Assembly: GCA_963734495.1 (NCBI GenBank)
Contig: CAVTHK010000013.1
Coordinates: 416,001 to 480,000 of the forward strand
DNA length: 64,000 nucleotides
Reading direction: 5' to 3'
Origin: an uncultured Spirochaetota bacterium
GTDB taxonomy: Bacteria; Spirochaetota; Spirochaetia; SZUA-6; CAVTHK01
In this document: piece by piece, positions 1 to 64,000 of the stretch
How positions within the stretch are numbered: position 1 is the first letter of the stretch
Layout of the letters: each line of letters begins with the position of its first letter
Notes under the pieces: model-generated
Seen by the model: the letters and a program-made list of their open reading frames with translations, nothing else
Told to the model about the DNA's origin: nothing
Databases searched by the model: none
Made by a program: the position numbers and the translations under genes

Positions 1-1049
1 CCCGCGAGCGCTGGACCGCGGTGCTCGAGCGCCGCGCCCCCGACCGCGTGCCCATGGATTACTGGGGCACGGACGAGACGGGCGACAAGCTCGATGCGCG
101 CGCTCGGCGCGCCGGACCTCGACGCGGCGCTGGAGCGCCTTCACGTGGACCGTCCGCTCACCGTGGAGCCGGTCTACGCGGGCCCGCCGATCGCCGCCGA
201 CGCCGACGTGTTCGGCGTCGCGCTACCGCATCGTGGACTACGGGACCGGCGCGTACCGCGAGGCGGTCGCGCACCCGATCGCGGGCTTCCGGACCGTCGA
301 CGAGCTGCGAGCGCTCGTACAGGTGGCCCGAGCCCGACTGGTGGGACTACTCCACGATCCGCGCCCAGGTGCGCGGGCAGAGAGCACCGGCCGATCCGCG
401 GAGGCGGCAGCGAGCCCTTCCTCCAGTACGCGAAGATGCGCGGCCGGGAGCAGGCCTTTATCGACCTCGTCGAGAATCCCGAGATGGTGCACTTCTGCCT
501 CGACCATCTCTTCGCCCTCGCCTACGAGAACACGCGTGCGCATCTACGAGCAGATCCCGGGGCAGGTGCTGATCTCGTACGTGGCCGAGGACCTCGGCGC
601 GCAGGAGGGGCTGCTCTATTCGCCGGCGCAGATCCGGACGTTCCTGCTTCCCCGCATGAAGCGCATGATGGAGCTCGTGCGCGGCGCGGGCGCGTACGTG
701 TTCCACCACAGCGACGGCGCGATCCGCGCGATCCTCCCCGACCTGATCGACGCGGGCATCGAGGTGCTGAACCCGGTCCAGTGGCGCTGCCGCGGCATGG
801 AGCGGGCGGCGCTCAAGCGCGACTTCGGCGGCCGGCTCGTCCTTCACGGCGGGGTGGACAACCAGCGGACGCTTCCGTTCGGCTCGGCGGACGAGGTCCG
901 CGCCGAAGTCGAGGAGAACCTGCGCGTGCTCGGCGCGGGCGGAGGCTACATCCTCGCGCCCTGCCACAACATCCAGCCGATCACGCCGGTCGAGAACATC
1001 GTCGCGATGTACGAGGCCGGCTACGAGATCGGGGCGCTCGATGCGCTGA
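1..1049 (+). CDS. Uroporphyrinogen decarboxylase / MtaA-CmuA family protein (5' end outside window, frameshifted, end approximate)
   Basis: Pieces in three frames: 'ERRAPDRVPMDYWGT', 'EDLGAQEGLLYSP', 'FHHSDGAI', 'LNPVQW', 'HGGVDNQRTLPFGS', 'GGYILAPCHNIQPITPVENIVAMY'. Likely stop is TGA at 1047-1049 after a frameshift. Confidence 0.85.
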
Positions 1050-1068
1050 ACCGCCGCGCGGGCGGCAG

Positions 1069-2247
1069 TCAGCGCGTGCCCGCCTCCCAGCCCGGGAGCG
1101 CGCGGCGGGTCCCGGCTTGTACGGCCGTCTTTGCGAGCTCGGCCTCGCGCAGCTCGATGCCGAGCCCCGGTTTCGTCGGGCAGCTCGATCGACCCGTCGC
1201 GCACCTCCAGCGGCTCCACGGCGATCTCGCGGCCGGTCTCCTCGAAGTTCACGAAATACTCGAGGATGATGAAGTTCGGCATCACGGCCGCCGCCTGCAC
1301 GCTGGCGGCCAGGGCCACCGTGGTGCTGTTGTAGTTGTGAGGCGCGACCGCGACCATCCAGGGCTCGGCCATCGCGGCGATCTCCTTGAGCTCGAGGATG
1401 CCGCCGCAGTTGCAGACGTCGGGGTTGATGATGTCGGCGGCGCGCTGCTCGAAGACCTCGCGGAAGGCCGGCCTTTGTGTACAGCGCCTCGCCCGTCACG
1501 ATCGGCAGGCCGGTGTCGCGCCGCACCTCGGCCAGCGCCCGGGAGGTTCTCGGGGGGCACCGGCTCCTCGTACCAGAAGGGCCGCAGCGGAGCGAGCTTC
1601 TTTCCGACGCTCCGGGCGACCGCCGGGGCGAGGCGCCGGTGCGCCTCGACCAGCACCTCGAAGTCGGGCCCGACCGCCTCGCGCACCGCCCGCACGTTGG
1701 CCACGGCCTGGTCTTCGGCCGCGGCGTCGATCCAGGAGCGCCACGGCCCGGGGAACGGGTCGAACTTGAGCGCGCTAAAGCCGCGCGCCTTGACCTCGCG
1801 GGCCGCCCGCGCCAGGTCCTCGGGCGTGCGGCAGCCGGCGTACCAGCCGTTGGCGTAGACCCGGATGCGCGGCCGCACGGCGCCGCCTAAGCATCTGGTA
1901 GACGGGCACGCCGAGCTGCTTGCCCGCCAGGTCCCACATCGCCTGCTCGAGGCCGCTCGCCGCGCAGTAGAGGTCCATCGATCCCCGGCGCGCCGCGAAG
2001 TCGTCGTAGACCATCTGCAGGAAGTGCTTGGTGGTAAAAGGGGCTCGCGCCTTCGAGGTAGCGGCCGAGCTCGTGCACGAGCAGCTCGATGCTGCGGTCG
2101 CGGTCCGGCAGCGTGTACGACTCGCCCCAGCCCGGCCAGGCCGTTGTCGGCCTCCAGGCGGACGAACAGCCACTGCTTGTGCCCGATGAACCCGGCGCGC
2201 GCCGCGCTCGGGTCGACGAGAAAGGTGCGGACGCCCTTGATCTTCAT
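1069..2247 (-). CDS. Mandelate racemase/muconate lactonizing enzyme family protein (galactonate dehydratase-like), frameshifted
   Basis: 'WLFVRLEADNG', 'WDLAGKQLGVPVY', 'IRVYANGW', 'LKFDPF', 'VEAHRR', 'WYEEP', 'TGEALYT', 'APHNYNS', spread over several frames. Confidence 0.85.
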
Positions 2248-2302
2248 GCGGCGCGAGAATAGAGCGGCCGACCCCCGGCGGAGCAAGCGGCTCGCCCGCT
2301 GG

Positions 2303-3366
2303 CTACTGCGGCAGCATCGCCGCCAGCGCGCGCATCCGCCGAGCCCGGGTCCGGATCGCCCCGTAGACCCCGTCGGCGTGCTCCTTGATGGTGCACTGCG
2401 TGTTCGTGTACGGGTTGGCGGCTGTCGCGCGGTCGACCTGCTCCACCCACTCGGGCGGGACCGCGCCGATGCCGGAGAGCGCGCCAGCCAGGCCGCCGGC
2501 CATCGCCGCGATGCAGTCGGTGTCGCGCCCGAAGTTGACGCCGTACAGGATCGCGGTCTTCGCGTCGCCCCTTCGCGAGGGCGAAGACCGACAGCGCCTT
2601 GGTCACCGTCTCGCTCGCGCTCGACATCGCGTAAGGGGTCCCCGACCCCGTTGTAGATCCTGTAGAACTCATCCCGGGCCGCCTCGTAGGCGCCCGTCCG
2701 CTTCACGATCTCGAGCCCGCGCTCCACCTCGCGCCTGATGGGCTCGGTCGCGAGCGCCGAGCGCCGTGGAGAGGACGGAGTCGACGGTCGCTTCGGGCAT
2801 GAGCGCCGCCGCGATCGCGGCGTCGTAGACGCCGGCCCAGACCAGGCCGATGTCGGCGGGGCCGAAGATCAGCCGGCCGACGTCGGCGGCATCGCGGAAC
2901 GCGCCGGCGGGGTCGCACGCGTTGATCAGGCCGATGGGATGGCTCGCGCGCGCCATGGCGTTCAGCCCGTGCCAGGCGCTGAGGCCGCCCACCTCCACCG
3001 CCGGCACCCCGACCTTCATGAAGCGCACGAGCTTGATGTCGTCGGGCTCGCTCATGTACCACATCTTGTCCGGGTCGACGACTTCGGCCGCGACCTTCGC
3101 CAGGTCCTCGGCGGTGATGCGGTCCTGCTTCGCGATGATCGCCCGGCACATCAGCTTCTGCCGCTCGATCCCGTCCTCCGTCGTCCCGGGCATCCGCTCC
3201 CAGTCGACGCCGCGGTAGGCGTAGTGCTTGTACGGGTGGAACGGTCCACGAACCCGTAGGTGTCCCGGATGCGCTCGGGCGACCAGCCCTCCACGGCCGC
3301 CCCCATCGCGGAGGCGACGCGCGAGGCCGCCAGGCAACCGTAGACTTTCTCGTGCATGCTGGGCAT
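2303..3366 (-). CDS. ADP-ribosylglycohydrolase family protein (copy 1), frameshifted
   Basis: '[20 protein letters not shown]', '[10 protein letters not shown]', '[11 protein letters not shown]', '[24 protein letters not shown]'. Confidence 0.85.
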
Positions 3367-3393
3367 GAATCCTCCTATCTCGACGTTTGCCGC

Positions 3394-4423
3394 TCAGGCG
3401 GCGGGCACTCCGGACAAAGAAAGCTCGCGGGCCCGATGGCAGCTCGCCGCGTGGCCTGGTACCACCTCTTCCAGCGGCGGGGGCTCCACGCGACAGCGGT
3501 CGACCACGTAGGGGCACCGCGGATGGAACGGGCAGCCCGGGGGCGGGTTGGCAGGGTCGGGCACTTCGCCCTCGAGGATGATCCTTTCGATCTTCGTCTC
3601 GGGATCGGTCTTGGGGACGGCGGACATCAGCGCCTCGGTGTACGGGTGCCTGGGGTTGAGGTAGAGCTCCTCGGTTTCGGCGACCTCGACGAGCTTGCCG
3701 ACGTACATGACGGCGACGCGGTCCGAGATGTGCTCGACCACGCTCAGGTCGTGAGAGATGAACAGCGTAGGTCAGCTGCAGCTCGCTCTGCAGGTCCTGC
3801 AGGAGGTTCAGGGTCTGCGCCCTGACCGAAACGTCGAGCGCCGAGACCGGCTCGTCGGCGACCACGAGCCGGGGCCGGGTCGCGAGGGCGCGCGCGATCC
3901 CGATGCGCTGGCGCTCGCCGCCGCTGAACGCGTGCGGATAGCGCCGCATGTATTCGGGCCGCAGGCCGACCCGTTTGAGCATGTCGGCGACGCGGTCTTC
4001 GAGCTCCCTGCCCCGCGCGAGGCGATTCACCAGCAGCGGCTCGCCGACGATCTCCAGGAGGGTCATCCGGGGGTTCAGGGAGGAATACGGGTCCTGGAAG
4101 ATCATCTGCATGTCGCGCCGCAGAGGCTGCATCCCCCTGTCGTCGATCCGTGCCACGTCGACGACGTCGTCAGGCGCGCGGGCAAAAAGGATCTCGCCGC
4201 TCGTCGGCTCGATCCCGCGGAGCACGCAGCGGCCCGCGGTCGTCTTGCCGCAGCCGCTTTCGCCCACGAGGCCGAGGGTCTCGCCCTCGGCGATGGCGAA
4301 GCTCACGTCGTCGACGGCCTTGACCGTCCCGACGGCCCGCCTGAGAAGCCCGCGGCGCACCGGAAAGTGCTTGCGGAGGCGCCTGACCTCCAGGAGCGGC
4401 GCGTCGCCACGCGAGCCGCTCAT
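3394..4423 (-). CDS. Oligopeptide/dipeptide ABC transporter ATP-binding protein (OppF-like), frameshift near 3770
   Basis: GESGCGKT Walker A, FSGGERQR signature, [10 protein letters not shown]-terminal 'HPYTEAL...GCPFHPRC'. Confidence 0.93.
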
Positions 4424-5446
4424 GGCGATCCCCCGTAGAGAAAGCAGGCGACCTTGCGGGCACCGCCCAGATCCACGAGAGGCGGCTGCGTCGCGTCGCA
4501 GACGCCCGGCATGAACGAGGGGCAGCGCGGGTGGAACGGGCAGCCCGTCGGCCTGTGGTAAGGGCTCGGCACCATCCCGGACACCGGCGTGAGGCGGGCG
4601 CGGGCTTTCCTGCCGACCTTCGGGATGGAGCTCAGCAGAGCCTGCGTGTACGGATGCTTCGGGTCGCGGAAGAGGCGGACCACATCGGAAACCTCCACCA
4701 CGCGGCCCAGGTACATGACGACGACGCGCTGCGCCACCTCGGCGACCACGCCGAGGTCATGGGTGATCATCACGATCCCCATGCCGTGCTCCTGCTTGAG
4801 GCGCATCATCAGGCGCAGGATCTGCGCCTGCGTGGTCACGTCCAGCGCGGTCGTCGGCTCGTCCGCGATCAGGAGCGCCGGCCTGCACGACAGCGCCATG
4901 GCGATCATCACCCTCTGCCGCATGCCGCCGCTCAGCTTGTGCGGGTACTCGTCGACGAGCTGCTCGGGCTGCGCCATTCCCACCTCGCGCAGCAGCGCGA
5001 CGGCCTCCTCGCGGGCGCCGGCGGCCGTGACGTCCCGGTGCTGCCGGATCGCCTCGATGACCTGGTTCCCCACGGTGTAGACCGGGCTGAGCGCCGTCAT
5101 CGGCTCCTGGAAGATCATGGCGATCTCGGCCCCGCGTATCGAGCGGATCTCCGCGCCGTTCGGCGTCGAGCCCGGCCAGGTCGACGACACCGTCCGAGGC
5201 CCGGGGCTTCACCAGGCCCCGATGATAGAGGATGCGTCCCTCCACGATCCGCCCCGGCTGGTCGACGATCCGCAGGATCGAGCGGGCGGCGACGCTCTTG
5301 CCGCAGCCGCTCTCGCCGACGACCCCGAGGGTCTCGCCGACCCTGATGTCGAAGGTCGCGCCGTCGACAGCCTTGACCGTCCCTTCGTCCAGGGGGAACT
5401 GCGTCTTGAGGTTCTCGATGCTGATGAGGACCGGCGGTTCCGCCAT
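4420..5446 (-). CDS. Oligopeptide/dipeptide ABC transporter ATP-binding protein (OppD-like), frameshift near 5180
   Basis: GESGCGKS, '[12 protein letters not shown]', [17 protein letters not shown], 'GCPFHPRC'. Confidence 0.93.
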
Positions 5447-5448
5447 GC

Positions 5449-6618
5449 TCACCGGCCGTACGGGTCGGCCGCGTCGCGCAGGCCGTCGCCGAGAAAGTTC
5501 AGCGCGAGGACCGCGAGCACGACGGCCGCGCCGGGTATGAGGAGCCACGGCGCCGTCGCGACCGCGCGGATGTTCTGCGCGTCCTGCAGCAGCACGCCCC
5601 AGCTGATCGCCGGGTACCGGAGACCGAGGCCGAGAAAGCTCAAGGCGGTCTCGCTCAGGATCATCTCGGGCACGGCGAGCGTCAGCGCCGCGATGATATG
5701 GCTCATGAACGAGGGCACCATGTGGCGGAAGATGATCCGCGTCCGCGAAGAGCCGTTGATCCTGGCGGCCATCACGAAGTCTTCTTCGCGCAGCGCCAGG
5801 AAGCGGCCGCGCACGACGCGGGCCAGGCCGGTCCACCCGACCAGGGACAGGATGATCGTGATGCCGAAGTACACGCGTACCGGCGGCCAGCTGGGGGGCA
5901 GGGCCGCGGTCAACGACATCCACAGGGGCATCGTCGGCATCGAGCGAAGGAACTCGATCACCCGCTGGATCGCGGTGTCGAGCGTCCCGCCGTAGTAGCC
6001 GGAGACGCCGCCGATCGCGACCCCCAGCACGAAGCTGAGGATCACGCCGACGAGGCCGACCGACATCGAGATGCGAGCGCCGTAGACCACCCTGGAATAC
6101 AGGTCCCGCCCCTGGGCGTCGGCGCCGAAGAGGAACACCCGCCCGTCGGCGCCCGCGACGCCGAAGAGGTGGAAATCGGCCGGGAACAGCCCCCAGAGCT
6201 TGTAGGGCGCGCCCCGCACAAAGAGGCGTACGGGGTACGCTTTGCTCGTGTCTGTCCGGTAGACCATGGCCAGGGTCTCAAGATCACGTTTCTGGGTGTG
6301 GCCGTAGACGAACGGCCACAGGTGCGGGCGTCCCGCCGCGTCGACCCAGCGCAGCGGCGTCGGCGGCTCGTAGGCGTGCCGCCTGTCCTGAGCTTCCGGA
6401 TCGTATGCGGAGAGCGGCTCGGCGAAGATCGCCACGAGGTACAGGATGATCACGACCACGCCGCAGGCAATCGCCAGGCGGTGCTTGCGGAACTTCCACC
6501 AGACGAGCTGCCACTGGGAGGCCACGTAGACGCGCTCGTCCGCCGCGTCGATGATCGGCGGATGGATCACCTTCTTCCTCAGCCTCAGCCTCAGCCTCAG
6601 GCTCAGCCTCAGACCCAT
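5449..6618 (-). CDS. ABC transporter permease (OppC/DppC-like)
   Basis: 'WWKFRKHRLA', 'FGADAQGRDLYSR', 'ETALSFLGLG', 'LNFLGDGLRDAADP'. Confidence 0.93.
   Translation of the reverse strand: MGLRLSLRLRLRLRKKVIHPPIIDAADERVYVASQWQLVWWKFRKHRLAIACGVVVIILYLVAIFAEPLSAYDPEAQDRRHAYEPPTPLRWVDAAGRPHLWPFVYGHTQKRDLETLAMVYRTDTSKAYPVRLFVRGAPYKLWGLFPADFHLFGVAGADGRVFLFGADAQGRDLYSRVVYGARISMSVGLVGVILSFVLGVAIGGVSGYYGGTLDTAIQRVIEFLRSMPTMPLWMSLTAALPPSWPPVRVYFGITIILSLVGWTGLARVVRGRFLALREEDFVMAARINGSSRTRIIFRHMVPSFMSHIIAALTLAVPEMILSETALSFLGLGLRYPAISWGVLLQDAQNIRAVATAPWLLIPGAAVVLAVLALNFLGDGLRDAADPYGR
6577..6612. repeat. Hexanucleotide tandem repeat (CCTCAG)x6 with one GCTCAG variant, in frame at the OppC N-terminus
   Basis: Read directly; encodes LRLSLRLRLRLR on the minus strand. 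Confidence 0.9.
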
Positions 6619-6639
6619 GACCGCCTCACCACGCCTCCC

Positions 6640-7625
6640 CTACTGCAGCCGGATCCGCGGATCGAGCCAGGCAAGCAGGATGTCGGAGATCAGCGTCCCG
6701 ATCACAGTCAGGATGCTGAGCATCATCACGATCGTCCCCGCGAGGTACATGTCCTGCGACAGCAGTGCACGCAGCAGGATCGGTCCTGTGGTCGCGCAGG
6801 TTGAGCACCACCGAGACGATCACCGACCCGGAGACCAGGCCCGGCAGCGTCCAGCCGACCGTGCTGATAAAAGGGTTCAGCGCGACGCGCACGGGGTGCT
6901 TGAGGATGAGCTTCGCCTCGGGCATCCCCTTGGAGCGGCTGGTGACCACGTAGGGCTTGTGCAGCTCGTCGAGCAGGTTGGCGCGCATGATGCGGATCAG
7001 GCCCGCGGTGCCCCCCATCCCGAGCACGACCATCGGGATCCAGAGGTGCTTGAGCAGGTCCAGCAGCTTGCCGACGCTCCACGGCGCGTCGACGTACCGC
7101 GTCGAGAAGAGGCCTCCCACGCTGATGCCGAACCACGAAAAGGCCAGCCACATGACGACCAGGGCGAGCAGGAACGGGGGGATGCCCAGCCCCACGAAAG
7201 ACAAGAAGGTAAAGACGTGATCGCCGACCGAGTACTGCCTGATCGCCGAGTAGATGCCGACTGGAAAGGCGACGATCCAGATAAAGACGAGCGAGCCCAG
7301 CGACAGCACGAAGGTCAGCCCGATGCGCTCCCAGATCAGGTCCTTGACCGGCGTCTTCCACGTGAGCGACATGCCGAAGTCTCCGTGCAGCATGCCGCCG
7401 ACCCACTTGAGGTACTGGACGGTAGATCGGCTTGTCGAGGCCGTACTGCGCCTTGAGCGAGTCGATCAGGGCCTGGTCGACGAGCTGCCCCGCGCTCTCC
7501 AGGGTCATGATGTACGAAGTGAGGAAGTCACCGGGCGGCAGCTGGATGACGGCGAACGATATGATCGAGATCAGGATGATGGTGGGAATGAGGAGAAGCA
7601 CTCTCCGCGCAACGAACTCGAGCAT
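6640..7625 (-). CDS. ABC transporter permease (OppB/DppB-like), frameshifted
   Basis: 'IQLPPGDFLTSY', 'LHGDFGMS', 'MRANLLDELHKPYVVTSRSKG', C-terminal 'LDPRIR'. Confidence 0.92.
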
Positions 7626-7641
7626 GGGTCTTCGCAGCCGG

Positions 7642-8754
7642 TCAGTCGGCGGCCTGCGCCGCCTCCAGGTCGGCCAGCCGGCGCTTCGACTTCTGCATCT
7701 CGTTCAGGACCGCCCCGTAGAGGCCGTCGGCCGTCTCGCGGCAGGAGAGATGGGAGACGGTGTGCTCGGCCGCCGCCTCGGCCTTGTCCACGGTCTCGAT
7801 CCACCGCCGCGGGATCGTTGCCGTGCCGCTCAGGGCGCCCGAGAAGCCGGACGCGATCGCGGTCACGCAGTCGGTGTCGCGTCCGAAGTTGACGCCGCCG
7901 ATGATCGTCTTCTTCACGTCACCGGCGGTGACGTAGAAGATCGCGAGGCCTTTGGCGAGCAGCTCCTCGCTGAAGTCGCCGGGAAGGCCCGCGTAGCGGG
8001 CGTTCATCTCGTCGCGCATGGCGAGCGCGTCCCCGTGCTTCGCCGCGACCTCCATGCAGGCGTCGATCTCGGCGCGCACCGCGTCGCCGCAGTGGCGGCG
8101 CACGGTCTCTACGACGGCGTCGCGCGTGGCCCGCGGCTTGCACGCTTCGGCCAGCCCGGCGACGTAGGCCGCCGCGCAGGGGAGGCCCGTGCTGAACGTG
8201 GGCTGGTAGAGCATGCCGACCTCCCACGCGTCGCGGGCCGCGGACTCGGGGTCGCACGCGTTGACAAGCCCGATCGGGTGGCAGGCGCGAGTGAACGAAA
8301 CGATTCCAGGCCAGGCCGAGAACATGCCGACGTAGTTGGCCGGCACCCCCGCCTTGACGAAGGGGTACAGCAGCGCGTCGCCGACCCACATTCGGTAGCC
8401 GAAGTCGCGTTTCTCGTCGACGTCGCGCACGATGACGGCAGCGAGGTCGCTCGCCGTGATGCGTCCCTTCTTCTCTATGATCGCCGTGCAGATGAGCTTC
8501 TGGCGCTCGATCCCGTCCTCGGTCTCCCCCGCCCTGGCGTCCTGCGGGTAGCGCCAGAAGTACCTCTCCGACCAGGCCTGGGCGCGCCGCAGCACCGGCT
8601 CACTGGTGCGCGAAGGCCGGTCGGCGAGGTCCTCGACCACGCCGTAGACCTGCTTGATGCGTTCGACGCTCCACCCCTCGGTGAGCGTCCCCATGGATGA
8701 GCCGATCCGGGACGCGGCGATGCATCCGTAGATCCTGTCGTGCAGGTTAGCCAT
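7642..8754 (-). CDS. ADP-ribosylglycohydrolase family protein (copy 2)
   Basis: 'IYGCIAASRIGSSMGTLTEGW', '[10 protein letters not shown]', 'HPIGLVNACDP', '[15 protein letters not shown]'. Confidence 0.87.
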   Translation of the reverse strand: MANLHDRIYGCIAASRIGSSMGTLTEGWSVERIKQVYGVVEDLADRPSRTSEPVLRRAQAWSERYFWRYPQDARAGETEDGIERQKLICTAIIEKKGRITASDLAAVIVRDVDEKRDFGYRMWVGDALLYPFVKAGVPANYVGMFSAWPGIVSFTRACHPIGLVNACDPESAARDAWEVGMLYQPTFSTGLPCAAAYVAGLAEACKPRATRDAVVETVRRHCGDAVRAEIDACMEVAAKHGDALAMRDEMNARYAGLPGDFSEELLAKGLAIFYVTAGDVKKTIIGGVNFGRDTDCVTAIASGFSGALSGTATIPRRWIETVDKAEAAAEHTVSHLSCRETADGLYGAVLNEMQKSKRRLADLEAAQAAD

Positions 8755-8822
8755 GAGACGATGCGTCCTCCCAAAACGCGCCTGAGGGCCGCGCAGCGGC
8801 CCCCAGGTCATCGGAACAGATC

Positions 8823-10790
8823 TCAGTCCTTGAAGTACCACTGCTCCGGGGCATACGGCAGCCAGAACCATTCGGCCGCGCCCCACCAGCTCCGCTTCTT
8901 GTCCGCGGCGAACACGTTCTCCAGGTTGTTCTTGATCACGACCGGCGACGGACCCTCGCCCACGATGCCGATAACCCAGAGATTCCTGGCGATGAGATCG
9001 TAGACCTTGATTCCGGCCTGCGCGTACTCCGGGGTGCCCATCACGGTCTCCTGCCACTTGCCGTAGGCATCGAAGAGATCCTTGGCCTCCTGCGGGGGCT
9101 CGGTCCCCGACTTTCCCCCCGAGATGAACCAGTCCCGCCACGCCTTGCCCCACGTGATGGCGGAGTCGCCGCCCGGGCCCAGTTTCTGCGTCGAGCCGTA
9201 GGTGTAGGCCGCGCGCTCGAGCTGCCGGTCGACGTGCCAGCCGCTGGCGTCGTGCGTCCCGGCGTTCAGCCGGGTGAGCAGGTAGCTGCGCTCGCGCTCG
9301 GCCGCATCGACCTTGAGCCCCACCTTGGCAAGCTGCTTCACCACGAGCTCGAAGGTCTGCTTCTTCGGGCCTTCATGCGGCAGGTATTCGAGCTGGAACG
9401 CCATCGGCTTTCCGTCGGGCCGCAGGCGCACGCCGTCCGGCCCCCTCTTGTCGAGGCCGACCGCGTCGAGCAGCTTGTTGGCGAGGGCCGGGTCGTACTG
9501 CGCGTAGTTGTCGGCCCATTCCTTCTTGAAGAACGAGGCGCTCTCGTTGATGGTGGCCTGCCTGGGCGTCGCCTGGCCGAGGAAGACCAGCTCATTGATC
9601 TCGTTGCGGTCGATCGCGACCGAGAGCGCCTGGCGGAACCGCACGTCGCCGAAGATCTGCTTGAGGACCGGGTCCTTGTGGTTCTGGTTCAGCGCGATCG
9701 CCACGTCGGCGCCTCGCTCCGAGGAGATCAGCCTGACCGTGTAGCCGCCGGCCTTCTCGCGTTCCTTGAGCACCGGATAGTTGATGAGCAGAAGGTCGAG
9801 CCCCGAGAAGCTCACGTCGCCCGAGATTGCCTTGAGGTTGACCACGTCGAGGCTCGAGGCGTACTCCACGGTCACCTTGTCGATGTAGGGGAGCTGCTTC
9901 CCCTGCGTGTCCACCTTCCAGTAGTACGGGTTGCGCTCGTAGTACTGGCGCTGGCTGTCGTTCTTGATCGGCCGCCAGGGGCCGAGCACCGGGATGTCGG
10001 CTTCCATGACGCCGTAGTTCCAGTTGAAGGCGATCTTGAGGAAGCGGGCCTTCCAGTCGTCAAAGCCCAACGCCTTGGCTTCCTTGTCCGCGTTGGGGTT
10101 GTACTTGATGTGGTACTTCTGCAGCCAGTGCTTCGGCCGCCAGGGCTCGATCGGCGCTCCGGAGTAGTGGATCAGGGCGAAGGCCGGGTTGGGCACCGCG
10201 AAGTCGAACCGCACGGTGTAGTCATCGACCTTGGTGACCTTCATCGGCTGCTTGCCCGGCTGCCACTGCGTCGACAGGGTGGGCGCAAGGTCCTTGTTGA
10301 ACTGGAAGTCGTCGAAGTAGAACATCATGTCGTCGGCGTTGAAGGGCTCGCCGTCGGACCACTTGATGCCCTTGCGCAGCCTGATCGTGCAGGTCTTGTT
10401 GTCGCTGGAGAACTCGTAGCCCTCGGCGACTTCGGGCGTGATCGTGTTGAGGTCGTCCGAGAAGCGGAAGAGGCCCGCGACCATCCCGATCTGCGCATCG
10501 TTGGTCGTCTCGGGCGCCAGGCCCGTGCCGTACAGCGTTCCGCCGTACTTTCCCACGGAGTTCGCGGGCTTCACGACGACCGGGTTGGGAGGCAGCCGCT
10601 GCGCCACCGGCGGGAGCTTGCCTGCCCGCACCAGCTCCGCGAGCATCGGCGCCTCGCTGAGCTTGCCGGGCGCCGCGGCCGCGGCCTGCGGCGTGCCCGC
10701 CTGCTCCGGCTTGCCGTTTGCCTGTATCGGAAGACTTGCGCACACGAGGAGCGCAAGCGCGACGAGAATGAACAGAGAGCGGTCCCTCAC
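8823..10790 (-). CDS. ABC transporter substrate-binding protein, family 5
   Basis: GTG start after AAGGAG, signal peptide, 'EAPMLAELVRAGKLPPVAQRLP', 'LRKGIKWSDG', 'ERNPYYWKVDTQGKQLPYID'. Confidence 0.93.
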   Translation of the reverse strand: MRDRSLFILVALALLVCASLPIQANGKPEQAGTPQAAAAAPGKLSEAPMLAELVRAGKLPPVAQRLPPNPVVVKPANSVGKYGGTLYGTGLAPETTNDAQIGMVAGLFRFSDDLNTITPEVAEGYEFSSDNKTCTIRLRKGIKWSDGEPFNADDMMFYFDDFQFNKDLAPTLSTQWQPGKQPMKVTKVDDYTVRFDFAVPNPAFALIHYSGAPIEPWRPKHWLQKYHIKYNPNADKEAKALGFDDWKARFLKIAFNWNYGVMEADIPVLGPWRPIKNDSQRQYYERNPYYWKVDTQGKQLPYIDKVTVEYASSLDVVNLKAISGDVSFSGLDLLLINYPVLKEREKAGGYTVRLISSERGADVAIALNQNHKDPVLKQIFGDVRFRQALSVAIDRNEINELVFLGQATPRQATINESASFFKKEWADNYAQYDPALANKLLDAVGLDKRGPDGVRLRPDGKPMAFQLEYLPHEGPKKQTFELVVKQLAKVGLKVDAAERERSYLLTRLNAGTHDASGWHVDRQLERAAYTYGSTQKLGPGGDSAITWGKAWRDWFISGGKSGTEPPQEAKDLFDAYGKWQETVMGTPEYAQAGIKVYDLIARNLWVIGIVGEGPSPVVIKNNLENVFAADKKRSWWGAAEWFWLPYAPEQWYFKD

Positions 10791-10836
10791 ATCCAGCTCC
10801 TTTCGAGCCCGCCCGCAGGCGCGCTCGTGGTCGCGA

Positions 10837-10879
10837 ATATCGTACGGGAATTGTAGGATATGAAGTCCGGCGCGGTCAA
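10837..10879 (-). promoter_or_regulatory. Sigma70-type promoter TTGACC-N18-TACAAT with an overlapping inverted repeat (candidate operator)
   Basis: -35 at 10874-10879 and -10 at 10850-10855 on the minus strand; ATATCGTAC-N7-GTAGGATAT (10837-10861) is an 8/9 inverted repeat. Confidence 0.65.
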
Positions 10880-10925
10880 ATTCGGCTGCACCCCGCTGCA
10901 CCCCGCCAAGCCCCGTCGAACCGGA

Positions 10926-10947
10926 CGCGGCGGAGGCCTCCGCCGCG
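10926..10947. terminator. Perfect 22-bp palindrome just 3' of the molybdoenzyme operon (possible terminator hairpin, no U-tract)
   Basis: CGCGGCGGAGGCCTCCGCCGCG lies 2 nt after the stop codon at 10950. Confidence 0.4.
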
Positions 10948-10949
10948 GG

Positions 10950-13428
10950 TCAGCGCGCGTCCGCGTCTTCGCGCTGGTGCCGCTGGATCTCCGGCGAGCT
11001 GCGGCAGGTCCCGAACGGGCTCTTCGTGATCCAGTTGTCGACCGGCTCCTTCGCCCTGATCGCCCTCCAGACGTCCTCGAAGCGGATGGGCATGTGCGTG
11101 AGCTCCGCGCCGACCGCCTGCTGGATCGCGTTGCCCAGGGCGGGCGCCACCGAGATCATCGGGTGCTCACCGACGCCGCGCGCGCCGAAGGGGCCGTCGA
11201 GCTGCGGCGTCTCCACCGCGTAGCTCTCGATCTCGAGCGGCATGTCCTTCGCCGTGGGGATCTTGTTGTCGGTAAAGCTCGGGTTCAGGAGGTGCCCCTC
11301 GCGGTCGTAGATGTAGCCCTCGCAGGTCGCGGTCCCGAGGCCCTGGATCATGCCGCCGATCGCCTGGCCGCGCACGACCTCGGGGTTGATCACCTTGCCC
11401 ACGTCGAAGACGCTCGCCACCTTGAGCACGTTGTACTCGCCCGTCTCGGGGTGCACCTCCACGATGACGCCGTGGGCGCCATAGGTCCAGTCGAGCGCGG
11501 GGAGCCCCTGGCCCGTCTCCTTGTCGAGGTTCGTCAGCCCCTGCGCGATGTAGCGGCCCACGCCGATCAGAGGTCCGCCGATCGAGCGGCCGTCGGGGAA
11601 CGGGTAGCCGACGGCCAGCTGCCGGAACGTGACCGACTGCTCCGGGTCGTGGCGCACGTAGACCCGCTCGTCGTCGTGCTCGAGGTCGATCGCGCTCGCG
11701 CGCAGCGCCTGCGCCGCAACATCGAACGCCCGCGCCAGCAGGTCGCGGGCCGCGAGCACCACCGCGTTGCCGCTGAGGATGAGCCCCTTGGAAGCCACCG
11801 TCTGCCAGTCGTAAGGCTCGCGATCGGTGTCTGTTTCGACCGCGATCTTGACCCGCTCGAGCGGAAACCCGAGCGCCTCGGCCGCGATCTGGCGCAGCGC
11901 GGTGTAGCTCCCCTGCCCGATCTCGGTGAGCGCGACGTTCACCATGACCGACGCGTCCTCGTTCATCTTCATGACGACCGCGGTCGCGGTGAACGTGGGC
12001 ATCGCCGGCGCCTTGTGCAGCGCCGCCACCCCCTTGCCGATCTTCCAGCCGGTGCGCTTTTCCCGCGCGCGCTCCTCCGCCGTGAGCCTCCCGTAGCCGA
12101 TCGCCTCGGCGGCCGTGTCGAGGCACTTCGTGACGTTGCCCGTGCTCTCGCGGATGACCTCGCCCGTGAGCGTGACCGAGCCCGGGCGCAGCAGGTTCTT
12201 CCGGCGGAACTCCAGCGGGTCCATGCCGATCGCGTGCGCGACGAGCTCCATGTGGCGCTCGATGCCCCAGTGGAACTCGACGTGGCCGAAGCCGCGGTAG
12301 GCCGTGCCGAACGGCTTGTTGGTGTAGATCGTGTACGCGTCCAGCCAGGCGTTGGGGATCTCGTACGGGCCGGAGCCCGAGTAGCCGGAGGCGCGCGTGA
12401 CGTTCACCGCGTAGTCGGCGTAGGCGCCCGCGTCCCAGTACATGGTCATCGCCTGAGCCAGGATCTTCCCGTCCTTCGACACGCCGGTCTTGATGCGGTA
12501 GGTGAGCCCGCTCCGGCAGGGCAGGAGGCTGAACTCCTCCTCGCGCGTGGCCTGCATCTTGACCGGCCGGCCGCCGGCGCGGCGCGAGAGGACGGCGGCC
12601 AGCGGCTCGACCCCGATGCCGGCCTTGCCGCCGAAGCCGCCGCCGACGTAGGGGACGATCACGCGGACCTGGGAATGCGCGAGGCGGAACGCATGGCAGA
12701 AGAGGTTGCGCACCGTGAACGGGGACTGCGCGCTCGTCCAGATGGTGACCTGGTCGCCGCTCTTCCACTCCACGATCGCGACGTGGGTCTCCATGGGCAC
12801 GTGCTGGACCGAAGGGTTGGTGTACTCGCGCTCGATGATCCACTCGCTCGCGGCAAAGCCCTTCTCCACGTCGCCCTTGCGCAGCTTGGTGTGGTTGCCG
12901 ATGTTGGTGCCCGGCTTCGGGCGTAAAGGCCGGCTTGAAGTACTCGTACTCCCCGAGCTTCGGGTGCACGAGGGGCGCCCCTGGCTTGAGCGCGTCCATG
13001 TGGTGGAGGACCGGCGGCAGCACCTCGTACTCGACGTCGATCAGGTCCACGGCCCGGCGCGCGATCTCCAGGGAGTCCGCCGCGACCGCGGCGACCGCTT
13101 CGCCGTAGTGGCGCACCTCGCCCTTTGCGAGCACGTACTTGTCGACGATGTAGAGGCCGACGCGGATGTCGAGCTCGTCGCCGGTCACGACGGCGCGCAC
13201 TCCCGCGAGCGCTTTCGCGCGGGAAGTGTCGACGCGCACGATGCGCGCCCGCGCGTGCGGGCTCTTCTTGACCTGCGCGTGCAGCATGCCCGGCAGGATC
13301 ATGTCGCTCACGTAGCGGGCGTCGCCGGTGAGCTTCTCGCGCGCGTCCGTGCGGGCCGTCGCCTTGCCGACGTGCCGGAGGGCAGGCGCCGCGGCCGTGG
13401 TTTCGGGGACTTTTCGTGCCCTAGGCAT
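10950..13428 (-). CDS. Xanthine dehydrogenase-family molybdopterin-binding subunit, frameshift near 12915
   Basis: 'KLTGDARYVSD', 'HVPMETH', 'GGGFGGK', 'AYRGFG', 'EIGQGS', 'GARGVGEHP'. Confidence 0.92.
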
Positions 13429-13927
13429 GCTTCAGCTCCCCTTTCGCGCCCGCGCCGGCGGGCGCCCCGCTCATCCGCGCGCTCGCGTCGAGGATCGATT
13501 CGACGATCTGCTGGTAGCCGGTGCAGCGGCAGAAGTTCCCCTCGATCCCCTCGATGACCTGCTCGCGCGTGGGCTTGGGGATGCGGCGCAGCAGGTCCTT
13601 CGCGACCATGATCATGCCGGGAGTGCAGAAGCCGCACTGCACCGCGTGGCCGCGGTCAAAGGCTTTCTGCAGCTCCGAGAGCTCGCCGTCCTTCGCCTCG
13701 CCTTCGATGGTCTCGATCTCCGAGCCGTCGACCTCGGCGGCCAGGACCAGGCAGGAGTTGACGATCCTGCCGTCGAGGATCACGGAGCAGGCGCCGCATT
13801 CGCCGGCGCCGCAGCCTTCCTTCGTGCCTGTCAGGCCCACGTCCTCGCGCAGAAAGTGAAGGAGAGTCCGGTGATCGCTCACGTCCCGCTCGTAGAGCCC
13901 GCCGTTGATCTTTACTCTCACGCGCAT
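13421..13927 (-). CDS. (2Fe-2S)-binding subunit of xanthine dehydrogenase-family enzyme
   Basis: 'GTKEGCGAGECGACSV', 'QCGFCTPG', 'GNFCRCTGY'. Confidence 0.95.
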   Translation of the reverse strand: MRVRVKINGGLYERDVSDHRTLLHFLREDVGLTGTKEGCGAGECGACSVILDGRIVNSCLVLAAEVDGSEIETIEGEAKDGELSELQKAFDRGHAVQCGFCTPGMIMVAKDLLRRIPKPTREQVIEGIEGNFCRCTGYQQIVESILDASARMSGAPAGAGAKGELKHA

Positions 13928-14759
13928 CAGTCGTGCCTCCCGGGAGCGGTGGTCTCGAGCAGCCGCCGGATGAACACGTTGACCATGAACGCGCGGTACT
14001 CCTTTGTGCACCGCACGTCGTCGATCGGGCTGATGCGGGCCTGCGCCTCGGCCTCGATCTCCTCCACGGGCGCGTTTTCGGCGAAGTCCCTGAGGAGCAT
14101 CGGCGTGGGCGCGGCCGACCCGATGGCGAACCTGAGCACGCCGCCTTTCCTGAGCAGGGCCACCGTCACGATGCCAAGATCGTGGCCCTTGATGCGCTTG
14201 AGCTTGAGGTAGCCGCCCGCGGCCGTCCTGCATCTTCGCGGGTACGTAGAATCCTCTCGACGATCTCGTCGGGCGCGAGGACCGTCTTCTTGACGCCCTC
14301 GATGAAGCGCGCGAACGGGACGCGGCGCGAGCCGCGCTTCGACACGATCTCGACCTCCGCCTCGTAGCAGAGCAGCGGCCCGGAAAGGTCGCCGCACGGC
14401 GAGGCGGTGACGATGTTGCCGGCGACGGTGGCGCGGTTGCGCAGCGCGTGGGTGGCAAGCTCTGACGCGGCGGTATGGAGAAGCTGGTAGTGGCGGCTCA
14501 CGGCCTCGAGCGCGAGCAGCTCGCCCACCGTGACGCAGCCGCCGATCGAGAGGCCCTGCTTCGCGTCGTAGCCCAGCTCGCGCAGCGGCGCGATCCCCTT
14601 GAGGTCGACGACCACCTCGGGGCTGCCAAGCCCCGCCCGCAGCTCGACGAGCAGGTCGGTGCCGCCCGCGAGCGGCCGCGCACGCGGGCCGCTCGCGGCG
14701 AGCAGATCGAGCGCCTCCTCGAGCCGCGCGGGACGCCGATACGTGAACGAGCTCAGCAT
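13927..14759 (-). CDS. FAD-binding subunit of xanthine dehydrogenase-family enzyme, frameshift near 14230
   Basis: 'LAGGTDL', 'RNRATVAGN', 'SPIDDVRCTKEYR'. Confidence 0.9.
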
Positions 14760-14807
14760 GCCTGCACCTCGCTCAGCTCCGGCCGCATCCGCCGGCCGGA
14801 AGGCTCG

Positions 14808-14837
14808 ATTCTAGGTTCCGGCCCTTTCGCCTGTCAA
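14808..14837 (-). promoter_or_regulatory. Near-consensus sigma70 promoter TTGACA-N18-TAGAAT for the molybdoenzyme operon
   Basis: tgtcaa at 14832-14837 and attcta at 14808-14813 on the plus strand. Confidence 0.7.
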
Positions 14838-14932
14838 GAAGAGCGCCGGTGCTCTCCGGTGCTCGGCCCGGCGCGGCGCCCGCCCTCGTCCGCCCTTGCG
14901 CGCCGTGAGCGCGCGCTCTATCCTCCGCGGGC

Positions 14933-15500
14933 ATGGCCGACGTGGACTGCGTGCTGCTCGCCGCGGGCGCCTCGGTGCGCATGGGGCGCTGGAAGCCGCT
15001 GCTGCCGTGGCGCGGCGCCACGGTCGTGGAGGCGAGCGTCGCCGCGGCCCTCGGCGCCTGCTCGCGGGTGCTGCTCGTCGTCGGCCACCGCGGCGACGAG
15101 CTCGGCCGGCTCTTCGCCGGCCGCGAGCGCGTGGAGATCGTGCACAACCCCCGGTACGTCGCGGGCCTCTTCTCTTCGATCAGGACAGGGGTCGAGCGCG
15201 TGCGCTCGCCGCGGTTCTTCATCGCGCTGGCCGACATGCCGCTGGTGAAGCCCGAGCACTACCTCCGCGCTCCTCGCGGGGTCCGAAGCAGATGCCGTCC
15301 GGCCGGTCTACCGGGGCACGCGGGGCCATCCGGTCCTGCTGTCCGCGCGGGTCATCCCGCTGATCCAGGCGGAGAGCGAGGACAGCACCATGAGAAACGT
15401 CCTGGCCCGCGTCGAATGCCGGGACGTGCCGGTCGACGACCCCGGAGCGGTGCTCGACCTCGACGAGCCGGATGACTACGACCGGCTCTCCCGTCTCTGA
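14933..15500 (+). CDS. mocA: Molybdenum cofactor cytidylyltransferase (MocA-like nucleotidyltransferase), frameshifted
   Basis: 'VLLAAGASVRMGRWKPLL', 'ALADMP', then 'GHPVLL' and 'DLDEPDDY' in a shifted frame; divergent from the molybdoenzyme genes. Confidence 0.8.
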
Positions 15501-15654
15501 CGGGCGGTTACCGTATCTTTCCGACACACCCATGCGCCGAATTGGCTTCACTGACTCGAATTGACACAATTTGCCGGTCGCGCCAGAAGATCCCCCGATG
15601 GCCGCCTTCAGCTTAATTCCTTTCATAAAAAGGGCTTAGTCGCAGGATGCAAAT

Positions 15655-15671
15655 TTGGCATGTTGCCTGCA
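15655..15671 (+). promoter_or_regulatory. Sigma-54 (-24/-12) promoter upstream of hsp20
   Basis: TTGGCATGTTGCCTGCA has exact GG-N10-GC spacing. Confidence 0.65.
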
Positions 15672-15714
15672 TATACGTTTCCGGCAGACAACAGGAACTG
15701 CAGGAGGTACTGAA

Positions 15715-16142
15715 ATGACGAGCCTTGTGACCTATCGCCCCACTTCGATTCTGGCCAACATGGAGCGGGCGCTGGACAGCCTTTTCGACGACGGCTTCTT
15801 CGCGACCGAGAGCGGCGGCACCCGCGTCGACGTGCGCGAGGAGGAGGGCCGCTACGTGCTCGAGGCGGAGCTTCCCGGGCTGACCGAGAAAGACCTCGAA
15901 GTCAAGGTCGAGAACGACATGCTGACCCTGGCTTCCAGGAGCGAGACCGCGCGCGAGGAGAAGCGCAACGGGTACCTGCTCCGCGAGCGGAGCGCCCGCA
16001 GCTTCCGCCGCAGCTTCGTGCTGCCGCGCGACGTCGACCGCGAGCACATCCAGGCGCGGCTCGAGAACGGGCTGCTGGACCATGGAGCTGCCCGAAGACC
16101 GAGGCCGCCAGGCCGCGGCAGATCGAGGTGAAGAAGGCGTAA
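15715..16142 (+). CDS. Hsp20/alpha-crystallin small heat shock protein, frameshift near the C-terminus
   Basis: AGGAGG RBS; 'VDVREE', 'AELPGL', 'ERSARSFRRSFVLP', 'ENGLL', C-terminal 'RQIEVKK'. Confidence 0.93.
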
Positions 16143-16203
16143 GCGGAGAGCCTCGCCCTCCGACGCGATTGCGAAAAGTGCATCAAAGAAAGTAATGGTG
16201 AAG

Positions 16204-16234
16204 GGCCCCGGCCGACGCCGGGGCCTCTGTTTCT
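16204..16234 (+). terminator. Intrinsic terminator after hsp20
   Basis: GGCCCCGGC-CGAC-GCCGGGGCC stem followed by TCTGTTTCT. Confidence 0.7.
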
Positions 16235-16322
16235 GGTGAGGGCGTCGGGTCGGTGGTGGGGCGGCGAGTGGGCACGCCGGCGATGCCCGAGGTATACTCG
16301 CGGCCGAAAGGCCGCCTTCCAG

Positions 16323-17258
16323 ATGACAAAAATGCGACTGCGCACTCTGTTCACCGCGATCCTGCTGGGGCTCGGCGCCGTGGCGGCGCCGTGGGCGCGC
16401 GGGACCGCGGACGCGGCCGAATGCCGGCCGCGGTTCACGGTCCCGCCGCGCGAGACCGGCACCGCCTATCTCGACTTCGCCGCCGCGGGGGACACCGGAT
16501 CGGGCAATGCCCGCCAGGCCGCGGTCGCGGCCTCGATGGCCGCGTACTCGTCGTCGAACCCGCTCGCTTTCGTGCTGCTGCTCGGCGACAACTTCTACGA
16601 GGACGGCGTCAAGTCCACCACCGACCCGCAGTGGCAGACCAAGTTCGAAAAGATGTACGACGCCGCGGCGCTGAACGTGCCGTTCTACGCGGTCCTCGGC
16701 AACCACGACTACAGGGAGAACGCGGAAGCTCAGGTCGACTACACAAAGGCCGCGCCGGGCTCGCGCTGGAGAATGCCCGCCCGCTACTACGGCGTGGGCT
16801 GCACGCTCGCCGACGGCTCGACCGTCGACCTGTTCGGGCTGGACACGAGCACCTGGGTCTCGGACGCCGCGCAGCGCCAATGGCTCGACCGGGCGCTGGA
16901 CGCGTCGACGGCCCGCTGGAAGATCGTGTTCGGCCATCACCCCGTGTACAGCAACGGGCACCACGGCAACAGCGCCGGCCTGATCGAGGCGCTGGCGCCC
17001 ATCCTCGCTCACCGCGCGGACGTCTACATCTCGGGGCACGACCACGACCTGCAGGTGCTGCAGCCCCAGGGCGGCGTCCGCTACCTGGTGAGCGGCGCCG
17101 GCTCGCGCCTCAGGCGGACCGGGTGCCGCGACGACACGTTGTACGCCGCGAGCAGGCTGGGGTTCACGGCCTTTCGCGTCTCGCGGCGCGAGATGTCGAT
17201 CTTCGTCGTCCTCGAAGGCGGCGCGGTCGACTACTGCCTTACGATCAGCAAGCCCTGA
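16323..17258 (+). CDS. Exported metallophosphoesterase (purple/tartrate-resistant acid phosphatase-like)
   Basis: Signal peptide; GDTG, GDNFY, GNHD, GHHP and GHDH motifs. Confidence 0.9.
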   Translation: MTKMRLRTLFTAILLGLGAVAAPWARGTADAAECRPRFTVPPRETGTAYLDFAAAGDTGSGNARQAAVAASMAAYSSSNPLAFVLLLGDNFYEDGVKSTTDPQWQTKFEKMYDAAALNVPFYAVLGNHDYRENAEAQVDYTKAAPGSRWRMPARYYGVGCTLADGSTVDLFGLDTSTWVSDAAQRQWLDRALDASTARWKIVFGHHPVYSNGHHGNSAGLIEALAPILAHRADVYISGHDHDLQVLQPQGGVRYLVSGAGSRLRRTGCRDDTLYAASRLGFTAFRVSRREMSIFVVLEGGAVDYCLTISKP

Positions 17259-17422
17259 CGCGGGCGCGCGCTCAACCCGCGGCAGCGAGGCGCCCCGTCC
17301 TCGCGCGCCCTTCGACACCTGTAACGGCCCGTGAAACATCCGCGGAACGGTCGCGCAACGTCCCTCCCCTATGCTGACCGTGTCCCTTGAGGGACGCGGA
17401 ATCTGCGGGGCAGGAGGGCCGT

Positions 17423-17899
17423 ATGAAGACGACACGGCTTCTGGCGTCGTGCCTGCTGGTCGTGCTTGCGCTGCTCGCGGGCTGCGCGACGACGGGCAAG
17501 GGGAATCCGGACGAGTTCGCGGCGTTCGTGAAGTCGACCTGGGACAAGTACAGCGCGTACATGGTCGCGGGGGACGCCGAGAACTGGATCGCGCTCTGGG
17601 ACGAGGAGGGCGTGCAGCTCCCGCCGGGCGCGCCGATGGTGGTCGGCAAGCCGGCCATCAGGAAGGCGATCGACGCGTCGTATGGGTCCATGAACTGGCA
17701 GACCTTCGTGATCCAGGTCTCCGGCACGTTCGTGGATCACGATCTCGGCTTCGCCTACGGCAACTACAAGTTCACGGTGCAACCCAAAGCGGGCGGGCCG
17801 AAGGTCCTCGGGGACGGGAAGTACGAGACGATCTTCAGGAAGCAGGCGGACGGCTCCTGGAGGATCTTCCGCGACTGCTTCAACTCCAACGTGCCGTAG
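17423..17899 (+). CDS. DUF4440 / SnoaL-like NTF2-fold lipoprotein
   Basis: Lipobox LAGC; 'GKYETIFRKQADGSWRI' typical of DUF4440. Confidence 0.8.
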   Translation: MKTTRLLASCLLVVLALLAGCATTGKGNPDEFAAFVKSTWDKYSAYMVAGDAENWIALWDEEGVQLPPGAPMVVGKPAIRKAIDASYGSMNWQTFVIQVSGTFVDHDLGFAYGNYKFTVQPKAGGPKVLGDGKYETIFRKQADGSWRIFRDCFNSNVP

Positions 17900-18049
17900 G
17901 CCGGAGCGCGCGGCCTCGGGCCGACGATCGTTCGCGGCGAGCCCCGCCAGCGTGTCGGGCCGGCGGGGCTGCCGTGTCCCGCGCTGAGAGTCGCGGGGAG
18001 ACTGCCGTTTGCACTATGATCGGGGGAGAATCCGCGAACGGAGTCGGCC

Positions 18050-18446
18050 ATGGAAGAGATTGAAGTGATCTGGCGGGCGTACGAGAAGTCGCGTGATGGA
18101 ATCCGACATCGAGAGGTGGATTTCGCTCTGGGACGCCGAGGGCGTGCAGCTCCCGCCCGATGCGCCGGCCCTTCACGGGACCGCCGAGATCCGGTCCGTG
18201 ATCGGACCGTGGATGGCGAAGAACAGGGCGAGGATGAGCAGCATCCGGGCCGTCATCACGAGCGAGGAGACGCAGGCCTCCGGCAACTGGGCCTTCTCGA
18301 GCGGCTCGTACACCTTTTGGATGCAGCCCCGGTCCGGCGGTCCGCCCGAGATCACCGACGGCAAGTTCCTCACGGTGTTCCGCAGGCAGCCCGACGGGTC
18401 GTGGAAGATCCGGCGGGACTGCTTCAACTCGAACGTCCCCCGATAG
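18050..18446 (+). CDS. DUF4440 / SnoaL-like NTF2-fold protein (cytoplasmic paralogue), frameshift near 18092
   Basis: 'WISLWDAEGVQLPP', 'GKFLTVFRRQPDGSWKIRRDCFNSN'. Confidence 0.8.
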
Positions 18447-18491
18447 CGCGGCCGGGTGCGGGCTGCGGCGCCGGGCGCCGTCGGGCGCCGG

Positions 18492-19724
18492 CTACCTGGG
18501 CGCGGCCGCCGCTTCGCGCGCTCGCGCCGGCGCCGGCAGCGTCATCGCGAACACCGACGAGCAGAGCCCGAAGAACGCGGCGATGCTGAAGAGCGCCGCG
18601 GTCCCGAGCACCTCCCAGAGCAGCCCGCCCGCCACCGCGATCACGATGCTCACGAGGTGGTTGATCGAGGTGCCGGTCGACAGCGTCGAGGTCACCTCGT
18701 CCTGGCTCGCCGAAAGCGACTTGACGTAGAGCGCCCTCGCCATGCCCACGGCAAAGAGCAGCGCGTCGATCACGAAGACGATGCTCGTGACCGCGTAGGC
18801 GACCGGCTGCGGGAGCACGCGCCCGGCGAACCCGTAGCAGAGGCAGACCGGGATCTGCAGCAGCGCGTCGATCACGATGATCTTCTTGTAGCCGACGCGG
18901 TCCATGAGCCTGCCGAGCGCGGGCCCGAAGGCGATGTTGCCCAGCGACGTGATCCCATTGAGCGAGGAGATGAGGGCGGGCCCGGCCCCGTAGCTCATGA
19001 TGAGCACGTAGGGGGCGAACGTGAAGAACACCTGCTTGCGCGCTCCGAAGAAGGTCTCGAGCAGGTAGTACTTGAGGAACTTCCGCTGGAACGTCAGGCG
19101 CTCGCGCCGGACGTAGCCCCCGCGGTCCTTGAGCGCGGTAAAGAGCAGCAGCGCGGCCGCGAGAACCAGCGCGCCCGCGGTGAAGATCGCGGCGTACGGC
19201 GCGAACGCACCGGCGCGAGGCCACGCGACGCCCACGAGGAGCAGCAGGAGCGGCACGAGGTAGTAGCCGGTGACCGTGCCCACGTTGCTCAGGCTGCTGA
19301 CCCCTCCCATGGCGAGCCCCTCCTGGCCGGGGTCCGCGATGTGGATGGCCATCGACTGCCGCAGCGGCATCAGCAGGTGCTCGCCGGTGCTCCAGAGCAC
19401 GATCAGGATCACGGCCGGCGCGCGGACCGTGCCGGTGAGGGCGAGCCCGACGAGGCCGACCAGAGACACGAGGAGCGCGACGTACATGATGCGCAGCTCC
19501 GACAGGCGGTAAAGCGCGGCCACCAGCACGAACAGCAGCAGCCCCGGCAGCTCCCTCGGGAACTCGACGATCCCGCGCTCGACGCGGGTGATCTTGAGGA
19601 TGTCGTAGAGGTAGTTGTTCAGGACGCCATTGAACAGCCCGGCGGCGATCCCGAAGATCATCATGCCGGACAGGAATATCCGCGTCTCGGGTTTCTCGAG
19701 GAGCGGCTTGAAGCGGCGCAGCAT
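18492..19724 (-). CDS. MFS transporter
   Basis: 410 aa with about 12 hydrophobic segments; 'GRLMDRVGYKK' MFS loop motif. Confidence 0.85.
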   Translation of the reverse strand: MLRRFKPLLEKPETRIFLSGMMIFGIAAGLFNGVLNNYLYDILKITRVERGIVEFPRELPGLLLFVLVAALYRLSELRIMYVALLVSLVGLVGLALTGTVRAPAVILIVLWSTGEHLLMPLRQSMAIHIADPGQEGLAMGGVSSLSNVGTVTGYYLVPLLLLLVGVAWPRAGAFAPYAAIFTAGALVLAAALLLFTALKDRGGYVRRERLTFQRKFLKYYLLETFFGARKQVFFTFAPYVLIMSYGAGPALISSLNGITSLGNIAFGPALGRLMDRVGYKKIIVIDALLQIPVCLCYGFAGRVLPQPVAYAVTSIVFVIDALLFAVGMARALYVKSLSASQDEVTSTLSTGTSINHLVSIVIAVAGGLLWEVLGTAALFSIAAFFGLCSSVFAMTLPAPARAREAAAAPR

Positions 19725-19737
19725 TTCGACCTCGGCC

Positions 19738-21055
19738 TCAGAGCCGCACGCCGGACTCGCGCAGGCGCGTCTGGATCTCCGCGACGTCGAGGGAGCGCGG
19801 CTCGACGCCCTTGCGCGCCGCCAGCGCCGCAGCCGTGCCCGCGGCCTGACCGAGGTCCATCATGTTGCCCATGCTCTTGCCCGCGGCCTGACCGAGCTGG
19901 GTCGTGGACGCGCAGCGGCCCGCCACCAGCAGCCCGTCGATGCGGCGCGGCAGCAGCGAGCGGTACGGGTAGGCGTGCCCGGACTTCATCGCGCCGCGCA
20001 GGTCCTTTCCGGTCTTGAGCCCTCCCGGGATCCACGGCGCCGTAGCGGCGCGCGACGCGGTCCGGGAACTCCGGCCCCGCAGCCGCGTCCTCGAGCGTGA
20101 GCACGTACTCGCCGACGATCCTGCGCGTCTCGCGCACGCCGACGGCAGCGCCGGTGCGCACGAGCGAGCAGCGCTCCAGCCCCGGCAGCCGCTGCGCGCG
20201 CGCGAAGCGGGCAAAGTCGATCGCGACCCGGATGTCGGCGCGCTCGGCGATCGTGAGGTCCGCGGGGTCCGCGCCGTCGATGATGCCGATGTCCTTCATC
20301 CCGCCGTTGTTCACGGACACGACCCCGGGGACCGTCGTGCGGTCAAAGGAGTACCACTCCGAGACGGTGTAGCCCTCGCGCTCGGCCCGCGCGATCGCGG
20401 CCTGCAGCGGCTCCCTGCCGGCGGCGATCCATGCGAAGAGCCGCTCCTCGTCGACGCCGGCCAGCGCGAAGCCCAGGGTCACGGGCATGAAGCGGCCGTC
20501 CTCGCCTCCCGCGGCCATCTCCGCGCCGGCGAGCATCGCGACGTCGCCGTCGCCGGTCGCATCGACGGTGACCACCGCGCGGAACTCGTGCCGCGCGCCC
20601 TTGAAGCTCGTGGCCACGCCGACCACGCGATCGCCCGTCTTGAGGACTTCGGTCACGGGGCTGTAGAGGCGATAGGCGCACCCGTGCTCCTCGAGCAGCT
20701 CGAAGACGGCGAGCCTGAGGAAGTCAGGGTGAATATGAAGGCCGTCGCCGTCCACCCACGTCCGCTTGCCTTCGCGGCTCGCCTCCTCGCCGAAAGAGCG
20801 CACCTTGGCCACGAAGAGCTCGTGCACGCCGCCGCGGCTGCCGCCGTCGAGCAGGAGCCGGTTCATCGGCATCCACAGCGAGGTCGACGCGACGCCGCCG
20901 AAGCAGCTCCTCGCCTCCAGCAGCAGCGTGCGCGCGCCCATGCGCGCGGCCGCGACGGCCGCCCCGATCCCCGCGGGCCCGCCGCCGGCGACGACCACGT
21001 CGTAGTCCGCGGACCCGCGCGGGACGCTCCGCTCGACCTCTGCCCGTTTCACCAT
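19738..21055 (-). CDS. FAD-dependent oxidoreductase (FAD_oxidored family), frameshift near 20025
   Basis: 'VVVAGGGPAG', 'VDATGDGDVA', 'GVRETRRIVGEY', 'PYRSLLPR', 'LLVAGRCAS', 'GQAAGTAAAL'. Confidence 0.88.
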
Positions 21056-21084
21056 GTTCCGCTCCTTCTGCGCGCGCCCGGGGC

Positions 21085-22320
21085 TCAGTCCGCGATGGCC
21101 TGATACGTCGTGGCGCGGAAGTCCGCCACGGTCGGGAAGAGCCCGCCGGGCTGGTGCTGCGCCATGAGGATGCCGATGAGCTGCTCGCGCGGGTCGACCC
21201 AGAAGTAGGTGCCGGCCGCGCCGGACCATCCGAACTCCCCGACGGACCCCGCGGTCTGCGCCTGCGCCGGGTCCATCATCACGCGCATTCCGAGCCCGTA
21301 GCCCCAGCCCGGGGCGGCGCGGCCGCCGTTCTCGTACGGCAGGAGGGCGGCGGCGAGGTGGTTGGCGGTCATCAGCTCGATCGTCTTGCGGCCGAGGACG
21401 CGAGCCCCGTCGAGCTCGCCGCCTTCGAGCAGCATGCGCGCGAAGCGCAGGTAGTCCCGCGCGCTGGACACCAGCCCCGTTCCGCCGCGGAAGATCTCGT
21501 GCGGCGCGGACTGCGGGCTGTCGCGCGGGCCCGCGACCAGCCGGTTTTCGCCGGCGAGCGCGCGCTCCGACAGCAGCCGGCCGAGCGAATCGCTCCTGGC
21601 CAGATCGCCGGCGCCGTACATGGACACGAAGCGGTCGAGCTTCTCCTCGGGCACGAAGTACCCGGTGTCCAGCATGGCGAGCGGCCGCAGGATGGCCTTC
21701 GCGAGGTAGCGGTCGAGCCGCTCGCCGCTCACCACCTCGATCAGCCGGCCGACGACGTCATGGGCGACGCTGTAGCGAAACGCGGTCCCCGGCTGGAAGG
21801 CGAGCGGGAGCCGCCCGATGGCGGCGACGCACTCGGCGAGGGGCGCATCCAGAGGCAGCGCCTCGCGGTACATCTGCTCGACCGGGCCGTACTCGTTGTA
21901 GTGGTAGGTGAAGCCCGCGGTGTGCGTGAGCAGGTCGCGCACCGTTACGGGCCGCGCGGGCTCCACCAGGCGCGGGTCCGAGGCGGTCCCTCCCGCAAAG
22001 ACCTTGAGGCCCTGGAGCTCCGGGATCCACGTCGCGACCGGGTCCGCCAGCCGCACGAGCCCACGCTCGTAGAGCGTCATGAGGGCGACGCACGTGATCG
22101 GCTTGGTCATCGAGTACATGCGGAAGAGCGCGTCGGGCCGCATGGGCCGGCGCGCTTCGCGGTCCATCAGGCCGTAGCACTCTTCGTGCACGACCTCCCC
22201 GCGCCGCCAGACGAGCGTGATCGCCCCGGACAGGCGCGAGTCGCCGATGTGCTTTTCGATCGCCGGCCGTATGCGCTCGAGACGCGATGCGTCCATCCCC
22301 GAACGGGCGTGACGCGGCAT
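21085..22320 (-). CDS. Serine hydrolase (beta-lactamase-related esterase family)
   Basis: SxxK 'YSMTKP', 'LLTHTAG', 'PLAFQPG..FRYS', 'FGWSGAAGT'. Confidence 0.9.
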   Translation of the reverse strand: MPRHARSGMDASRLERIRPAIEKHIGDSRLSGAITLVWRRGEVVHEECYGLMDREARRPMRPDALFRMYSMTKPITCVALMTLYERGLVRLADPVATWIPELQGLKVFAGGTASDPRLVEPARPVTVRDLLTHTAGFTYHYNEYGPVEQMYREALPLDAPLAECVAAIGRLPLAFQPGTAFRYSVAHDVVGRLIEVVSGERLDRYLAKAILRPLAMLDTGYFVPEEKLDRFVSMYGAGDLARSDSLGRLLSERALAGENRLVAGPRDSPQSAPHEIFRGGTGLVSSARDYLRFARMLLEGGELDGARVLGRKTIELMTANHLAAALLPYENGGRAAPGWGYGLGMRVMMDPAQAQTAGSVGEFGWSGAAGTYFWVDPREQLIGILMAQHQPGGLFPTVADFRATTYQAIAD

Positions 22321-22395
22321 TCCGCAGGCCTCCTCAGCAAGGACGGCCCACCGTAGCGCGAGCGGGGTGGACTGGTAAAGGCTCCCCGGTGAGCC

Positions 22396-23416
22396 TCAGC
22401 GGCGGGTCGCCGCGCGCAGCCCGCGGGACAGGGAGTCGAGCCGATCGACCTCGTCTTCGCCGAGCCGCAGCTCCAGCGCACCCGCGTTCTCGGCGGCCTG
22501 CGCCGCGCTCTTCGCGCCGGGGATGGCGACGACCGCCGGCTGCCGGATGAGCCACGCGAGGGCGACCTGCGCCGCGGTCCGGCCGCCGTGAGCCTCCCCG
22601 ACCGCGCGCAGCCGCTCGATGAGCGGAGCGAGCTCGGCGAGGCGCGCGGCGCGGAACTGCGGGAAGCGGCGGCGCAGCGCATCGTGGACGGACGCGCCGG
22701 GCCGGTACCTCCCGCCGAGCACGCCGCGGCCGAGCGGGCTGTACGCGATCAGGGCCGCACCGAGGTCGCGGCACGCATCGAGGACGCCGTTGCCCTGCGG
22801 CGAGCGCGCGAGCAGGCTGTACTCGACCTGGTTGGACACGAGGGGAATGCCGCGGCGCCCCAGCCGGTCGTAGGCGCGCCTCATGTCGTCGGCGGAGAAG
22901 TTGCTGACGCCGACGGAGCGCGCGCGACCGGTCTCAACCGCCTCGGCGAGCGCGTCGATGATCGTGCCCATCGCGAACAGAGGCCCCGGGAAATGGATCT
23001 GGTACAGGTCCACCGCGGGCAGCCCGAGCCGCGCGAGGCTCCTGTCCAGCGCCGCGATCACCGCCCGCCGGGCGAGGCGCCACGGCAGCGGGGCGAACTT
23101 GGTGGCCACCAGGGCGCGGAGCTGCCCCTGCGCGGCGCCGGCCGGCCCGGGCGTTCCCGCCCCGGGCGCGCGCCCGGCGCAGCAGCTCTCCGAGGACCCG
23201 CTCGGACGAGCCGCCCCCGTAGATCTCCGCCGTGTCGAAGAGCGTGATCCCTGCCGCGAGGCTCGCTTCGAAGGCGCCGGCGGCCGCCTCGGCGCCGAGG
23301 CGGTCGCCGTAGCCCCAGAGCCGGCTGTTGCTCCACGCCATCGTGCCGACGCCGAGCGGCAGCGTGAAGATCTCGCTGCGGCCGAGCTGCACTTCGTCGT
23401 AAAGCTGTCGGGTCAT
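22396..23416 (-). CDS. Aldo/keto reductase, frameshift near 23130
   Basis: 'FDTAEIYG', 'ATKF', 'DLYQIH', 'GVSNF', 'NQVEYSLL', 'AYSPLGRG', 'IPGAK'. Confidence 0.92.
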
Positions 23417-23454
23417 GGGTTCGACCCGAATTTACTCCGCGCCGGGCTCGCAGG

Positions 23455-24534
23455 CTACACGTTGAAGAGGAAGTGGATGATGTCGCCGTCGAGGACCTCG
23501 TAGCCGCGCCCTTCCTGGCGGAAGAGCCCGGCCTCGCGCATCTTTTGGCTCGGAGCCGAGCCGCACGAGGTCGTCGTACGTGTAGACCTCCGCGCGGATG
23601 AAACCGCGCTCGAAGTCGGTGTGGATGCGGCCGGCGGCCGCGGGCGCGAGCGTGCCCCGGCGGATGGTCCACGCCTGGAGGTCCGTCGCGGCGGTGTAGA
23701 ACGTGATGAGGTCGAGCAGCGCGTAGGCCGTCGCGTGTCAGGCGCGCGAGCCCGCTCTCGGCCAGGCCGAGCGCCTCGAGGTACGGCTGCTTGTCGGCCT
23801 CCGGGATCTCGGAGACCTCCTGCTCGACCTTCGCCGAGAGGGCGAGGTACGCGGCGCCCGCGCGCCCGCGCGTACGCCTCGACCTCGGCGCCCGCGGCTC
23901 CCGCGGCGTCGCTCTCGTCCACGTTCGCGACGTAGACCTCCGGCTTGTCGGTGATCAGGCCGTAGCGCGAGGCGGCCTCGTGCAGGTCGGGGCGCGCGCG
24001 CAGCGCGGTCCCGGCGTCGATCAGCCCGCGCATGGCGTCGATCTCCGCGAGCTCCGCGGCCGCGGCCTTCTCGCCGCTGTGGGCCTTGTGGACGACCTTG
24101 TCGCGCGCCCGGTCGAGCACCTCCAGGTCCGCGAGCAGCAGCTCGGTGTTGATGATCTCGATGTCGCGCAGCGGGTCGACCCCGCCCGCCACGTGCGAGA
24201 CGTCGTCGTCGTGGAAGCAGCGCACGACGTGCACCAGCGCGTCGACGGGACGGATGTGGCCGAGAAAGAGGTTGCCGAGACCTTCGCCCTTCGAGGCTCC
24301 CTTGACGAGGCCGGCCACGTCGAGGAACTCGATGCGGGTCGGGATGGGCTTCGGCTTTCCGAGGATCCCGCCGATCCGGGCGAGCCGGGGGTCGGCCACC
24401 GGCACGACGGCGTGGTTGGCGTCGATCGTGCAGAACGGGTAGTTCTCCATCGGCGCCTTTGCGCCCGACAGAGCGTTGAAGACCGTCGACTTGCCCACGT
24501 TCGGCAGCCCGACGATGCCGCAGGTAAAGCCCAT
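23455..24534 (-). CDS. ychF: Redox-regulated ATPase YchF (Obg family), frameshifted
   Basis: '[12 protein letters not shown]', 'NYPFCTID', '[20 protein letters not shown]', C-terminal '[19 protein letters not shown]'. Confidence 0.95.
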
Positions 24535-24650
24535 CGCGTCGACCCCGTGGCCATGATAGTCGCACCGGCCTGCGGTCGCAAGGCGGCGCGCCGCGGCGAC
24601 TGCGAGCGCGGCGAGTTGCAGGCAGATGCGGCGGGCCGTAGAATAGAAGC

Positions 24651-25187
24651 ATGGAGCTGCGGCACATCAAGTTGCCCGTGCGGTTCCTCGAGCATCTGCC
24701 GGAAGGGCTCAAGTACCTGCACCGGCACGGCAACGAGTACCTCGTGGTGGAGCAGCTGTTCTGCCCGCGCGGCCACAGCCTGATGGCATCGAGCGTGCAT
24801 ATTCACGGAGAGCCTTCCATCCGCATCAAGGTGCGGGCCGGCGAGAGGGAGGGACTGATCTTCGTCGACGCTTTCTGGGGAAGCCACGACAAGCTCTACA
24901 GCTTCCTCCCGGTGCAGGGCGGCCAGGAGCCCGTGCTGGAGACGTTCTGTCCGGAGTGCGGCGCCTCCCTGATCGTGGAGGAGCCCTGCACGCAGCCCGG
25001 CTGCGGCTCGACCAGGTGCATCCTCTTCCTCCTCCCGGGAGGGACCAACAGGATCTACGTCTGCGCGCGTCACGGATGCCCCTGGCACCGCATGGACATC
25101 CACGAGCTGCCCAGGTCGGTTTCGCGCTCCGTGAGCCAGGTCAACTACTTCGGCCACGGGGAGGAGGATGCCTTTCAGGGCATCTAG
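24651..25187 (+). CDS. Hypothetical Cys/His-rich, probably metal-binding protein
   Basis: Clean 178-aa ORF with CPRGH, CPECG, CTQPGC and CARHGCPWH; first gene of the oxidoreductase operon. Confidence 0.75.
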   Translation: MELRHIKLPVRFLEHLPEGLKYLHRHGNEYLVVEQLFCPRGHSLMASSVHIHGEPSIRIKVRAGEREGLIFVDAFWGSHDKLYSFLPVQGGQEPVLETFCPECGASLIVEEPCTQPGCGSTRCILFLLPGGTNRIYVCARHGCPWHRMDIHELPRSVSRSVSQVNYFGHGEEDAFQGI

Positions 25188-25233
25188 CCGTCCGCGGTCC
25201 GCCGCCGGCTGCGGGGAGAGCCGCAGCCCGAGG

Positions 25234-25476
25234 ATGGTTCTGGTGGAGCAGGCCGTCGCAGGAAACCACGCCGTCATCGAGCCGTCGGAGTGCAAAGGCT
25301 GCAGGCTCTGTGTGGAGGCGTGCCCCAAGGGGTGCATCGAAGTCGGCTCGGAGATCAACGTCCTGGGCTACCAGTTCGCGCGCTTCGCAAAGCCGGGGTG
25401 CACGGCCTGCGGTCTCTGCTACTACGTCTGCCCCGAGCCCGGGGCCATCACGGTCGTCCGTTCGGGAACACGATGA
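25234..25476 (+). CDS. 2x[4Fe-4S] ferredoxin (delta subunit of 2-oxoacid:ferredoxin oxidoreductase)
   Basis: CKGCRLCVEACP and CTACGLCYYVCP. Confidence 0.92.
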   Translation: MVLVEQAVAGNHAVIEPSECKGCRLCVEACPKGCIEVGSEINVLGYQFARFAKPGCTACGLCYYVCPEPGAITVVRSGTR

Positions 25477-26552
25477 GCGTGCGCCTGGTCAAAGGGAACG
25501 AGGCGGTGGTGCAGGGCGCCCTCATGGGCGGCGCCACCCATTTTTTCGGCTACCCCATCACCCCGGCGAGCGAGATCGCCCACGCCGCCGCGCTGTATTT
25601 CCCGCAGGCGGGCAGGAGCTTTCTCCAGGCCGAATCGGAGGTCGCCTCGATCAACATGATCTACGGCGCGGCGGCGGGGGGCGCGCGCGCCATGACGGCC
25701 ACCTCGGGCCCGGGCGTCTCCCTCATGGCCGAGGGCCTCTCCTACCTCGCCGGAGCCGAGCTGCCCTGCGTGGTGGTGGACGTGCAGCGCGCCGGCCCCG
25801 GGCTCGGCAACATCTGGCCGGAGCAGAGCGACTATGCCGCGGTCGTCAAGGGCGGCGGGCACGGGAACTACCGCAACGTCGTGCTCGCGCCGAGCACGGG
25901 CCAGGAGATGTGCGACTTCGCCTACCGCGCTTTCGACATCGCCGACCGCTACCGGATGACGGTCTTTATCCTGGCCGACGCGTACGTGGGACAGATGATG
26001 GAGCCGGTCCGCCTCCCCCTCGAGCCCCGGCATGGCGAGCGCAAGCCGTGGGCCGTGTACGGGGACGCAGACAGCCGACCCAACCTCATCAGCTCCATCC
26101 TGATGAGCCCCGCCCTCCTGGAACGGCACAACCGCATGCTCCAGGAGAAGTATTCGCGCATGAGCGCGGACGTTCTCGAGTACGAGGAGACGCTGGTGGA
26201 GGACGCCGAGATCCTCTTCGTGGCCTACGGCATCACCGCCCGCATCTGCTCGAGCGCGGTCAGGCGCCTGCGCGGCCGCGGCGTCAGAGCCGGGATGCTG
26301 CGCCCCAGGACCCTCTTCCCCTTCCCGACGGAACGGATCCGTGCGCTCGCCCGGAGAGGCACCGCGCGGGCGCTGATCGCGGCGGAGCTCTCCGCGGGCC
26401 AGATGGCCGAAGACGTGGAGCTCGCCGCGGCCGGCGCGCTGCCGGTGCTCCGCTACGGCTGGCTCGGCGGCGTCGTCCCGACGGAGGGCGAGATCGAGGA
26501 GCGGGCCCTGCGGGACGCGGCGCTCGCCGGGCGCGTCAACGGAGTCGCCTGA
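25473..26552 (+). CDS. vorB: 3-methyl-2-oxobutanoate (ketoisovalerate):ferredoxin oxidoreductase alpha-type subunit
   Basis: 'KGNEA', 'FGYPITPASEI', 'QAESEVASINM', 'TSGPGVSL', 'RAGPGLGNI', 'KGGGHGNY'. Confidence 0.88.
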   Translation: MSVRLVKGNEAVVQGALMGGATHFFGYPITPASEIAHAAALYFPQAGRSFLQAESEVASINMIYGAAAGGARAMTATSGPGVSLMAEGLSYLAGAELPCVVVDVQRAGPGLGNIWPEQSDYAAVVKGGGHGNYRNVVLAPSTGQEMCDFAYRAFDIADRYRMTVFILADAYVGQMMEPVRLPLEPRHGERKPWAVYGDADSRPNLISSILMSPALLERHNRMLQEKYSRMSADVLEYEETLVEDAEILFVAYGITARICSSAVRRLRGRGVRAGMLRPRTLFPFPTERIRALARRGTARALIAAELSAGQMAEDVELAAAGALPVLRYGWLGGVVPTEGEIEERALRDAALAGRVNGVA

Positions 26553-27994
26553 TGGTCAAGCACGCCAAGCCCGCGAGCTTCTACGACGTCTTCTCCCGCA
26601 AGGGGGAGGGGCAGAAGGTGACGCACTACTGCCCGGGCTGCGGACACGGCACCGCGCACAAGCTCCTTGCGGAGGCGATCGACGAGCTCGGCATCCAGGA
26701 CAGGGTCGTCCTCTGCTCGCCGGTGGGCTGCTCGGTCTTCGCCTACTACTATTTCGACACCGGGAACGTGCAGTGCTCGCACGGCAGGGCGCCGGCCGTG
26801 GCCACCGGGCTGCGCCGCTCGCTTCCCGAGGCGGTGGTCGTGAGCTACCAGGGCGACGGCGACCTCGCGGGCATAGGCCTGGCCGAGATCATGCATGCCG
26901 CAAACCGCGGCGAGAACATCTCGGTCTTCTTTATCAACAACGCGATCTACGGCATGACGGGCGGGCAGATGGCGCCCACGACGCTTGTCGGCCAGGTCAC
27001 GCTGACCACCCCCTTCGGCCGATCGCTGCAGCACGACGGCGCGCCCATCGGCATGGCCGAGCTGATCTCATCGCTCGCCCTTCCGGCCTACGTCGAGCGC
27101 GTCTCCCTTGGAGACGGGCAGCGCATCCTGCGGGCGCGCAAGGCGTTCCGCAAGGCGCTCCAGTACCAGGTCGAGCGGCGCGGCTTCTCCTTTGTCGAGG
27201 TGCTGTCCCCCTGTCCGGTGAACTGGAAGATGAGCCCGAGCGAGGCGCGCACCTGGCTCATGGAAACGCTCGAGCAGACCTACCCGGTCCGGCTCTTCCG
27301 CGACGCGGAGTCCCTTCCCGCCGTGCAGGCCGCAGCACCGGCGCCCGCCGCGGGCGCGGCCGCGGGCGCGCCTCCGCGCGTCGTAGGCGACGACGGGCTC
27401 CGCTCCCTCTTTCTCGTGGAAAAGGACATCGAGGTCGTCGCGCGTCACGGCGAGGTGGCGGAACAGCAGGTGAGGATCGCGGGCTTTGGCGGGCAGGGGG
27501 TCATGTCGGCCGGGATCCTGCTCGCGAACTGCGCGGTGGCCGAGGACCTGCACGCGAGCTGGCTCCCCTCCTACGGTCCCGAGATGCGCGGCGGGACCGC
27601 CAACGCGAGCGTGGTCATCTCTTCGGAGGAGATCGGCTCGCCCGTGGTCGCGTCGCCCAACGTGCTCATCGCCATGAACGGCCCTTCGTTCGACACCTTT
27701 GCTCCGGCCGTGGCTCCCGGGGGGCTCATCGTGGCGAACTCGAGCCTCTTCCAGCCCGGGACGGAGCGCGGCGACGTGCGGGTTCTCGCGGTTCCCGCGA
27801 CCGAAATCGCGGGCCGCCTGGGCTTCGTCGGCGCCGCGAACGTCGTGGCGCTCGCCGCGTACATCGGCGCCTCCGGCGCGATCCGCCCCGAAACGCTGCG
27901 TCAGGTGGTGCCCCTCTCCATCAAGAAGCGGCAGTTCGCCGAGGTCAACCTCAAGGCCATCGAGGCGGGGCTGGAGTATGCAGCGAGACCATAG
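26552..27994 (+). CDS. 2-oxoacid:ferredoxin oxidoreductase fused beta (TPP-binding) + gamma subunit
   Basis: 'HYCPGCGHG', 'YQGDGDLAGIG', 'NNAIYGMTGGQ', an Ala/Pro linker, then 'AGFGGQG' and 'PSYGPEMRGGTAN'. Confidence 0.92.
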   Translation: MVKHAKPASFYDVFSRKGEGQKVTHYCPGCGHGTAHKLLAEAIDELGIQDRVVLCSPVGCSVFAYYYFDTGNVQCSHGRAPAVATGLRRSLPEAVVVSYQGDGDLAGIGLAEIMHAANRGENISVFFINNAIYGMTGGQMAPTTLVGQVTLTTPFGRSLQHDGAPIGMAELISSLALPAYVERVSLGDGQRILRARKAFRKALQYQVERRGFSFVEVLSPCPVNWKMSPSEARTWLMETLEQTYPVRLFRDAESLPAVQAAAPAPAAGAAAGAPPRVVGDDGLRSLFLVEKDIEVVARHGEVAEQQVRIAGFGGQGVMSAGILLANCAVAEDLHASWLPSYGPEMRGGTANASVVISSEEIGSPVVASPNVLIAMNGPSFDTFAPAVAPGGLIVANSSLFQPGTERGDVRVLAVPATEIAGRLGFVGAANVVALAAYIGASGAIRPETLRQVVPLSIKKRQFAEVNLKAIEAGLEYAARP

Positions 27995-29075
27995 GACGGC
28001 CGGCCCCCGCATCCTCGTCATCAACCCGGGATCCACTTCCACGAAGCTCTCGCTGTTCCGGGGCGAGGAGGAGCTGGATTCCGTCGCAGCTCCTTCACCG
28101 GCCGAGGAGCTGCGCGGCTTCGCGCGCATCTTCGAGCAGCTTCCCCTCCGCGCGCGGGCCGTCGAGGCCTTTCTGACGGAGTGCGAGGAGAAGGCGGCGC
28201 ATCTCGATGCCGCGGTCGCACGCGGAGGGCTCCTCCGCCCCCTGCAGAGCGGCGTCTACGTCGTGGACGAGGCGATGCTTCGCGATCTGGAGTCGGCCCG
28301 CTATGGGGAGCACGCGAGCAACCTGGGGGCTCCGCTCGCGCATGGGGTGGCCTCCCGGGCGGGCTGCCCCGCATTCATCGCGGACCCGGTCGTGGTGGAC
28401 GAGATGGACGACGTGGCGCGCCTCTCTGGCATGCCGGAGATCGAGCGCCGGAGCATCTTCCATGCCCTGAACCAGAAGTCCGCGGCTCGCGAGGTCGCCG
28501 CGCGCCTCGGCCGGCCCTACGAAGAGTGCCGCTTGATCGTGGCCCACATGGGCGGCGGCATCTCCGTAGGCGCGCACGCCGGCGGCCGCGTCATCGATGT
28601 GAACAACGCCCTGGACGGCGACGGCCCCTTTGCTCCCGAGCGCTCGGGCGGCGTTCCCGTCGGCGCGCTGGTAGAGCTCGCCGCGAGCGGAAAGCTCCCC
28701 ATCGAGGAGCTGCGCCGCAGGATCGTGGGGCGCGGCGGCCTGGTGGCCTACTGCGGCACGAACAGCCTGAAGGAGGCCCAGGACGCGGCGGACCGCGGCG
28801 ACCTGCGCGCCGCCCTCGCGATCGAGGCCATGGCCTACCAGGTTGCCAAGGAGGTGGCCATGCACGGCGCCACGCTCTCGGGGCGGGTCGACCGGATCAT
28901 CCTCACCGGAGGCATGGCGCAGGACGGGCGTTTCGTCCGACGCATCGTGGAGCGCGTCTCCTTTCTCGCCCCCGTGGAGGTGTTGCCGGGGGAGCGGGAG
29001 ATGCTGTCCCTGGCGCGCAACTGCCTCGCCGTGCTCACGGGGGCGCTGCAGCCGCGCAGGTACGGGCAGCCGTGA
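27978..29075 (+). CDS. buk: Butyrate kinase
   Basis: 'ILVINPGSTSTK', 'EHASNLG', 'DPVVVDE', 'FHALNQK', 'AHMGGGISVGAH'. Confidence 0.95.
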   Translation: MQRDHRTAGPRILVINPGSTSTKLSLFRGEEELDSVAAPSPAEELRGFARIFEQLPLRARAVEAFLTECEEKAAHLDAAVARGGLLRPLQSGVYVVDEAMLRDLESARYGEHASNLGAPLAHGVASRAGCPAFIADPVVVDEMDDVARLSGMPEIERRSIFHALNQKSAAREVAARLGRPYEECRLIVAHMGGGISVGAHAGGRVIDVNNALDGDGPFAPERSGGVPVGALVELAASGKLPIEELRRRIVGRGGLVAYCGTNSLKEAQDAADRGDLRAALAIEAMAYQVAKEVAMHGATLSGRVDRIILTGGMAQDGRFVRRIVERVSFLAPVEVLPGEREMLSLARNCLAVLTGALQPRRYGQP

Positions 29076-30010
29076 GCGATGCCGCCGCGCTGCGCGAGCT
29101 CTTCGGCATGCCCGCCCCCGGGCAGCCGGCTTCGGGCCGGCGAAAGACCGTCGCGGTCCCGCTGGCCGACCACGAGGAGATCCTCGCCTGCATCGGCCGG
29201 GCCCTGCACAGGATCGCTGAGTTCGTTCTCATCGGGGACGAGCGGCGGATCCGGGAGGCGGCGGGTCGCGCGGGAGCGGATCTCGCCGGCGCGACCTTCC
29301 TCACGGAGACCGACGAGGTCGCGGCGTGCGCGCTTGCCGCCCGCCTCGTGCGCGACGGAGAGGCGCAGCTCCTCATGAAGGGGCAGGTGCAGACCTCGAC
29401 GTTCATCAAGGCTGTGCTGGACAAGACAAGCGGGCTGGTGGAGCCGGGACGCCTCGTGAGCCACGTGACGGTGTGCGGGATCCCGCGCTACCCCAAACCC
29501 CTCCTGCTCACGGATGCCGCGATCACGGTCGAGCCGGGGCTCGAGCAGAAGGCCGAGATCCTGCGCAACGCGCTGGCAGTAGCGCGCGCGCTCGGCATCG
29601 CGCGGCCCAGGGTGGCCTGCGTGGCGGCCGTGGAGAAGGTGAGCCCCAAGGTCCGCAGCACCGTGGACGCGGCGGAGCTGGTGCGAATGGCCGGCGACGC
29701 TGACCTCGCCGCGCGCAGCGGCCTGGAGGGGATCGAGATCCAGGGCCCGCTGGGCCTCGACCTCGCGGTCTCGCAGGAGGCGGCCCGCGTCAAAGGGGTG
29801 ACCGGACCCGTCGTGGGGAGGGCAGACATCCTCCTCATGCCCGGCCTCGATGCGGCCAACGCGCTGTACAAGTCCCTCACCTGCTTTGCCGATTCGTTCA
29901 TGGCCAGCGTGGTCGCCGGGGCGAGAGCGCCCGTGGTGCTGACGTCGCGCGCCGACAGCGAGGAGACGAAGTACCTGTCGCTCGGCCTCGCGCTCAAGCT
30001 CGCGGGTTGA
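29072..30010 (+). CDS. ptb: Phosphate butyryltransferase
   Basis: 'LMKGQVQT', 'LTDAA', 'AVEKVSPK', 'GPLGLDLAVS', 'PVVLTSRADS'. Confidence 0.9.
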   Translation: MSDAAALRELFGMPAPGQPASGRRKTVAVPLADHEEILACIGRALHRIAEFVLIGDERRIREAAGRAGADLAGATFLTETDEVAACALAARLVRDGEAQLLMKGQVQTSTFIKAVLDKTSGLVEPGRLVSHVTVCGIPRYPKPLLLTDAAITVEPGLEQKAEILRNALAVARALGIARPRVACVAAVEKVSPKVRSTVDAAELVRMAGDADLAARSGLEGIEIQGPLGLDLAVSQEAARVKGVTGPVVGRADILLMPGLDAANALYKSLTCFADSFMASVVAGARAPVVLTSRADSEETKYLSLGLALKLAG

Positions 30011-30053
30011 GCCTCCAGGCGCGGGGAGGGCCCGCCATGCGCCCTGGCCGGCG

Positions 30054-31551
30054 CTACTTGTCGCGCACCGCCTCGGTCATGGGGAGCCCCGTGTCGTAGT
30101 CGAGCTGCCGGGGCTCGTACTCCTCGTTCTCCCTCTGGCGCGTTCTCGACGTGTACTTCCAGGTCGCCGGGCGCGCGTCCCGCCGCCAGGGCCGCCGCTC
30201 CCAGTAGTAGCCGCGGAAGGGATCGCGCGTGCGGTTCATCCAGGCGAGCAGCCTGTCGTGGAGCGCGTCGCGCGCCGCGCGGCAGGCGTCCGACTCGATG
30301 AGGTTCGTGATCTCCTCGGGGTCCGCTTCGAGGTCGTACAGCTCGTCGCCGGAGAGCAGGTTGAGCACCAGCTTGTGGCGGCCGTCGAAGATCGCCCGCA
30401 CCGGCTGGAACCCGCCGAAGCCGTCGTGGTCGATCTCGTAGCGGCCGAACTCGATGAACACGTCGCGCGACCGCGTGTCGGCCGGGGCGCGGATGATGGA
30501 GGAGACAGGCTCGCCCTCGAGCAGCCTCGGCAGCGGGACGCCGAAGTGCTCCAGCACCGTCGGCACGAGGTCGATGTGCGACACGGGCGTCGCCGCGGTC
30601 GCGCCCGCGCGGGGCTGCCCCGGGCCAGCGCACGATCAGCGGGATGCGGGTGATCTCGTCGTACATCGCCGGCCCCTTGCTCGTGATGCTGTGCGATTCG
30701 AGCGCATCGCCGTGGTCGGAGGTGTAGATCACGAGCGCGTCGGGGCAGTGACGGTCGATCGCCTCGAGCACGCGGCCGATCTCGTAGTCGACGAAGGAGT
30801 TGCACCCGAAGAACGCGGCGCTGCCGATCTCCACTCCGTCCCGGTCGCGCCTGACGCCGTCGCCGGCCCAGACCCTCTGGTGCTCCGGCTTGTCCTCCAG
30901 CGTGTCCCAGACGTTGCGCTTGCGCGGGAACCGGTAGCCCTTGTACATGGAAGCGTACGGCTCGGGGCAGAGAAACGGGTCGTGCGGCTCGTCGTAGGAG
31001 ACGACGAGGAAGAAATCCTCCCCGGCGCCCGAGGCGAGGAACCGCCGCGCGCGATCCGCGCCGCGATGCCCGTAGGTGAAGCCCTCTTCGATCCCCGGAT
31101 CGTAGATGGTCTCGACGCGGCGCGAAGCGAGGCGCTGCCCGGGCGTGAGCTCCTCGAGGTAGTTCCGCATGTCGTACCAGTACGCGGGGTCCCACCCGTC
31201 CGGGCAGCGGCCGAGGCCGAAGTAGTCGCCGCCGTCGAGGTGCCACTTGCCGATGTAGCCGCAGCGGACGCCGTGGTCGGCGAGGCGCTGGCCGATGGTC
31301 TTGACGTTGTCGCCCAGCGGCATGCTGTTGCCCCAGCTGCCGTTGGAGTGCGGGTAGGTGCCGGTGAACATCGCGCTGCGGGCGGGCCCGCAGACCGGCT
31401 GGCAGGTGTAGGCGCGGTCGAAACGGACGCCCTGCGAGGCGAGCCGGTCCAGGTGCGGCGTCCGCATGCCCGCGTTGCCGTAGCAGCCCAGCATGTCGGT
31501 CCGCTGGGTGTCGGTCATGATCAGGACGACGCGCCGTCGCTCTGCTGCCAT
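30054..31551 (-). CDS. Cys-type sulfatase (YidJ-like), frameshift near 30610
   Basis: 'IMTDTQ', CxPxR 'CGPARSAMFTG', 'YIGKWHLDGGDYFG', 'SYDEPH', 'TSDHG', 'RYEIDHDGFGG'. Confidence 0.92.
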
Positions 31552-31629
31552 CGCTCCTCCTCCGGGCACCCATTGGGCCCGCGGCCCTCGACGCTGTCAA
31601 CCGCGGCGGTGGGCGCCCGCCGATCTTTC

Positions 31630-31658
31630 TTGACAGCGCCTGCCGCCGAACAAATACT
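31630..31658 (+). promoter_or_regulatory. Sigma70-type promoter TTGACA-N17-AATACT for the sugar ABC genes
   Basis: TTGACA at 31630-31635, AATACT at 31653-31658, AAGGAGG RBS before ATG 31691. Confidence 0.5.
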
Positions 31659-31690
31659 TGGGGTGAAGAATCCCGCAAAGGAGGGAGAGT

Positions 31691-32263
31691 ATGAGACGGA
31701 CCACGTCCCGCCTCGTTGTCATCGCGACGGCAGCGCTGACGCTCCTCGCGATGTCCGCCTGGGCCTCGCCGTCCTCGGAAGCAGGCACGGCAGGGCCGGT
31801 GAAGGTCGTCATGACTACGGGCAAGGACGCGAGCGGGGCCAACCCGCAGATCGTCGCCAAGTTCAATGCGGCGCACAAGGACATCCAGATCGACTACCAG
31901 GAGATGCCGCCGTCGACGACCGAGCAGCACGACAAGTACGCGACGGTGTTCGCGGCCAAGGACCCGAGCATCGACGTCATCTCGGCGGACATCCCGTGGG
32001 CGCCGGAGTTTGCCTCGGCCGGCTGGCTCCTCGAGCTCGAGAAGCAGCCGGGCTACGAGGACATCCGCAACGAGTACTTCGAGGGGCCGCTCCTGGGGAC
32101 CACGTACAAGAACCACGTCTACGCGATCCCGTGGTTCAACAACGCGGGGGTCCTGTTCTACCGCAAGGACATCCTGGAAAAGGCCGGCATCAAGCCTCCC
32201 GAGACGTACGAAGAGCTGGTGATCGCCTGCCAGAAGCTGCAGAAGCAGGACCTCCACGGGTTC
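31691..32263 (+). pseudogene. Carbohydrate ABC substrate-binding protein, N-terminal half only
   Basis: Signal peptide, 'DVISADIPWAPEFASAGWL', 'YAIPWFNNAGVLFYRKDIL', 'PETYEEL'; similarity ends abruptly after 'QDLHGF'. Confidence 0.8.
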
Positions 32264-32741
32264 GATCGTGGCGCCGCTCTACCTATGGTTCAGCAACCTG
32301 CGGATCATCAACACCTACGCGGCGCTGGTTCTCCCGTACGTGACCTTCAGCCTGCCGCTCTGCATCTGGACGCTCACCGCGTTTTTCCAGGAGCTCCCGC
32401 TCGACCTGGAGGACGCGGGCAAGGTGGACGGGGCGACGCCGCTGCAGACGTTCCTGCGCATCATCGTGCCGCTCGCCGCGCCGGGCATATTCACCTGCGC
32501 CATCCTGATCTTCATCTACGCCTGGAACGAGTTCCTGTTCGCGCGCACGTTCATGAACCGGGAGACGTCGTACACGATCACGGTGGCGCTGCAGATGTTC
32601 CAGGGCATGGGCGAGGAGCAGATCCCGTGGGGGCAGATCTCCGCCGCCTCCGTGATCGTGACGCTGCCGCTCGTGCTCGTGGTGCTGCTCTTCCAGAAAC
32701 GGATCGTGTCGGGCCTCACCTCGGGAGCGATCAAGGGGTAG
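32262..32741 (+). pseudogene. Carbohydrate ABC permease (MalG-like), C-terminal part only
   Basis: Starts mid-protein at 'IVAPLYLW'; EAA-like loop 'LEDAGKVDGAT', 'AWNEFLFA', 'QKRIVSGLTSGAIKG'. Confidence 0.85.
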
Positions 32742-32956
32742 AAGTCCGCTCGATCTTCGACGGGCCGCCGTTCGCGCCGCCTGGGCAGGCCCGTGGCGGC
32801 CGGCCGCGAACGTACCAGCGGCCTCGCGGCGACGGCACCGTGCTGGCTAACTTCATCTATATAAACAAGATAGGGCCAAAATCGCCCGCACCCACGGAAG
32901 CACGCCGTGGACCCGATTGCCCAGAGACCGCAATGCCCATTATGGTGTATGTTGCC

Positions 32957-33991
32957 ATGACTCGGGCGAGCCCATCATTCAACGGCTGGGAAACAGTCCG
33001 CTACGAGCTGCTCAAGACGCGCATCTGCGACCTCGGGCTCTCGCTCCGCTCGACCCGGCTCGCGCCGTTCCTTCAGCAGCTGTACCGGGAGCTCGAGGCT
33101 CGGAAGCTGCGCTTCAAGCCCCCCTTCTACCTCACCGACAGCTGGGGCTGCCCGGACCGCGTCCCGGTGATCGGGGTCCCGTTCTACCTCGCCGACGACC
33201 GGCTGGCGCGGATCGAGGAGGAGCAGACCGGGGAGGTGGAGGACCCGCACTCCATCATGATGCTCCTCCGTCACGAGGCCGCCCACGCGTTCAACTACGC
33301 CTACCGGCTCTGGGAGAGGCCGGAGTGGTCGGGCACCTTCGGCTCGTTCTCGCAGCCGTATCACGACGTGTTCGAGCCGAACCCGCGCAGCCGCGACTTC
33401 GTCCGCCACATCACCACCCACCACTACGGCCCGACCTACGCGCAGAAGCATCCCGACGAGGACTTTGCCGAGACGTTCGCCGTGGTGATCACGCCGCGTT
33501 CGGGGTGGCGCAGAAAGTACCGGATGTGGCCGGTCTACCGCAAGCTCGAGCTCGTCGAGCGGCTGATCCGCGAAATCGGGCCGCAGGCTCCCCTGGTCAC
33601 CGACGGCATGCTCTGGAAGCCCCTCGACCAGCTCGAGATCACGCTGGCCGAGCACTACGGCGAGCGGATCGAGCACCTGCGCGCCGCGGCCCAGGGCTAC
33701 GTCGACGACAGGCTGCGCGAGGTCTCCACCGTGCGCCGCGGGGCCGCGGCCGTGCCGCTCGCCGGCGTCCTGCGCAGGCACCGCCGGCGGCTCGCCGAGC
33801 GCATGGTGCGCTGGTCCGCCCTGCGCGAGGAGGACGCGCTGGCCATCCTCTCCAAGCTCGAGGAGCGGGCGAACGCCCTCGGCCTCGAGTTCCCGGCGAA
33901 GCGGCAGGACGAGTCGCTGATGGACCTGGCCGCCATGGCCACCGCGGCGGCGATGGACTTTGCCACGACGGGGCAGCTCCTCGACCACTAG
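32957..33991 (+). CDS. Putative zinc-binding metallopeptidase (HExxH, Peptidase_Mx-like)
   Basis: 'LLRHEAAHAFNYAY' and 'YAQKHPDEDFAETFA'. Confidence 0.8.
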   Translation: MTRASPSFNGWETVRYELLKTRICDLGLSLRSTRLAPFLQQLYRELEARKLRFKPPFYLTDSWGCPDRVPVIGVPFYLADDRLARIEEEQTGEVEDPHSIMMLLRHEAAHAFNYAYRLWERPEWSGTFGSFSQPYHDVFEPNPRSRDFVRHITTHHYGPTYAQKHPDEDFAETFAVVITPRSGWRRKYRMWPVYRKLELVERLIREIGPQAPLVTDGMLWKPLDQLEITLAEHYGERIEHLRAAAQGYVDDRLREVSTVRRGAAAVPLAGVLRRHRRRLAERMVRWSALREEDALAILSKLEERANALGLEFPAKRQDESLMDLAAMATAAAMDFATTGQLLDH

Positions 33992-34070
33992 CCGGGACGC
34001 GCCGCGGGCGACGCGCGGGCGCGCGGCGCCGCGGGCGAGCGCGGCCGCGGGCGAACGCGGCCGCCCGTCG

Positions 34071-35159
34071 TCAGCCGGCCGGGGCCCCCGGCGGCGGGAC
34101 CGCGGAGCCGAGCATCGGGACAAGCGGGTCGTACGGCGGGCCCTCGAACGCGGCCTTCACGATCATGCGCAGGAGCTGCGGGTAGGAGATGCCGGCCGCC
34201 GCGGCCGAGCGCGCGAGCGCCACGCCCTCTTCGAGGCTCGGGTTGCAGTTGACCTCGAGGACGCGGGGATTGTCCCTCGCGTCGAGCCTGATGTCGACCC
34301 TGCCGTACCCCCACCCGCCCACGATGCGGAACGCCCGCAGGGCCATCGCGCCGATCTCGCGGGCGAGCTCCGGCTCGACGACAGCCGGGCAGCGCACGCC
34401 CGTCTTTTTGTACTCCTCGGACGACTCGATGAACTTGGCGGCGTAGGACATGATCGGCGGGATCTCGGGCGGCAGGCGCGAGTAATCGACCTCGGCGAGC
34501 GGAAGCACGCGCATGCGGCGGCCCCCGAGCACGCTGACATTGAACTCCCGGCCGGGCAGGAAGCTCTCGGCCAGGGCAGGCTGGTGGTAGGTGCGGATGA
34601 CGTGCGCCGCGCGCTCCCGCAGCGCCTTCTTCGAAGAGACCACCGAGTCGCGGTCGAGCCCCACCCCGGCGTGCTCGCGGCTGGGCTGCACGATGACCGG
34701 GAACTGCCACTTGCGCCCGTCCACGTCGACGAGCCGCTCCAGCAGCGACGTCTGCGGCGGGATCGGGACGCCGACGCCCTGCAGGATGCTCGCGGCCAGG
34801 TACTTGTCGCTGTGCAGCCCGAGGGCCAGCGCCGGCGAGCCGGTCACCGGGTAGCCCATCATCCGCACGATCGCGGCGAGGCGCATCTCGTACGCGGCGC
34901 CGTGCACGACGTCCTCGTACTGGTTGAAGACGACGTCGGGCGAGAGGCGCCGCAGCCTGCGCTGAAAGTTCAGCAGGTCGCGGTGCAAAGGGAGGATGAC
35001 CACGTCGCAGCCCGTCGTGCGCAGGGCGCGCGCCATCTGCCGGATGACGACCTTGAGCTCGGCCGTGCCTCCGTGGTCTCCCGGCTTGTCGGGCATCGAG
35101 CCGGTGTCGCTGTTGTAGATGAGCACGACCCGCAGGCGCGTGCGCGGCTTTCTCGCCAT
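34071..35159 (-). CDS. D-Ala-D-Ala ligase-like ATP-grasp enzyme
   Basis: 'DVVFNQYE', 'TGSPALAL', 'FPVIVQP', 'FLPGREFNV', 'GYGRVDIRL', 'LEVNCNP'. Confidence 0.85.
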   Translation of the reverse strand: MARKPRTRLRVVLIYNSDTGSMPDKPGDHGGTAELKVVIRQMARALRTTGCDVVILPLHRDLLNFQRRLRRLSPDVVFNQYEDVVHGAAYEMRLAAIVRMMGYPVTGSPALALGLHSDKYLAASILQGVGVPIPPQTSLLERLVDVDGRKWQFPVIVQPSREHAGVGLDRDSVVSSKKALRERAAHVIRTYHQPALAESFLPGREFNVSVLGGRRMRVLPLAEVDYSRLPPEIPPIMSYAAKFIESSEEYKKTGVRCPAVVEPELAREIGAMALRAFRIVGGWGYGRVDIRLDARDNPRVLEVNCNPSLEEGVALARSAAAAGISYPQLLRMIVKAAFEGPPYDPLVPMLGSAVPPPGAPAG

Positions 35160-35222
35160 GACTTTGCCCTTATTATAACCAGAACGCGCGGCAGGGTCCG
35201 CCGACGGGCGACTGCGCGGCCC

Positions 35223-36509
35223 CTACAGCGCCCTGCTCGCCTTGATCGCGAAATAGGCGCTCGCGAGAGCGGGCGCCAGCTCCGCGGGGGTCACGTCCAG
35301 GCTCAGCAGCCCCGCCGCGCGCAGCAGCTCGATGTCGCGGCGCCTCCGCCCGAGGACGAGGCGCGCGGCCGAGACCCGCAGCGCCGAAGCGAGGTCGACG
35401 GGCTCCTCGGCGGGGAGGGCGTCGAGCGACGCCTCGCGGAGCGCGGCGAAGAGCACCAGGTGCCGCCGCGCGAGCGCTCGCGCGGCAGGCACGAGCCCGG
35501 GGGCCGCGCCGCCGGTGTTGCTGACGAGCACGATGAGCGAGCGCTTGCGCAACCGCGAGGCGACGTCCTCGAGCGCCTGGGCCGGGTCCGAGGCGTACAC
35601 CGTCGGCTCGATGTCGTAGGTCGCGTCGAGCAGCCGGTTCACGGCGGCCGCGCCCCTGCGAGGCGCCAGGCGGAGATCGACGCCGCCAAAGGTCGCGAGC
35701 CCGACGCTGTCACCCTGCCGGAGCGCCACGTGCGACAGCAGCAGGACCGCGTTCAGGGCATGGTCGAAGTGCGCCAGCTCGTCGTCCTTGGCGCGCATGC
35801 GCCTCCCGCAGTCGAGCAGGAGCATGACCTGCTGGCCCTGCTCGTCCTGGTACTCGCGCGCGATCAGCTGCAGGCGCTTCGAGGTCGCCTTCCAGTCGAT
35901 CTGGCCGGGCGGATCGCCGGGCCGGTATTCCCGGAGCTGGTGGAACTCGAGCCCGGTCCCTCGCCTGCGGCGCTTGTGGATCCCGAGCTGGTCCACACGC
36001 TGCCCCGCGGCGAGCAGGGAATAGCGCATGAGCGAAGCGAAGTCGGGGTAGACCCGCACATCCTGCGGCTGTCCGCAGGTCATGCGCCTGTGCCACAGCC
36101 CGAGCGGCGAGGCGGCCAGCACGGCCACGCCCTCGAAGCGTGCCCGGCCGCGGGCCACCGGAACCGCGCGGTAGTCGAGCCGCGCGACGGCCGTGGACGG
36201 GAGGAGGACCCTGATCGGAAGCCCTTCGGTCCTGAGACAGTCAGGGTGGTGATCGTGGACCAGGAGCCGGCAGGCGCGCGCGGAGCGCGAGCGCAGCGTC
36301 AGGCCGACCGTGACGTGCACCCCGAGGGCGAGCACCGGGGCGACGTCGCGCGTCACCTCCGGCCCGCGCATCATGCAGGCGAGGACGAAGTCCGCGGCGA
36401 GGGCAAGGCCCGCGGCCGCGGCGGCCGGCGCCCAGAGCGAAGGCCACGGGAGGAGCGCCAGCAGCGCGAAGGCGCCGCAGACGCCGAGCGCCGCCGGCGA
36501 AGGCCTCAT
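35223..36509 (-). CDS. DUF58 / vWA-like domain protein
   Basis: 'GLEFHQLREYRPGD...IDWKATS', 'LLDCGRRM'. Confidence 0.9.
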   Translation of the reverse strand: MRPSPAALGVCGAFALLALLPWPSLWAPAAAAAGLALAADFVLACMMRGPEVTRDVAPVLALGVHVTVGLTLRSRSARACRLLVHDHHPDCLRTEGLPIRVLLPSTAVARLDYRAVPVARGRARFEGVAVLAASPLGLWHRRMTCGQPQDVRVYPDFASLMRYSLLAAGQRVDQLGIHKRRRRGTGLEFHQLREYRPGDPPGQIDWKATSKRLQLIAREYQDEQGQQVMLLLDCGRRMRAKDDELAHFDHALNAVLLLSHVALRQGDSVGLATFGGVDLRLAPRRGAAAVNRLLDATYDIEPTVYASDPAQALEDVASRLRKRSLIVLVSNTGGAAPGLVPAARALARRHLVLFAALREASLDALPAEEPVDLASALRVSAARLVLGRRRRDIELLRAAGLLSLDVTPAELAPALASAYFAIKASRAL

Positions 36510-37519
36510 TCGCGCGGCGCCTCGACGGAGCCCAGCAGGTCGGCGATGAGCGCATCGGGCTTGTGGCCCTCGATCTCCATCTCCGGCGACACGACGACCC
36601 GGTGGCGGAGCGCCGGGAGCGCCACGGCCTTGACGTCGTCGGGAACGATAAAGGTCCTCTCCTCGAGCAGCGCCCGCACGCGGGCGGCCCGCACCAGGGC
36701 CAGGCTCCCGCGCGGCCCCGCACCCGTGGCGATCCCCGGCCACTCCCGGCTGCGGCGCACGATGCGCACCGCGTAGTCGACGACGCGCGGCGCGGCGCTG
36801 ACCCGGGCGGCCGCCTTCTGGATCCCGACGACGTCCTGCGGGCTCGCCACCGTCGCCACCGCCTCCAGCGGGAGATCGTCGCCGATGCGGCCCCCGGTCA
36901 CCCGCTCCACCATGGCGGCCTCCTGCTCGGCGCTCGGGTAGTCGATCTGGATCTTCAGCAGGAAGCGGTCGAGCTGGGCATCGGGCAGGGGGTAGGTCCC
37001 TTCGTGCTCGAGCGGGTTCTGCGTCGCCAGCGTCATGAACGGCGGCGACAGCGGGATCGACTCGCCCTCCAGGCTGACCTGCCGTTCCTGCATCACCTCC
37101 AGGAGCGCGGCCTGCGTCTTGGCGGGGGCCCGGTTGATCTCGTCCGCAATCAGGAGGTTCGTGAACACCGGCCCCCTGCGCGTCTCGAAGACGCCGCTCT
37201 TCATGTTGAACATCACGTGGCCCGTGATGTCGCTCGGCATCAGGTCGGGCGTGAACTGGACGCGGGCGACGCGGCCCCCGAAAGCTCGCGCCACGGAGCG
37301 CACCAGGAGGGTCTTGCCGAGCCCCGGCAGCCCCTCGACGATCACGTGGCCCGAGGCGAAGAGCCCGATCAGGACCTGGACGATCACTTCGTCCTGGCCG
37401 ACCACGCTCTTGCGGACTTCGGCCGTGATGGACCTGGCGAGCTGGGCACAGCGCGCGATCTCCCCGGCCGCGCCGGGGTCGCTCGATGCGGGCTGATTCT
37501 TCGGTTCCGTTTCACTCAT
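36506..37519 (-). CDS. moxR: MoxR family AAA+ ATPase
   Basis: 'EGLPGLGKT', 'QFTPDLMPSDITG', 'ADEINRAPAKTQAALLE', 'ATQNPLEHEGTYPLP'. Confidence 0.95.
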   Translation of the reverse strand: MSETEPKNQPASSDPGAAGEIARCAQLARSITAEVRKSVVGQDEVIVQVLIGLFASGHVIVEGLPGLGKTLLVRSVARAFGGRVARVQFTPDLMPSDITGHVMFNMKSGVFETRRGPVFTNLLIADEINRAPAKTQAALLEVMQERQVSLEGESIPLSPPFMTLATQNPLEHEGTYPLPDAQLDRFLLKIQIDYPSAEQEAAMVERVTGGRIGDDLPLEAVATVASPQDVVGIQKAAARVSAAPRVVDYAVRIVRRSREWPGIATGAGPRGSLALVRAARVRALLEERTFIVPDDVKAVALPALRHRVVVSPEMEIEGHKPDALIADLLGSVEAPRE

Positions 37520-38613
37520 GACGTGCGCCGTTCCCTTTCCATGGAGGCTACCGCCTCGACGAATCGCTTTTCCGGCAACCGTGCCGGGGTCTTCGCGGAG
37601 GAAGCGAGCTCGGCCGGGGCCGGCCCGGACCGGACCGGGCGCCGGCGCCGCAGGTCGCGCTCGAGGGACTCCCTCACGGCGGCGAGGAGCGCGTCCGCGT
37701 GCCGCGTGCGCCACAGGAAGCGACCCGTAGCTTCGACGTGCTCGCGAAGGCTGCGCCGCGGCGGCTCCCCGGCCCCGAGGACCGGCCCGAGCCGGGAGGC
37801 ACCCCGCCACACGAACGCGGCAAGCAGGCAGAAGACCCCGATGAGGGCGGCCGGCCTGGCGCGCCAGAGGACGGCCAGCAGGCCGGGGGCATCGTCGGAG
37901 GCGACGATAGTCACCGCCTTCCCGCCGGCGGCCTCCGTGACGAGGAGCCAGGCGAGGAACGCGTTGTCGTCCTCGCCGATGAGGGTGTTCTCGAGGAAGG
38001 CAGACGACGCGAGGACGGTCAGCGAGCCTCGACCTGTATTGAAATGAAGGATCATGGCGTCTTTGCCCGCGGGCACCCGCCAGTCGGCCTTCGCGCTGCC
38101 CTCGCGGAGGAGGACGCCTGCGACGAGGCGCGCGGTGAGAGCGGACCGACGGCCGGGCCAGGCGACCCGCGACGCGCCGGCGCCCCCGAACCCTTCGGCA
38201 GGGCGCGTGCGCACGTCGAAGGCGGCGAGCAGCGCGTCCTCGGCCCCCGCGTCCGCCGCTCCCGACGCGCCCGCGTTGGCGGCGACGATGAGGTGCCCGC
38301 CTGCACGCGCCCATTCGATCAGCTCCGGCACCCTCTGTTCGAGCGACCTGCGCGCGACCGGAACCAGCAGCGTCGCACCGGGAGGCGGGAGCGCCCCGAG
38401 GGCCGCACCCGGCTGCACCGTCTCGGCGGCGAGGCCGAGGCGCCGCATCATCAGCTCCGCCGCGAGGTACGGGTTGGCCCTGGCTTCGGGTCCGGGGCCG
38501 GTCTCGATCCATCGGGTCTCTCGTGCGAAGCCGGTGCGAAAGGCCACGGCCGCCAGGCCGACCACCACGACCGCAATCGCGGTCGCCGCCGCAACGGCTG
38601 CCGTGCGTTTCAC
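37516..38613 (-). CDS. DUF4350-like membrane-anchored protein
   Basis: N-terminal TM, 'EARANPYLAA', 'GRGSLTVLA', 'DNAFLA', C-terminal TM then 'RLGP..RRSLREHVEA'; position in the MoxR cluster. Confidence 0.75.
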   Translation of the reverse strand: MKRTAAVAAATAIAVVVVGLAAVAFRTGFARETRWIETGPGPEARANPYLAAELMMRRLGLAAETVQPGAALGALPPPGATLLVPVARRSLEQRVPELIEWARAGGHLIVAANAGASGAADAGAEDALLAAFDVRTRPAEGFGGAGASRVAWPGRRSALTARLVAGVLLREGSAKADWRVPAGKDAMILHFNTGRGSLTVLASSAFLENTLIGEDDNAFLAWLLVTEAAGGKAVTIVASDDAPGLLAVLWRARPAALIGVFCLLAAFVWRGASRLGPVLGAGEPPRRSLREHVEATGRFLWRTRHADALLAAVRESLERDLRRRRPVRSGPAPAELASSAKTPARLPEKRFVEAVASMERERRTS

Positions 38614-40115
38614 CGCGCGCCCCCGATCATCCCGGCCGCCCGGCCGCGAAGCTCGTCGAATACCCGCCGCTCCGGCGCGTCCTGGCCATAGGCGGCGCGG
38701 GCCCAGGCCTGCGCAGCGCTCTCGAGCAGCGACTGCTCGGGTGAGCCGGGGACCAGGTCCCGGACCCGACGGACGCATTCGCCCTCGGTCAGGCTCGCAG
38801 GCAGGTCGATCCCGGCCCGCACCGCGATCGTCGCGAGCGTCCCCCGATAGAGGAGGCTCAGGGCGCGCAGCGAGTCGCCGGCTTCCCAGGCGCGGGCCGC
38901 GGCTCCTGGCCAGTCCCGGGGCAGAGGCTCGGGGCCGACGATCCGCGCGTCCGCGCCGCGCAGGGGCGCCGGCCCCGGCGCGGCAGCGCCGCGCCGCCGG
39001 AGCTGCCGCCGGCCGCGGTAGAGGAGCCACGCGAGCAGCACCGTCGCGCCGCCGCCGAGCACCCACGGGGCGGCGTCCGCGACAAAGGTCGCCACGACCG
39101 CAAGGGGCCCCGCATCGGAGCTGCCGCGGGCCGAGCTCGTCTGCGAGGAGCTCCAGCGAGGACGCCAGAAGACCTGCTGCCGCCGCCCGCCGAACTCCTG
39201 GTCGGCGAGGACCTCGGCGATCGCGCGGCTCACCCGCGCGGCGTCGTCGCTCCCGGGAGGCTGCGCGGGAGGCTGCGCCAGAGGCTGCGCCGGCGCCTGC
39301 GCGGCCGCGGCCCACAGCCCGGCCGCCAGCGCGAGCGCGGCTCCCGCCCGCCGCGGCGCGGGGCCACTGCCGCCGCGCGCCAGCCTGCGGGCCATCCGCC
39401 GGAACACGAGCTCGATGTCCCAGCCCTCCAGCGTCACGCGGCGGTTGATGTAGAGCGTGAACCCCGCGCAGACGACGAACGGCCTCATGAGCACGAACGA
39501 CGCGACCCACAGGCAGTAGGCCAGGGGGCCCGTCAGGCGCTGCAGCTCGCGAAAAGCGGCGAGAAACACATCCTCCACTACGCCCTGGCGGGCGACCTCG
39601 AAGACGAAGAACAGCGCGCCGAGCCATGCCGCGATCTCGAAGACGAGCATCGCAGCCGCGAGCCCCGACGCCGCCCATCGACCCGAGCGCGCCACCGCCC
39701 GCAGCCGCCGGGACAGCCCCGCGCCGGCGATGCCTTCGAGCTGACGCACGGGCGCGAGATAGCACCGCCACGGGGTGAGGCGCCTCCAGGAGAGGTCGCC
39801 GGCGAGGTGAGGCAGGAGGGCCGACGCGAGGCCGGCTCTCAGGGAAGAGACAGACGGAGACTCGCCCAGGAACAGCCGGCTCGCCAGGAGCAGCGGCAGC
39901 CGCTCGCACGCGGGCAGCAGCCACCAGAACGCAGCCATCGCGAGACCGGGCCATCGCGCCAGGAGAACGCCGCATGCCACGGCGACCGGGACCGCCGTGA
40001 CGGCGACGGAAAGCAGGAAGGCGGGGAAATGGCGCCGGGCCAGGGCAAGCCCGACGTCGACCGCCTCGGCGGCGGTGCGCTCACGAATGGCGACGCTGAT
40101 CCGCTCGTAGTCCAT
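38610..40115 (-). CDS. Membrane protein with C-terminal DUF4129-like domain
   Basis: 'GFTLYINRRVTLEGWDIEL', 'ALSLLYRG', 'SLTEGEC', 'WARAAYG'. Confidence 0.75.
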   Translation of the reverse strand: MDYERISVAIRERTAAEAVDVGLALARRHFPAFLLSVAVTAVPVAVACGVLLARWPGLAMAAFWWLLPACERLPLLLASRLFLGESPSVSSLRAGLASALLPHLAGDLSWRRLTPWRCYLAPVRQLEGIAGAGLSRRLRAVARSGRWAASGLAAAMLVFEIAAWLGALFFVFEVARQGVVEDVFLAAFRELQRLTGPLAYCLWVASFVLMRPFVVCAGFTLYINRRVTLEGWDIELVFRRMARRLARGGSGPAPRRAGAALALAAGLWAAAAQAPAQPLAQPPAQPPGSDDAARVSRAIAEVLADQEFGGRRQQVFWRPRWSSSQTSSARGSSDAGPLAVVATFVADAAPWVLGGGATVLLAWLLYRGRRQLRRRGAAAPGPAPLRGADARIVGPEPLPRDWPGAAARAWEAGDSLRALSLLYRGTLATIAVRAGIDLPASLTEGECVRRVRDLVPGSPEQSLLESAAQAWARAAYGQDAPERRVFDELRGRAAGMIGGAR

Positions 40116-41064
40116 GCGTACGCCCGCTCAAAGCGAGATATGCGCCGACGGCCACGGCCGCGACGACAGCCGCGGCGTACTTGACCGCGGGAGCCAGCGG
40201 CAGCGGCGACCAGAACGCCTCGATGACGGCCGCCAGCACGAGCATCGCGGCCGCGCCCGGCACCAGCGCGACGCATTCGCGGGCGGCCTTTCGCAAGGCG
40301 TCGCGGCGCGCGAGGCCGCCCGGCGACACCAGCGACCAGCCGAGGCGCAGGCCGGCCACCGCGAGGAGCACGGTAGCGCCGAGCTCCAGGGCGCTGTGGC
40401 CGCTCACGAAGGGAAAGAAGGTCCCGGAGAAGCCCCGGTTCACCAGGTGCCCCGTCACGGCCCCGAGAAAGACGCCGTTGTAGAGCAGGATGAGGATGCT
40501 CCCCACGCCAAAGAGGACCCCGCCGGCGAAGACCCGGAACCCGATGCTCGCGTTGTTAGCCACGTAGAAACCGAACATCTCGACGCGCGATCGGCTGTCG
40601 ACGGGACGGAGGAACGTCCTGGAGGCCGGGTCGTACATGGATTCGATCCGTCGCACGGCCTCCGGGTACAGGATCGAGTACACCAGCGCGGGGCTTCGGC
40701 GGACGGCGAGCGCGGTCGCGGCGATCGAGCCGAAGAACAGCGCAAAGGCGATCGCCAGCAGAGCCCAGTGCCGCCGTACGGTCGCGGGGAAGTCATGGGC
40801 GACCCACCGCGCGGCATCATTCCAGCTCACCGAGCGGCCCTTGTACAGCTGCTGATGGGCCCGGAGGGCAAGGCCGTTGAGACGCTCGACGAGCTGCACG
40901 TCGAAGAGCCGGTCGCGGGCGACCGACAGGTCGTCGCAGAGCTCCCCATAGAGCACGGGGAACGCGTCGGCCTCCCGCGTGTCGCGGCGCTCGAGGGCGC
41001 GGACCAGTTCCTCCGTCCGACGCCACCTCCCCTCGCCCGCCGCGCGGAACGTCTCCTGCCTCAC
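40081..41064 (-). CDS. Stage II sporulation protein M (SpoIIM)-like membrane protein
   Basis: 'MFGFYVANNASIGF', 'FVSGHSALEL', 'AAVIEAFWS'. Confidence 0.85.
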   Translation of the reverse strand: MRQETFRAAGEGRWRRTEELVRALERRDTREADAFPVLYGELCDDLSVARDRLFDVQLVERLNGLALRAHQQLYKGRSVSWNDAARWVAHDFPATVRRHWALLAIAFALFFGSIAATALAVRRSPALVYSILYPEAVRRIESMYDPASRTFLRPVDSRSRVEMFGFYVANNASIGFRVFAGGVLFGVGSILILLYNGVFLGAVTGHLVNRGFSGTFFPFVSGHSALELGATVLLAVAGLRLGWSLVSPGGLARRDALRKAARECVALVPGAAAMLVLAAVIEAFWSPLPLAPAVKYAAAVVAAVAVGAYLALSGRTHGLRADQRRHS

Positions 41065-41783
41065 GCCCCGCCTCCCCGCTGCCCGGTGATCCAGGACGCC
41101 AGGCCGGCGATCGCCGCCACCGGGTCGGTGCGCGCTTCGGGCCGCGCGTCCACCAGCGCGGCCACCGGCTCGGCGAGCTCGCGGGCGCGGCCTTCGCCGA
41201 GGAACGGCGCCCGCTCGGCGAACCGCACGACGGCCTTCTGCTCCATCAGCGTGAGGGCGACCGCCGGCGCCGCGGCCTGCGCGCCGCCCCGCGAAGCCGC
41301 CTGCCACACCGGCGCGCCGCCGTCGCGGTAGACCACGAGCGTCCCCGCCGCGAGGTCGCCGAGGCGGCGGAACCCGCGGGTCGCGAGCATCGTCACCAGT
41401 GCCGTCACGGGCACCAGGGGAAGCATGTCGGCCGCGCGCAGCAGGTTGCGGATCAGGGAAGCAGCCGCGTCCACCGGCAGCCCGCTGGCCCGCACGACCT
41501 GCAGCCGGAACAGCGCCTTTCCCGGCGTCGCCCCTCCGCGCAGCAGCTCGAAGGCCACCGGGTAGAACCAGGTCACAGCGAACGCCAGGACATACGAGAT
41601 GCCGCTTCCCACCGCGCCGCCGAACGAAAGGGGAACCACGAGGAGCAGCAGGAGGAGAAACTGCAGGAACGAGTCGAAGAGCCACGCGCCCAGGCGCGTG
41701 ACCGGACCGGCGGGCCGAAGCTCCAGGATCACGCCCTCGGGTGTCTCGACCGGGAAGACGGTGTCGAGGTAGGTCGAGGCCAT
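41061..41783 (-). CDS. RDD family protein
   Basis: 'VETPEGV', 'RLGAWLFD', 'GATPGK', 'IRNLLRAAD', 'RRLGDLAAGTLVV'. Confidence 0.9.
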   Translation of the reverse strand: MASTYLDTVFPVETPEGVILELRPAGPVTRLGAWLFDSFLQFLLLLLLVVPLSFGGAVGSGISYVLAFAVTWFYPVAFELLRGGATPGKALFRLQVVRASGLPVDAAASLIRNLLRAADMLPLVPVTALVTMLATRGFRRLGDLAAGTLVVYRDGGAPVWQAASRGGAQAAAPAVALTLMEQKAVVRFAERAPFLGEGRARELAEPVAALVDARPEARTDPVAAIAGLASWITGQRGGGA

Positions 41784-41804
41784 GGCGAGCGACCGGGGCG
41801 CCCT

Positions 41805-42320
41805 TCAGCGCCGCGCCGCGCCGGACACCGCGGCCACCACCCCCGCCACGGAGATGCCGAGGACGAGAAGCACTCCCAGGCCCAGCCCGACGATGACCAG
41901 GATGCCGGCGGTCCGCCAGAAGGAGGCCTGCCTGCGGAGCGCCTCCTCGATGGACGCCGCGCCGCCCTGCGAGAAGACCCGACCGATGGCGCCGGCGTAG
42001 CGGTGCAGCTGCAGCGTCGGAAGCAGATAGGCGACCGCGGCGACCACGAGATATGCCACGATCCCAAGCGCCGCCGCCCACCCTCCCACTTCGCCGGAGG
42101 CGCCGAAGATGGCGGCGCCCGCCATGATCACGCCGAACAACCCCAGGAACCCTGTGCCGATAAAGCCCAGAACGGAAAGAAACCGGACCCAGGGCCGCGT
42201 GGCCTTGAGCTGCTCGAGCATCGAGACGGTTACGCTCGCGCCCTCCAGCGCGAGGTTACCCTGAGGCGGGGAGACCTCGGTCGCGGGAGACTGATACGGG
42301 TTCGGCTCCGACACGGTCAT
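41805..42320 (-). CDS. Membrane protein, DUF5362-like
   Basis: 'NPYQSP' N-terminus, 'LKATRPWVRFLSVLGF', 'ALRRQASFW', three TM segments. Confidence 0.6.
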   Translation of the reverse strand: MTVSEPNPYQSPATEVSPPQGNLALEGASVTVSMLEQLKATRPWVRFLSVLGFIGTGFLGLFGVIMAGAAIFGASGEVGGWAAALGIVAYLVVAAVAYLLPTLQLHRYAGAIGRVFSQGGAASIEEALRRQASFWRTAGILVIVGLGLGVLLVLGISVAGVVAAVSGAARR

Positions 42321-42509
42321 GCCTCCTCGGATGCGCGACGGCCGCGATCGCGGAAGCGCCGCGGCCGCGTACCGCCGATCAGCCTATGGCCCCTCGCCTC
42401 CGCGGTCAAGTCGATTTCGCGCCGGCTGCCGATTTCGCGCCCGCTCATGGAGAAAGACCCGCTGTTGACTGCCGGCCGCGGGCAGGCCTAATTTCGTCGA
42501 GGGGACCTC

Positions 42510-43875
42510 ATGAAAGCGATCAATCCCGCCACGGGCGCGGTCATCGGCAATCACCCGGAGCTCACGGAATCTGCGGCGGCCGAGCGGCTCGAGGCGGCCG
42601 GCGTTGCCGCGAAAGCGTGGGCCGAAGCGTCCGGGGCCGAGCGCAGCCGGCTGATGAAAGCCGCCGCCGCCGTCCTCAAGGCCCGCCGCGATGCGCTCGC
42701 CCTCATCGTCACCGACGAGATGGGCAAGCCGGTCCGCGAAAGCCGCGCCGAGATCGAGAAGTGCATTCTGGTCTGCGAATACTTCGCGGACAGGGCCGCG
42801 GAGTTCCTGGCGGACGAGCCGGTCGAGACCGATGCCCGCAGGAGCCTCGTGGTCTACCGGCCCCTCGGCGTCATCCTCGCGGTCATGCCGTGGAACTACC
42901 CATTCTGGCAGGCATTCCGCGCCGCGGTGCCGGCTCTCATGGCGGGCAACGTCGTGGCGCTCAAGCACGCCTCAAACGTCCCCGGCTGCGCCCTCGCCAT
43001 CGAGAGCGTGTTCCGGGACGCCGGCTTTCCCCCCGGAGCCTTCACCACGCTGCTGGTGGGAAGCGGCGCCGTCCCCGCGCTCATCCGCCACCCCGCGGTC
43101 CGCGCGGTCACCCTGACCGGAAGCACGGCCGCGGGCGAGTCGGTCGCGGCCGAGGCGGGCCGCTGCCTCAAGAAGAGCGTGCTCGAGCTCGGCGGCAGCG
43201 ACGCGTACCTCGTCCTCGAGGACGCCGACCTGGACCTCGCGGCAAAGACCTGCGTGGCCGCGCGCCTCGCCAACTGCGGACAGAGCTGCATCTCGGCCAA
43301 GCGCCTGATCGCCGTCGACCGCGTCTTTGCCGAGATCGAGGAGCGGATACGTCAATGAAATGAAGAAGGTCGCCCCCGGCGACCCCCGCGACGAGGCCGC
43401 GAAGATGGGCCCGATGGCGCGCGGCGATCTGCGCGACGACCTCCACGGCCAGGTGCGCAGGAGCATCGACGCGGGCGCGCGCTGTCTCCTCGGCGGCAAG
43501 GTGCCCGCGGGTCCCGGATCGTTCTATCCGCCGACGCTGCTCACGGGAGTGCGCAAGGGCATGCCCGCGCACGACGAGGAGGTCTTCGGGCCCGTCGCGT
43601 GCCTCATCCGCGCCCGCGACGAGGAGGACGCCATCCGGATCGCGAACGACTCGCCGTTCGGGCTGGGCGCCGCGGTCTTTACGCGCGACGCGGCGCGCGG
43701 CGAGCGCATCGCGGCCGACCGCCTCGAGGCCGGCGCCTGCTTCGTGAACGCGATGGTCCGCTCCGACCCGCGGCTCCCCTTTGGCGGCATCAAGACGAGC
43801 GGCTACGGCCGCGAGCTGGCGCGGCACGGCATCCGCGAGCTCGTGAACGCGAAGACCGTGTACGTCGGCGGCTGA
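42510..43875 (+). CDS. NAD(P)-dependent aldehyde dehydrogenase (Sad/GabD1-like), frameshift near 43350
   Basis: 'INPATG', 'VMPWNYP', 'LKHASNVP', 'LELGGSD', 'GQSCISAKR', 'EEVFGP', 'PFGGIKTSGYGRE'. Confidence 0.92.
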
Positions 43876-43966
43876 GCGGCGACTTCGCAGCCCGGCACTA
43901 TCGCCATCCATGGCTGTGCACCCCGGCGAGTACGCCGGACCTTCGGGGGCAACGACCTCCTTGTCG

Positions 43967-43995
43967 TTGACCCCGGCGCGCGGCGGGAGTAATGT
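43967..43995 (+). promoter_or_regulatory. Sigma70-type promoter TTGACC-N17-TAATGT for the GNAT-thiolase-DUF35 operon
   Basis: -35 at 43967-43972, -10 at 43990-43995, GAGGAGG RBS before ATG 44029. Confidence 0.55.
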
Positions 43996-44028
43996 TGCCG
44001 CGCTCACAAATCCCTCGAGGAGGAGCCC

Positions 44029-44721
44029 ATGGCTGTTGACGAGCTCGAGAAGAAACTCAGGCCGCCCGAGCTGCAGATGGCGCCCTACCCCGCCAAGGTC
44101 ATCACGCTGGCCAACGGCGAGAAGATGGTGGTGCGCGAAGCGAAACGCGAGGAGGTCGGCGCCCTCCTCGGCACGATCTACCCGCTGCTCGGCGTCGCCA
44201 AGGACTTCTACGACGTGGTCGCCGCGCGCATGTACGCCGAGGTGCTCGGCTGGTTCCGCTACCGCGTGGCCAACGAGTTCGTGCTCGTCGGCGCGATCGA
44301 CGGCGAGATCGCCGGCATCGTCAACAGCCGCATGTGGGACGCGAAGCGCGGCATCAGCCTTCACACGATGACCATCAGGCGCGGCCTGCGCATCGGGGCG
44401 CAGCTGTTCGCCGCCAAGATGGAGCACCACATCGAGTACCTCAAGCAGGACGAGGTGAACATCGTCGCGGAGAGCCCGATCGGCTTCCGGCGGTGGATGA
44501 TCGAGTACCAGCTCGAGGACAGGAGCGGGAGCTACCCCGGCCTGCAGCACGAGCTCGGCGGCGTGCCCACCTTCACCCTGACCCGTGACCTCTACTTCAA
44601 GGCGAAGGCCGAGAAGGTCACGGGGACGCGCCCCGTCCCGGCCGACGTGCTTGCGACCGCGAACAAGCTGCGCATGCCGGAGACCTACCCGCAGATCCCC
44701 GGCTTCAAGAGGGGCAAGTGA
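44029..44721 (+). CDS. GNAT-fold (N-acetyltransferase-like) protein
   Basis: 'VVREAKREE', 'LVGAIDGEIAGIV', motif-A-like 'RRGLRIGAQLF'. Confidence 0.6.
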   Translation: MAVDELEKKLRPPELQMAPYPAKVITLANGEKMVVREAKREEVGALLGTIYPLLGVAKDFYDVVAARMYAEVLGWFRYRVANEFVLVGAIDGEIAGIVNSRMWDAKRGISLHTMTIRRGLRIGAQLFAAKMEHHIEYLKQDEVNIVAESPIGFRRWMIEYQLEDRSGSYPGLQHELGGVPTFTLTRDLYFKAKAEKVTGTRPVPADVLATANKLRMPETYPQIPGFKRGK

Positions 44722-45947
44722 TGGCCGCCCGCGTAGGCGTGGTGGGCATCGGGCACACGGCCTTCGGAAACCTGAGCGACTACGAGCTCACGGACATCCT
44801 CGCCTACGCGTCGACCGACGCGCTGCTCGACGCGGGGATCCTCGAGGAGCGGCGCATCGTCGACCAGGTCATCGTCGGCAACATGGCGTCCGGGCTCTTC
44901 AACCACCAGAGCGGCATCGCGTCGGCCATGGTGAGCAAGCTCGACATGGAGCCGGTGCCCGCCGAGCTCGTGGAGAACGGCCCCGCGAGCGGCGCGAGCG
45001 CGATCAAGATCGGGTACATGGCGATCGCGAGCGGCATGGCCGACGTGGTGCTCGTGACGGCGGGCGAGCTCATGCGCAAGGTCACGGGCTGGCTCGCCAC
45101 GGACTACGTGGCGACGCTGCTGCACCCGCAGGCCGAGTACGACATGGGGCTGACGCTGCCCGCGTTCGGCGGGATGCTCGCGCGCCTGTACATGGAGCGC
45201 TACGGGGCGACGGAGCGCGACCTCGCGCTGGTCGCGGTCAAGGACCACGACAACGGGGCGAAGAACCCGTACGCGCACGTGCGCGGCACCTGCACGATCG
45301 ACGCGATCCACGACAACCCGAACGCGCACGTCGTCAACAACTACGTGGCCGAGCCGCTGCGCATCTACAGCATGTGCCCGGTCTCGGACGGCGCGGCGAG
45401 CCTCGTGCTCGCCAACCTCGACTCGCCGAAGATCAAGCACTTCCGCAAGCCGCCGGTCCTCATCTCCGGGATCGCGTCGGCCACCGACACGCACTGCGTG
45501 CACCACAGGGCCGACCCGCTGGCTCTGAACGCGGTGCGCCTGAGCGCCGAAAAGGCGTACGCGATGGCCGGCCTCAAGCCGTCGGACATCAGCTTCGCCG
45601 AGCTGCACGACGCCTTCGTCATCCTCGAGATCTGCATCAGCGAGGAGGTCGGCTTCTTCGAGAGGGGCAAGGGGTACCTCGCCGTGCGCGAGGGAGCGAC
45701 GGCTCTCAGCGGGCGCCTCCCGATCAACACCTCCGGCGGGCTCAAGGCCAAGGGGCACCCGGTCGGCGCCACGGGCGTGTCGCAGGTCTTCGAGCTGGTC
45801 AAGCAGCTTCGCGGCGAGTGCGAGAAAGAGGGCCGGCAGGTGAAGAACGCGAAGCACGGCCTCGCCGTCAACTTCGGCGGGTTCGGCAACAACGTGGTCA
45901 CGACCATATGCTCAGCGCTGCCGGACGGCGCGAAGGGCAAGAGGTAG
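44721..45947 (+). CDS. Thiolase-fold protein (SCP-x/archaeal type) lacking the nucleophilic Cys
   Basis: 'VGVVGIGHT.FG', 'AVKDHDNGAKNPYAH', 'CPVSDGAA', 'AELHDAF', 'PINTSGGLKAKGHPVGATG'; ENGPASG where ENACASG is expected. Confidence 0.92.
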   Translation: MAARVGVVGIGHTAFGNLSDYELTDILAYASTDALLDAGILEERRIVDQVIVGNMASGLFNHQSGIASAMVSKLDMEPVPAELVENGPASGASAIKIGYMAIASGMADVVLVTAGELMRKVTGWLATDYVATLLHPQAEYDMGLTLPAFGGMLARLYMERYGATERDLALVAVKDHDNGAKNPYAHVRGTCTIDAIHDNPNAHVVNNYVAEPLRIYSMCPVSDGAASLVLANLDSPKIKHFRKPPVLISGIASATDTHCVHHRADPLALNAVRLSAEKAYAMAGLKPSDISFAELHDAFVILEICISEEVGFFERGKGYLAVREGATALSGRLPINTSGGLKAKGHPVGATGVSQVFELVKQLRGECEKEGRQVKNAKHGLAVNFGGFGNNVVTTICSALPDGAKGKR

Positions 45948-45951
45948 CGGC

Positions 45952-46344
45952 ATGATCGATTTCAGCGTCTACGACGTCAAGAAGCCCGAGATCCACGCCG
46001 TCCGCTGCCCCAAGTGCGGAAAGCTCGACTATCCCGCGCCCATGATCTGCAAGGGGTGCGGCACGCGGCGCGACCCTTCGGGGATCAAGGCGCCGGACTG
46101 GGAGAAGGTCGCGCTCGAGGGACCCTGCAAGCTGCTCACGTGGACCAAGGTGTACGCCCTGCCCGAGGGTTACGAGAAGCCGTTCCTCCTGTTCGGCATC
46201 GTCGAGATGGCCAACGGCCTGCGGGCCGCCGGCCGCCTCGAGGTCGACCAGCCGAAGAGCGGGATGGCGCTCGAGGCGACCGTCGAGGTTTCCGACGAGC
46301 GGCCGGGCCGCGAGGTGAACATCTTCGTGTTCAAGCAGGGGTAG
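45952..46344 (+). CDS. DUF35 family Zn-ribbon/OB-fold protein
   Basis: CPKC...CKGC ribbon followed by OB-fold 'LLTWTKV...PEGYEKPFLLFGIVEM'. Confidence 0.88.
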   Translation: MIDFSVYDVKKPEIHAVRCPKCGKLDYPAPMICKGCGTRRDPSGIKAPDWEKVALEGPCKLLTWTKVYALPEGYEKPFLLFGIVEMANGLRAAGRLEVDQPKSGMALEATVEVSDERPGREVNIFVFKQG

Positions 46345-46358
46345 CAGGACCCCGCGGC

Positions 46359-48185
46359 TCAGCGCACGACCTTCACGCGCTCCTCGCGCACGTTGGCCAG
46401 CGTCTTGCCGCTGATGTAGTCGAGGAACGCCTCGGCGTCGCCGAACTGCGTGTCGTACTTGCCGCCCGCCGCGTTGGGCGTGTCGTAGCGGTCTCCCCCG
46501 GCAGCCATGAAGCTGTTGACCACGACGCTGTAGCGGTGCGCTGCGTCGATCGGCGCGTAGGCGCCGCCGGCGCCCTTGACGCGGACGTCGCGGATGCGCT
46601 CGCCTTTCGGGCGGCCGAGGTCGATCGTGAACGCGATGCCCGACACGTAGACATACGGCGCCCGTTCGTCGGCGCCGTAGCGCGACACCTGGAAGTCCAC
46701 CGCCTCCTCGAGGGACCGGACGACCTCGGCCCCGGTGAGCGGCACGGTGACCAGAGTGTTTCCGAACGGCAGCAGCTCGTAGACAGCGGCGACGCTGATG
46801 GGCCCCTCGTTGATGCCGGTGCGCACGCCGCCGGTGTTGTACAGCGCGATGTCCGCGCCGGTCCTCCAGGCCATGGCGTCGGCCACGATCGGCCCGGGTC
46901 CGCGGTTGCGGCCGCGCGGCATCTCCTCGGCCGCGCGCGCGATCACGCGCGTCCGCATCTCCGCCACGCCCTCGGCGTACGAGGCGAGCTTGCGGGCTCC
47001 GACGGGGTCGGGGTCGACCAGCGCCACCGCGGGATCCGCTTCCAGCCGCTCGAGCAGCGCGTCGTACACGCGGCGATAGGCCGCGGCCTGGGCGGCCGCC
47101 GTGACCGGCGCGTACACCGAGCCGTCGTACTCGGCGACGGAGAGCTGCCCGGATCCGCCGCGGGTGACTTCAATTCGTTTCTTCTTTCCCTCCAGGTCGG
47201 GAACGTCGTAGATGCGGAAGAGCCGACGCCCGATGACCGCCCGCGGCCGCCCGCTCCAGGCGACGACCTTGCCGCCGGCATCGAAGCGGACCTCGAGCAT
47301 CCCGAGCACCTTGCCCCACTCCCAGGCGTGCACGACGAGGGTCCTCGCGCCGTCGGCGCCGGCCGCCTCGGTCGGGTAGCGCCCGCGCGAAGCGAGGCCG
47401 ATGCGCGAGAAGTCGCCGAGCAGCGTGTGCGAGTGCCCGCCCACGATCACGTCGACGCCGGAGAGGCGCGCGGCGAGCCTGAGGTCCTCCTCGTACCCCT
47501 CGTGGGTGAGCAGCACGACCCTCCTGACTCCGGCGCGGGTGAGCGCGTCGATCGCGGGCTGCGCGCTCGCGGCGGGATCCGCGAAGCGGATGCGGGGACC
47601 GGGACTCGAGATGAAGGGGGTCTCGTCGGTGGTCAGCCCCACGATGCCGACGCGCTCGCCCCCGGCCTCGAGGATCGTGAAGGCGTGGACGCGCGAGACG
47701 TCGATCGCGGGCTCGGCCGAGAAGTCGACGTTGGCCGACACCACCGGAAACTTCGCGAGCGCGAGCAGGCCGGACTGCAGCAGGTCCGCGCCCTTGTCGA
47801 ACTCGTGGTTGCCGAGCGTCGCGACGTCGAGGCCCATCAGGTTCCAGAAGTCGGTGTCGGCCGCGCCGCGGTAGCGGGTAAAGTAGAGCGAGCCCTGAAA
47901 GAGGTCGCCCGAGTGCAGGAAGAGCGGGTTCTTCGCCGCCGAGCGCGCCGCGCTCACGGCGCTCATGAGCTCGGGGAACCCGCCCAGCTCGGCGAACACG
48001 GGGACCTGCTGGAGCGTTCCGTCGATGTCGACGCGGAGCCTGACCTCGGTCGGCTCCAGGCGCGAGTGCGTGTCCCCGACGTGAAGCAGGGTCAGCACCC
48101 CTGCCGCGGACTCCTGCGCGACCGCGCCCCGGACAAAGACGAGAATCAAGGCGGCTGCCAGCGCGCGGCCGCGCGTGCCGGTCAT
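46359..48185 (-). CDS. Exported bifunctional metallophosphatase / 5'-nucleotidase
   Basis: Signal peptide; 'GDTHS', 'SGDLFQG', 'LGNHEFDKG', 'GGHSH', 'NTGGVR', 'LPFGN'. Confidence 0.93.
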   Translation of the reverse strand: MTGTRGRALAAALILVFVRGAVAQESAAGVLTLLHVGDTHSRLEPTEVRLRVDIDGTLQQVPVFAELGGFPELMSAVSAARSAAKNPLFLHSGDLFQGSLYFTRYRGAADTDFWNLMGLDVATLGNHEFDKGADLLQSGLLALAKFPVVSANVDFSAEPAIDVSRVHAFTILEAGGERVGIVGLTTDETPFISSPGPRIRFADPAASAQPAIDALTRAGVRRVVLLTHEGYEEDLRLAARLSGVDVIVGGHSHTLLGDFSRIGLASRGRYPTEAAGADGARTLVVHAWEWGKVLGMLEVRFDAGGKVVAWSGRPRAVIGRRLFRIYDVPDLEGKKKRIEVTRGGSGQLSVAEYDGSVYAPVTAAAQAAAYRRVYDALLERLEADPAVALVDPDPVGARKLASYAEGVAEMRTRVIARAAEEMPRGRNRGPGPIVADAMAWRTGADIALYNTGGVRTGINEGPISVAAVYELLPFGNTLVTVPLTGAEVVRSLEEAVDFQVSRYGADERAPYVYVSGIAFTIDLGRPKGERIRDVRVKGAGGAYAPIDAAHRYSVVVNSFMAAGGDRYDTPNAAGGKYDTQFGDAEAFLDYISGKTLANVREERVKVVR

Positions 48186-48249
48186 GGCTCCCAATGTAGC
48201 GCAAAGGGCGCTCGGGCTGCTATGCTCCGCGCCAGGGAGGCGCACCGAC

Positions 48250-49152
48250 ATGCCGCAGGATCTGAGAGTCGCGCTGATCGGGCTGGACACGAGCCACTCG
48301 ATCGAGTTCACGCGCCGGATGCAGGCGCCGGATTGCCCGGCGGAGCAGAAAGTCGCGGGCCTGCGGGCAGTCTCGTGCCTGCGCTTCGAGACGCCGTTCC
48401 AGGGCCGCGACGGTCTCGACCAGCGGCAGAAGCAGCTCAAGGAGTGGGGAGTCCGCGTCACCGAGAGCTTCGACGAGGCGGTCGACGGCTGCGACGCGGT
48501 CATGATCGAGATCAATGACCCCGCCCTCCACGTCGAGTATTTCGCGCGGTGCGCGGCGCTCGGGAAGCCCGTGTTCCTCGACAAGCCGCTGGCCGACGGC
48601 GTCGACGCGGGCAGGCGCATCCTCGACGCGGCGAAAGCGGCCGCGACCCGCTTTTTCTCGGCGTCCTCCCTGCGCTTCGTGCCGGAGCTGGCGCAGGCGT
48701 GCGCCCGCTTCCCGCGGCCGGAACGGGCGAGCATGTTCGGGCCGCTCGGCAAGGCGCCCGCGGGAAGCTCGGTGGTCTGGTACGGGGTGCACGCCTTCGA
48801 GATGCTCGAGCGCGCGATGGGCCCCGGCGCGGGATCCGTGCGCGCGGTGGGCGACGACGGCGGCGCCGTGGCTGTGGTGGACTACGGCGGCCTTCGCCGC
48901 GGCGTGGTCGAGCTGACCGTCGGCCCCTATGTCTACGGCGGGGCGCTGCGCGCTCAGCGCGAGGGGACCGCGTTCGTCGTCGACATGGGCCGGGCCTACA
49001 GCGCCCTGCTCGAGCGGATCGCCGCGTTCTTCCGCGGCGCGCCCGAGCCGGTCCCGCACGCGGAGACGCTCGAGGTCTCCGCGCTCCTGGAGGCGGCCGA
49101 CAGGTCGCTCGTTTCGGGAAGGGAAGAGCCGGTGGCAAAGGTGAGCGCATGA
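48250..49152 (+). CDS. Gfo/Idh/MocA family oxidoreductase
   Basis: 'VALIGLDTSH', 'KPVFLDKPLA', 'SASSLRF', 'WYGVH'. Confidence 0.85.
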   Translation: MPQDLRVALIGLDTSHSIEFTRRMQAPDCPAEQKVAGLRAVSCLRFETPFQGRDGLDQRQKQLKEWGVRVTESFDEAVDGCDAVMIEINDPALHVEYFARCAALGKPVFLDKPLADGVDAGRRILDAAKAAATRFFSASSLRFVPELAQACARFPRPERASMFGPLGKAPAGSSVVWYGVHAFEMLERAMGPGAGSVRAVGDDGGAVAVVDYGGLRRGVVELTVGPYVYGGALRAQREGTAFVVDMGRAYSALLERIAAFFRGAPEPVPHAETLEVSALLEAADRSLVSGREEPVAKVSA

Positions 49153-50243
49153 TCGACTACGAAGAGCTGGGGGTCAGGCCGTTCATCAACGCGGCCGGCA
49201 CCATCACGACGCTCGGCGGCAGCCTCATGCCGCCCGAGGCGCTCGCGGCCGCGGCCCAGGCAGCGAGGGCCTTCGTCGACCTCAACGACCTTCACGTCAG
49301 GGCGGGGCAATGGCTCGCCCGCCGGATCGGGGTCGAAGCGGCTTTCGTGTCGGCCGGGGCCGCCAGCGGGATGCAGCTCGCGGCCGCGGCCTGCCTGACG
49401 GGGACGGACGAGCGGCGCGTGCGCTCGCTCCCGCGCACGCGCGGCTGGAACAACGAGTTCGTGGTGAGCAGCGTCGACCCGCACGCCTACATCCACCAGG
49501 GCATCGAGGCGTGCGGCGGCAGGCTCGTGCGCGCCGGGACCGAGCGAGGCGTCACGACCGCGCAGATCCTGGCCTGCATCGGCCCGAAGACGGCCGCGGT
49601 CGTCCACTTTCTCGGCCGCCAGACCAGGGAGCAGCTCCGCGAGGTGATCGAGGGCGCCGGCGGAAGAGCGCCGGTGATCGTCGACGCGGCGGCGCAGCTT
49701 CCGCCCCGCGCGAACCTCGCGGACATCGCGGGCATGGGCGCCGGCCTCGTCGTGTTCAGCGGCGGCAAGGGGATCCGCGGGCCGCAGTGCACCGGGCTCG
49801 TGATCGGCCGCGGGGACCTCGTGGACGCCGTCAGGCTCAACGGGAGCCCCTTTAGCGCGATCGGCCGCGGCATGAAGGTCGGCAAGGAGGAGATCCTCGC
49901 GCTGCTCGCGGCCGTCGACCTCTTCCTCGCGGGCAGCGACGCGGACGACTTCGAGCGGTGGGGTCGTCAGGCCGCGGTCATCGCCGAGGCCGCGGCATCG
50001 ACGCGATTCGCGGCCCGCGTCCGCAGCAGCGGCCAGCCCGCCAACCCCGACTTCGCTCCCCGCGCCTACGTGGATCTCGCCGCCGACCAGGCCGAGCGGC
50101 TGATGCGGGCGATGCGGGACGGCGAGCCCTCGATCGTGCTGCGCGCGGCGCCGGAGGGGGTCGCGATCGATCCGATGACGCTGGAGCCGGGCGAGGAACG
50201 CACGGTCGCGCGCCGCCTCGCGGAGGAGCTGGGCCGGCTCTGA
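49149..50243 (+). CDS. SelA-like PLP-dependent enzyme (DgaE-related ammonia-lyase family)
   Basis: 'GVRPFINAAGTITTLGGS', 'VDAAAQ', PLP lysine in 'FSGGKGIRGPQ', 'IGRGMKVGKE'. Confidence 0.85.
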   Translation: MIDYEELGVRPFINAAGTITTLGGSLMPPEALAAAAQAARAFVDLNDLHVRAGQWLARRIGVEAAFVSAGAASGMQLAAAACLTGTDERRVRSLPRTRGWNNEFVVSSVDPHAYIHQGIEACGGRLVRAGTERGVTTAQILACIGPKTAAVVHFLGRQTREQLREVIEGAGGRAPVIVDAAAQLPPRANLADIAGMGAGLVVFSGGKGIRGPQCTGLVIGRGDLVDAVRLNGSPFSAIGRGMKVGKEEILALLAAVDLFLAGSDADDFERWGRQAAVIAEAAASTRFAARVRSSGQPANPDFAPRAYVDLAADQAERLMRAMRDGEPSIVLRAAPEGVAIDPMTLEPGEERTVARRLAEELGRL

Positions 50244-50255
50244 TCGGGCGGGCGG

Positions 50256-50987
50256 CTACTTGCCGTCGCCGGCGGGGCGGGAGAGCGCGTCGAGCCGCGT
50301 GCGCGCGGCCGAGTCCTCCTGCAGCTTGAGGTAGGCGGCGAGGGCCGCCTTCGCCTTTTCCCGGTCGCCGAGAGCGAGCTCGTAGATGTCCGCGAGCGTG
50401 AGGTAGACCGCCGGCGCTCGCACGCCTTCGGCGATCATCTGCTCGAGCAGCTGCGCGGCCCGCCGCGGGTCGCCGCCCCTCAGCACGAGGATCGCCCTGA
50501 GGTACCGGACGTCCGCCTGCCGGGGGCTCACCGCCTCGGCGCGAACCAGGAGGCTCTCCGCCTCGGCCAGCTTCCGGTCGGCCAGGGCCGTCTCGGTCCT
50601 GCTGAGAAGCTCCTCGAGCGAAACGACCTTGAGGTAGAGCACCTGGTTCCTGTCGTAGAAGTCGAACGCGACCTCGAGGCGCTCGAACCCCGCCTTCGCG
50701 ATGGCGACCCTGTGCGCGCCCCTGCCGAGCTCAGGCACCGAGAAGCGGCCGCTCAGATCGGTCGTCGGGCCGGGGGCCCCGTCGATCTCCAGCCGCGCGC
50801 CGGCGCACGGCTCGTTGCGCTCGTCGTACACCATCCCGAAGAGCTGAGCCTTGTCGAAGCCCTGGATGTCGGACGCCGATGCGGAGAGACACGCGCTGAG
50901 CCCGACGCATGCCGCGCACACCGCGCAGGCCAGCAACGCCGCGCCGCGCGCGGCGGCCCCGCGCGCGCGAATCTTCGACTCAGCCAA
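50256..50987 (-). CDS. Putative lipoprotein with carboxypeptidase-regulatory-like beta-sandwich and TPR domain
   Basis: 'LSAC' lipobox-like motif; 'GMVYDE..PCAGA', 'TTDLSGRF', 'KAGFE'; helical C-terminal repeats. Confidence 0.65.
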   Translation of the reverse strand: MAESKIRARGAAARGAALLACAVCAACVGLSACLSASASDIQGFDKAQLFGMVYDERNEPCAGARLEIDGAPGPTTDLSGRFSVPELGRGAHRVAIAKAGFERLEVAFDFYDRNQVLYLKVVSLEELLSRTETALADRKLAEAESLLVRAEAVSPRQADVRYLRAILVLRGGDPRRAAQLLEQMIAEGVRAPAVYLTLADIYELALGDREKAKAALAAYLKLQEDSAARTRLDALSRPAGDGK

Positions 50988-51446
50988 TCACTTCCCCCTC
51001 TTCAGCGCGTAGAGCTGCCCCTCGTGCTCCGCGATCAGCTCGCTCGCGCGCGCCTCGACCAGGCGCCAGCCCGACTCGCCGGCGGAGACCGTGACGACTC
51101 TGCCTGTCTTCCGGTCCTTGTAGAAGAAGCGCTCCGCGCCGCCCGAGTCGGTGACGAAGCCGAGATAGGCCATCCAGTCGGCGGCGAGCGGCGCGGCCGC
51201 GGGCGCTCGAGGCGCGGCAGCCGGCCGCGCGGGACGCCACCCGAAGAGGACCGCGATCTGCTCGGGCGGCGCGGCCTCGGGCCGGGCCCCGCCGGGCGCG
51301 ACGGCGGCGGCGGGCGCCGGGGCCTGCGCGGCCGCCGCGCTTCCGGCCGGCTCCTGCCGCGCGGCCGGGAGCGCCAGCAGCACCGCGAGCGCGAGGACGG
51401 CCGCGACGGCCGCGATCTCCAGTGCCTGTCTCACCTGCTTGCTCAT
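50988..51446 (-). CDS. Hypothetical T2SS-associated protein (possibly PilP/GspC-like)
   Basis: N-terminal TM, Ala/Pro linker, small beta domain 'YLGFVTD...GWRLVE'. Confidence 0.5.
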   Translation of the reverse strand: MSKQVRQALEIAAVAAVLALAVLLALPAARQEPAGSAAAAQAPAPAAAVAPGGARPEAAPPEQIAVLFGWRPARPAAAPRAPAAAPLAADWMAYLGFVTDSGGAERFFYKDRKTGRVVTVSAGESGWRLVEARASELIAEHEGQLYALKRGK

Positions 51447-51552
51447 ACGCGACCCTGCTGCCAGGTCGTCTCCCGCTTTCCGCCCACAGCGTAGCGGACC
51501 GCCGCGTGCCGCGCAACCCGCCCGCCCGCGCCCTGTCCGCCCGCGCCCGCGC

Positions 51553-52119
51553 TCAGCCCCCGGGCTTGCCCGACAGCTCGTAGTGGATGCGCACCACGGC
51601 CTGCACCGACCCGTCGCCGCCCGCGGCCCGCATGGACAGCAGGCTCACCGACCACCACTTGGGCGCCTCGGACACGCGCTGCAGAAACCGCGCGACGGAG
51701 CGCGCCGAGCCGTCCACCGAAAACTCGAGCAGAGTGACGCTCCCCTGCTCCACTGTCTGGTAGCGGGAGATCGAGAGGCCCTCGGCCCGCAGGAGATCGC
51801 GGATCACGATCCCGAAGCGGTAGGGGTCGATCTCGTCAGGACCGTAGAGACGGCCGCGGGCATCCGCGATCCTGGCCTCGAGGTCCGACACGGAGGCCGC
51901 ACCCGGCGCCCCCGGGGCCCCCGCGGCCCCCGGGGCCGCGATCCCCGCCCCCCGGCCGAGGCGCGCCTCGAGCCCCGCGAGCTCGCGCCGCGCCAGCGTC
52001 ACCTGCTGCGCGAGCGCGGCGCGCCGCTGCGAGGCCAGGGTGACGGCGACGAAGCACCCGGCGACCGCCGCGCTCCAGAAGAGAGCGACCAGCAGCGCCT
52101 TCTCCCGCTTACTGAGCAC
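51553..52119 (-). CDS. GspM/PilO-like inner membrane platform protein
   Basis: 'LSKREKALL' followed by TM, coiled coil and 'FSVDGS...ARFL'; position in the operon. Confidence 0.6.
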   Translation of the reverse strand: MLSKREKALLVALFWSAAVAGCFVAVTLASQRRAALAQQVTLARRELAGLEARLGRGAGIAAPGAAGAPGAPGAASVSDLEARIADARGRLYGPDEIDPYRFGIVIRDLLRAEGLSISRYQTVEQGSVTLLEFSVDGSARSVARFLQRVSEAPKWWSVSLLSMRAAGGDGSVQAVVRIHYELSGKPGG

Positions 52120-53239
52120 GGAACGCCCCCGTGAGCCGGAACCGCTCCAGCCCCGCCTGGGAAGGAACGATCTGCAGCAGGCGCACTCCTTCGAACCACG
52201 GGTCCTCGCGCAGCCGGGCGACCAGCTCCAGAGCGGCGTGGCTTTCGCCTTCGACCTGGAAGAGCCGGCCGTCGACGATCAACGAGCCCACGCGCACCTC
52301 GGTGCCCAGCACGCGGCTGAGCTCGGAGAGCAGGCGGTACACGTCGACGGGCCGCCGCGCCTCGAGCGCGGCCCATTCGCGCGAGAGCTCGTCGAGCCGC
52401 TTCCTGTCCGAAGCGGCGCCGACCACGCGCGTCCGCAGCCCGGCGAGGCGGCTCTCGAGCGACGCGAGCGTGCTGCGCTCGCGGGCCGCCGAGCGGACGT
52501 AGAGGAGCGTCGCGAGCGCCAGGACCAGGAAGAGCAGGGCCTGGATGCGGAGGCCCCAGCGGGGCAGCCGGCTCTGCCTCCGCGGCTGGAACAGCGCGCT
52601 CGCCCGCATGCGGCCGCCGCCTGCGACCTCGTAGACGGCCGCGCCGGGCAGCGCCTCGCGCGCGCGCTCCGCCTCGGCGCGCGGCGCGAGCACCCGCACG
52701 GGCATCTCGCCCGCCGCGAGCGAATCGAGCGCCGACGCGAGGTCCCGCGCGAGCGAGTCGCCGCGGGGGAACACGAGCGAGCGCGCTTCGGGCCGCGCCT
52801 TCCGGCCGGGCAGCGCGAGCGCCTCGATCCATTCCGGGGCCACGAAGAGAAAGGCGCCTCCCTCCCTGAGCAGGGCGGGCACCGTGGCCTCGATGAGGCT
52901 CAGGGGAAGCGCGAGCGGGCGCCCGAGCGCGCGGTAGCGCTCGAGGAGCTCGCGGCGCGTCGCGAAGACCGCTGCCTTCGCGACGCCGCCCGCGCGCAGC
53001 AGCCTGTAGTCGAACGCCGTCTCCTCGGCCGGAGCGGGAAAGAGGCCGCGCACGCGGTAGCCGAGGTAGTCGCGGGCGTGCTCCTCGGCGCTGCGCGGCA
53101 CGTCTATGAACGCGACGAGAAAGTCCGACCTCTGCATGAGCACGACGGAGTCGCCGGCGTCCGCGCCGTCAGGGCACTCGAGAGCGTAGGTCTGCCCGTC
53201 CCGGCGGGCGTAGCACAACCCTGTTAAGGCGCCGACCAC
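52109..53239 (-). CDS. GspL/PilN-like protein
   Basis: Cytoplasmic domain 'FPAPAEETAFDY', TM, coiled coil, 'LLSELSRVL', 'VEGES'. Confidence 0.6.
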   Translation of the reverse strand: MVGALTGLCYARRDGQTYALECPDGADAGDSVVLMQRSDFLVAFIDVPRSAEEHARDYLGYRVRGLFPAPAEETAFDYRLLRAGGVAKAAVFATRRELLERYRALGRPLALPLSLIEATVPALLREGGAFLFVAPEWIEALALPGRKARPEARSLVFPRGDSLARDLASALDSLAAGEMPVRVLAPRAEAERAREALPGAAVYEVAGGGRMRASALFQPRRQSRLPRWGLRIQALLFLVLALATLLYVRSAARERSTLASLESRLAGLRTRVVGAASDRKRLDELSREWAALEARRPVDVYRLLSELSRVLGTEVRVGSLIVDGRLFQVEGESHAALELVARLREDPWFEGVRLLQIVPSQAGLERFRLTGAFRAQ

Positions 53240-54289
53240 AGCTCCTCCACGATGCGCAGGCGAGCTTCCCGCGCGGCCGCCTTGGGCCGGTCCGGCTCGC
53301 GGGCGAGCACCCACTCGAGCTCGAGCGAGGGACCCTTGACCGCGACTCGCCAGAACCAGGTCCGCACGCCCAGGTAGTGGGCGAGCGGCGTCTTGACCGC
53401 GGCGTCGCCGAGCAGCGCTTTCAGCCGCTCCGCGTCGAGCTCGTGAGCCGCGCGCTCGACCAGGATCTGCTCGCCCACCGCGTTGCCGAGATTGTACTGG
53501 GCGATCAACGCCTCCACAACCCGCTGGGGGACGAAGTGCACGTTCATCGCGGGCCCGGCGCCGATGACGGGCGTGAGCTGCGCGTACGCGGGGCCGAGGA
53601 AGTCGGCGATGTCGTCCGGCCCTATCAGGTGAAGGGGTGCATCCTGCGTCTTCCTGATCCTCGCCTGCTGGACCTTGCCTCGCAGGTCCTCCGCCAGGGC
53701 GAGGTCGCCTGTGCGGGCGAACGCCGCTTTGCGCAGCGCGAACTCGTCGGCGACGTTGACGTTGAGCCACCCCCACGTCGTGAAGAGCGCGTCCAGGTTC
53801 TGCGGCGAAACAAAGCGCTCCCAGGCCGCGGGGTCGAGATGAAGGCCGGTGTCCTCGCGGTATTGCTGCACGTCCTGCGGCGCGACGCCGGGATTCAGCA
53901 CCTCGAGCCGCGCGAGAAGGTCCTTGCTGCACCCAGTTGATCCCGAGACGGCTCGAGAGGTCTTCGAGCACGACGGAGTATCCCGGCGGCGCCTGGCTCA
54001 GGCGGATCTCCGCGCCGCTTCCCCTGCCCGCCGGCAGGGTCCCCGACCATACGGGATCGAACGGCGAGTCGGCCTCGGGCGTCGGGTCGTCGAGCAGCAG
54101 CGCCACGGCCGCGGAGGCAAGCTCCGTGAGCCGCGCCTGCTCCGCGTCGCGCCTGCGGCCGCGGCCCAGCTCGGCGGAGCTCAGCTCCACGAAAGCGGCC
54201 GCGGCCACGAACAGCGCGCTCAGCAGGGCGAGCACGGCGAGCACCATGGCCGAGGCGGCCCCCGACTCGCGGTCCCCCCGGCCGCTCAC
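53224..54289 (-). CDS. gspK: GspK-like minor pseudopilin, frameshift near 53925
   Basis: 'RESG|AASAMVLAVLALL', 'DSPFDPVW', 'LEDLSSRLGINW', 'TWGWLNVNVA'. Confidence 0.7.
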
Positions 54290-54796
54290 GGAGAGTCTCC
54301 CGCGGGAACGGCGCGCGAGCCGATGCGGGCCCGGAGCTCGACCGGGTCGCTCCGCTCGAAGACCCGCACGATCGCCCTGACGCCCCAGAGCTGCCCGTCG
54401 TCGAACACGGGCTCCACGGAGGCCTGCGCGAACGGGCCGAGGCGCCGGACCGCGGTGTCGTCGCTGGCCGTGTCCAGCACGATCCATCCGTCGGAAACGA
54501 CGATGCGCAGCGAGCGCGACTCTTCGCCGCCCCGGTACGGAAGGATGAAGCCCCCGTCGGCGGCGCCCGCCTCGACGTGCCCGACCCAGTAGGGAATGCG
54601 GATCCCGCCGACGGCCCGCCGCAGCGCCGCATCCGCCTGCAGCAGGCGCACGGCCGCGGCCGCCCGCGCGCTGACGGCGCCCGACGCCCTGCGGCCGCCG
54701 GCCGCGGCCTCCACCGCGACCAGCCCGACGAGGGCGAGCAGCAGGAGGGCCACCATCACTTCGATCGTGGAAAAAGCCGCCGGCGCCGCGCCGCAT
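54286..54796 (-). CDS. Minor pseudopilin (GspJ-like), frameshift in the A-run near 54771-54775
   Basis: Corrected N-terminus 'GG|FSTIEVMVALLLLAL' matches a prepilin motif. Confidence 0.65.
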
Positions 54797-54807
54797 GGGC
54801 CGTGCTC

Positions 54808-55017
54808 CTACCGCGCGCCGCCGAAGAGGGCCGGCCGCGCGGCCGCCCGCTCGTTGCGGCCCTGCACGAGCGCGAGCGCCTGCTCCCAGCGCCGTCCCGC
54901 GTGCGCGCCGCGAGCGCGAGCCCGCCGAGCGCGGCGGTCAGCGCCAGCGTCCCTATGAGGAGCGCGACGAGGGCGTCGAGAAAGATCGATCCGCCGTCGC
55001 GCGGACGACGCCGGCGC
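54808..55017 (-). CDS. Short minor pseudopilin (GspI-like), frameshifted, start unclear
   Basis: 'DGG|SIFLDALVALLIGTLAL' degenerate prepilin motif; lies between gspG and the GspJ-like gene. Confidence 0.45.
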   Translation of the reverse strand, partial: APASSARRRIDLSRRPRRAPHRDAGADRRARRARARGAHAGRRWEQALALVQGRNERAAARPALFGGAR

Positions 55018-55503
55018 TCAGTTCTGCCAGGAGACCACATCGGCCGCGTCCCCTTCGCCGCCTTCGGCCCCGTCCGACCCGAGCGAGATGATCGCAAACG
55101 GGAGGTTATTCGGTCCGGGGCTCCGATACTGGTAGTCGCGGCCCCACGGGTCCCTGGGGACCTCCTTGGTGAGGTATGGCCCCTCCCAGCCGCGCGGCAC
55201 GGGCTCGAGGATCGGCTTTTCCCAGAGGGCCTTGAGGCCCTGCTCCGTCGTCGGGTAGCCGGTGCAGTCCAGGTAGTAGGAGCCGAGCGCCAGCTCGAAG
55301 ACGTGGATCTGGTCCTTCGCCGCCACGACGCGGGCCCGCGAGACGTAGCGGAAATAGACGAAGCCCGCGGATCCGAGCAGGATGAAGACGATCATCATCG
55401 CGACCAGGATCTCGATAAAGGTAAAGCCCCCCTCGCCCGCATGTCGCGCGCGCTTCGCGGCCGCGCCGGCGGCCCCGGCCTTCCTCGTCCATTTGATTCT
55501 CAT
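55018..55503 (-). CDS. gspG: Type II secretion major pseudopilin
   Basis: 'G|FTFIEILVAM', 'YPTTEQGLKAL', 'WEGPYL', 'DPWGRDYQY', 'SLGSDG'. Confidence 0.95.
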   Translation of the reverse strand: MRIKWTRKAGAAGAAAKRARHAGEGGFTFIEILVAMMIVFILLGSAGFVYFRYVSRARVVAAKDQIHVFELALGSYYLDCTGYPTTEQGLKALWEKPILEPVPRGWEGPYLTKEVPRDPWGRDYQYRSPGPNNLPFAIISLGSDGAEGGEGDAADVVSWQN

Positions 55504-55505
55504 GT

Positions 55506-56714
55506 TCACAGCAGACTCCCGTAGAGCGAGAACAAAGGCACCACGAAGACCAGCACCAGGGCGATGATCATCGCGCCGACGGCCAGGATCAGCACGGGCT
55601 CGGCCAGGTTCATGAGGCGCTCCGACCACTTTTCGGTCTCGGCCTCGTAGTAGAGGCGCAGCTGGTGGAAGACCTCCTGCACCGCGCCCGTGCGCTCGCT
55701 GATGCCGACCCAGCGCACGAGGCGCTCGGGCAGCTCCGTCTCCGCCTCGAAGGCGCGCGCGAGCGGCTCGCCCTTGAGCACGCGCTCGCGGGCGCGGAGG
55801 ATGCCGCCGCGCAGCCAGCGGTTCCCGACGACGGCGGCCGCTTCGCTCATCGCCTCCTCGACCGCGAACCCGCCCGCGACCAGCGTCTCCATGGCGAACA
55901 CGAAGGTCAGGCTCTCATTGTGGCGGATGATGGAGCCGATCCCGGGGATGCGCAGGGCGGCGCGGTCCAGGGCGGAGGCGACCGCTTCGGACCGCGCCCG
56001 CGCGGCCGCGAGCACCGGGATCGCGAGAACCGCGGTCGCGAGGACGGAGAACAGCGCGGCCAGGAGCCCGCGGAACAGCCGCGCCCTGTCGGCGATCGTG
56101 GAGGGGATCGCGGTCCCGAGCTCGCGGAAGAGGTCCTGCGCCTTGGGCAGCACGAAGAACGTGATGCCCGCGATGCCGCAGAACGCCACGACCAGCACGA
56201 CCGCCGGGTACAGCAAGGCGCTCGTGATCCGGTCGCGCAGGCGCTTCTGCCGGCCCATGTACTCCGCGAGCCTGCGGAACGAGCCCTCGAGCGAGCCGAC
56301 CCGCTCGCCGATGCGCACGAAGCCCGCGAAGAGCGCGGGGAAGCTTCCGGCCAGCCGCTGCATCGCGTCGATCACGGAGCTCCCGCGCTCGAGCTCCTCG
56401 AGGAGGCTCACGACCATGCGGTTGACTTCGCCGCCGGGATACACGGTCTGGGCAATCGTGAGGGCGTCGCGCAGCGTGAGCCCCGACGCGAGCAGCAGCG
56501 CCATCGCGCCCGACAGCTCCTGCACCGAGCGCGAGGAGTACCGCCGCCTGCGACGCGGCGCGGCCGCGCCGCCGTCCGCCGCGGGGCGGATGCTGATCGG
56601 GGAGAGCGAGTCGCCGGCGAGCTGACGCAGCAACGCGTCCTCGGACGCGGCCTCGCGCACCATCTCGCTCGAGCGGCCGCGGGCGTCGACCACGCGGCAC
56701 TGGTAGACAGGCAT
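55506..56714 (-). CDS. gspF: Type II secretion inner membrane protein F
   Basis: 'LLASGLTL', 'GERVGSL', 'SALLYP', 'SERTG', 'LAEPVLI'. Confidence 0.92.
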   Translation of the reverse strand: MPVYQCRVVDARGRSSEMVREAASEDALLRQLAGDSLSPISIRPAADGGAAAPRRRRRYSSRSVQELSGAMALLLASGLTLRDALTIAQTVYPGGEVNRMVVSLLEELERGSSVIDAMQRLAGSFPALFAGFVRIGERVGSLEGSFRRLAEYMGRQKRLRDRITSALLYPAVVLVVAFCGIAGITFFVLPKAQDLFRELGTAIPSTIADRARLFRGLLAALFSVLATAVLAIPVLAAARARSEAVASALDRAALRIPGIGSIIRHNESLTFVFAMETLVAGGFAVEEAMSEAAAVVGNRWLRGGILRARERVLKGEPLARAFEAETELPERLVRWVGISERTGAVQEVFHQLRLYYEAETEKWSERLMNLAEPVLILAVGAMIIALVLVFVVPLFSLYGSLL

Positions 56715-58312
56715 CAGACCGCCACCGCGCGCTCGACTTCTTCGATCGTCGTCAGGCCCGCCTGGCACTTGGCGAGGCCGTCGACGATCAGCGGCGCGAG
56801 GCCCTGGGCCACCGCGTGCGAGCGCAGCTCCGACTCCCGCTCGCCCCTCACGGCGAGCTCCTCCAGTGCCGCGTCCATCTCCAGCAGCTCGAACAGCCCC
56901 AGGCGGCCGGAGTAGCCGCTCTCGCCGCATTCTCTGCAGCCGGGCGCGTCCCACAGCGTGCCGGGTTTGAGGCCCCAGTGCGCGAGGAGCGCGCTTTCGG
57001 CGGCGCCCGGCTTGCGCCGCTTGCGGCATGCGGGGCAGAGGCGCCGCACCAGCCGCTGCGCCACGACCCCGCGCAGGACCGCGGCGATCAGGTAGGGCTC
57101 CACGCCCATGTTGACCAGGCGCGTGATCGCGGAGACCGAGTCGCGGGTGTGCAGCGTCGAGAGCACGAGGTGCCCCGTGAGCGCGGCCCGGATCGCCAGC
57201 TCCGCGGTCGCCGTGTCGCGGATCTCGCCGACCATGATCACGTCGGGGTCCTGGCGCAGCACGCGGCGCAGGATCGTCTCGAAGTTGAGCCCGATCCTCT
57301 CGTTGGTCTGGATCTGGTCGATCCCGTCGGTGACGTACTCCACCGGGTCCTCGATCGTGATGATCTTGAGCGCGTCGGTGCGCACTTCCCGGAGGACCGC
57401 GTTCAGCGTCGTCGTCTTGCCGCTGCCGGTCGGCCCGGTGACGAGCACGAGACCGTTGGGCATCGTCGCCAGGCGGCGGAAGCGCGCTATGCCCTTTGGC
57501 TCCAGCCCCAGCTCCTCGAGACCGAGAGGCGCGCGCTTGGTCGGGAAGAGCCGCAGCACGATCGACTCGCCGGCCGAGATCGGCACGATCGAGACGCGCA
57601 CGTCGACGATGTCCTCGTCGAGGTGCACGGTGAGCCGGCCGTCCTGCGGCAGGCGCCGCTCCATGATGTTGAGGTTCGCCATGATCTTGATGCGGCTCGA
57701 GACCGCGGCGAAGCGCTCGGGCTCGAGGCGATGCACCGTCTTGAGGCGGCCGTCGACGCGGTAGCGCACGACGGTCGCTTCGGAGAAGCCCTCGATGTGG
57801 ATGTCCGAAGCGCGGGCGCGGATGCCGTCGATCACCAGGCTGTTGACGAGATTGACGACCGGGGCGTCGTTGGCGATGCGGTCGAGCACGATCTTGTCGT
57901 CGGCCGCGGCGCCGGTCGCGGCCGCGCCGTCGATGCCGGAGAGCAGGCCGCCGAGGTAGCTCGCGAGCTCGCTGCGGTCGATCTCGTGGAAGCGCACCTC
58001 CTTGTCGTGAAAGGCGCGCAGCCCTTCCATGAGCTCGCTGCGGCTCGCATCGCACAGCCCGATGTGCACCACCTCGTCGGTCTCTCGCAGCTTGATGACG
58101 CCGTTGGCCTCCACGTACTCGAGCGGGTACTGCGTACGGCCGTCGGGGAGCGGGCGGTAGTCGGCCAGCGTGGCGCGCGGCAGCGCGGCCGCGGGCCGGG
58201 CGGGGCCGGACGCGGCGGCCGCCTCGGGGCCGTCGTCCGGGCCGCCGTCGGAGCGGGGCTCCGGGTCCGCGGCGGCGCCGGCGGGGCGGCGGCCTTCTTC
58301 ACCTCGACTCAT
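56714..58312 (-). CDS. gspE: Type II secretion ATPase
   Basis: 'ASDIHIE', 'RLPQDGR', 'GPTGSGKTT', 'LRQDPDVIMVGEIRD', tetracysteine CPAC...CREC. Confidence 0.96.
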   Translation of the reverse strand: MSRGEEGRRPAGAAADPEPRSDGGPDDGPEAAAASGPARPAAALPRATLADYRPLPDGRTQYPLEYVEANGVIKLRETDEVVHIGLCDASRSELMEGLRAFHDKEVRFHEIDRSELASYLGGLLSGIDGAAATGAAADDKIVLDRIANDAPVVNLVNSLVIDGIRARASDIHIEGFSEATVVRYRVDGRLKTVHRLEPERFAAVSSRIKIMANLNIMERRLPQDGRLTVHLDEDIVDVRVSIVPISAGESIVLRLFPTKRAPLGLEELGLEPKGIARFRRLATMPNGLVLVTGPTGSGKTTTLNAVLREVRTDALKIITIEDPVEYVTDGIDQIQTNERIGLNFETILRRVLRQDPDVIMVGEIRDTATAELAIRAALTGHLVLSTLHTRDSVSAITRLVNMGVEPYLIAAVLRGVVAQRLVRRLCPACRKRRKPGAAESALLAHWGLKPGTLWDAPGCRECGESGYSGRLGLFELLEMDAALEELAVRGERESELRSHAVAQGLAPLIVDGLAKCQAGLTTIEEVERAVAV

Positions 58313-60543
58313 CCGAGAGTCCCTCTGACCAGGCGGCGATAGAGCCTGTCGATGCGCGCGGCCTCGTCCGGCTGCGCCGCGGGGGCGTACTCGATGTGCG
58401 GCACGATGTAGATCACGAGCTCCATGTTGTCGACGCTCTCCTTTTTGCCGCGGAAGAGCAGCCCGAGGAGCGGGATGTCGCCGAGCACCGGCACGCGCGA
58501 CTCGGTCAGGGTCTTCTCCTGGCGCATGAGCCCGCCGATGACCACGGGCTTGCCGCCGGGCGTGCGCACGCGCGTCGTCACGACGTTCTCGCTCGTGGGC
58601 GGGAGCGTGCCGACCGTTCCGGAGGTGTCGGTCCCCTGCTTGGAGACCGTGGCGCTCACGTCCATCGTGATCATGCCGTCGCCCGACACCCATCCCTTGA
58701 CGCTGAAGATGAGGCCCGCGCTGATCTCGCGCGAGACGCCGGTGTAGGTCACCTTGCCGTCGGCCTGCACCTCGGGCTCGCGGTAGCGGAACGTGTCCGT
58801 GTTCTGGAACTTGACCTCCTGGTTGGCCGTCCCGATCAGCGTAGTGTCGGCCATCGTGCGCGCGGTGTTGCGGCTGAGATCGAGGCTCAGCCTGACGGCC
58901 ATCTGGTAGCCGAGGGCGCCCACCGCGTCGAAGTTCAGGTTCAGGAGCTGCCCCATCGTGCCCACGACCGCGCCGTCCTCGCCCCAGGCGCTCGGCGTCA
59001 CGGTGTAGCGCGCGCCGGTGGAGTCGCCCCAGGTCACGCCTTCGCCCTTCTGGTGCTGGAGCACCAGGAACTGGTAGCGGAGCTGCGGGACCGGGACGTC
59101 GAGCATCCTCACTTCCTCGAGAAAGGCAGCCATCCGCTGCGCGCCGCCCCTCACGAACACGAGGGTCGGGTCGCCGCTCGGTACGACGTCTTCCTTGGCT
59201 ACGGACGGAGGAAGCGCCTTGATAAAGTCCTCCGCCCGCACGTACTTCAGGCGCACGGGCGTGATGGGGTCGCCGCGGTCGACGAGCTCGAGGTAGCGGG
59301 CAAAGGAGTCCCGCCGCTCGGGCGGCAGCGCGATCACGAACGAGCGCGCGCCAGGCACGACGACGATGTCGACCTGGGCGAACTCGGGCGGCAGCGCCGC
59401 CTTGATGTTCTTGAGGTCGAGGTAGTCGACGTTGAAGAGGTAGTACTGCAGCCCGCGCAGGGGCACGTCGATCGAACGGATGAAGTCCTCGATCGGGGCG
59501 ATCTCCTCGACGCTCCCGTTCAGGATGATCGCGTTGCCCGCCGCGTCGAGCTTGAACAGCCGGCTGTCGAGCAGCGCCGCAGGGAGCAGGTTGGGGAGCT
59601 CGCGCGCGGTGACGTACGTGAGCTGCATGCGCTCGGTGGTCTTGAGCTTCTTGAGCACGTCGCGCTGCTGGATCTCGAAGATGTAGTAGATGTCGTTGAG
59701 GCGCGCGAAGTCCGCGCCCGCCTGCTCGAGCAGCAGGCGCAGGAGGTCCTCGAAGCCCTTGCCCTGGAAGCGCATGCTCTCTATGAGCGTGTCGCGCGAC
59801 ATGAACAGCGAGTACTCGCGTCCCGCCTTGAGGAACAGCTCGGGCAGGAGGTCCAGGAAACGCGCCTTCTGCGCGTTGATCGAGTAGCGGTCGCCGTCGC
59901 GGCGGATCGTCTCGAGCCGGGCCTGGCCCGGGGCCTGGCCGGGCAGCGCCGCCGCCACCCTCGCCTCGCGCTTCACGTAGAAGAAGCTCGCGTCCGCCTC
60001 CACCTTGTAGTCGGGGAAGCGGCGCAGCAGGATCTCCAGCAGCTTCTCGGGCGTGACCGCGTCGGCGTGGATCGTCAGGCGGTCGCCCGGCAGGGGGTCG
60101 AAGAGGATCGTGCGGCCAATGGCGCGCGACGCGGCCCGGATCAGCAGCGGGATCTCCACATCCTCGGCGTGCATCGTGATGAGACCGCGGTCCGCGTCCC
60201 AGTCCGCCCTGATGCGCGAGACGTAGTACACGTTGCCTTCCCGCCGCGCGTAGATCTTGTAGGTATCGAGGAAGAGCCGCAGCGCCGTGTCGAAGTCGGT
60301 CTCGGCGAAGTAGTAGCTCGCGTCGCCCCTCACCGTCTCGTCCGGCACCATCGAACGTCCCGACACCTGCGCGAGCGCGAGCAGGATGTCGGTGATCGGC
60401 TGGTTGGTGAAGCGCATCTCCTTGATGCGCGCCGGCGTCTCGGGCGGGCCGCCCTGCGGCGCCTGCGCCGCGAGGCTCGCGCACGCGGCGAGGAGCGCGA
60501 GGGCGCAGAGTGAGAATCGCGTGTGGATGCAGGGCTGTTTCAT
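58309..60543 (-). CDS. gspD: Secretin (type II secretion protein D)
   Basis: Signal peptide, N domains, 'LDVPVPQL', 'PVVIGGLM', 'VPVLGDIPLLGLLFR', 'ELVIYIVPHI'. Confidence 0.9.
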   Translation of the reverse strand: MKQPCIHTRFSLCALALLAACASLAAQAPQGGPPETPARIKEMRFTNQPITDILLALAQVSGRSMVPDETVRGDASYYFAETDFDTALRLFLDTYKIYARREGNVYYVSRIRADWDADRGLITMHAEDVEIPLLIRAASRAIGRTILFDPLPGDRLTIHADAVTPEKLLEILLRRFPDYKVEADASFFYVKREARVAAALPGQAPGQARLETIRRDGDRYSINAQKARFLDLLPELFLKAGREYSLFMSRDTLIESMRFQGKGFEDLLRLLLEQAGADFARLNDIYYIFEIQQRDVLKKLKTTERMQLTYVTARELPNLLPAALLDSRLFKLDAAGNAIILNGSVEEIAPIEDFIRSIDVPLRGLQYYLFNVDYLDLKNIKAALPPEFAQVDIVVVPGARSFVIALPPERRDSFARYLELVDRGDPITPVRLKYVRAEDFIKALPPSVAKEDVVPSGDPTLVFVRGGAQRMAAFLEEVRMLDVPVPQLRYQFLVLQHQKGEGVTWGDSTGARYTVTPSAWGEDGAVVGTMGQLLNLNFDAVGALGYQMAVRLSLDLSRNTARTMADTTLIGTANQEVKFQNTDTFRYREPEVQADGKVTYTGVSREISAGLIFSVKGWVSGDGMITMDVSATVSKQGTDTSGTVGTLPPTSENVVTTRVRTPGGKPVVIGGLMRQEKTLTESRVPVLGDIPLLGLLFRGKKESVDNMELVIYIVPHIEYAPAAQPDEAARIDRLYRRLVRGTLG

Positions 60544-60588
60544 AGGGCAGTCAGGCGATATTGTACACGAGGCGGGCCGCGCCGACCA

Positions 60589-60641
60589 GTCGTTTTGGCG
60601 GCGTCGTCGTCTTGGCGGCGCGCGTCGTCCTGGCGGCGCGC
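60589..60641. repeat. Three imperfect 17-18 bp direct repeats (GTCGTYYTGGCGGCG core) upstream of gspD
   Basis: Units at 60589-60605, 60606-60623 and 60624-60641. Confidence 0.75.
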
Positions 60642-60660
60642 GGCCGCGCGGCGCCGCCGC

Positions 60661-60945
60661 TCAGCGCCCGCTCAGCAGATCCGCAACACGATCCACGAGG
60701 CCGCGGGCCGGGGCGCCGGCCTCGCGCGCGTCCGACTCGAAGAAGGCCGCTTCCGGGGTGATGTCGGGAAGACCATTCGGGCAGCGGGTGGGAACGTAGA
60801 GGCGATCCAGCCGGCCCGCAGCCTCGCGCAGGTCACGGAGGGCCTCGTAGCTCTTCTGGTCAAGGCCCGCGAGGTCGTCGACCAGTTGAAGGATGGAGTG
60901 GCCCCAAGGGTCCCCGTCCCGGCCGTACCACAAGCCGACGGATTT
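60661..60945 (-). pseudogene. HEPN-domain protein, N-terminally truncated remnant
   Basis: 'LWYGRDGDPWGHSILQL', 'LDRLYVPTRCPNGLP' (family consensus TRYP); the N-terminal helices are not recognisable. Confidence 0.65.
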
Positions 60946-61389
60946 GTGGTAGGCGGACTCTGGGCGCGTCCCCGCCAAGAGTTGCCTGCTGCGGGGCGGG
61001 GACCGGGCTGCTCCGGGCTCCGCTATCGCTTCGGTCCTCGCCCGCCGTCGCTGCGAGCCACACGGTTCACCTCACCACGCGGGCTCGGACCCGCTTCGGC
61101 CGCGCAGACGCGGCCTCGCGGCCCTCCGCATCCCGCGCGCAGAGATCAGAACGCCACCCTTCGTGGTCCGCACCATGGGCGCGTCCCCGCCGCATTCACG
61201 ACCTACCGCGATCTGTCACTGTCACCCGCGCGTGTGCATGGGCCGTAGAGTTGGTATCTGCGAGCCTCGGCGAACGATCTCGGCATCGCGTCAGGTGCCT
61301 GCGGGATGCGCACTTCCACCGCCTCCACGCGCAACTGGCGCCCCAGGGTGAGGTGCTCAGGCCCGCGATGGCTCGCTCCGAGCCGCGCC

Positions 61390-62655
61390 CTACCGCCCCT
61401 TGCGCACCGTGATGCCCGCCTCCTCGAAGCCTTCGCGCACGGCGCGCATCAGGTGGGCGGGCGCCGTGTCGTAGCTCGCGATCGTCGTGCCGTCGGCGCC
61501 GCACTGCGCGGACATCAGGATCGTCTCCTTGATGAGCTCGGGCGTCGCCTTGACGCGCTGCGACAGCGCGGTCACGAAGTGCTTGTCGAGCCCGACAGCC
61601 CTGCGGACAAAGTGATAGAAGCCGCGCTTGACCTTCATGAGCTCCGGGTCCCCGTCCTGCTCGAGGTAATCCGCTGCGCGGATCGAGTCGAACCAGCGGC
61701 TCATCGCCCGCAGGTCGAAGCCTTCCATCTCGGGGTACACCCAGCAGTCGTTGAAACGCACGTCGATCCCGGGCTTCGCCGCGTGCGCGGCGGTGTGGAT
61801 CTCCTTGTAGAAGCGGGTGTACGAGTCGCAGCGGAACCGGAACCAGGCGAGGTACTCGGGCATCTCGGTAAAGAGCTGCGAAGCGGTCATCGTGCTCGCG
61901 AGGGTCAGCGAGAGCTCGAAGGCCTGCTTCGCGTTGTACCGGTTGTGCCCGTCGGCGATCCAGCGCAGGCGGTCGACGATCGCGCTCCAGTCGAGCCCTT
62001 GCGCCTCCGCCGCCTGCCGGCAGTGATCGCAGAAGCAGGCGCCCAGCGGCAGCCTCACCAACCGCTGCACCTCGCTGATCTTTTCCCGGTAGCTGGGAGC
62101 CCCCGCGAATCCCCGGAAGCAGGTCTGGATGAAGTCGAGGTCGTATCGGGTCGCGAGCTCCGTGTAGAGGGCGCGGGCGTAGGCCACCGTGTCCGGGTGG
62201 TTGACGCACATAACCGTGGCGAACGGCTTGCCGTAGATGTCGCGCTGGAGAGAGTCGGAGAACTGCGTCCGCAGCCTCTCCTTGTCCACCCACGTGTGCG
62301 AGAGCTCGACGCCGGCCTTGAGGCCGCGCCTGCGGGCGAGGTCCACGGAGAACTGGACCCAGTCCACGCCCTGCAGGTCGGGGTCTTCGGACGGCAGCGG
62401 CTTGATGCGGCTCGCCTTGTAGAACGCGGGGTCGAACTTCCAGTAGGCGCGCGAGTCCTCGGTCCAGTAGACCTTGCGCCGCGGGTTGTGAGGGTAATAG
62501 AACTCCGACAAGGGCCGCTTCTCGTCGTGCATCAGGATCACGGGGTAGATCGAGCTCACGAGCGCGTCGCGCTCCAGGTTGTCGATGATGTCGTCGGGCT
62601 TCTCGTCGACGTAGTCCCAGGGAAAGAGCCGCGCGCTTACTTCGCTGAAGATCAT
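61390..62655 (-). CDS. Hypothetical glycoside hydrolase-like TIM-barrel protein
   Basis: 'FPWD', 'PHNP', 'QRDIYG...MCVNHPD', 'YDLDFI', 'CFCDHC'; no signal peptide. Confidence 0.55.
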   Translation of the reverse strand: MIFSEVSARLFPWDYVDEKPDDIIDNLERDALVSSIYPVILMHDEKRPLSEFYYPHNPRRKVYWTEDSRAYWKFDPAFYKASRIKPLPSEDPDLQGVDWVQFSVDLARRRGLKAGVELSHTWVDKERLRTQFSDSLQRDIYGKPFATVMCVNHPDTVAYARALYTELATRYDLDFIQTCFRGFAGAPSYREKISEVQRLVRLPLGACFCDHCRQAAEAQGLDWSAIVDRLRWIADGHNRYNAKQAFELSLTLASTMTASQLFTEMPEYLAWFRFRCDSYTRFYKEIHTAAHAAKPGIDVRFNDCWVYPEMEGFDLRAMSRWFDSIRAADYLEQDGDPELMKVKRGFYHFVRRAVGLDKHFVTALSQRVKATPELIKETILMSAQCGADGTTIASYDTAPAHLMRAVREGFEEAGITVRKGR

Positions 62656-62702
62656 TCTGGTTCGCCTCCCGGCGAGACCGTATCAGCCGGGGCTCCCGCT
62701 AA

Positions 62703-63086
62703 TCAAGCCGGCGGCTCGCGCGCGATCTCGAACGCGGGCTGGAGGGCGCGGAGCGCGTCCTCCAGCCTTTCCGACCTCACCAGCACGTAGTCGGTGTCGT
62801 AGGTCGAGATCGCGAAGATGCTCACGGCTGCCCGCGCGAGCGGCTCGAGCACCGAAGCGAGGACGCCCGTCTCGCCGAACGGGATCGGCCCCTCCAGCTC
62901 GAGCACGGTCCAGCCGCGCTCGGCGCGGGCGTCGGGAGGCACGAGCCTGCATTCGCAGACTACCGACAGCTCGCGGCTGGAGCGCGTGACCGCTGCGAAT
63001 CGCGACCCTCGGCTCCACTCGGGGACCTCCGCAGCGGCGTCGAGCCGACAGACCGCGACTTCCATCGGCAGCACAAGGATCTTCAT
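62703..63086 (-). CDS. ACT-domain protein (CASTOR/ACT_7-like)
   Basis: 'VTRSSRELSVVC', 'GPIPFGETGVLA', 'SIFAISTYDTDYVLV'. Confidence 0.85.
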   Translation of the reverse strand: MKILVLPMEVAVCRLDAAAEVPEWSRGSRFAAVTRSSRELSVVCECRLVPPDARAERGWTVLELEGPIPFGETGVLASVLEPLARAAVSIFAISTYDTDYVLVRSERLEDALRALQPAFEIAREPPA

Positions 63087-64000
63087 CGCGCCCCCCGGAT
63101 TCCGGCGTGCTGCGCCCGCTCGCCGACCTCGCGCGCGAGCAGGTCCGCGAACGCGCCGGCGTCGAGCGAGACCTTCTCGCCGGTGTCGCGGTTGCTCACC
63201 GAAAGCCGCCGCGCCGCCGCCTCGGCCGCGCCGACGACGGCCACGTACGGGACGCGCAGCGCCCGCGCGTCGCGGACCCGGCGACCCAGGGTCTCCTCGC
63301 GCGCGTCCACCTCCGGGCGCAGCCCGCGCCCGCGCAGCTCGCCCTCGAGCTCGCGCGCGTAACTCTCGTGCGCGGACGCGACGGGAAGAAGCCGCACCTG
63401 CACGGGCGCGAGCCATGGCGGAAGGGCGCCTTCATACTTCTCCAGGAGGAACGCGATCGTCCGCTCCAGGCACCCGACCGAGGAGCGGTGGATCACCACG
63501 GGACGCGCACGGCTTCCGTCGCCGGCCGCGTACTCCAGGCCGAACCGCTCGGGCAGGACGAAGTCGACCTGTATGGTGAACAGCGTCTCCTCGCGGCCGT
63601 GGACCGTGCGCATCTCCACGTCGATCTTGGGACCGTAGAAGGCCGCCTCGCCCCGCGCAGCTTCGTACGGGAGACCGCGACGCCGCAGGACGTCGAGCAG
63701 GATCCCTTCAGCTTTGTCCCAGACTTCCTCGCTTCCGGCATAGCGGCTGTCGCCGGGCGAATGGAGCGAAGCCCGGTAGCGGCAATCCCCCTCGAAGCCG
63801 AGAGTGGCCATCACGTGCTGCACGAGATCGAGCACGCGATCGAGCTCCGCGGGGACCTGGTCGGGCCGGCACATGATGTGGGAATCGGCGAGGTGGAAGG
63901 CGAGCGCGCGCGCCAGGCCGTACAGCTCGCCCGATCGCTCGCGGCGGTAGAGCGGAGAAATCTCGGCGTAGCGCACGGGGAGCTCCCGGTACGAATGGGG
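63083..64000 (-). CDS. thrS: Threonine--tRNA ligase, C-terminal part (5' end outside window)
   Basis: 'SYRELPVRYAE', 'GEAAFYGPKID', 'TIQVDF', 'IHRSSVGCLER', 'PWLAPVQV', anticodon-binding domain. Confidence 0.93.
   Translation of the reverse strand, partial: PHSYRELPVRYAEISPLYRRERSGELYGLARALAFHLADSHIMCRPDQVPAELDRVLDLVQHVMATLGFEGDCRYRASLHSPGDSRYAGSEEVWDKAEGILLDVLRRRGLPYEAARGEAAFYGPKIDVEMRTVHGREETLFTIQVDFVLPERFGLEYAAGDGSRARPVVIHRSSVGCLERTIAFLLEKYEGALPPWLAPVQVRLLPVASAHESYARELEGELRGRGLRPEVDAREETLGRRVRDARALRVPYVAVVGAAEAAARRLSVSNRDTGEKVSLDAGAFADLLAREVGERAQHAGIRGAR

Follow-up and report, generated by a model that had tools for sequence, protein, structure and literature searches.

In an uncultured Spirochaetota bacterium, three adjoining genes encode P1, a protein with a predicted GNAT fold, a thiolase-like protein lacking both catalytic cysteines, and a DUF35 protein. 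The trio is a cassette that is kept intact in many anaerobic bacteria, usually near genes for nucleobase breakdown, and its reaction is undescribed. Its most likely role is within an anaerobic pathway, as yet undescribed, for the catabolism of nucleobases, probably pyrimidines. As the best explanation of the whole, it is tentatively proposed that in a pyrimidine-type module P1 would transfer an acyl group to CoA and the thiolase-like and DUF35 proteins would then decarboxylate it, a reading regarded as possible rather than probable.

Gene organization

The window, which is the whole stretch of DNA that was analysed, comprises 64,000 nucleotides. Three intact, closely packed and co-directional open reading frames occupy positions 44029-46344 of its plus strand. 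The relevant features are:

11472..14774, minus strand: genes of a xanthine-dehydrogenase-family molybdenum hydroxylase (Mo, 2Fe-2S and FAD), frameshifted in this assembly; from tblastn and Pfam
44017..44025, plus strand: Shine-Dalgarno-like stretch GAGGAGGAG, read from the sequence, 3 nt upstream of the P1 start codon
44029..44721, plus strand: P1, 230 aa, without a Pfam or NCBIfam model; GNAT fold from the predicted structure
44721..45947, plus strand: thiolase-fold protein, 408 aa, both catalytic cysteines absent; from Pfam and PDB sequence matches
45952..46344, plus strand: DUF35 protein, 130 aa, zinc ribbon and OB fold; from the predicted fold

This arrangement had been described in an earlier note on the stretch, and it is real. 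The P1 stop and the thiolase-like start overlap in TGATG (the start is ATG, with an in-frame GTG at 44718), and a gap of 4 nt leads to the DUF35 gene. The ribosome-binding site claimed in the note corresponds to the Shine-Dalgarno stretch. The genes are also free of frameshifts, as had been stated: all three proteins align end to end with homologues, with 0 frame breaks, while neighbouring genes in the same assembly are frameshifted. A promoter of its own, which the note had assigned to the cassette, was not recovered by a sigma-70 consensus scan upstream of P1, which gave 0 matches on the plus strand. A TTGACC-17 nt-TAATGT stretch upstream of P1 was spotted by eye and lies under the scan threshold.

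No second copy of any trio gene was found in the same genome. In every public sequencing run the share of the sampled words was at most 0.15, and the contigs obtained stem from relatives. In the RNA-library run X14, contigs of 154-235 nt show about 94-97% identity to stretches of the P1 and thiolase genes, possibly through DNA carry-over; none spans two genes, and they give no evidence of transcription of the trio.

Linkage and conservation

When the neighbours of P1 were compared across genomes, as the note had suggested, the thiolase-like gene was found directly downstream in 80/80 orthologous loci from many phyla. The DUF35 gene comes next in all 75 loci that extend so far; the other five stop within the thiolase gene, hence a DUF35 count of 75/80. 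Identity to homologues across phyla is 59-92% for P1 and 51-94% for the thiolase-like protein, which, together with motif conservation, indicates purifying selection.

Occurrence of the GNAT apart from the thiolase, which would speak against a joint system, was seen in distant paralogues, while the orthologues are always linked. In the paralogue group (35-40% identity), 24 of 26 loci carry no thiolase or DUF35 gene, so the GNAT is not strictly dependent on them. These paralogues retain FdrA, AllG, AllH and cyclase neighbours. At four of their loci (L091-L093 and L108), the GNAT is followed by genes for a carboxyltransferase, a biotin carrier and OAD_beta, which make up a Na+-pumping decarboxylase of the acyl-CoA type; at L109, OAD_beta adjoins a run of FdrA-AllG, cyclase and P1-like genes. 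The presence of biotin-decarboxylase genes in the slot after the GNAT, seen in about two lineages, was counted in favour of decarboxylation by the thiolase-like and DUF35 proteins.

The thiolase-like and DUF35 proteins

The second protein has an archaeal or SCP-x-type thiolase fold in which both catalytic cysteines are substituted. It matches Thiolase_N (1.4e-25, 90.6 bits) and Thiolase_C_1 (4.5e-43, 146.9 bits), both above the Pfam cut-off, and its best NCBIfam match, PRK06064, reaches 391 bits against a cut-off of 420. Among PDB sequences, 7yvy is the best match (7e-76) and 4yzo the second (1e-68), with 6esq at 2e-63. The loss of the nucleophile, already noticed in the earlier note, is confirmed by Pro88, which stands in the column of the nucleophilic cysteine of 7yvy and 6esq. 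The second catalytic cysteine, in the HDCF motif of 6esq, is replaced by alanine in HDAF, a motif also present in 7yvy. In the homologues, NGPASG (Cys to Pro) occurs in 80/80 sequences, LHDAF in 76/76, GHP in 75/75 and NxSGG in 76/76. With proline for the nucleophile and alanine for the acid/base cysteine, the protein is unable to perform thiolase chemistry. The oxyanion hole of thiolases is formed by the His of G-H-P and the Asn of N-x-S-G-G. H346 and N336 are invariant, and the protein keeps this hole, which stabilises an acyl-CoA enolate. About 90 further residues besides NGPASG are invariant across 26 sequences.

The third protein lies under the Pfam gathering cut-offs (zf-ChsH2, 21.0 against 23.2 bits; OB_ChsH2_C, 19.3 against 27.1 bits), and the DUF35 assignment made earlier is borne out by its fold, predicted as a four-cysteine zinc ribbon followed by an OB fold. 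The zinc-ribbon cysteines C19, C22, C33 and C36 are conserved, with the pattern present in 72/75 homologues. An AF2 model (pLDDT 87.6) gave 19 Foldseek matches at E<=0.001; those listed are of the DUF35 type and mostly subunits of thiolase-like complexes, the top ones being the DUF35 subunits of 6esq, 7pxp, 9vbt/9vbo, 6ok1, 5m3k and 9myr. A complex prediction of the thiolase-like protein and DUF35 with P1 as the partner, run without controls, yielded scores of 0.25 and 0.02 (mark, 0.32).

P1, a GNAT-fold family

No GNAT family was matched by P1 in Pfam or NCBIfam at E<=1, and 5 of 30 family members show weak Acetyltransf_1 matches (best E 0.0096). In the PDB, a sequence search with P1 alone found at best two phosphinothricin acetyltransferases at E of about 1, and with the family profile the one hit was due to chance, E 0.54. 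The AF2 model (pLDDT 93.3, pTM 0.90) nevertheless predicts a GNAT alpha/beta fold with confidence. Foldseek returned 218 PDB matches at E<=0.001, those listed being GNAT-type acyltransferases or uncharacterised proteins. VIA-align superposed residues 14-197 of P1 on 8gxj_A (Z 14.5, rmsd 2.9 A, 163 aligned residues), and Z was at least 8 for 784 of 999 chains. The description in the earlier note of an atypical GNAT with N- and C-terminal extensions is likewise supported. The family has at least 3119 database relatives. Candidate fusions were also considered: 3 of 2544 candidates were longer, and all were rejected as garbled read-throughs from P1 into the thiolase on frameshifted high-GC contigs.

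The pyrophosphate-binding motif of GNATs is R/Q-x-x-G-x-G/A after strand beta4. At this site P1 has R-G-L-R-I-G, with Arg for the middle Gly, and distant members have the canonical R-G-A-G-I-G. R101 is invariant, and S110, H112, T113, G123, K130, E148, S149, H174, E175, G177 and G178 are nearly so. GNAT-fold decarboxylases carry His/Thr or His/Ser pairs, which the conserved S110, H112 and T113 on strand beta4 and H174-E175 resemble. These residues, the loss of both cysteines from the thiolase-like protein and the paralogues standing alone in the same type of cluster suggest another division of labour, in which catalysis would fall to the GNAT, for example as a GNAT-fold decarboxylase (compare malonyl-CoA decarboxylase and the CurA loading domain) or by N-acylation of an amine of the pathway, and the thiolase-like and DUF35 proteins would be a non-catalytic CoA-binding scaffold. 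This is considered quite unlikely. The constancy of NGPASG and of the other invariant residues exceeds the needs of a scaffold, and a biotin-type second decarboxylase beside the P1 paralogues would be redundant. The 50 best structural matches of P1 listed include no GNAT-fold decarboxylase.

Probable nucleobase-catabolism context

The companions of the trio are a molybdenum hydroxylase of the xanthine-dehydrogenase type, a PF04199 amidohydrolase of the cyclase family, an AllFGH-like carbamoyltransferase, a carbamate kinase and a uracil-permease-like transporter. At least one context gene lies within 6 kb of the trio in 56/80 loci, and none in 24/80. Within this distance the hydroxylase FAD subunit is found in 46/80 loci, FdrA-AllG in 43/80, the cyclase-family amidohydrolase in 36/80 and AllH in 26/80. 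On an Eisenbacteria chromosome, P1, the thiolase-like protein, DUF35, the hydroxylase, FdrA-AllG, the cyclase and AllH form a single co-directional run. The permease has uracil permease as its best NCBIfam match; both permease and hydroxylase fall under every equivalog cut-off. In some loci, dihydropyrimidine-dehydrogenase-like genes take the place of the hydroxylase or stand next to it, and a malonyl intermediate fits these loci less well.

Co-occurrence points the same way. In two phylum samples of 301 genomes each, the second centred on G003 and including G003 and G005, both picked as trio carriers, AllG was present in 18/19 and 8/8 P1-bearing genomes (26/27 together) and in 6/282 and 12/293 genomes without P1. 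It was present in 1/14 control genomes. The 56 loci with context genes and the presence of AllG in 26 of 27 P1 genomes therefore make a module of nucleobase catabolism the most likely role of the trio. Searched by term, the main texts of publications on the reductive uric-acid and 2,8-dioxopurine pathways and of a 2013 paper on a purine module name neither a thiolase nor DUF35, a cyclase, FdrA or AllG.

The trio of the window is flanked upstream by an aldehyde dehydrogenase gene and on its other side by a convergent 5'-nucleotidase gene. The hydroxylase genes are about 30 kb away, the cyclase/FdrA-AllG pair about 25 kb, and no context gene is within 6 kb. The hydroxylase genes, which match MoCoBD_1/2 and FAD_binding_5 in Pfam, are related to the hydroxylase directly adjoining the trio in other genomes (43-73% identity to the proteins of L014 and L031, in split tblastn HSPs), and from this synteny elsewhere they probably belong to the same functional set as the trio. 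The isolated position and the 24 loci without nearby context genes are consistent with the proposal of the earlier note when read as a free-standing acyl-CoA system unrelated to nucleobases whose aldehyde product would be oxidised by the upstream aldehyde dehydrogenase. That proposal appears highly improbable. The dehydrogenase link fails because the gene is broken by a frameshift and has a single weak match (25% identity, L004) among 116 loci, hence is not conserved beside the trio. FdrA-AllG and the cyclase were present elsewhere in all three lone-trio genomes examined, and the AllG count in P1-bearing genomes likewise argues against it. The operon, which had been described as self-contained, is part of a larger conserved gene set for nucleobase catabolism. 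The reading in the note is supported in part: its gene content and its neighbour test stand, its aldehyde dehydrogenase and self-contained operon do not, and the complex and acyl-CoA channelling that it proposes are conjectural.

The same neighbourhood would also suit P1 as an accessory or regulatory partner of FdrA-AllG-AllH, for example in a pairing like that of PatZ, where a succinyl-CoA-synthetase-like part is fused to a GNAT, with the thiolase-like and DUF35 proteins as a lineage-specific addition of separate role. Foldseek ranks the PatZ GNAT domain first among the matches of P1 (E 7e-7), the paralogues keep FdrA, AllG, AllH and the cyclase without a thiolase, and P1 almost never occurs without AllG, while AllG does occur without P1. 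PatZ is, however, just 38th by VIA-align Z, and a joint function of P1 and the thiolase-like protein is favoured by the constant linkage of their genes and the overlap of stop and start codons. The E. coli AllFGH, which forms carbamoyl phosphate from oxalurate, is active without any GNAT (PMC11326118). Such a partnership is therefore judged very unlikely.

Relation to known systems

The literature search found no characterised example of a GNAT with a cysteine-less thiolase and DUF35, in agreement with the earlier note. A thiolase fold and a DUF35 zinc-ribbon/OB domain are also combined in the steroid side-chain aldolases Ltp2-ChsH2 (6ok1) and Sal-Shy (9myr). Ltp2 and Sal, which we take to lack the thiolase cysteines, are sequence relatives of the thiolase-like protein (6ok1_A, 8e-29; 9myr_A, 3e-21), and the DUF35 model matches 6ok1_B (E 6e-6) and 9myr_B (4e-5) in Foldseek. 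These matches and the retained His and Asn, suited to enolate chemistry, suggest that the pair could, in the manner of these aldolases, be a C-C lyase of the retro-aldol or retro-Claisen type, its substrate being a 3-hydroxy- or 3-oxo-acyl-CoA that the GNAT makes or hands over. This is unlikely, since the protein is far nearer to true archaeal thiolases (7e-76) than to Ltp2 or Sal, no MaoC-type hydratase gene was found in the flanks and loci examined, and the neighbouring enzymes imply no obvious hydroxyacyl-CoA intermediate. Both aldolases serve steroid degradation and carry DUF35 within a hydratase protein; the trio has a separate DUF35 protein, a GNAT as its third component and a setting of nucleobase catabolism.

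The archaeal acetoacetyl-CoA thiolase/HMG-CoA synthase/DUF35 complex (6esq) has three components, as the trio does, with DUF35 as its scaffold, and 6esq_F is the best structural match of the DUF35 protein (E 2e-6). The thiolase of that complex keeps its two catalytic cysteines, in CASG and HDCF, its third partner is HMG-CoA synthase and it serves mevalonate biosynthesis; in the annotated flanks of the trio no gene for a subunit of the HMG-CoA-synthase or ketosynthase-III fold was found, the third gene being that of the GNAT fold. The C-acyltransferases PhlABC and MucABC (5m3k, 9vbo/9vbt, 9skh) also join thiolase-like, DUF35 and third subunits, and PhlC matches the thiolase-like protein at 4e-22. 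They are CoA-free and biosynthetic rather than catabolic, their third subunit is ketosynthase-III-like, their substrates are cyclic 1,3-dicarbonyls, and PhlC uses an active-site cysteine. Barbiturate is a nitrogen analogue of phloroglucinol. The benzoylsuccinyl-CoA thiolase BbsAB (7pxp) is another thiolase-like/DUF35 pair of anaerobic catabolism. BbsA is the best NCBIfam match of the DUF35 protein (2e-7, 30.8 bits) and 7pxp_E a structural match; however, the window proteins fall far under the BbsA and BbsB cut-offs, BbsAB has two components and its thiolase contains the cysteine. The putative acyl-CoA acyltransferase 4yzo, whose entry title names no function, also lacks both cysteines, with HDMA for HDCF and with Ser, not Pro, at the nucleophile column.

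The families that accompany the trio most consistently, FdrA, AllG, AllH and carbamate kinase, correspond to those of the oxamic transcarbamylase AllFGH and AllK of E. coli. The E. coli allFGH operon follows allantoin genes and contains no GNAT, thiolase-like, DUF35 or cyclase-family gene, while trio-type clusters often have a fusion of FdrA with AllG, next to the molybdenum hydroxylase.

Proposed function

From the gene content, folds, residue changes, linkage and co-occurrence, we infer a substrate, a use of CoA, a decarboxylation step and a physical complex. The trio would act within a widespread, undescribed set of genes for the anaerobic catabolism of an N-heterocycle, with uracil or another pyrimidine as the likeliest candidate. 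The hydroxylase, the PF04199 amidohydrolase, the AllFGH-like carbamoyltransferase and carbamate kinase would yield carbamoyl phosphate for ATP. P1, a putative acyl-CoA-type transferase with a GNAT fold, would move the remaining acyl group of the (methyl)malonyl type from nitrogen, in an acylurea or amide, to CoA. DUF35, a type of protein that is docked to the thiolase-like subunit in all solved DUF35 complexes known, may join the cysteine-less thiolase in decarboxylating the acyl-CoA without a covalent intermediate, giving acetyl- or propionyl-CoA. Transfer from an N-acyl (amide or acylurea) to CoA reverses normal GNAT chemistry and to our knowledge has no precedent, and in known decarboxylating ketosynthase-like proteins the nucleophile is replaced by Gln or Ser instead of Pro.

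In a more specific form, which must be called doubtful, the trio would be the CoA-dependent core of an energy-conserving anaerobic route for oxidised pyrimidines. A barbiturate-like ring (a cyclic diacylurea) or its acylurea product would be cleaved with both energy-rich bonds saved. The AllFGH-like enzyme and carbamate kinase would conserve one of them by way of carbamoyl phosphate, and the GNAT, working in reverse, would conserve the other as a malonyl-type CoA thioester. The thioester would be channelled in a DUF35-scaffolded complex to the cysteine-free thiolase-fold decarboxylase, a step taken in sister clusters by the Na+-pumping biotin decarboxylase. If true, this route could yield up to two ATP per base.

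Implications

Complexes of thiolase-like and DUF35 proteins are a small and mechanistically rich class, including mevalonate channelling, Friedel-Crafts acylases and steroid aldolases. New chemistry would come into it with a member that combines a GNAT with a thiolase fold devoid of both cysteines. Cultured carriers exist, namely a Sphaerochaeta isolate (L044) and Gracilinema caldarium, represented here by the metagenome-assembled genome of L014, so the question is directly testable. Naming the P1 family would annotate genes in its carriers among Spirochaetota, Verrucomicrobiota, Chloroflexota, Acidobacteriota, Sumerlaeota and further phyla. The gene set suggests a way for fermenting bacteria of sediments, wetlands and digesters to draw ATP and nitrogen from nucleobases, and such a route would take the recently identified AllFGH carbamoyltransferase beyond allantoin.

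Genes of the trio and their products

The G+C content of the window is about 70%, so its ORF lists are crowded. A filter on third-position G+C singled out the trio as three co-directional ORFs, preceded by an aldehyde dehydrogenase gene:

42492-43358 and 43309-43875, + strand: aldehyde dehydrogenase, 5' of the trio, in two overlapping frames
44029-44721, + strand: P1, the GNAT-fold protein, 230 aa
44721-45947, + strand: thiolase-like gene, 408 aa counted from ATG
45952-46344, + strand: DUF35 gene, 130 aa

As the earlier note had stated, the P1 stop and the thiolase-like start overlap in TGATG, and 4 bases separate the thiolase-like and DUF35 genes. The sequence GAGGAGGAG stands 5' of the P1 start. 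The operon had also been credited with its own promoter; this was not confirmed, since a consensus scan found no sigma-70-like match upstream of P1 on the + strand. The frameshift of the aldehyde dehydrogenase gene sits near 43309-43358 and means that the gene is a pseudogene or that the assembly has an indel here. On the 3' side the trio is followed by a convergent 5'-nucleotidase gene. The genes 5' of the aldehyde dehydrogenase (36506-42383, - strand: MoxR-type AAA ATPase, DUF4129, RDD-family, DUF5362-like) appear unrelated to the trio. A pyruvate:ferredoxin-oxidoreductase-like gene lies at 25188-29075 (+), together with a gene whose match to the acetate kinase profile is confined to its C-terminal half (positions 173-343) and which may be another broken gene.

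P1 matches no Pfam or NCBIfam family, and sequence and profile searches found no relative in the PDB. Its AlphaFold2 model, built from a 30-sequence alignment, is confident (pLDDT 93.3, pTM 0.90). Foldseek returned 218 PDB matches at E<=0.001; every listed match is either a GNAT-type acyltransferase or an uncharacterised protein. In VIA-align, 784 of 999 chains reach a Z of at least 8; PA3270 (8gxj_A) aligns over 163 residues (P1 residues 14-197) with Z 14.5 and rmsd 2.9 A. The clusters nearest to P1 in the ESM Atlas carry the independent label 'N-acetyltransferase', and weak Acetyltransf_1 matches occur in 5 of 30 family members. Beyond the GNAT core, the model predicts an N-terminal helix and a further final segment of about 30 residues, which supports the description as an atypical GNAT with N- and C-terminal extensions.

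The thiolase-like protein contains both Thiolase_N and Thiolase_C_1 (Pfam). By sequence it is closest to archaeal/SCP-x-type thiolases, with 7yvy (7e-76), 4yzo (1e-68) and 6esq (2e-63) as nearest PDB relatives. It lacks the nucleophile, as had been claimed: the nucleophilic Cys of 7yvy and 6esq is replaced by Pro88. The HDCF of 6esq reads HDAF, and GHP and NxSGG are retained. The second-closest relative of known structure, 4yzo ('putative acyl-CoA acyltransferase'), likewise lacks both thiolase cysteines, with Ser at the nucleophile column and HDMA. The DUF35 protein scores slightly under both DUF35 Pfam cut-offs and has the four-Cys ribbon. Its model (pLDDT 87.6) gives 19 Foldseek matches at E<=0.001, including the DUF35 subunits of 6esq, 7pxp, 9vbo/9vbt, 6ok1, 5m3k and 9myr.

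Conservation of the trio

A 90%-clustered database yields 3119 relatives of P1 at E<=0.001, and clustering at 50% leaves 176 representatives. Among the best 120 of the 3119, all named ones are 'hypothetical', and no Pfam domain is assigned to any. In species-representative genomes 198 stretches encode a P1 relative, and the best 80 were analysed. Represented among these 80 loci are Spirochaetota, Verrucomicrobiota, Kiritimatiellia, Lentisphaerae, Caldisericota, Chloroflexota, Thermoanaerobaculaceae, Sumerlaeota, Eisenbacteria, Gemmatimonadota and further groups. In all 80 the gene directly 3' of P1 is the thiolase-like one, and in 75 it is followed by DUF35; in the other five the DNA stops 0-5 bases past the thiolase match. 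Both genes are thus the consistent neighbours of the GNAT that had been proposed as a check. In sequences long enough to show each motif, the thiolase-like proteins have NGPASG (80/80), LHDAF (76/76), GHP (75/75) and NxSGG (76/76), and about 90 columns are invariant in a 26-sequence alignment. Such strong constraint on motifs and columns argues for a putative active site that is working, not decayed. The DUF35 four-Cys pattern occurs in 72 of 75 proteins.

A probable nucleobase-type gene set around the trio

The flanks were surveyed with Pfam and NCBIfam scans, and with tblastn across all 80 loci.

Table. Genes neighbouring P1 (loci out of 80)
Hydroxylase FAD subunit, xanthine-dehydrogenase family: 46
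Hydroxylase 2Fe-2S subunit: 43
Hydroxylase Mo subunit: 37
FdrA-AllG (AllFGH-like carbamoyltransferase families), frequently fused: 43
'Cyclase' amidohydrolase (PF04199), in most cases immediately 5' of P1: 36
AllH: 26
GntR regulator: 24
NCS2 permease (uracil permease as top NCBIfam match): 12
Carbamate kinase: 7
Any gene of this list other than GntR: 56

An Eisenbacteria chromosome encodes P1, thiolase-like, DUF35, hydroxylase, FdrA-AllG, cyclase and AllH in a single co-directional run. The window's own genome has these genes dispersed along one contig, apart from carbamate kinase, which is on another:

window 11472-14774, - strand: hydroxylase
C13 (the window's contig) 486473-493922: cyclase, FdrA-AllG and permease, 25-30 kb past the trio

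The trio is intact, unlike these companions, which are mostly frameshifted. Hydroxylase, cyclase, FdrA-AllG and permease each give multiple HSPs, in different frames, against intact homologues, which suggests that indel errors are frequent in the assembly (83% complete, 18 contigs). Among Verrucomicrobiota and Lentisphaerae genomes with a lone trio, AllG is still present in 3/3, and FdrA-AllG adjoins the cyclase gene in both whose AllG region was examined. Of the 'self-contained operon' in the earlier note, the intact and compact arrangement stands, but the trio appears to belong to a larger gene set, with context genes in 56 of the 80 loci.

The association extends to whole genomes, although the counts are not a P value, as related genomes are not independent. 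The sample from the window's phylum comprised 301 genomes, of which 19 have P1 and 24 have AllG; 18 of the 19 P1 genomes have AllG, the exception being 78% complete. A second phylum, sampled at 301 genomes around G003, gave AllG in 20 and P1 in 8, all of the 8 with AllG; G003 and G005, two of the eight, were known carriers. Control genomes gave an AllG match in 1 of 14.

Other neighbours were seen locally. An AtzE-family amidase gene (1-carboxybiuret/allophanate-hydrolase-like; locus L002, 3-1685, +) lies 5' of one Spirochaete cluster. Dihydropyrimidine-dehydrogenase-like genes, as pairs or a PreT-like half, adjoin GNAT/trio clusters at L094/L095 (817-3436), L060 (350-2814), L004 (11537-12634) and L053 (3581-5804). 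Their presence in several lineages hints at pyrimidines a second time, or at a reductive branch.

Paralogues of P1

More distant P1 paralogues (P0144-like representatives, about 245 aa, 35-42% identity) were traced to 26 loci in metagenome contigs. No thiolase-like or DUF35 gene was present in the DNA examined at 24 of these loci; the other two, L115 and L116, carry a separate complete trio. GNAT homologues without the thiolase, which the earlier note had named as counter-evidence, therefore exist among distant paralogues, while the orthologues are linked in 80/80. Cyclase, FdrA, AllG, AllH, hydroxylase or permease genes remain in 13 of the 26, several of which are mutual close relatives. Additional genes include PreT/PreA-like dihydropyrimidine dehydrogenase (L094, L095), nucleoside phosphorylase (L106) and XdhC (L109). 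In L091-L093 and L108 the next genes 3' of the paralogue are those for a carboxyltransferase, a biotin carrier and OAD_beta, in that order, and in L109 OAD_beta adjoins FdrA-AllG-cyclase-GNAT. A DUF5714 gene and a lipoate/biotin-protein-ligase-like gene recur between hydroxylase and GNAT paralogue (L100 2334-4050, L115 5791-7507). Judging from gene order, the GNAT is the putative central partner of the carbamoyltransferase/amidohydrolase set. The position behind the GNAT would be taken either by thiolase-like/DUF35 or by a Na+-pumping, biotin-dependent decarboxylase, predicted to be of the acyl-CoA type.

Proposed pathway and relation to known systems

It seems quite likely that the trio forms one module within a nucleobase-type catabolic set. 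In E. coli, AllFGH makes oxamate and carbamoyl phosphate from oxalurate and phosphate, and so feeds carbamate kinase (PMC11326118). By the proposed route a nucleobase would be taken up and hydroxylated (in the simplest case uracil to barbiturate), the ring opened at an amide to give an acylurea, and phosphorolysis would yield carbamoyl phosphate and then ATP, leaving an N-bound malonyl-type C3 unit. GNAT proteins are built for acyl transfer between CoA sulfur and nitrogen. A cysteine-less thiolase fold with its oxyanion hole could still stabilise an acyl-CoA enolate, which both malonyl-CoA decarboxylation and an Ltp2-type retro-aldol step need. Decarboxylation is favoured because thiolase-like/DUF35 alternates with the biotin decarboxylase, an argument with few lineages behind it. 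We know of no precedent for the required GNAT direction, and the Pro at the nucleophile position, instead of Gln or Ser, counts against the mechanism. Hydroxylase and permease score under all NCBIfam equivalog cut-offs, so any substrate named for the set is a candidate. The full combination of nucleobase chain, GNAT transfer and thiolase-like decarboxylation is put forward tentatively, as less likely than not.

The solved DUF35 complexes all pair DUF35 with a thiolase-like subunit, and they are completed by an HMG-CoA synthase, by a ketosynthase-III-like protein or by a hydratase, or have no third partner. None includes a GNAT, the putative third partner in the trio. In agreement with the earlier remark that no characterised example was known, a search of full-text literature, covering main texts and few subscription journals, found no paper on the trio or its cluster, and the purine-pathway papers examined are silent on these families in their main texts. 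The trio would belong to the thiolase-like/DUF35 multi-component enzymes, with a GNAT partner as a new feature and in a probably new pathway.
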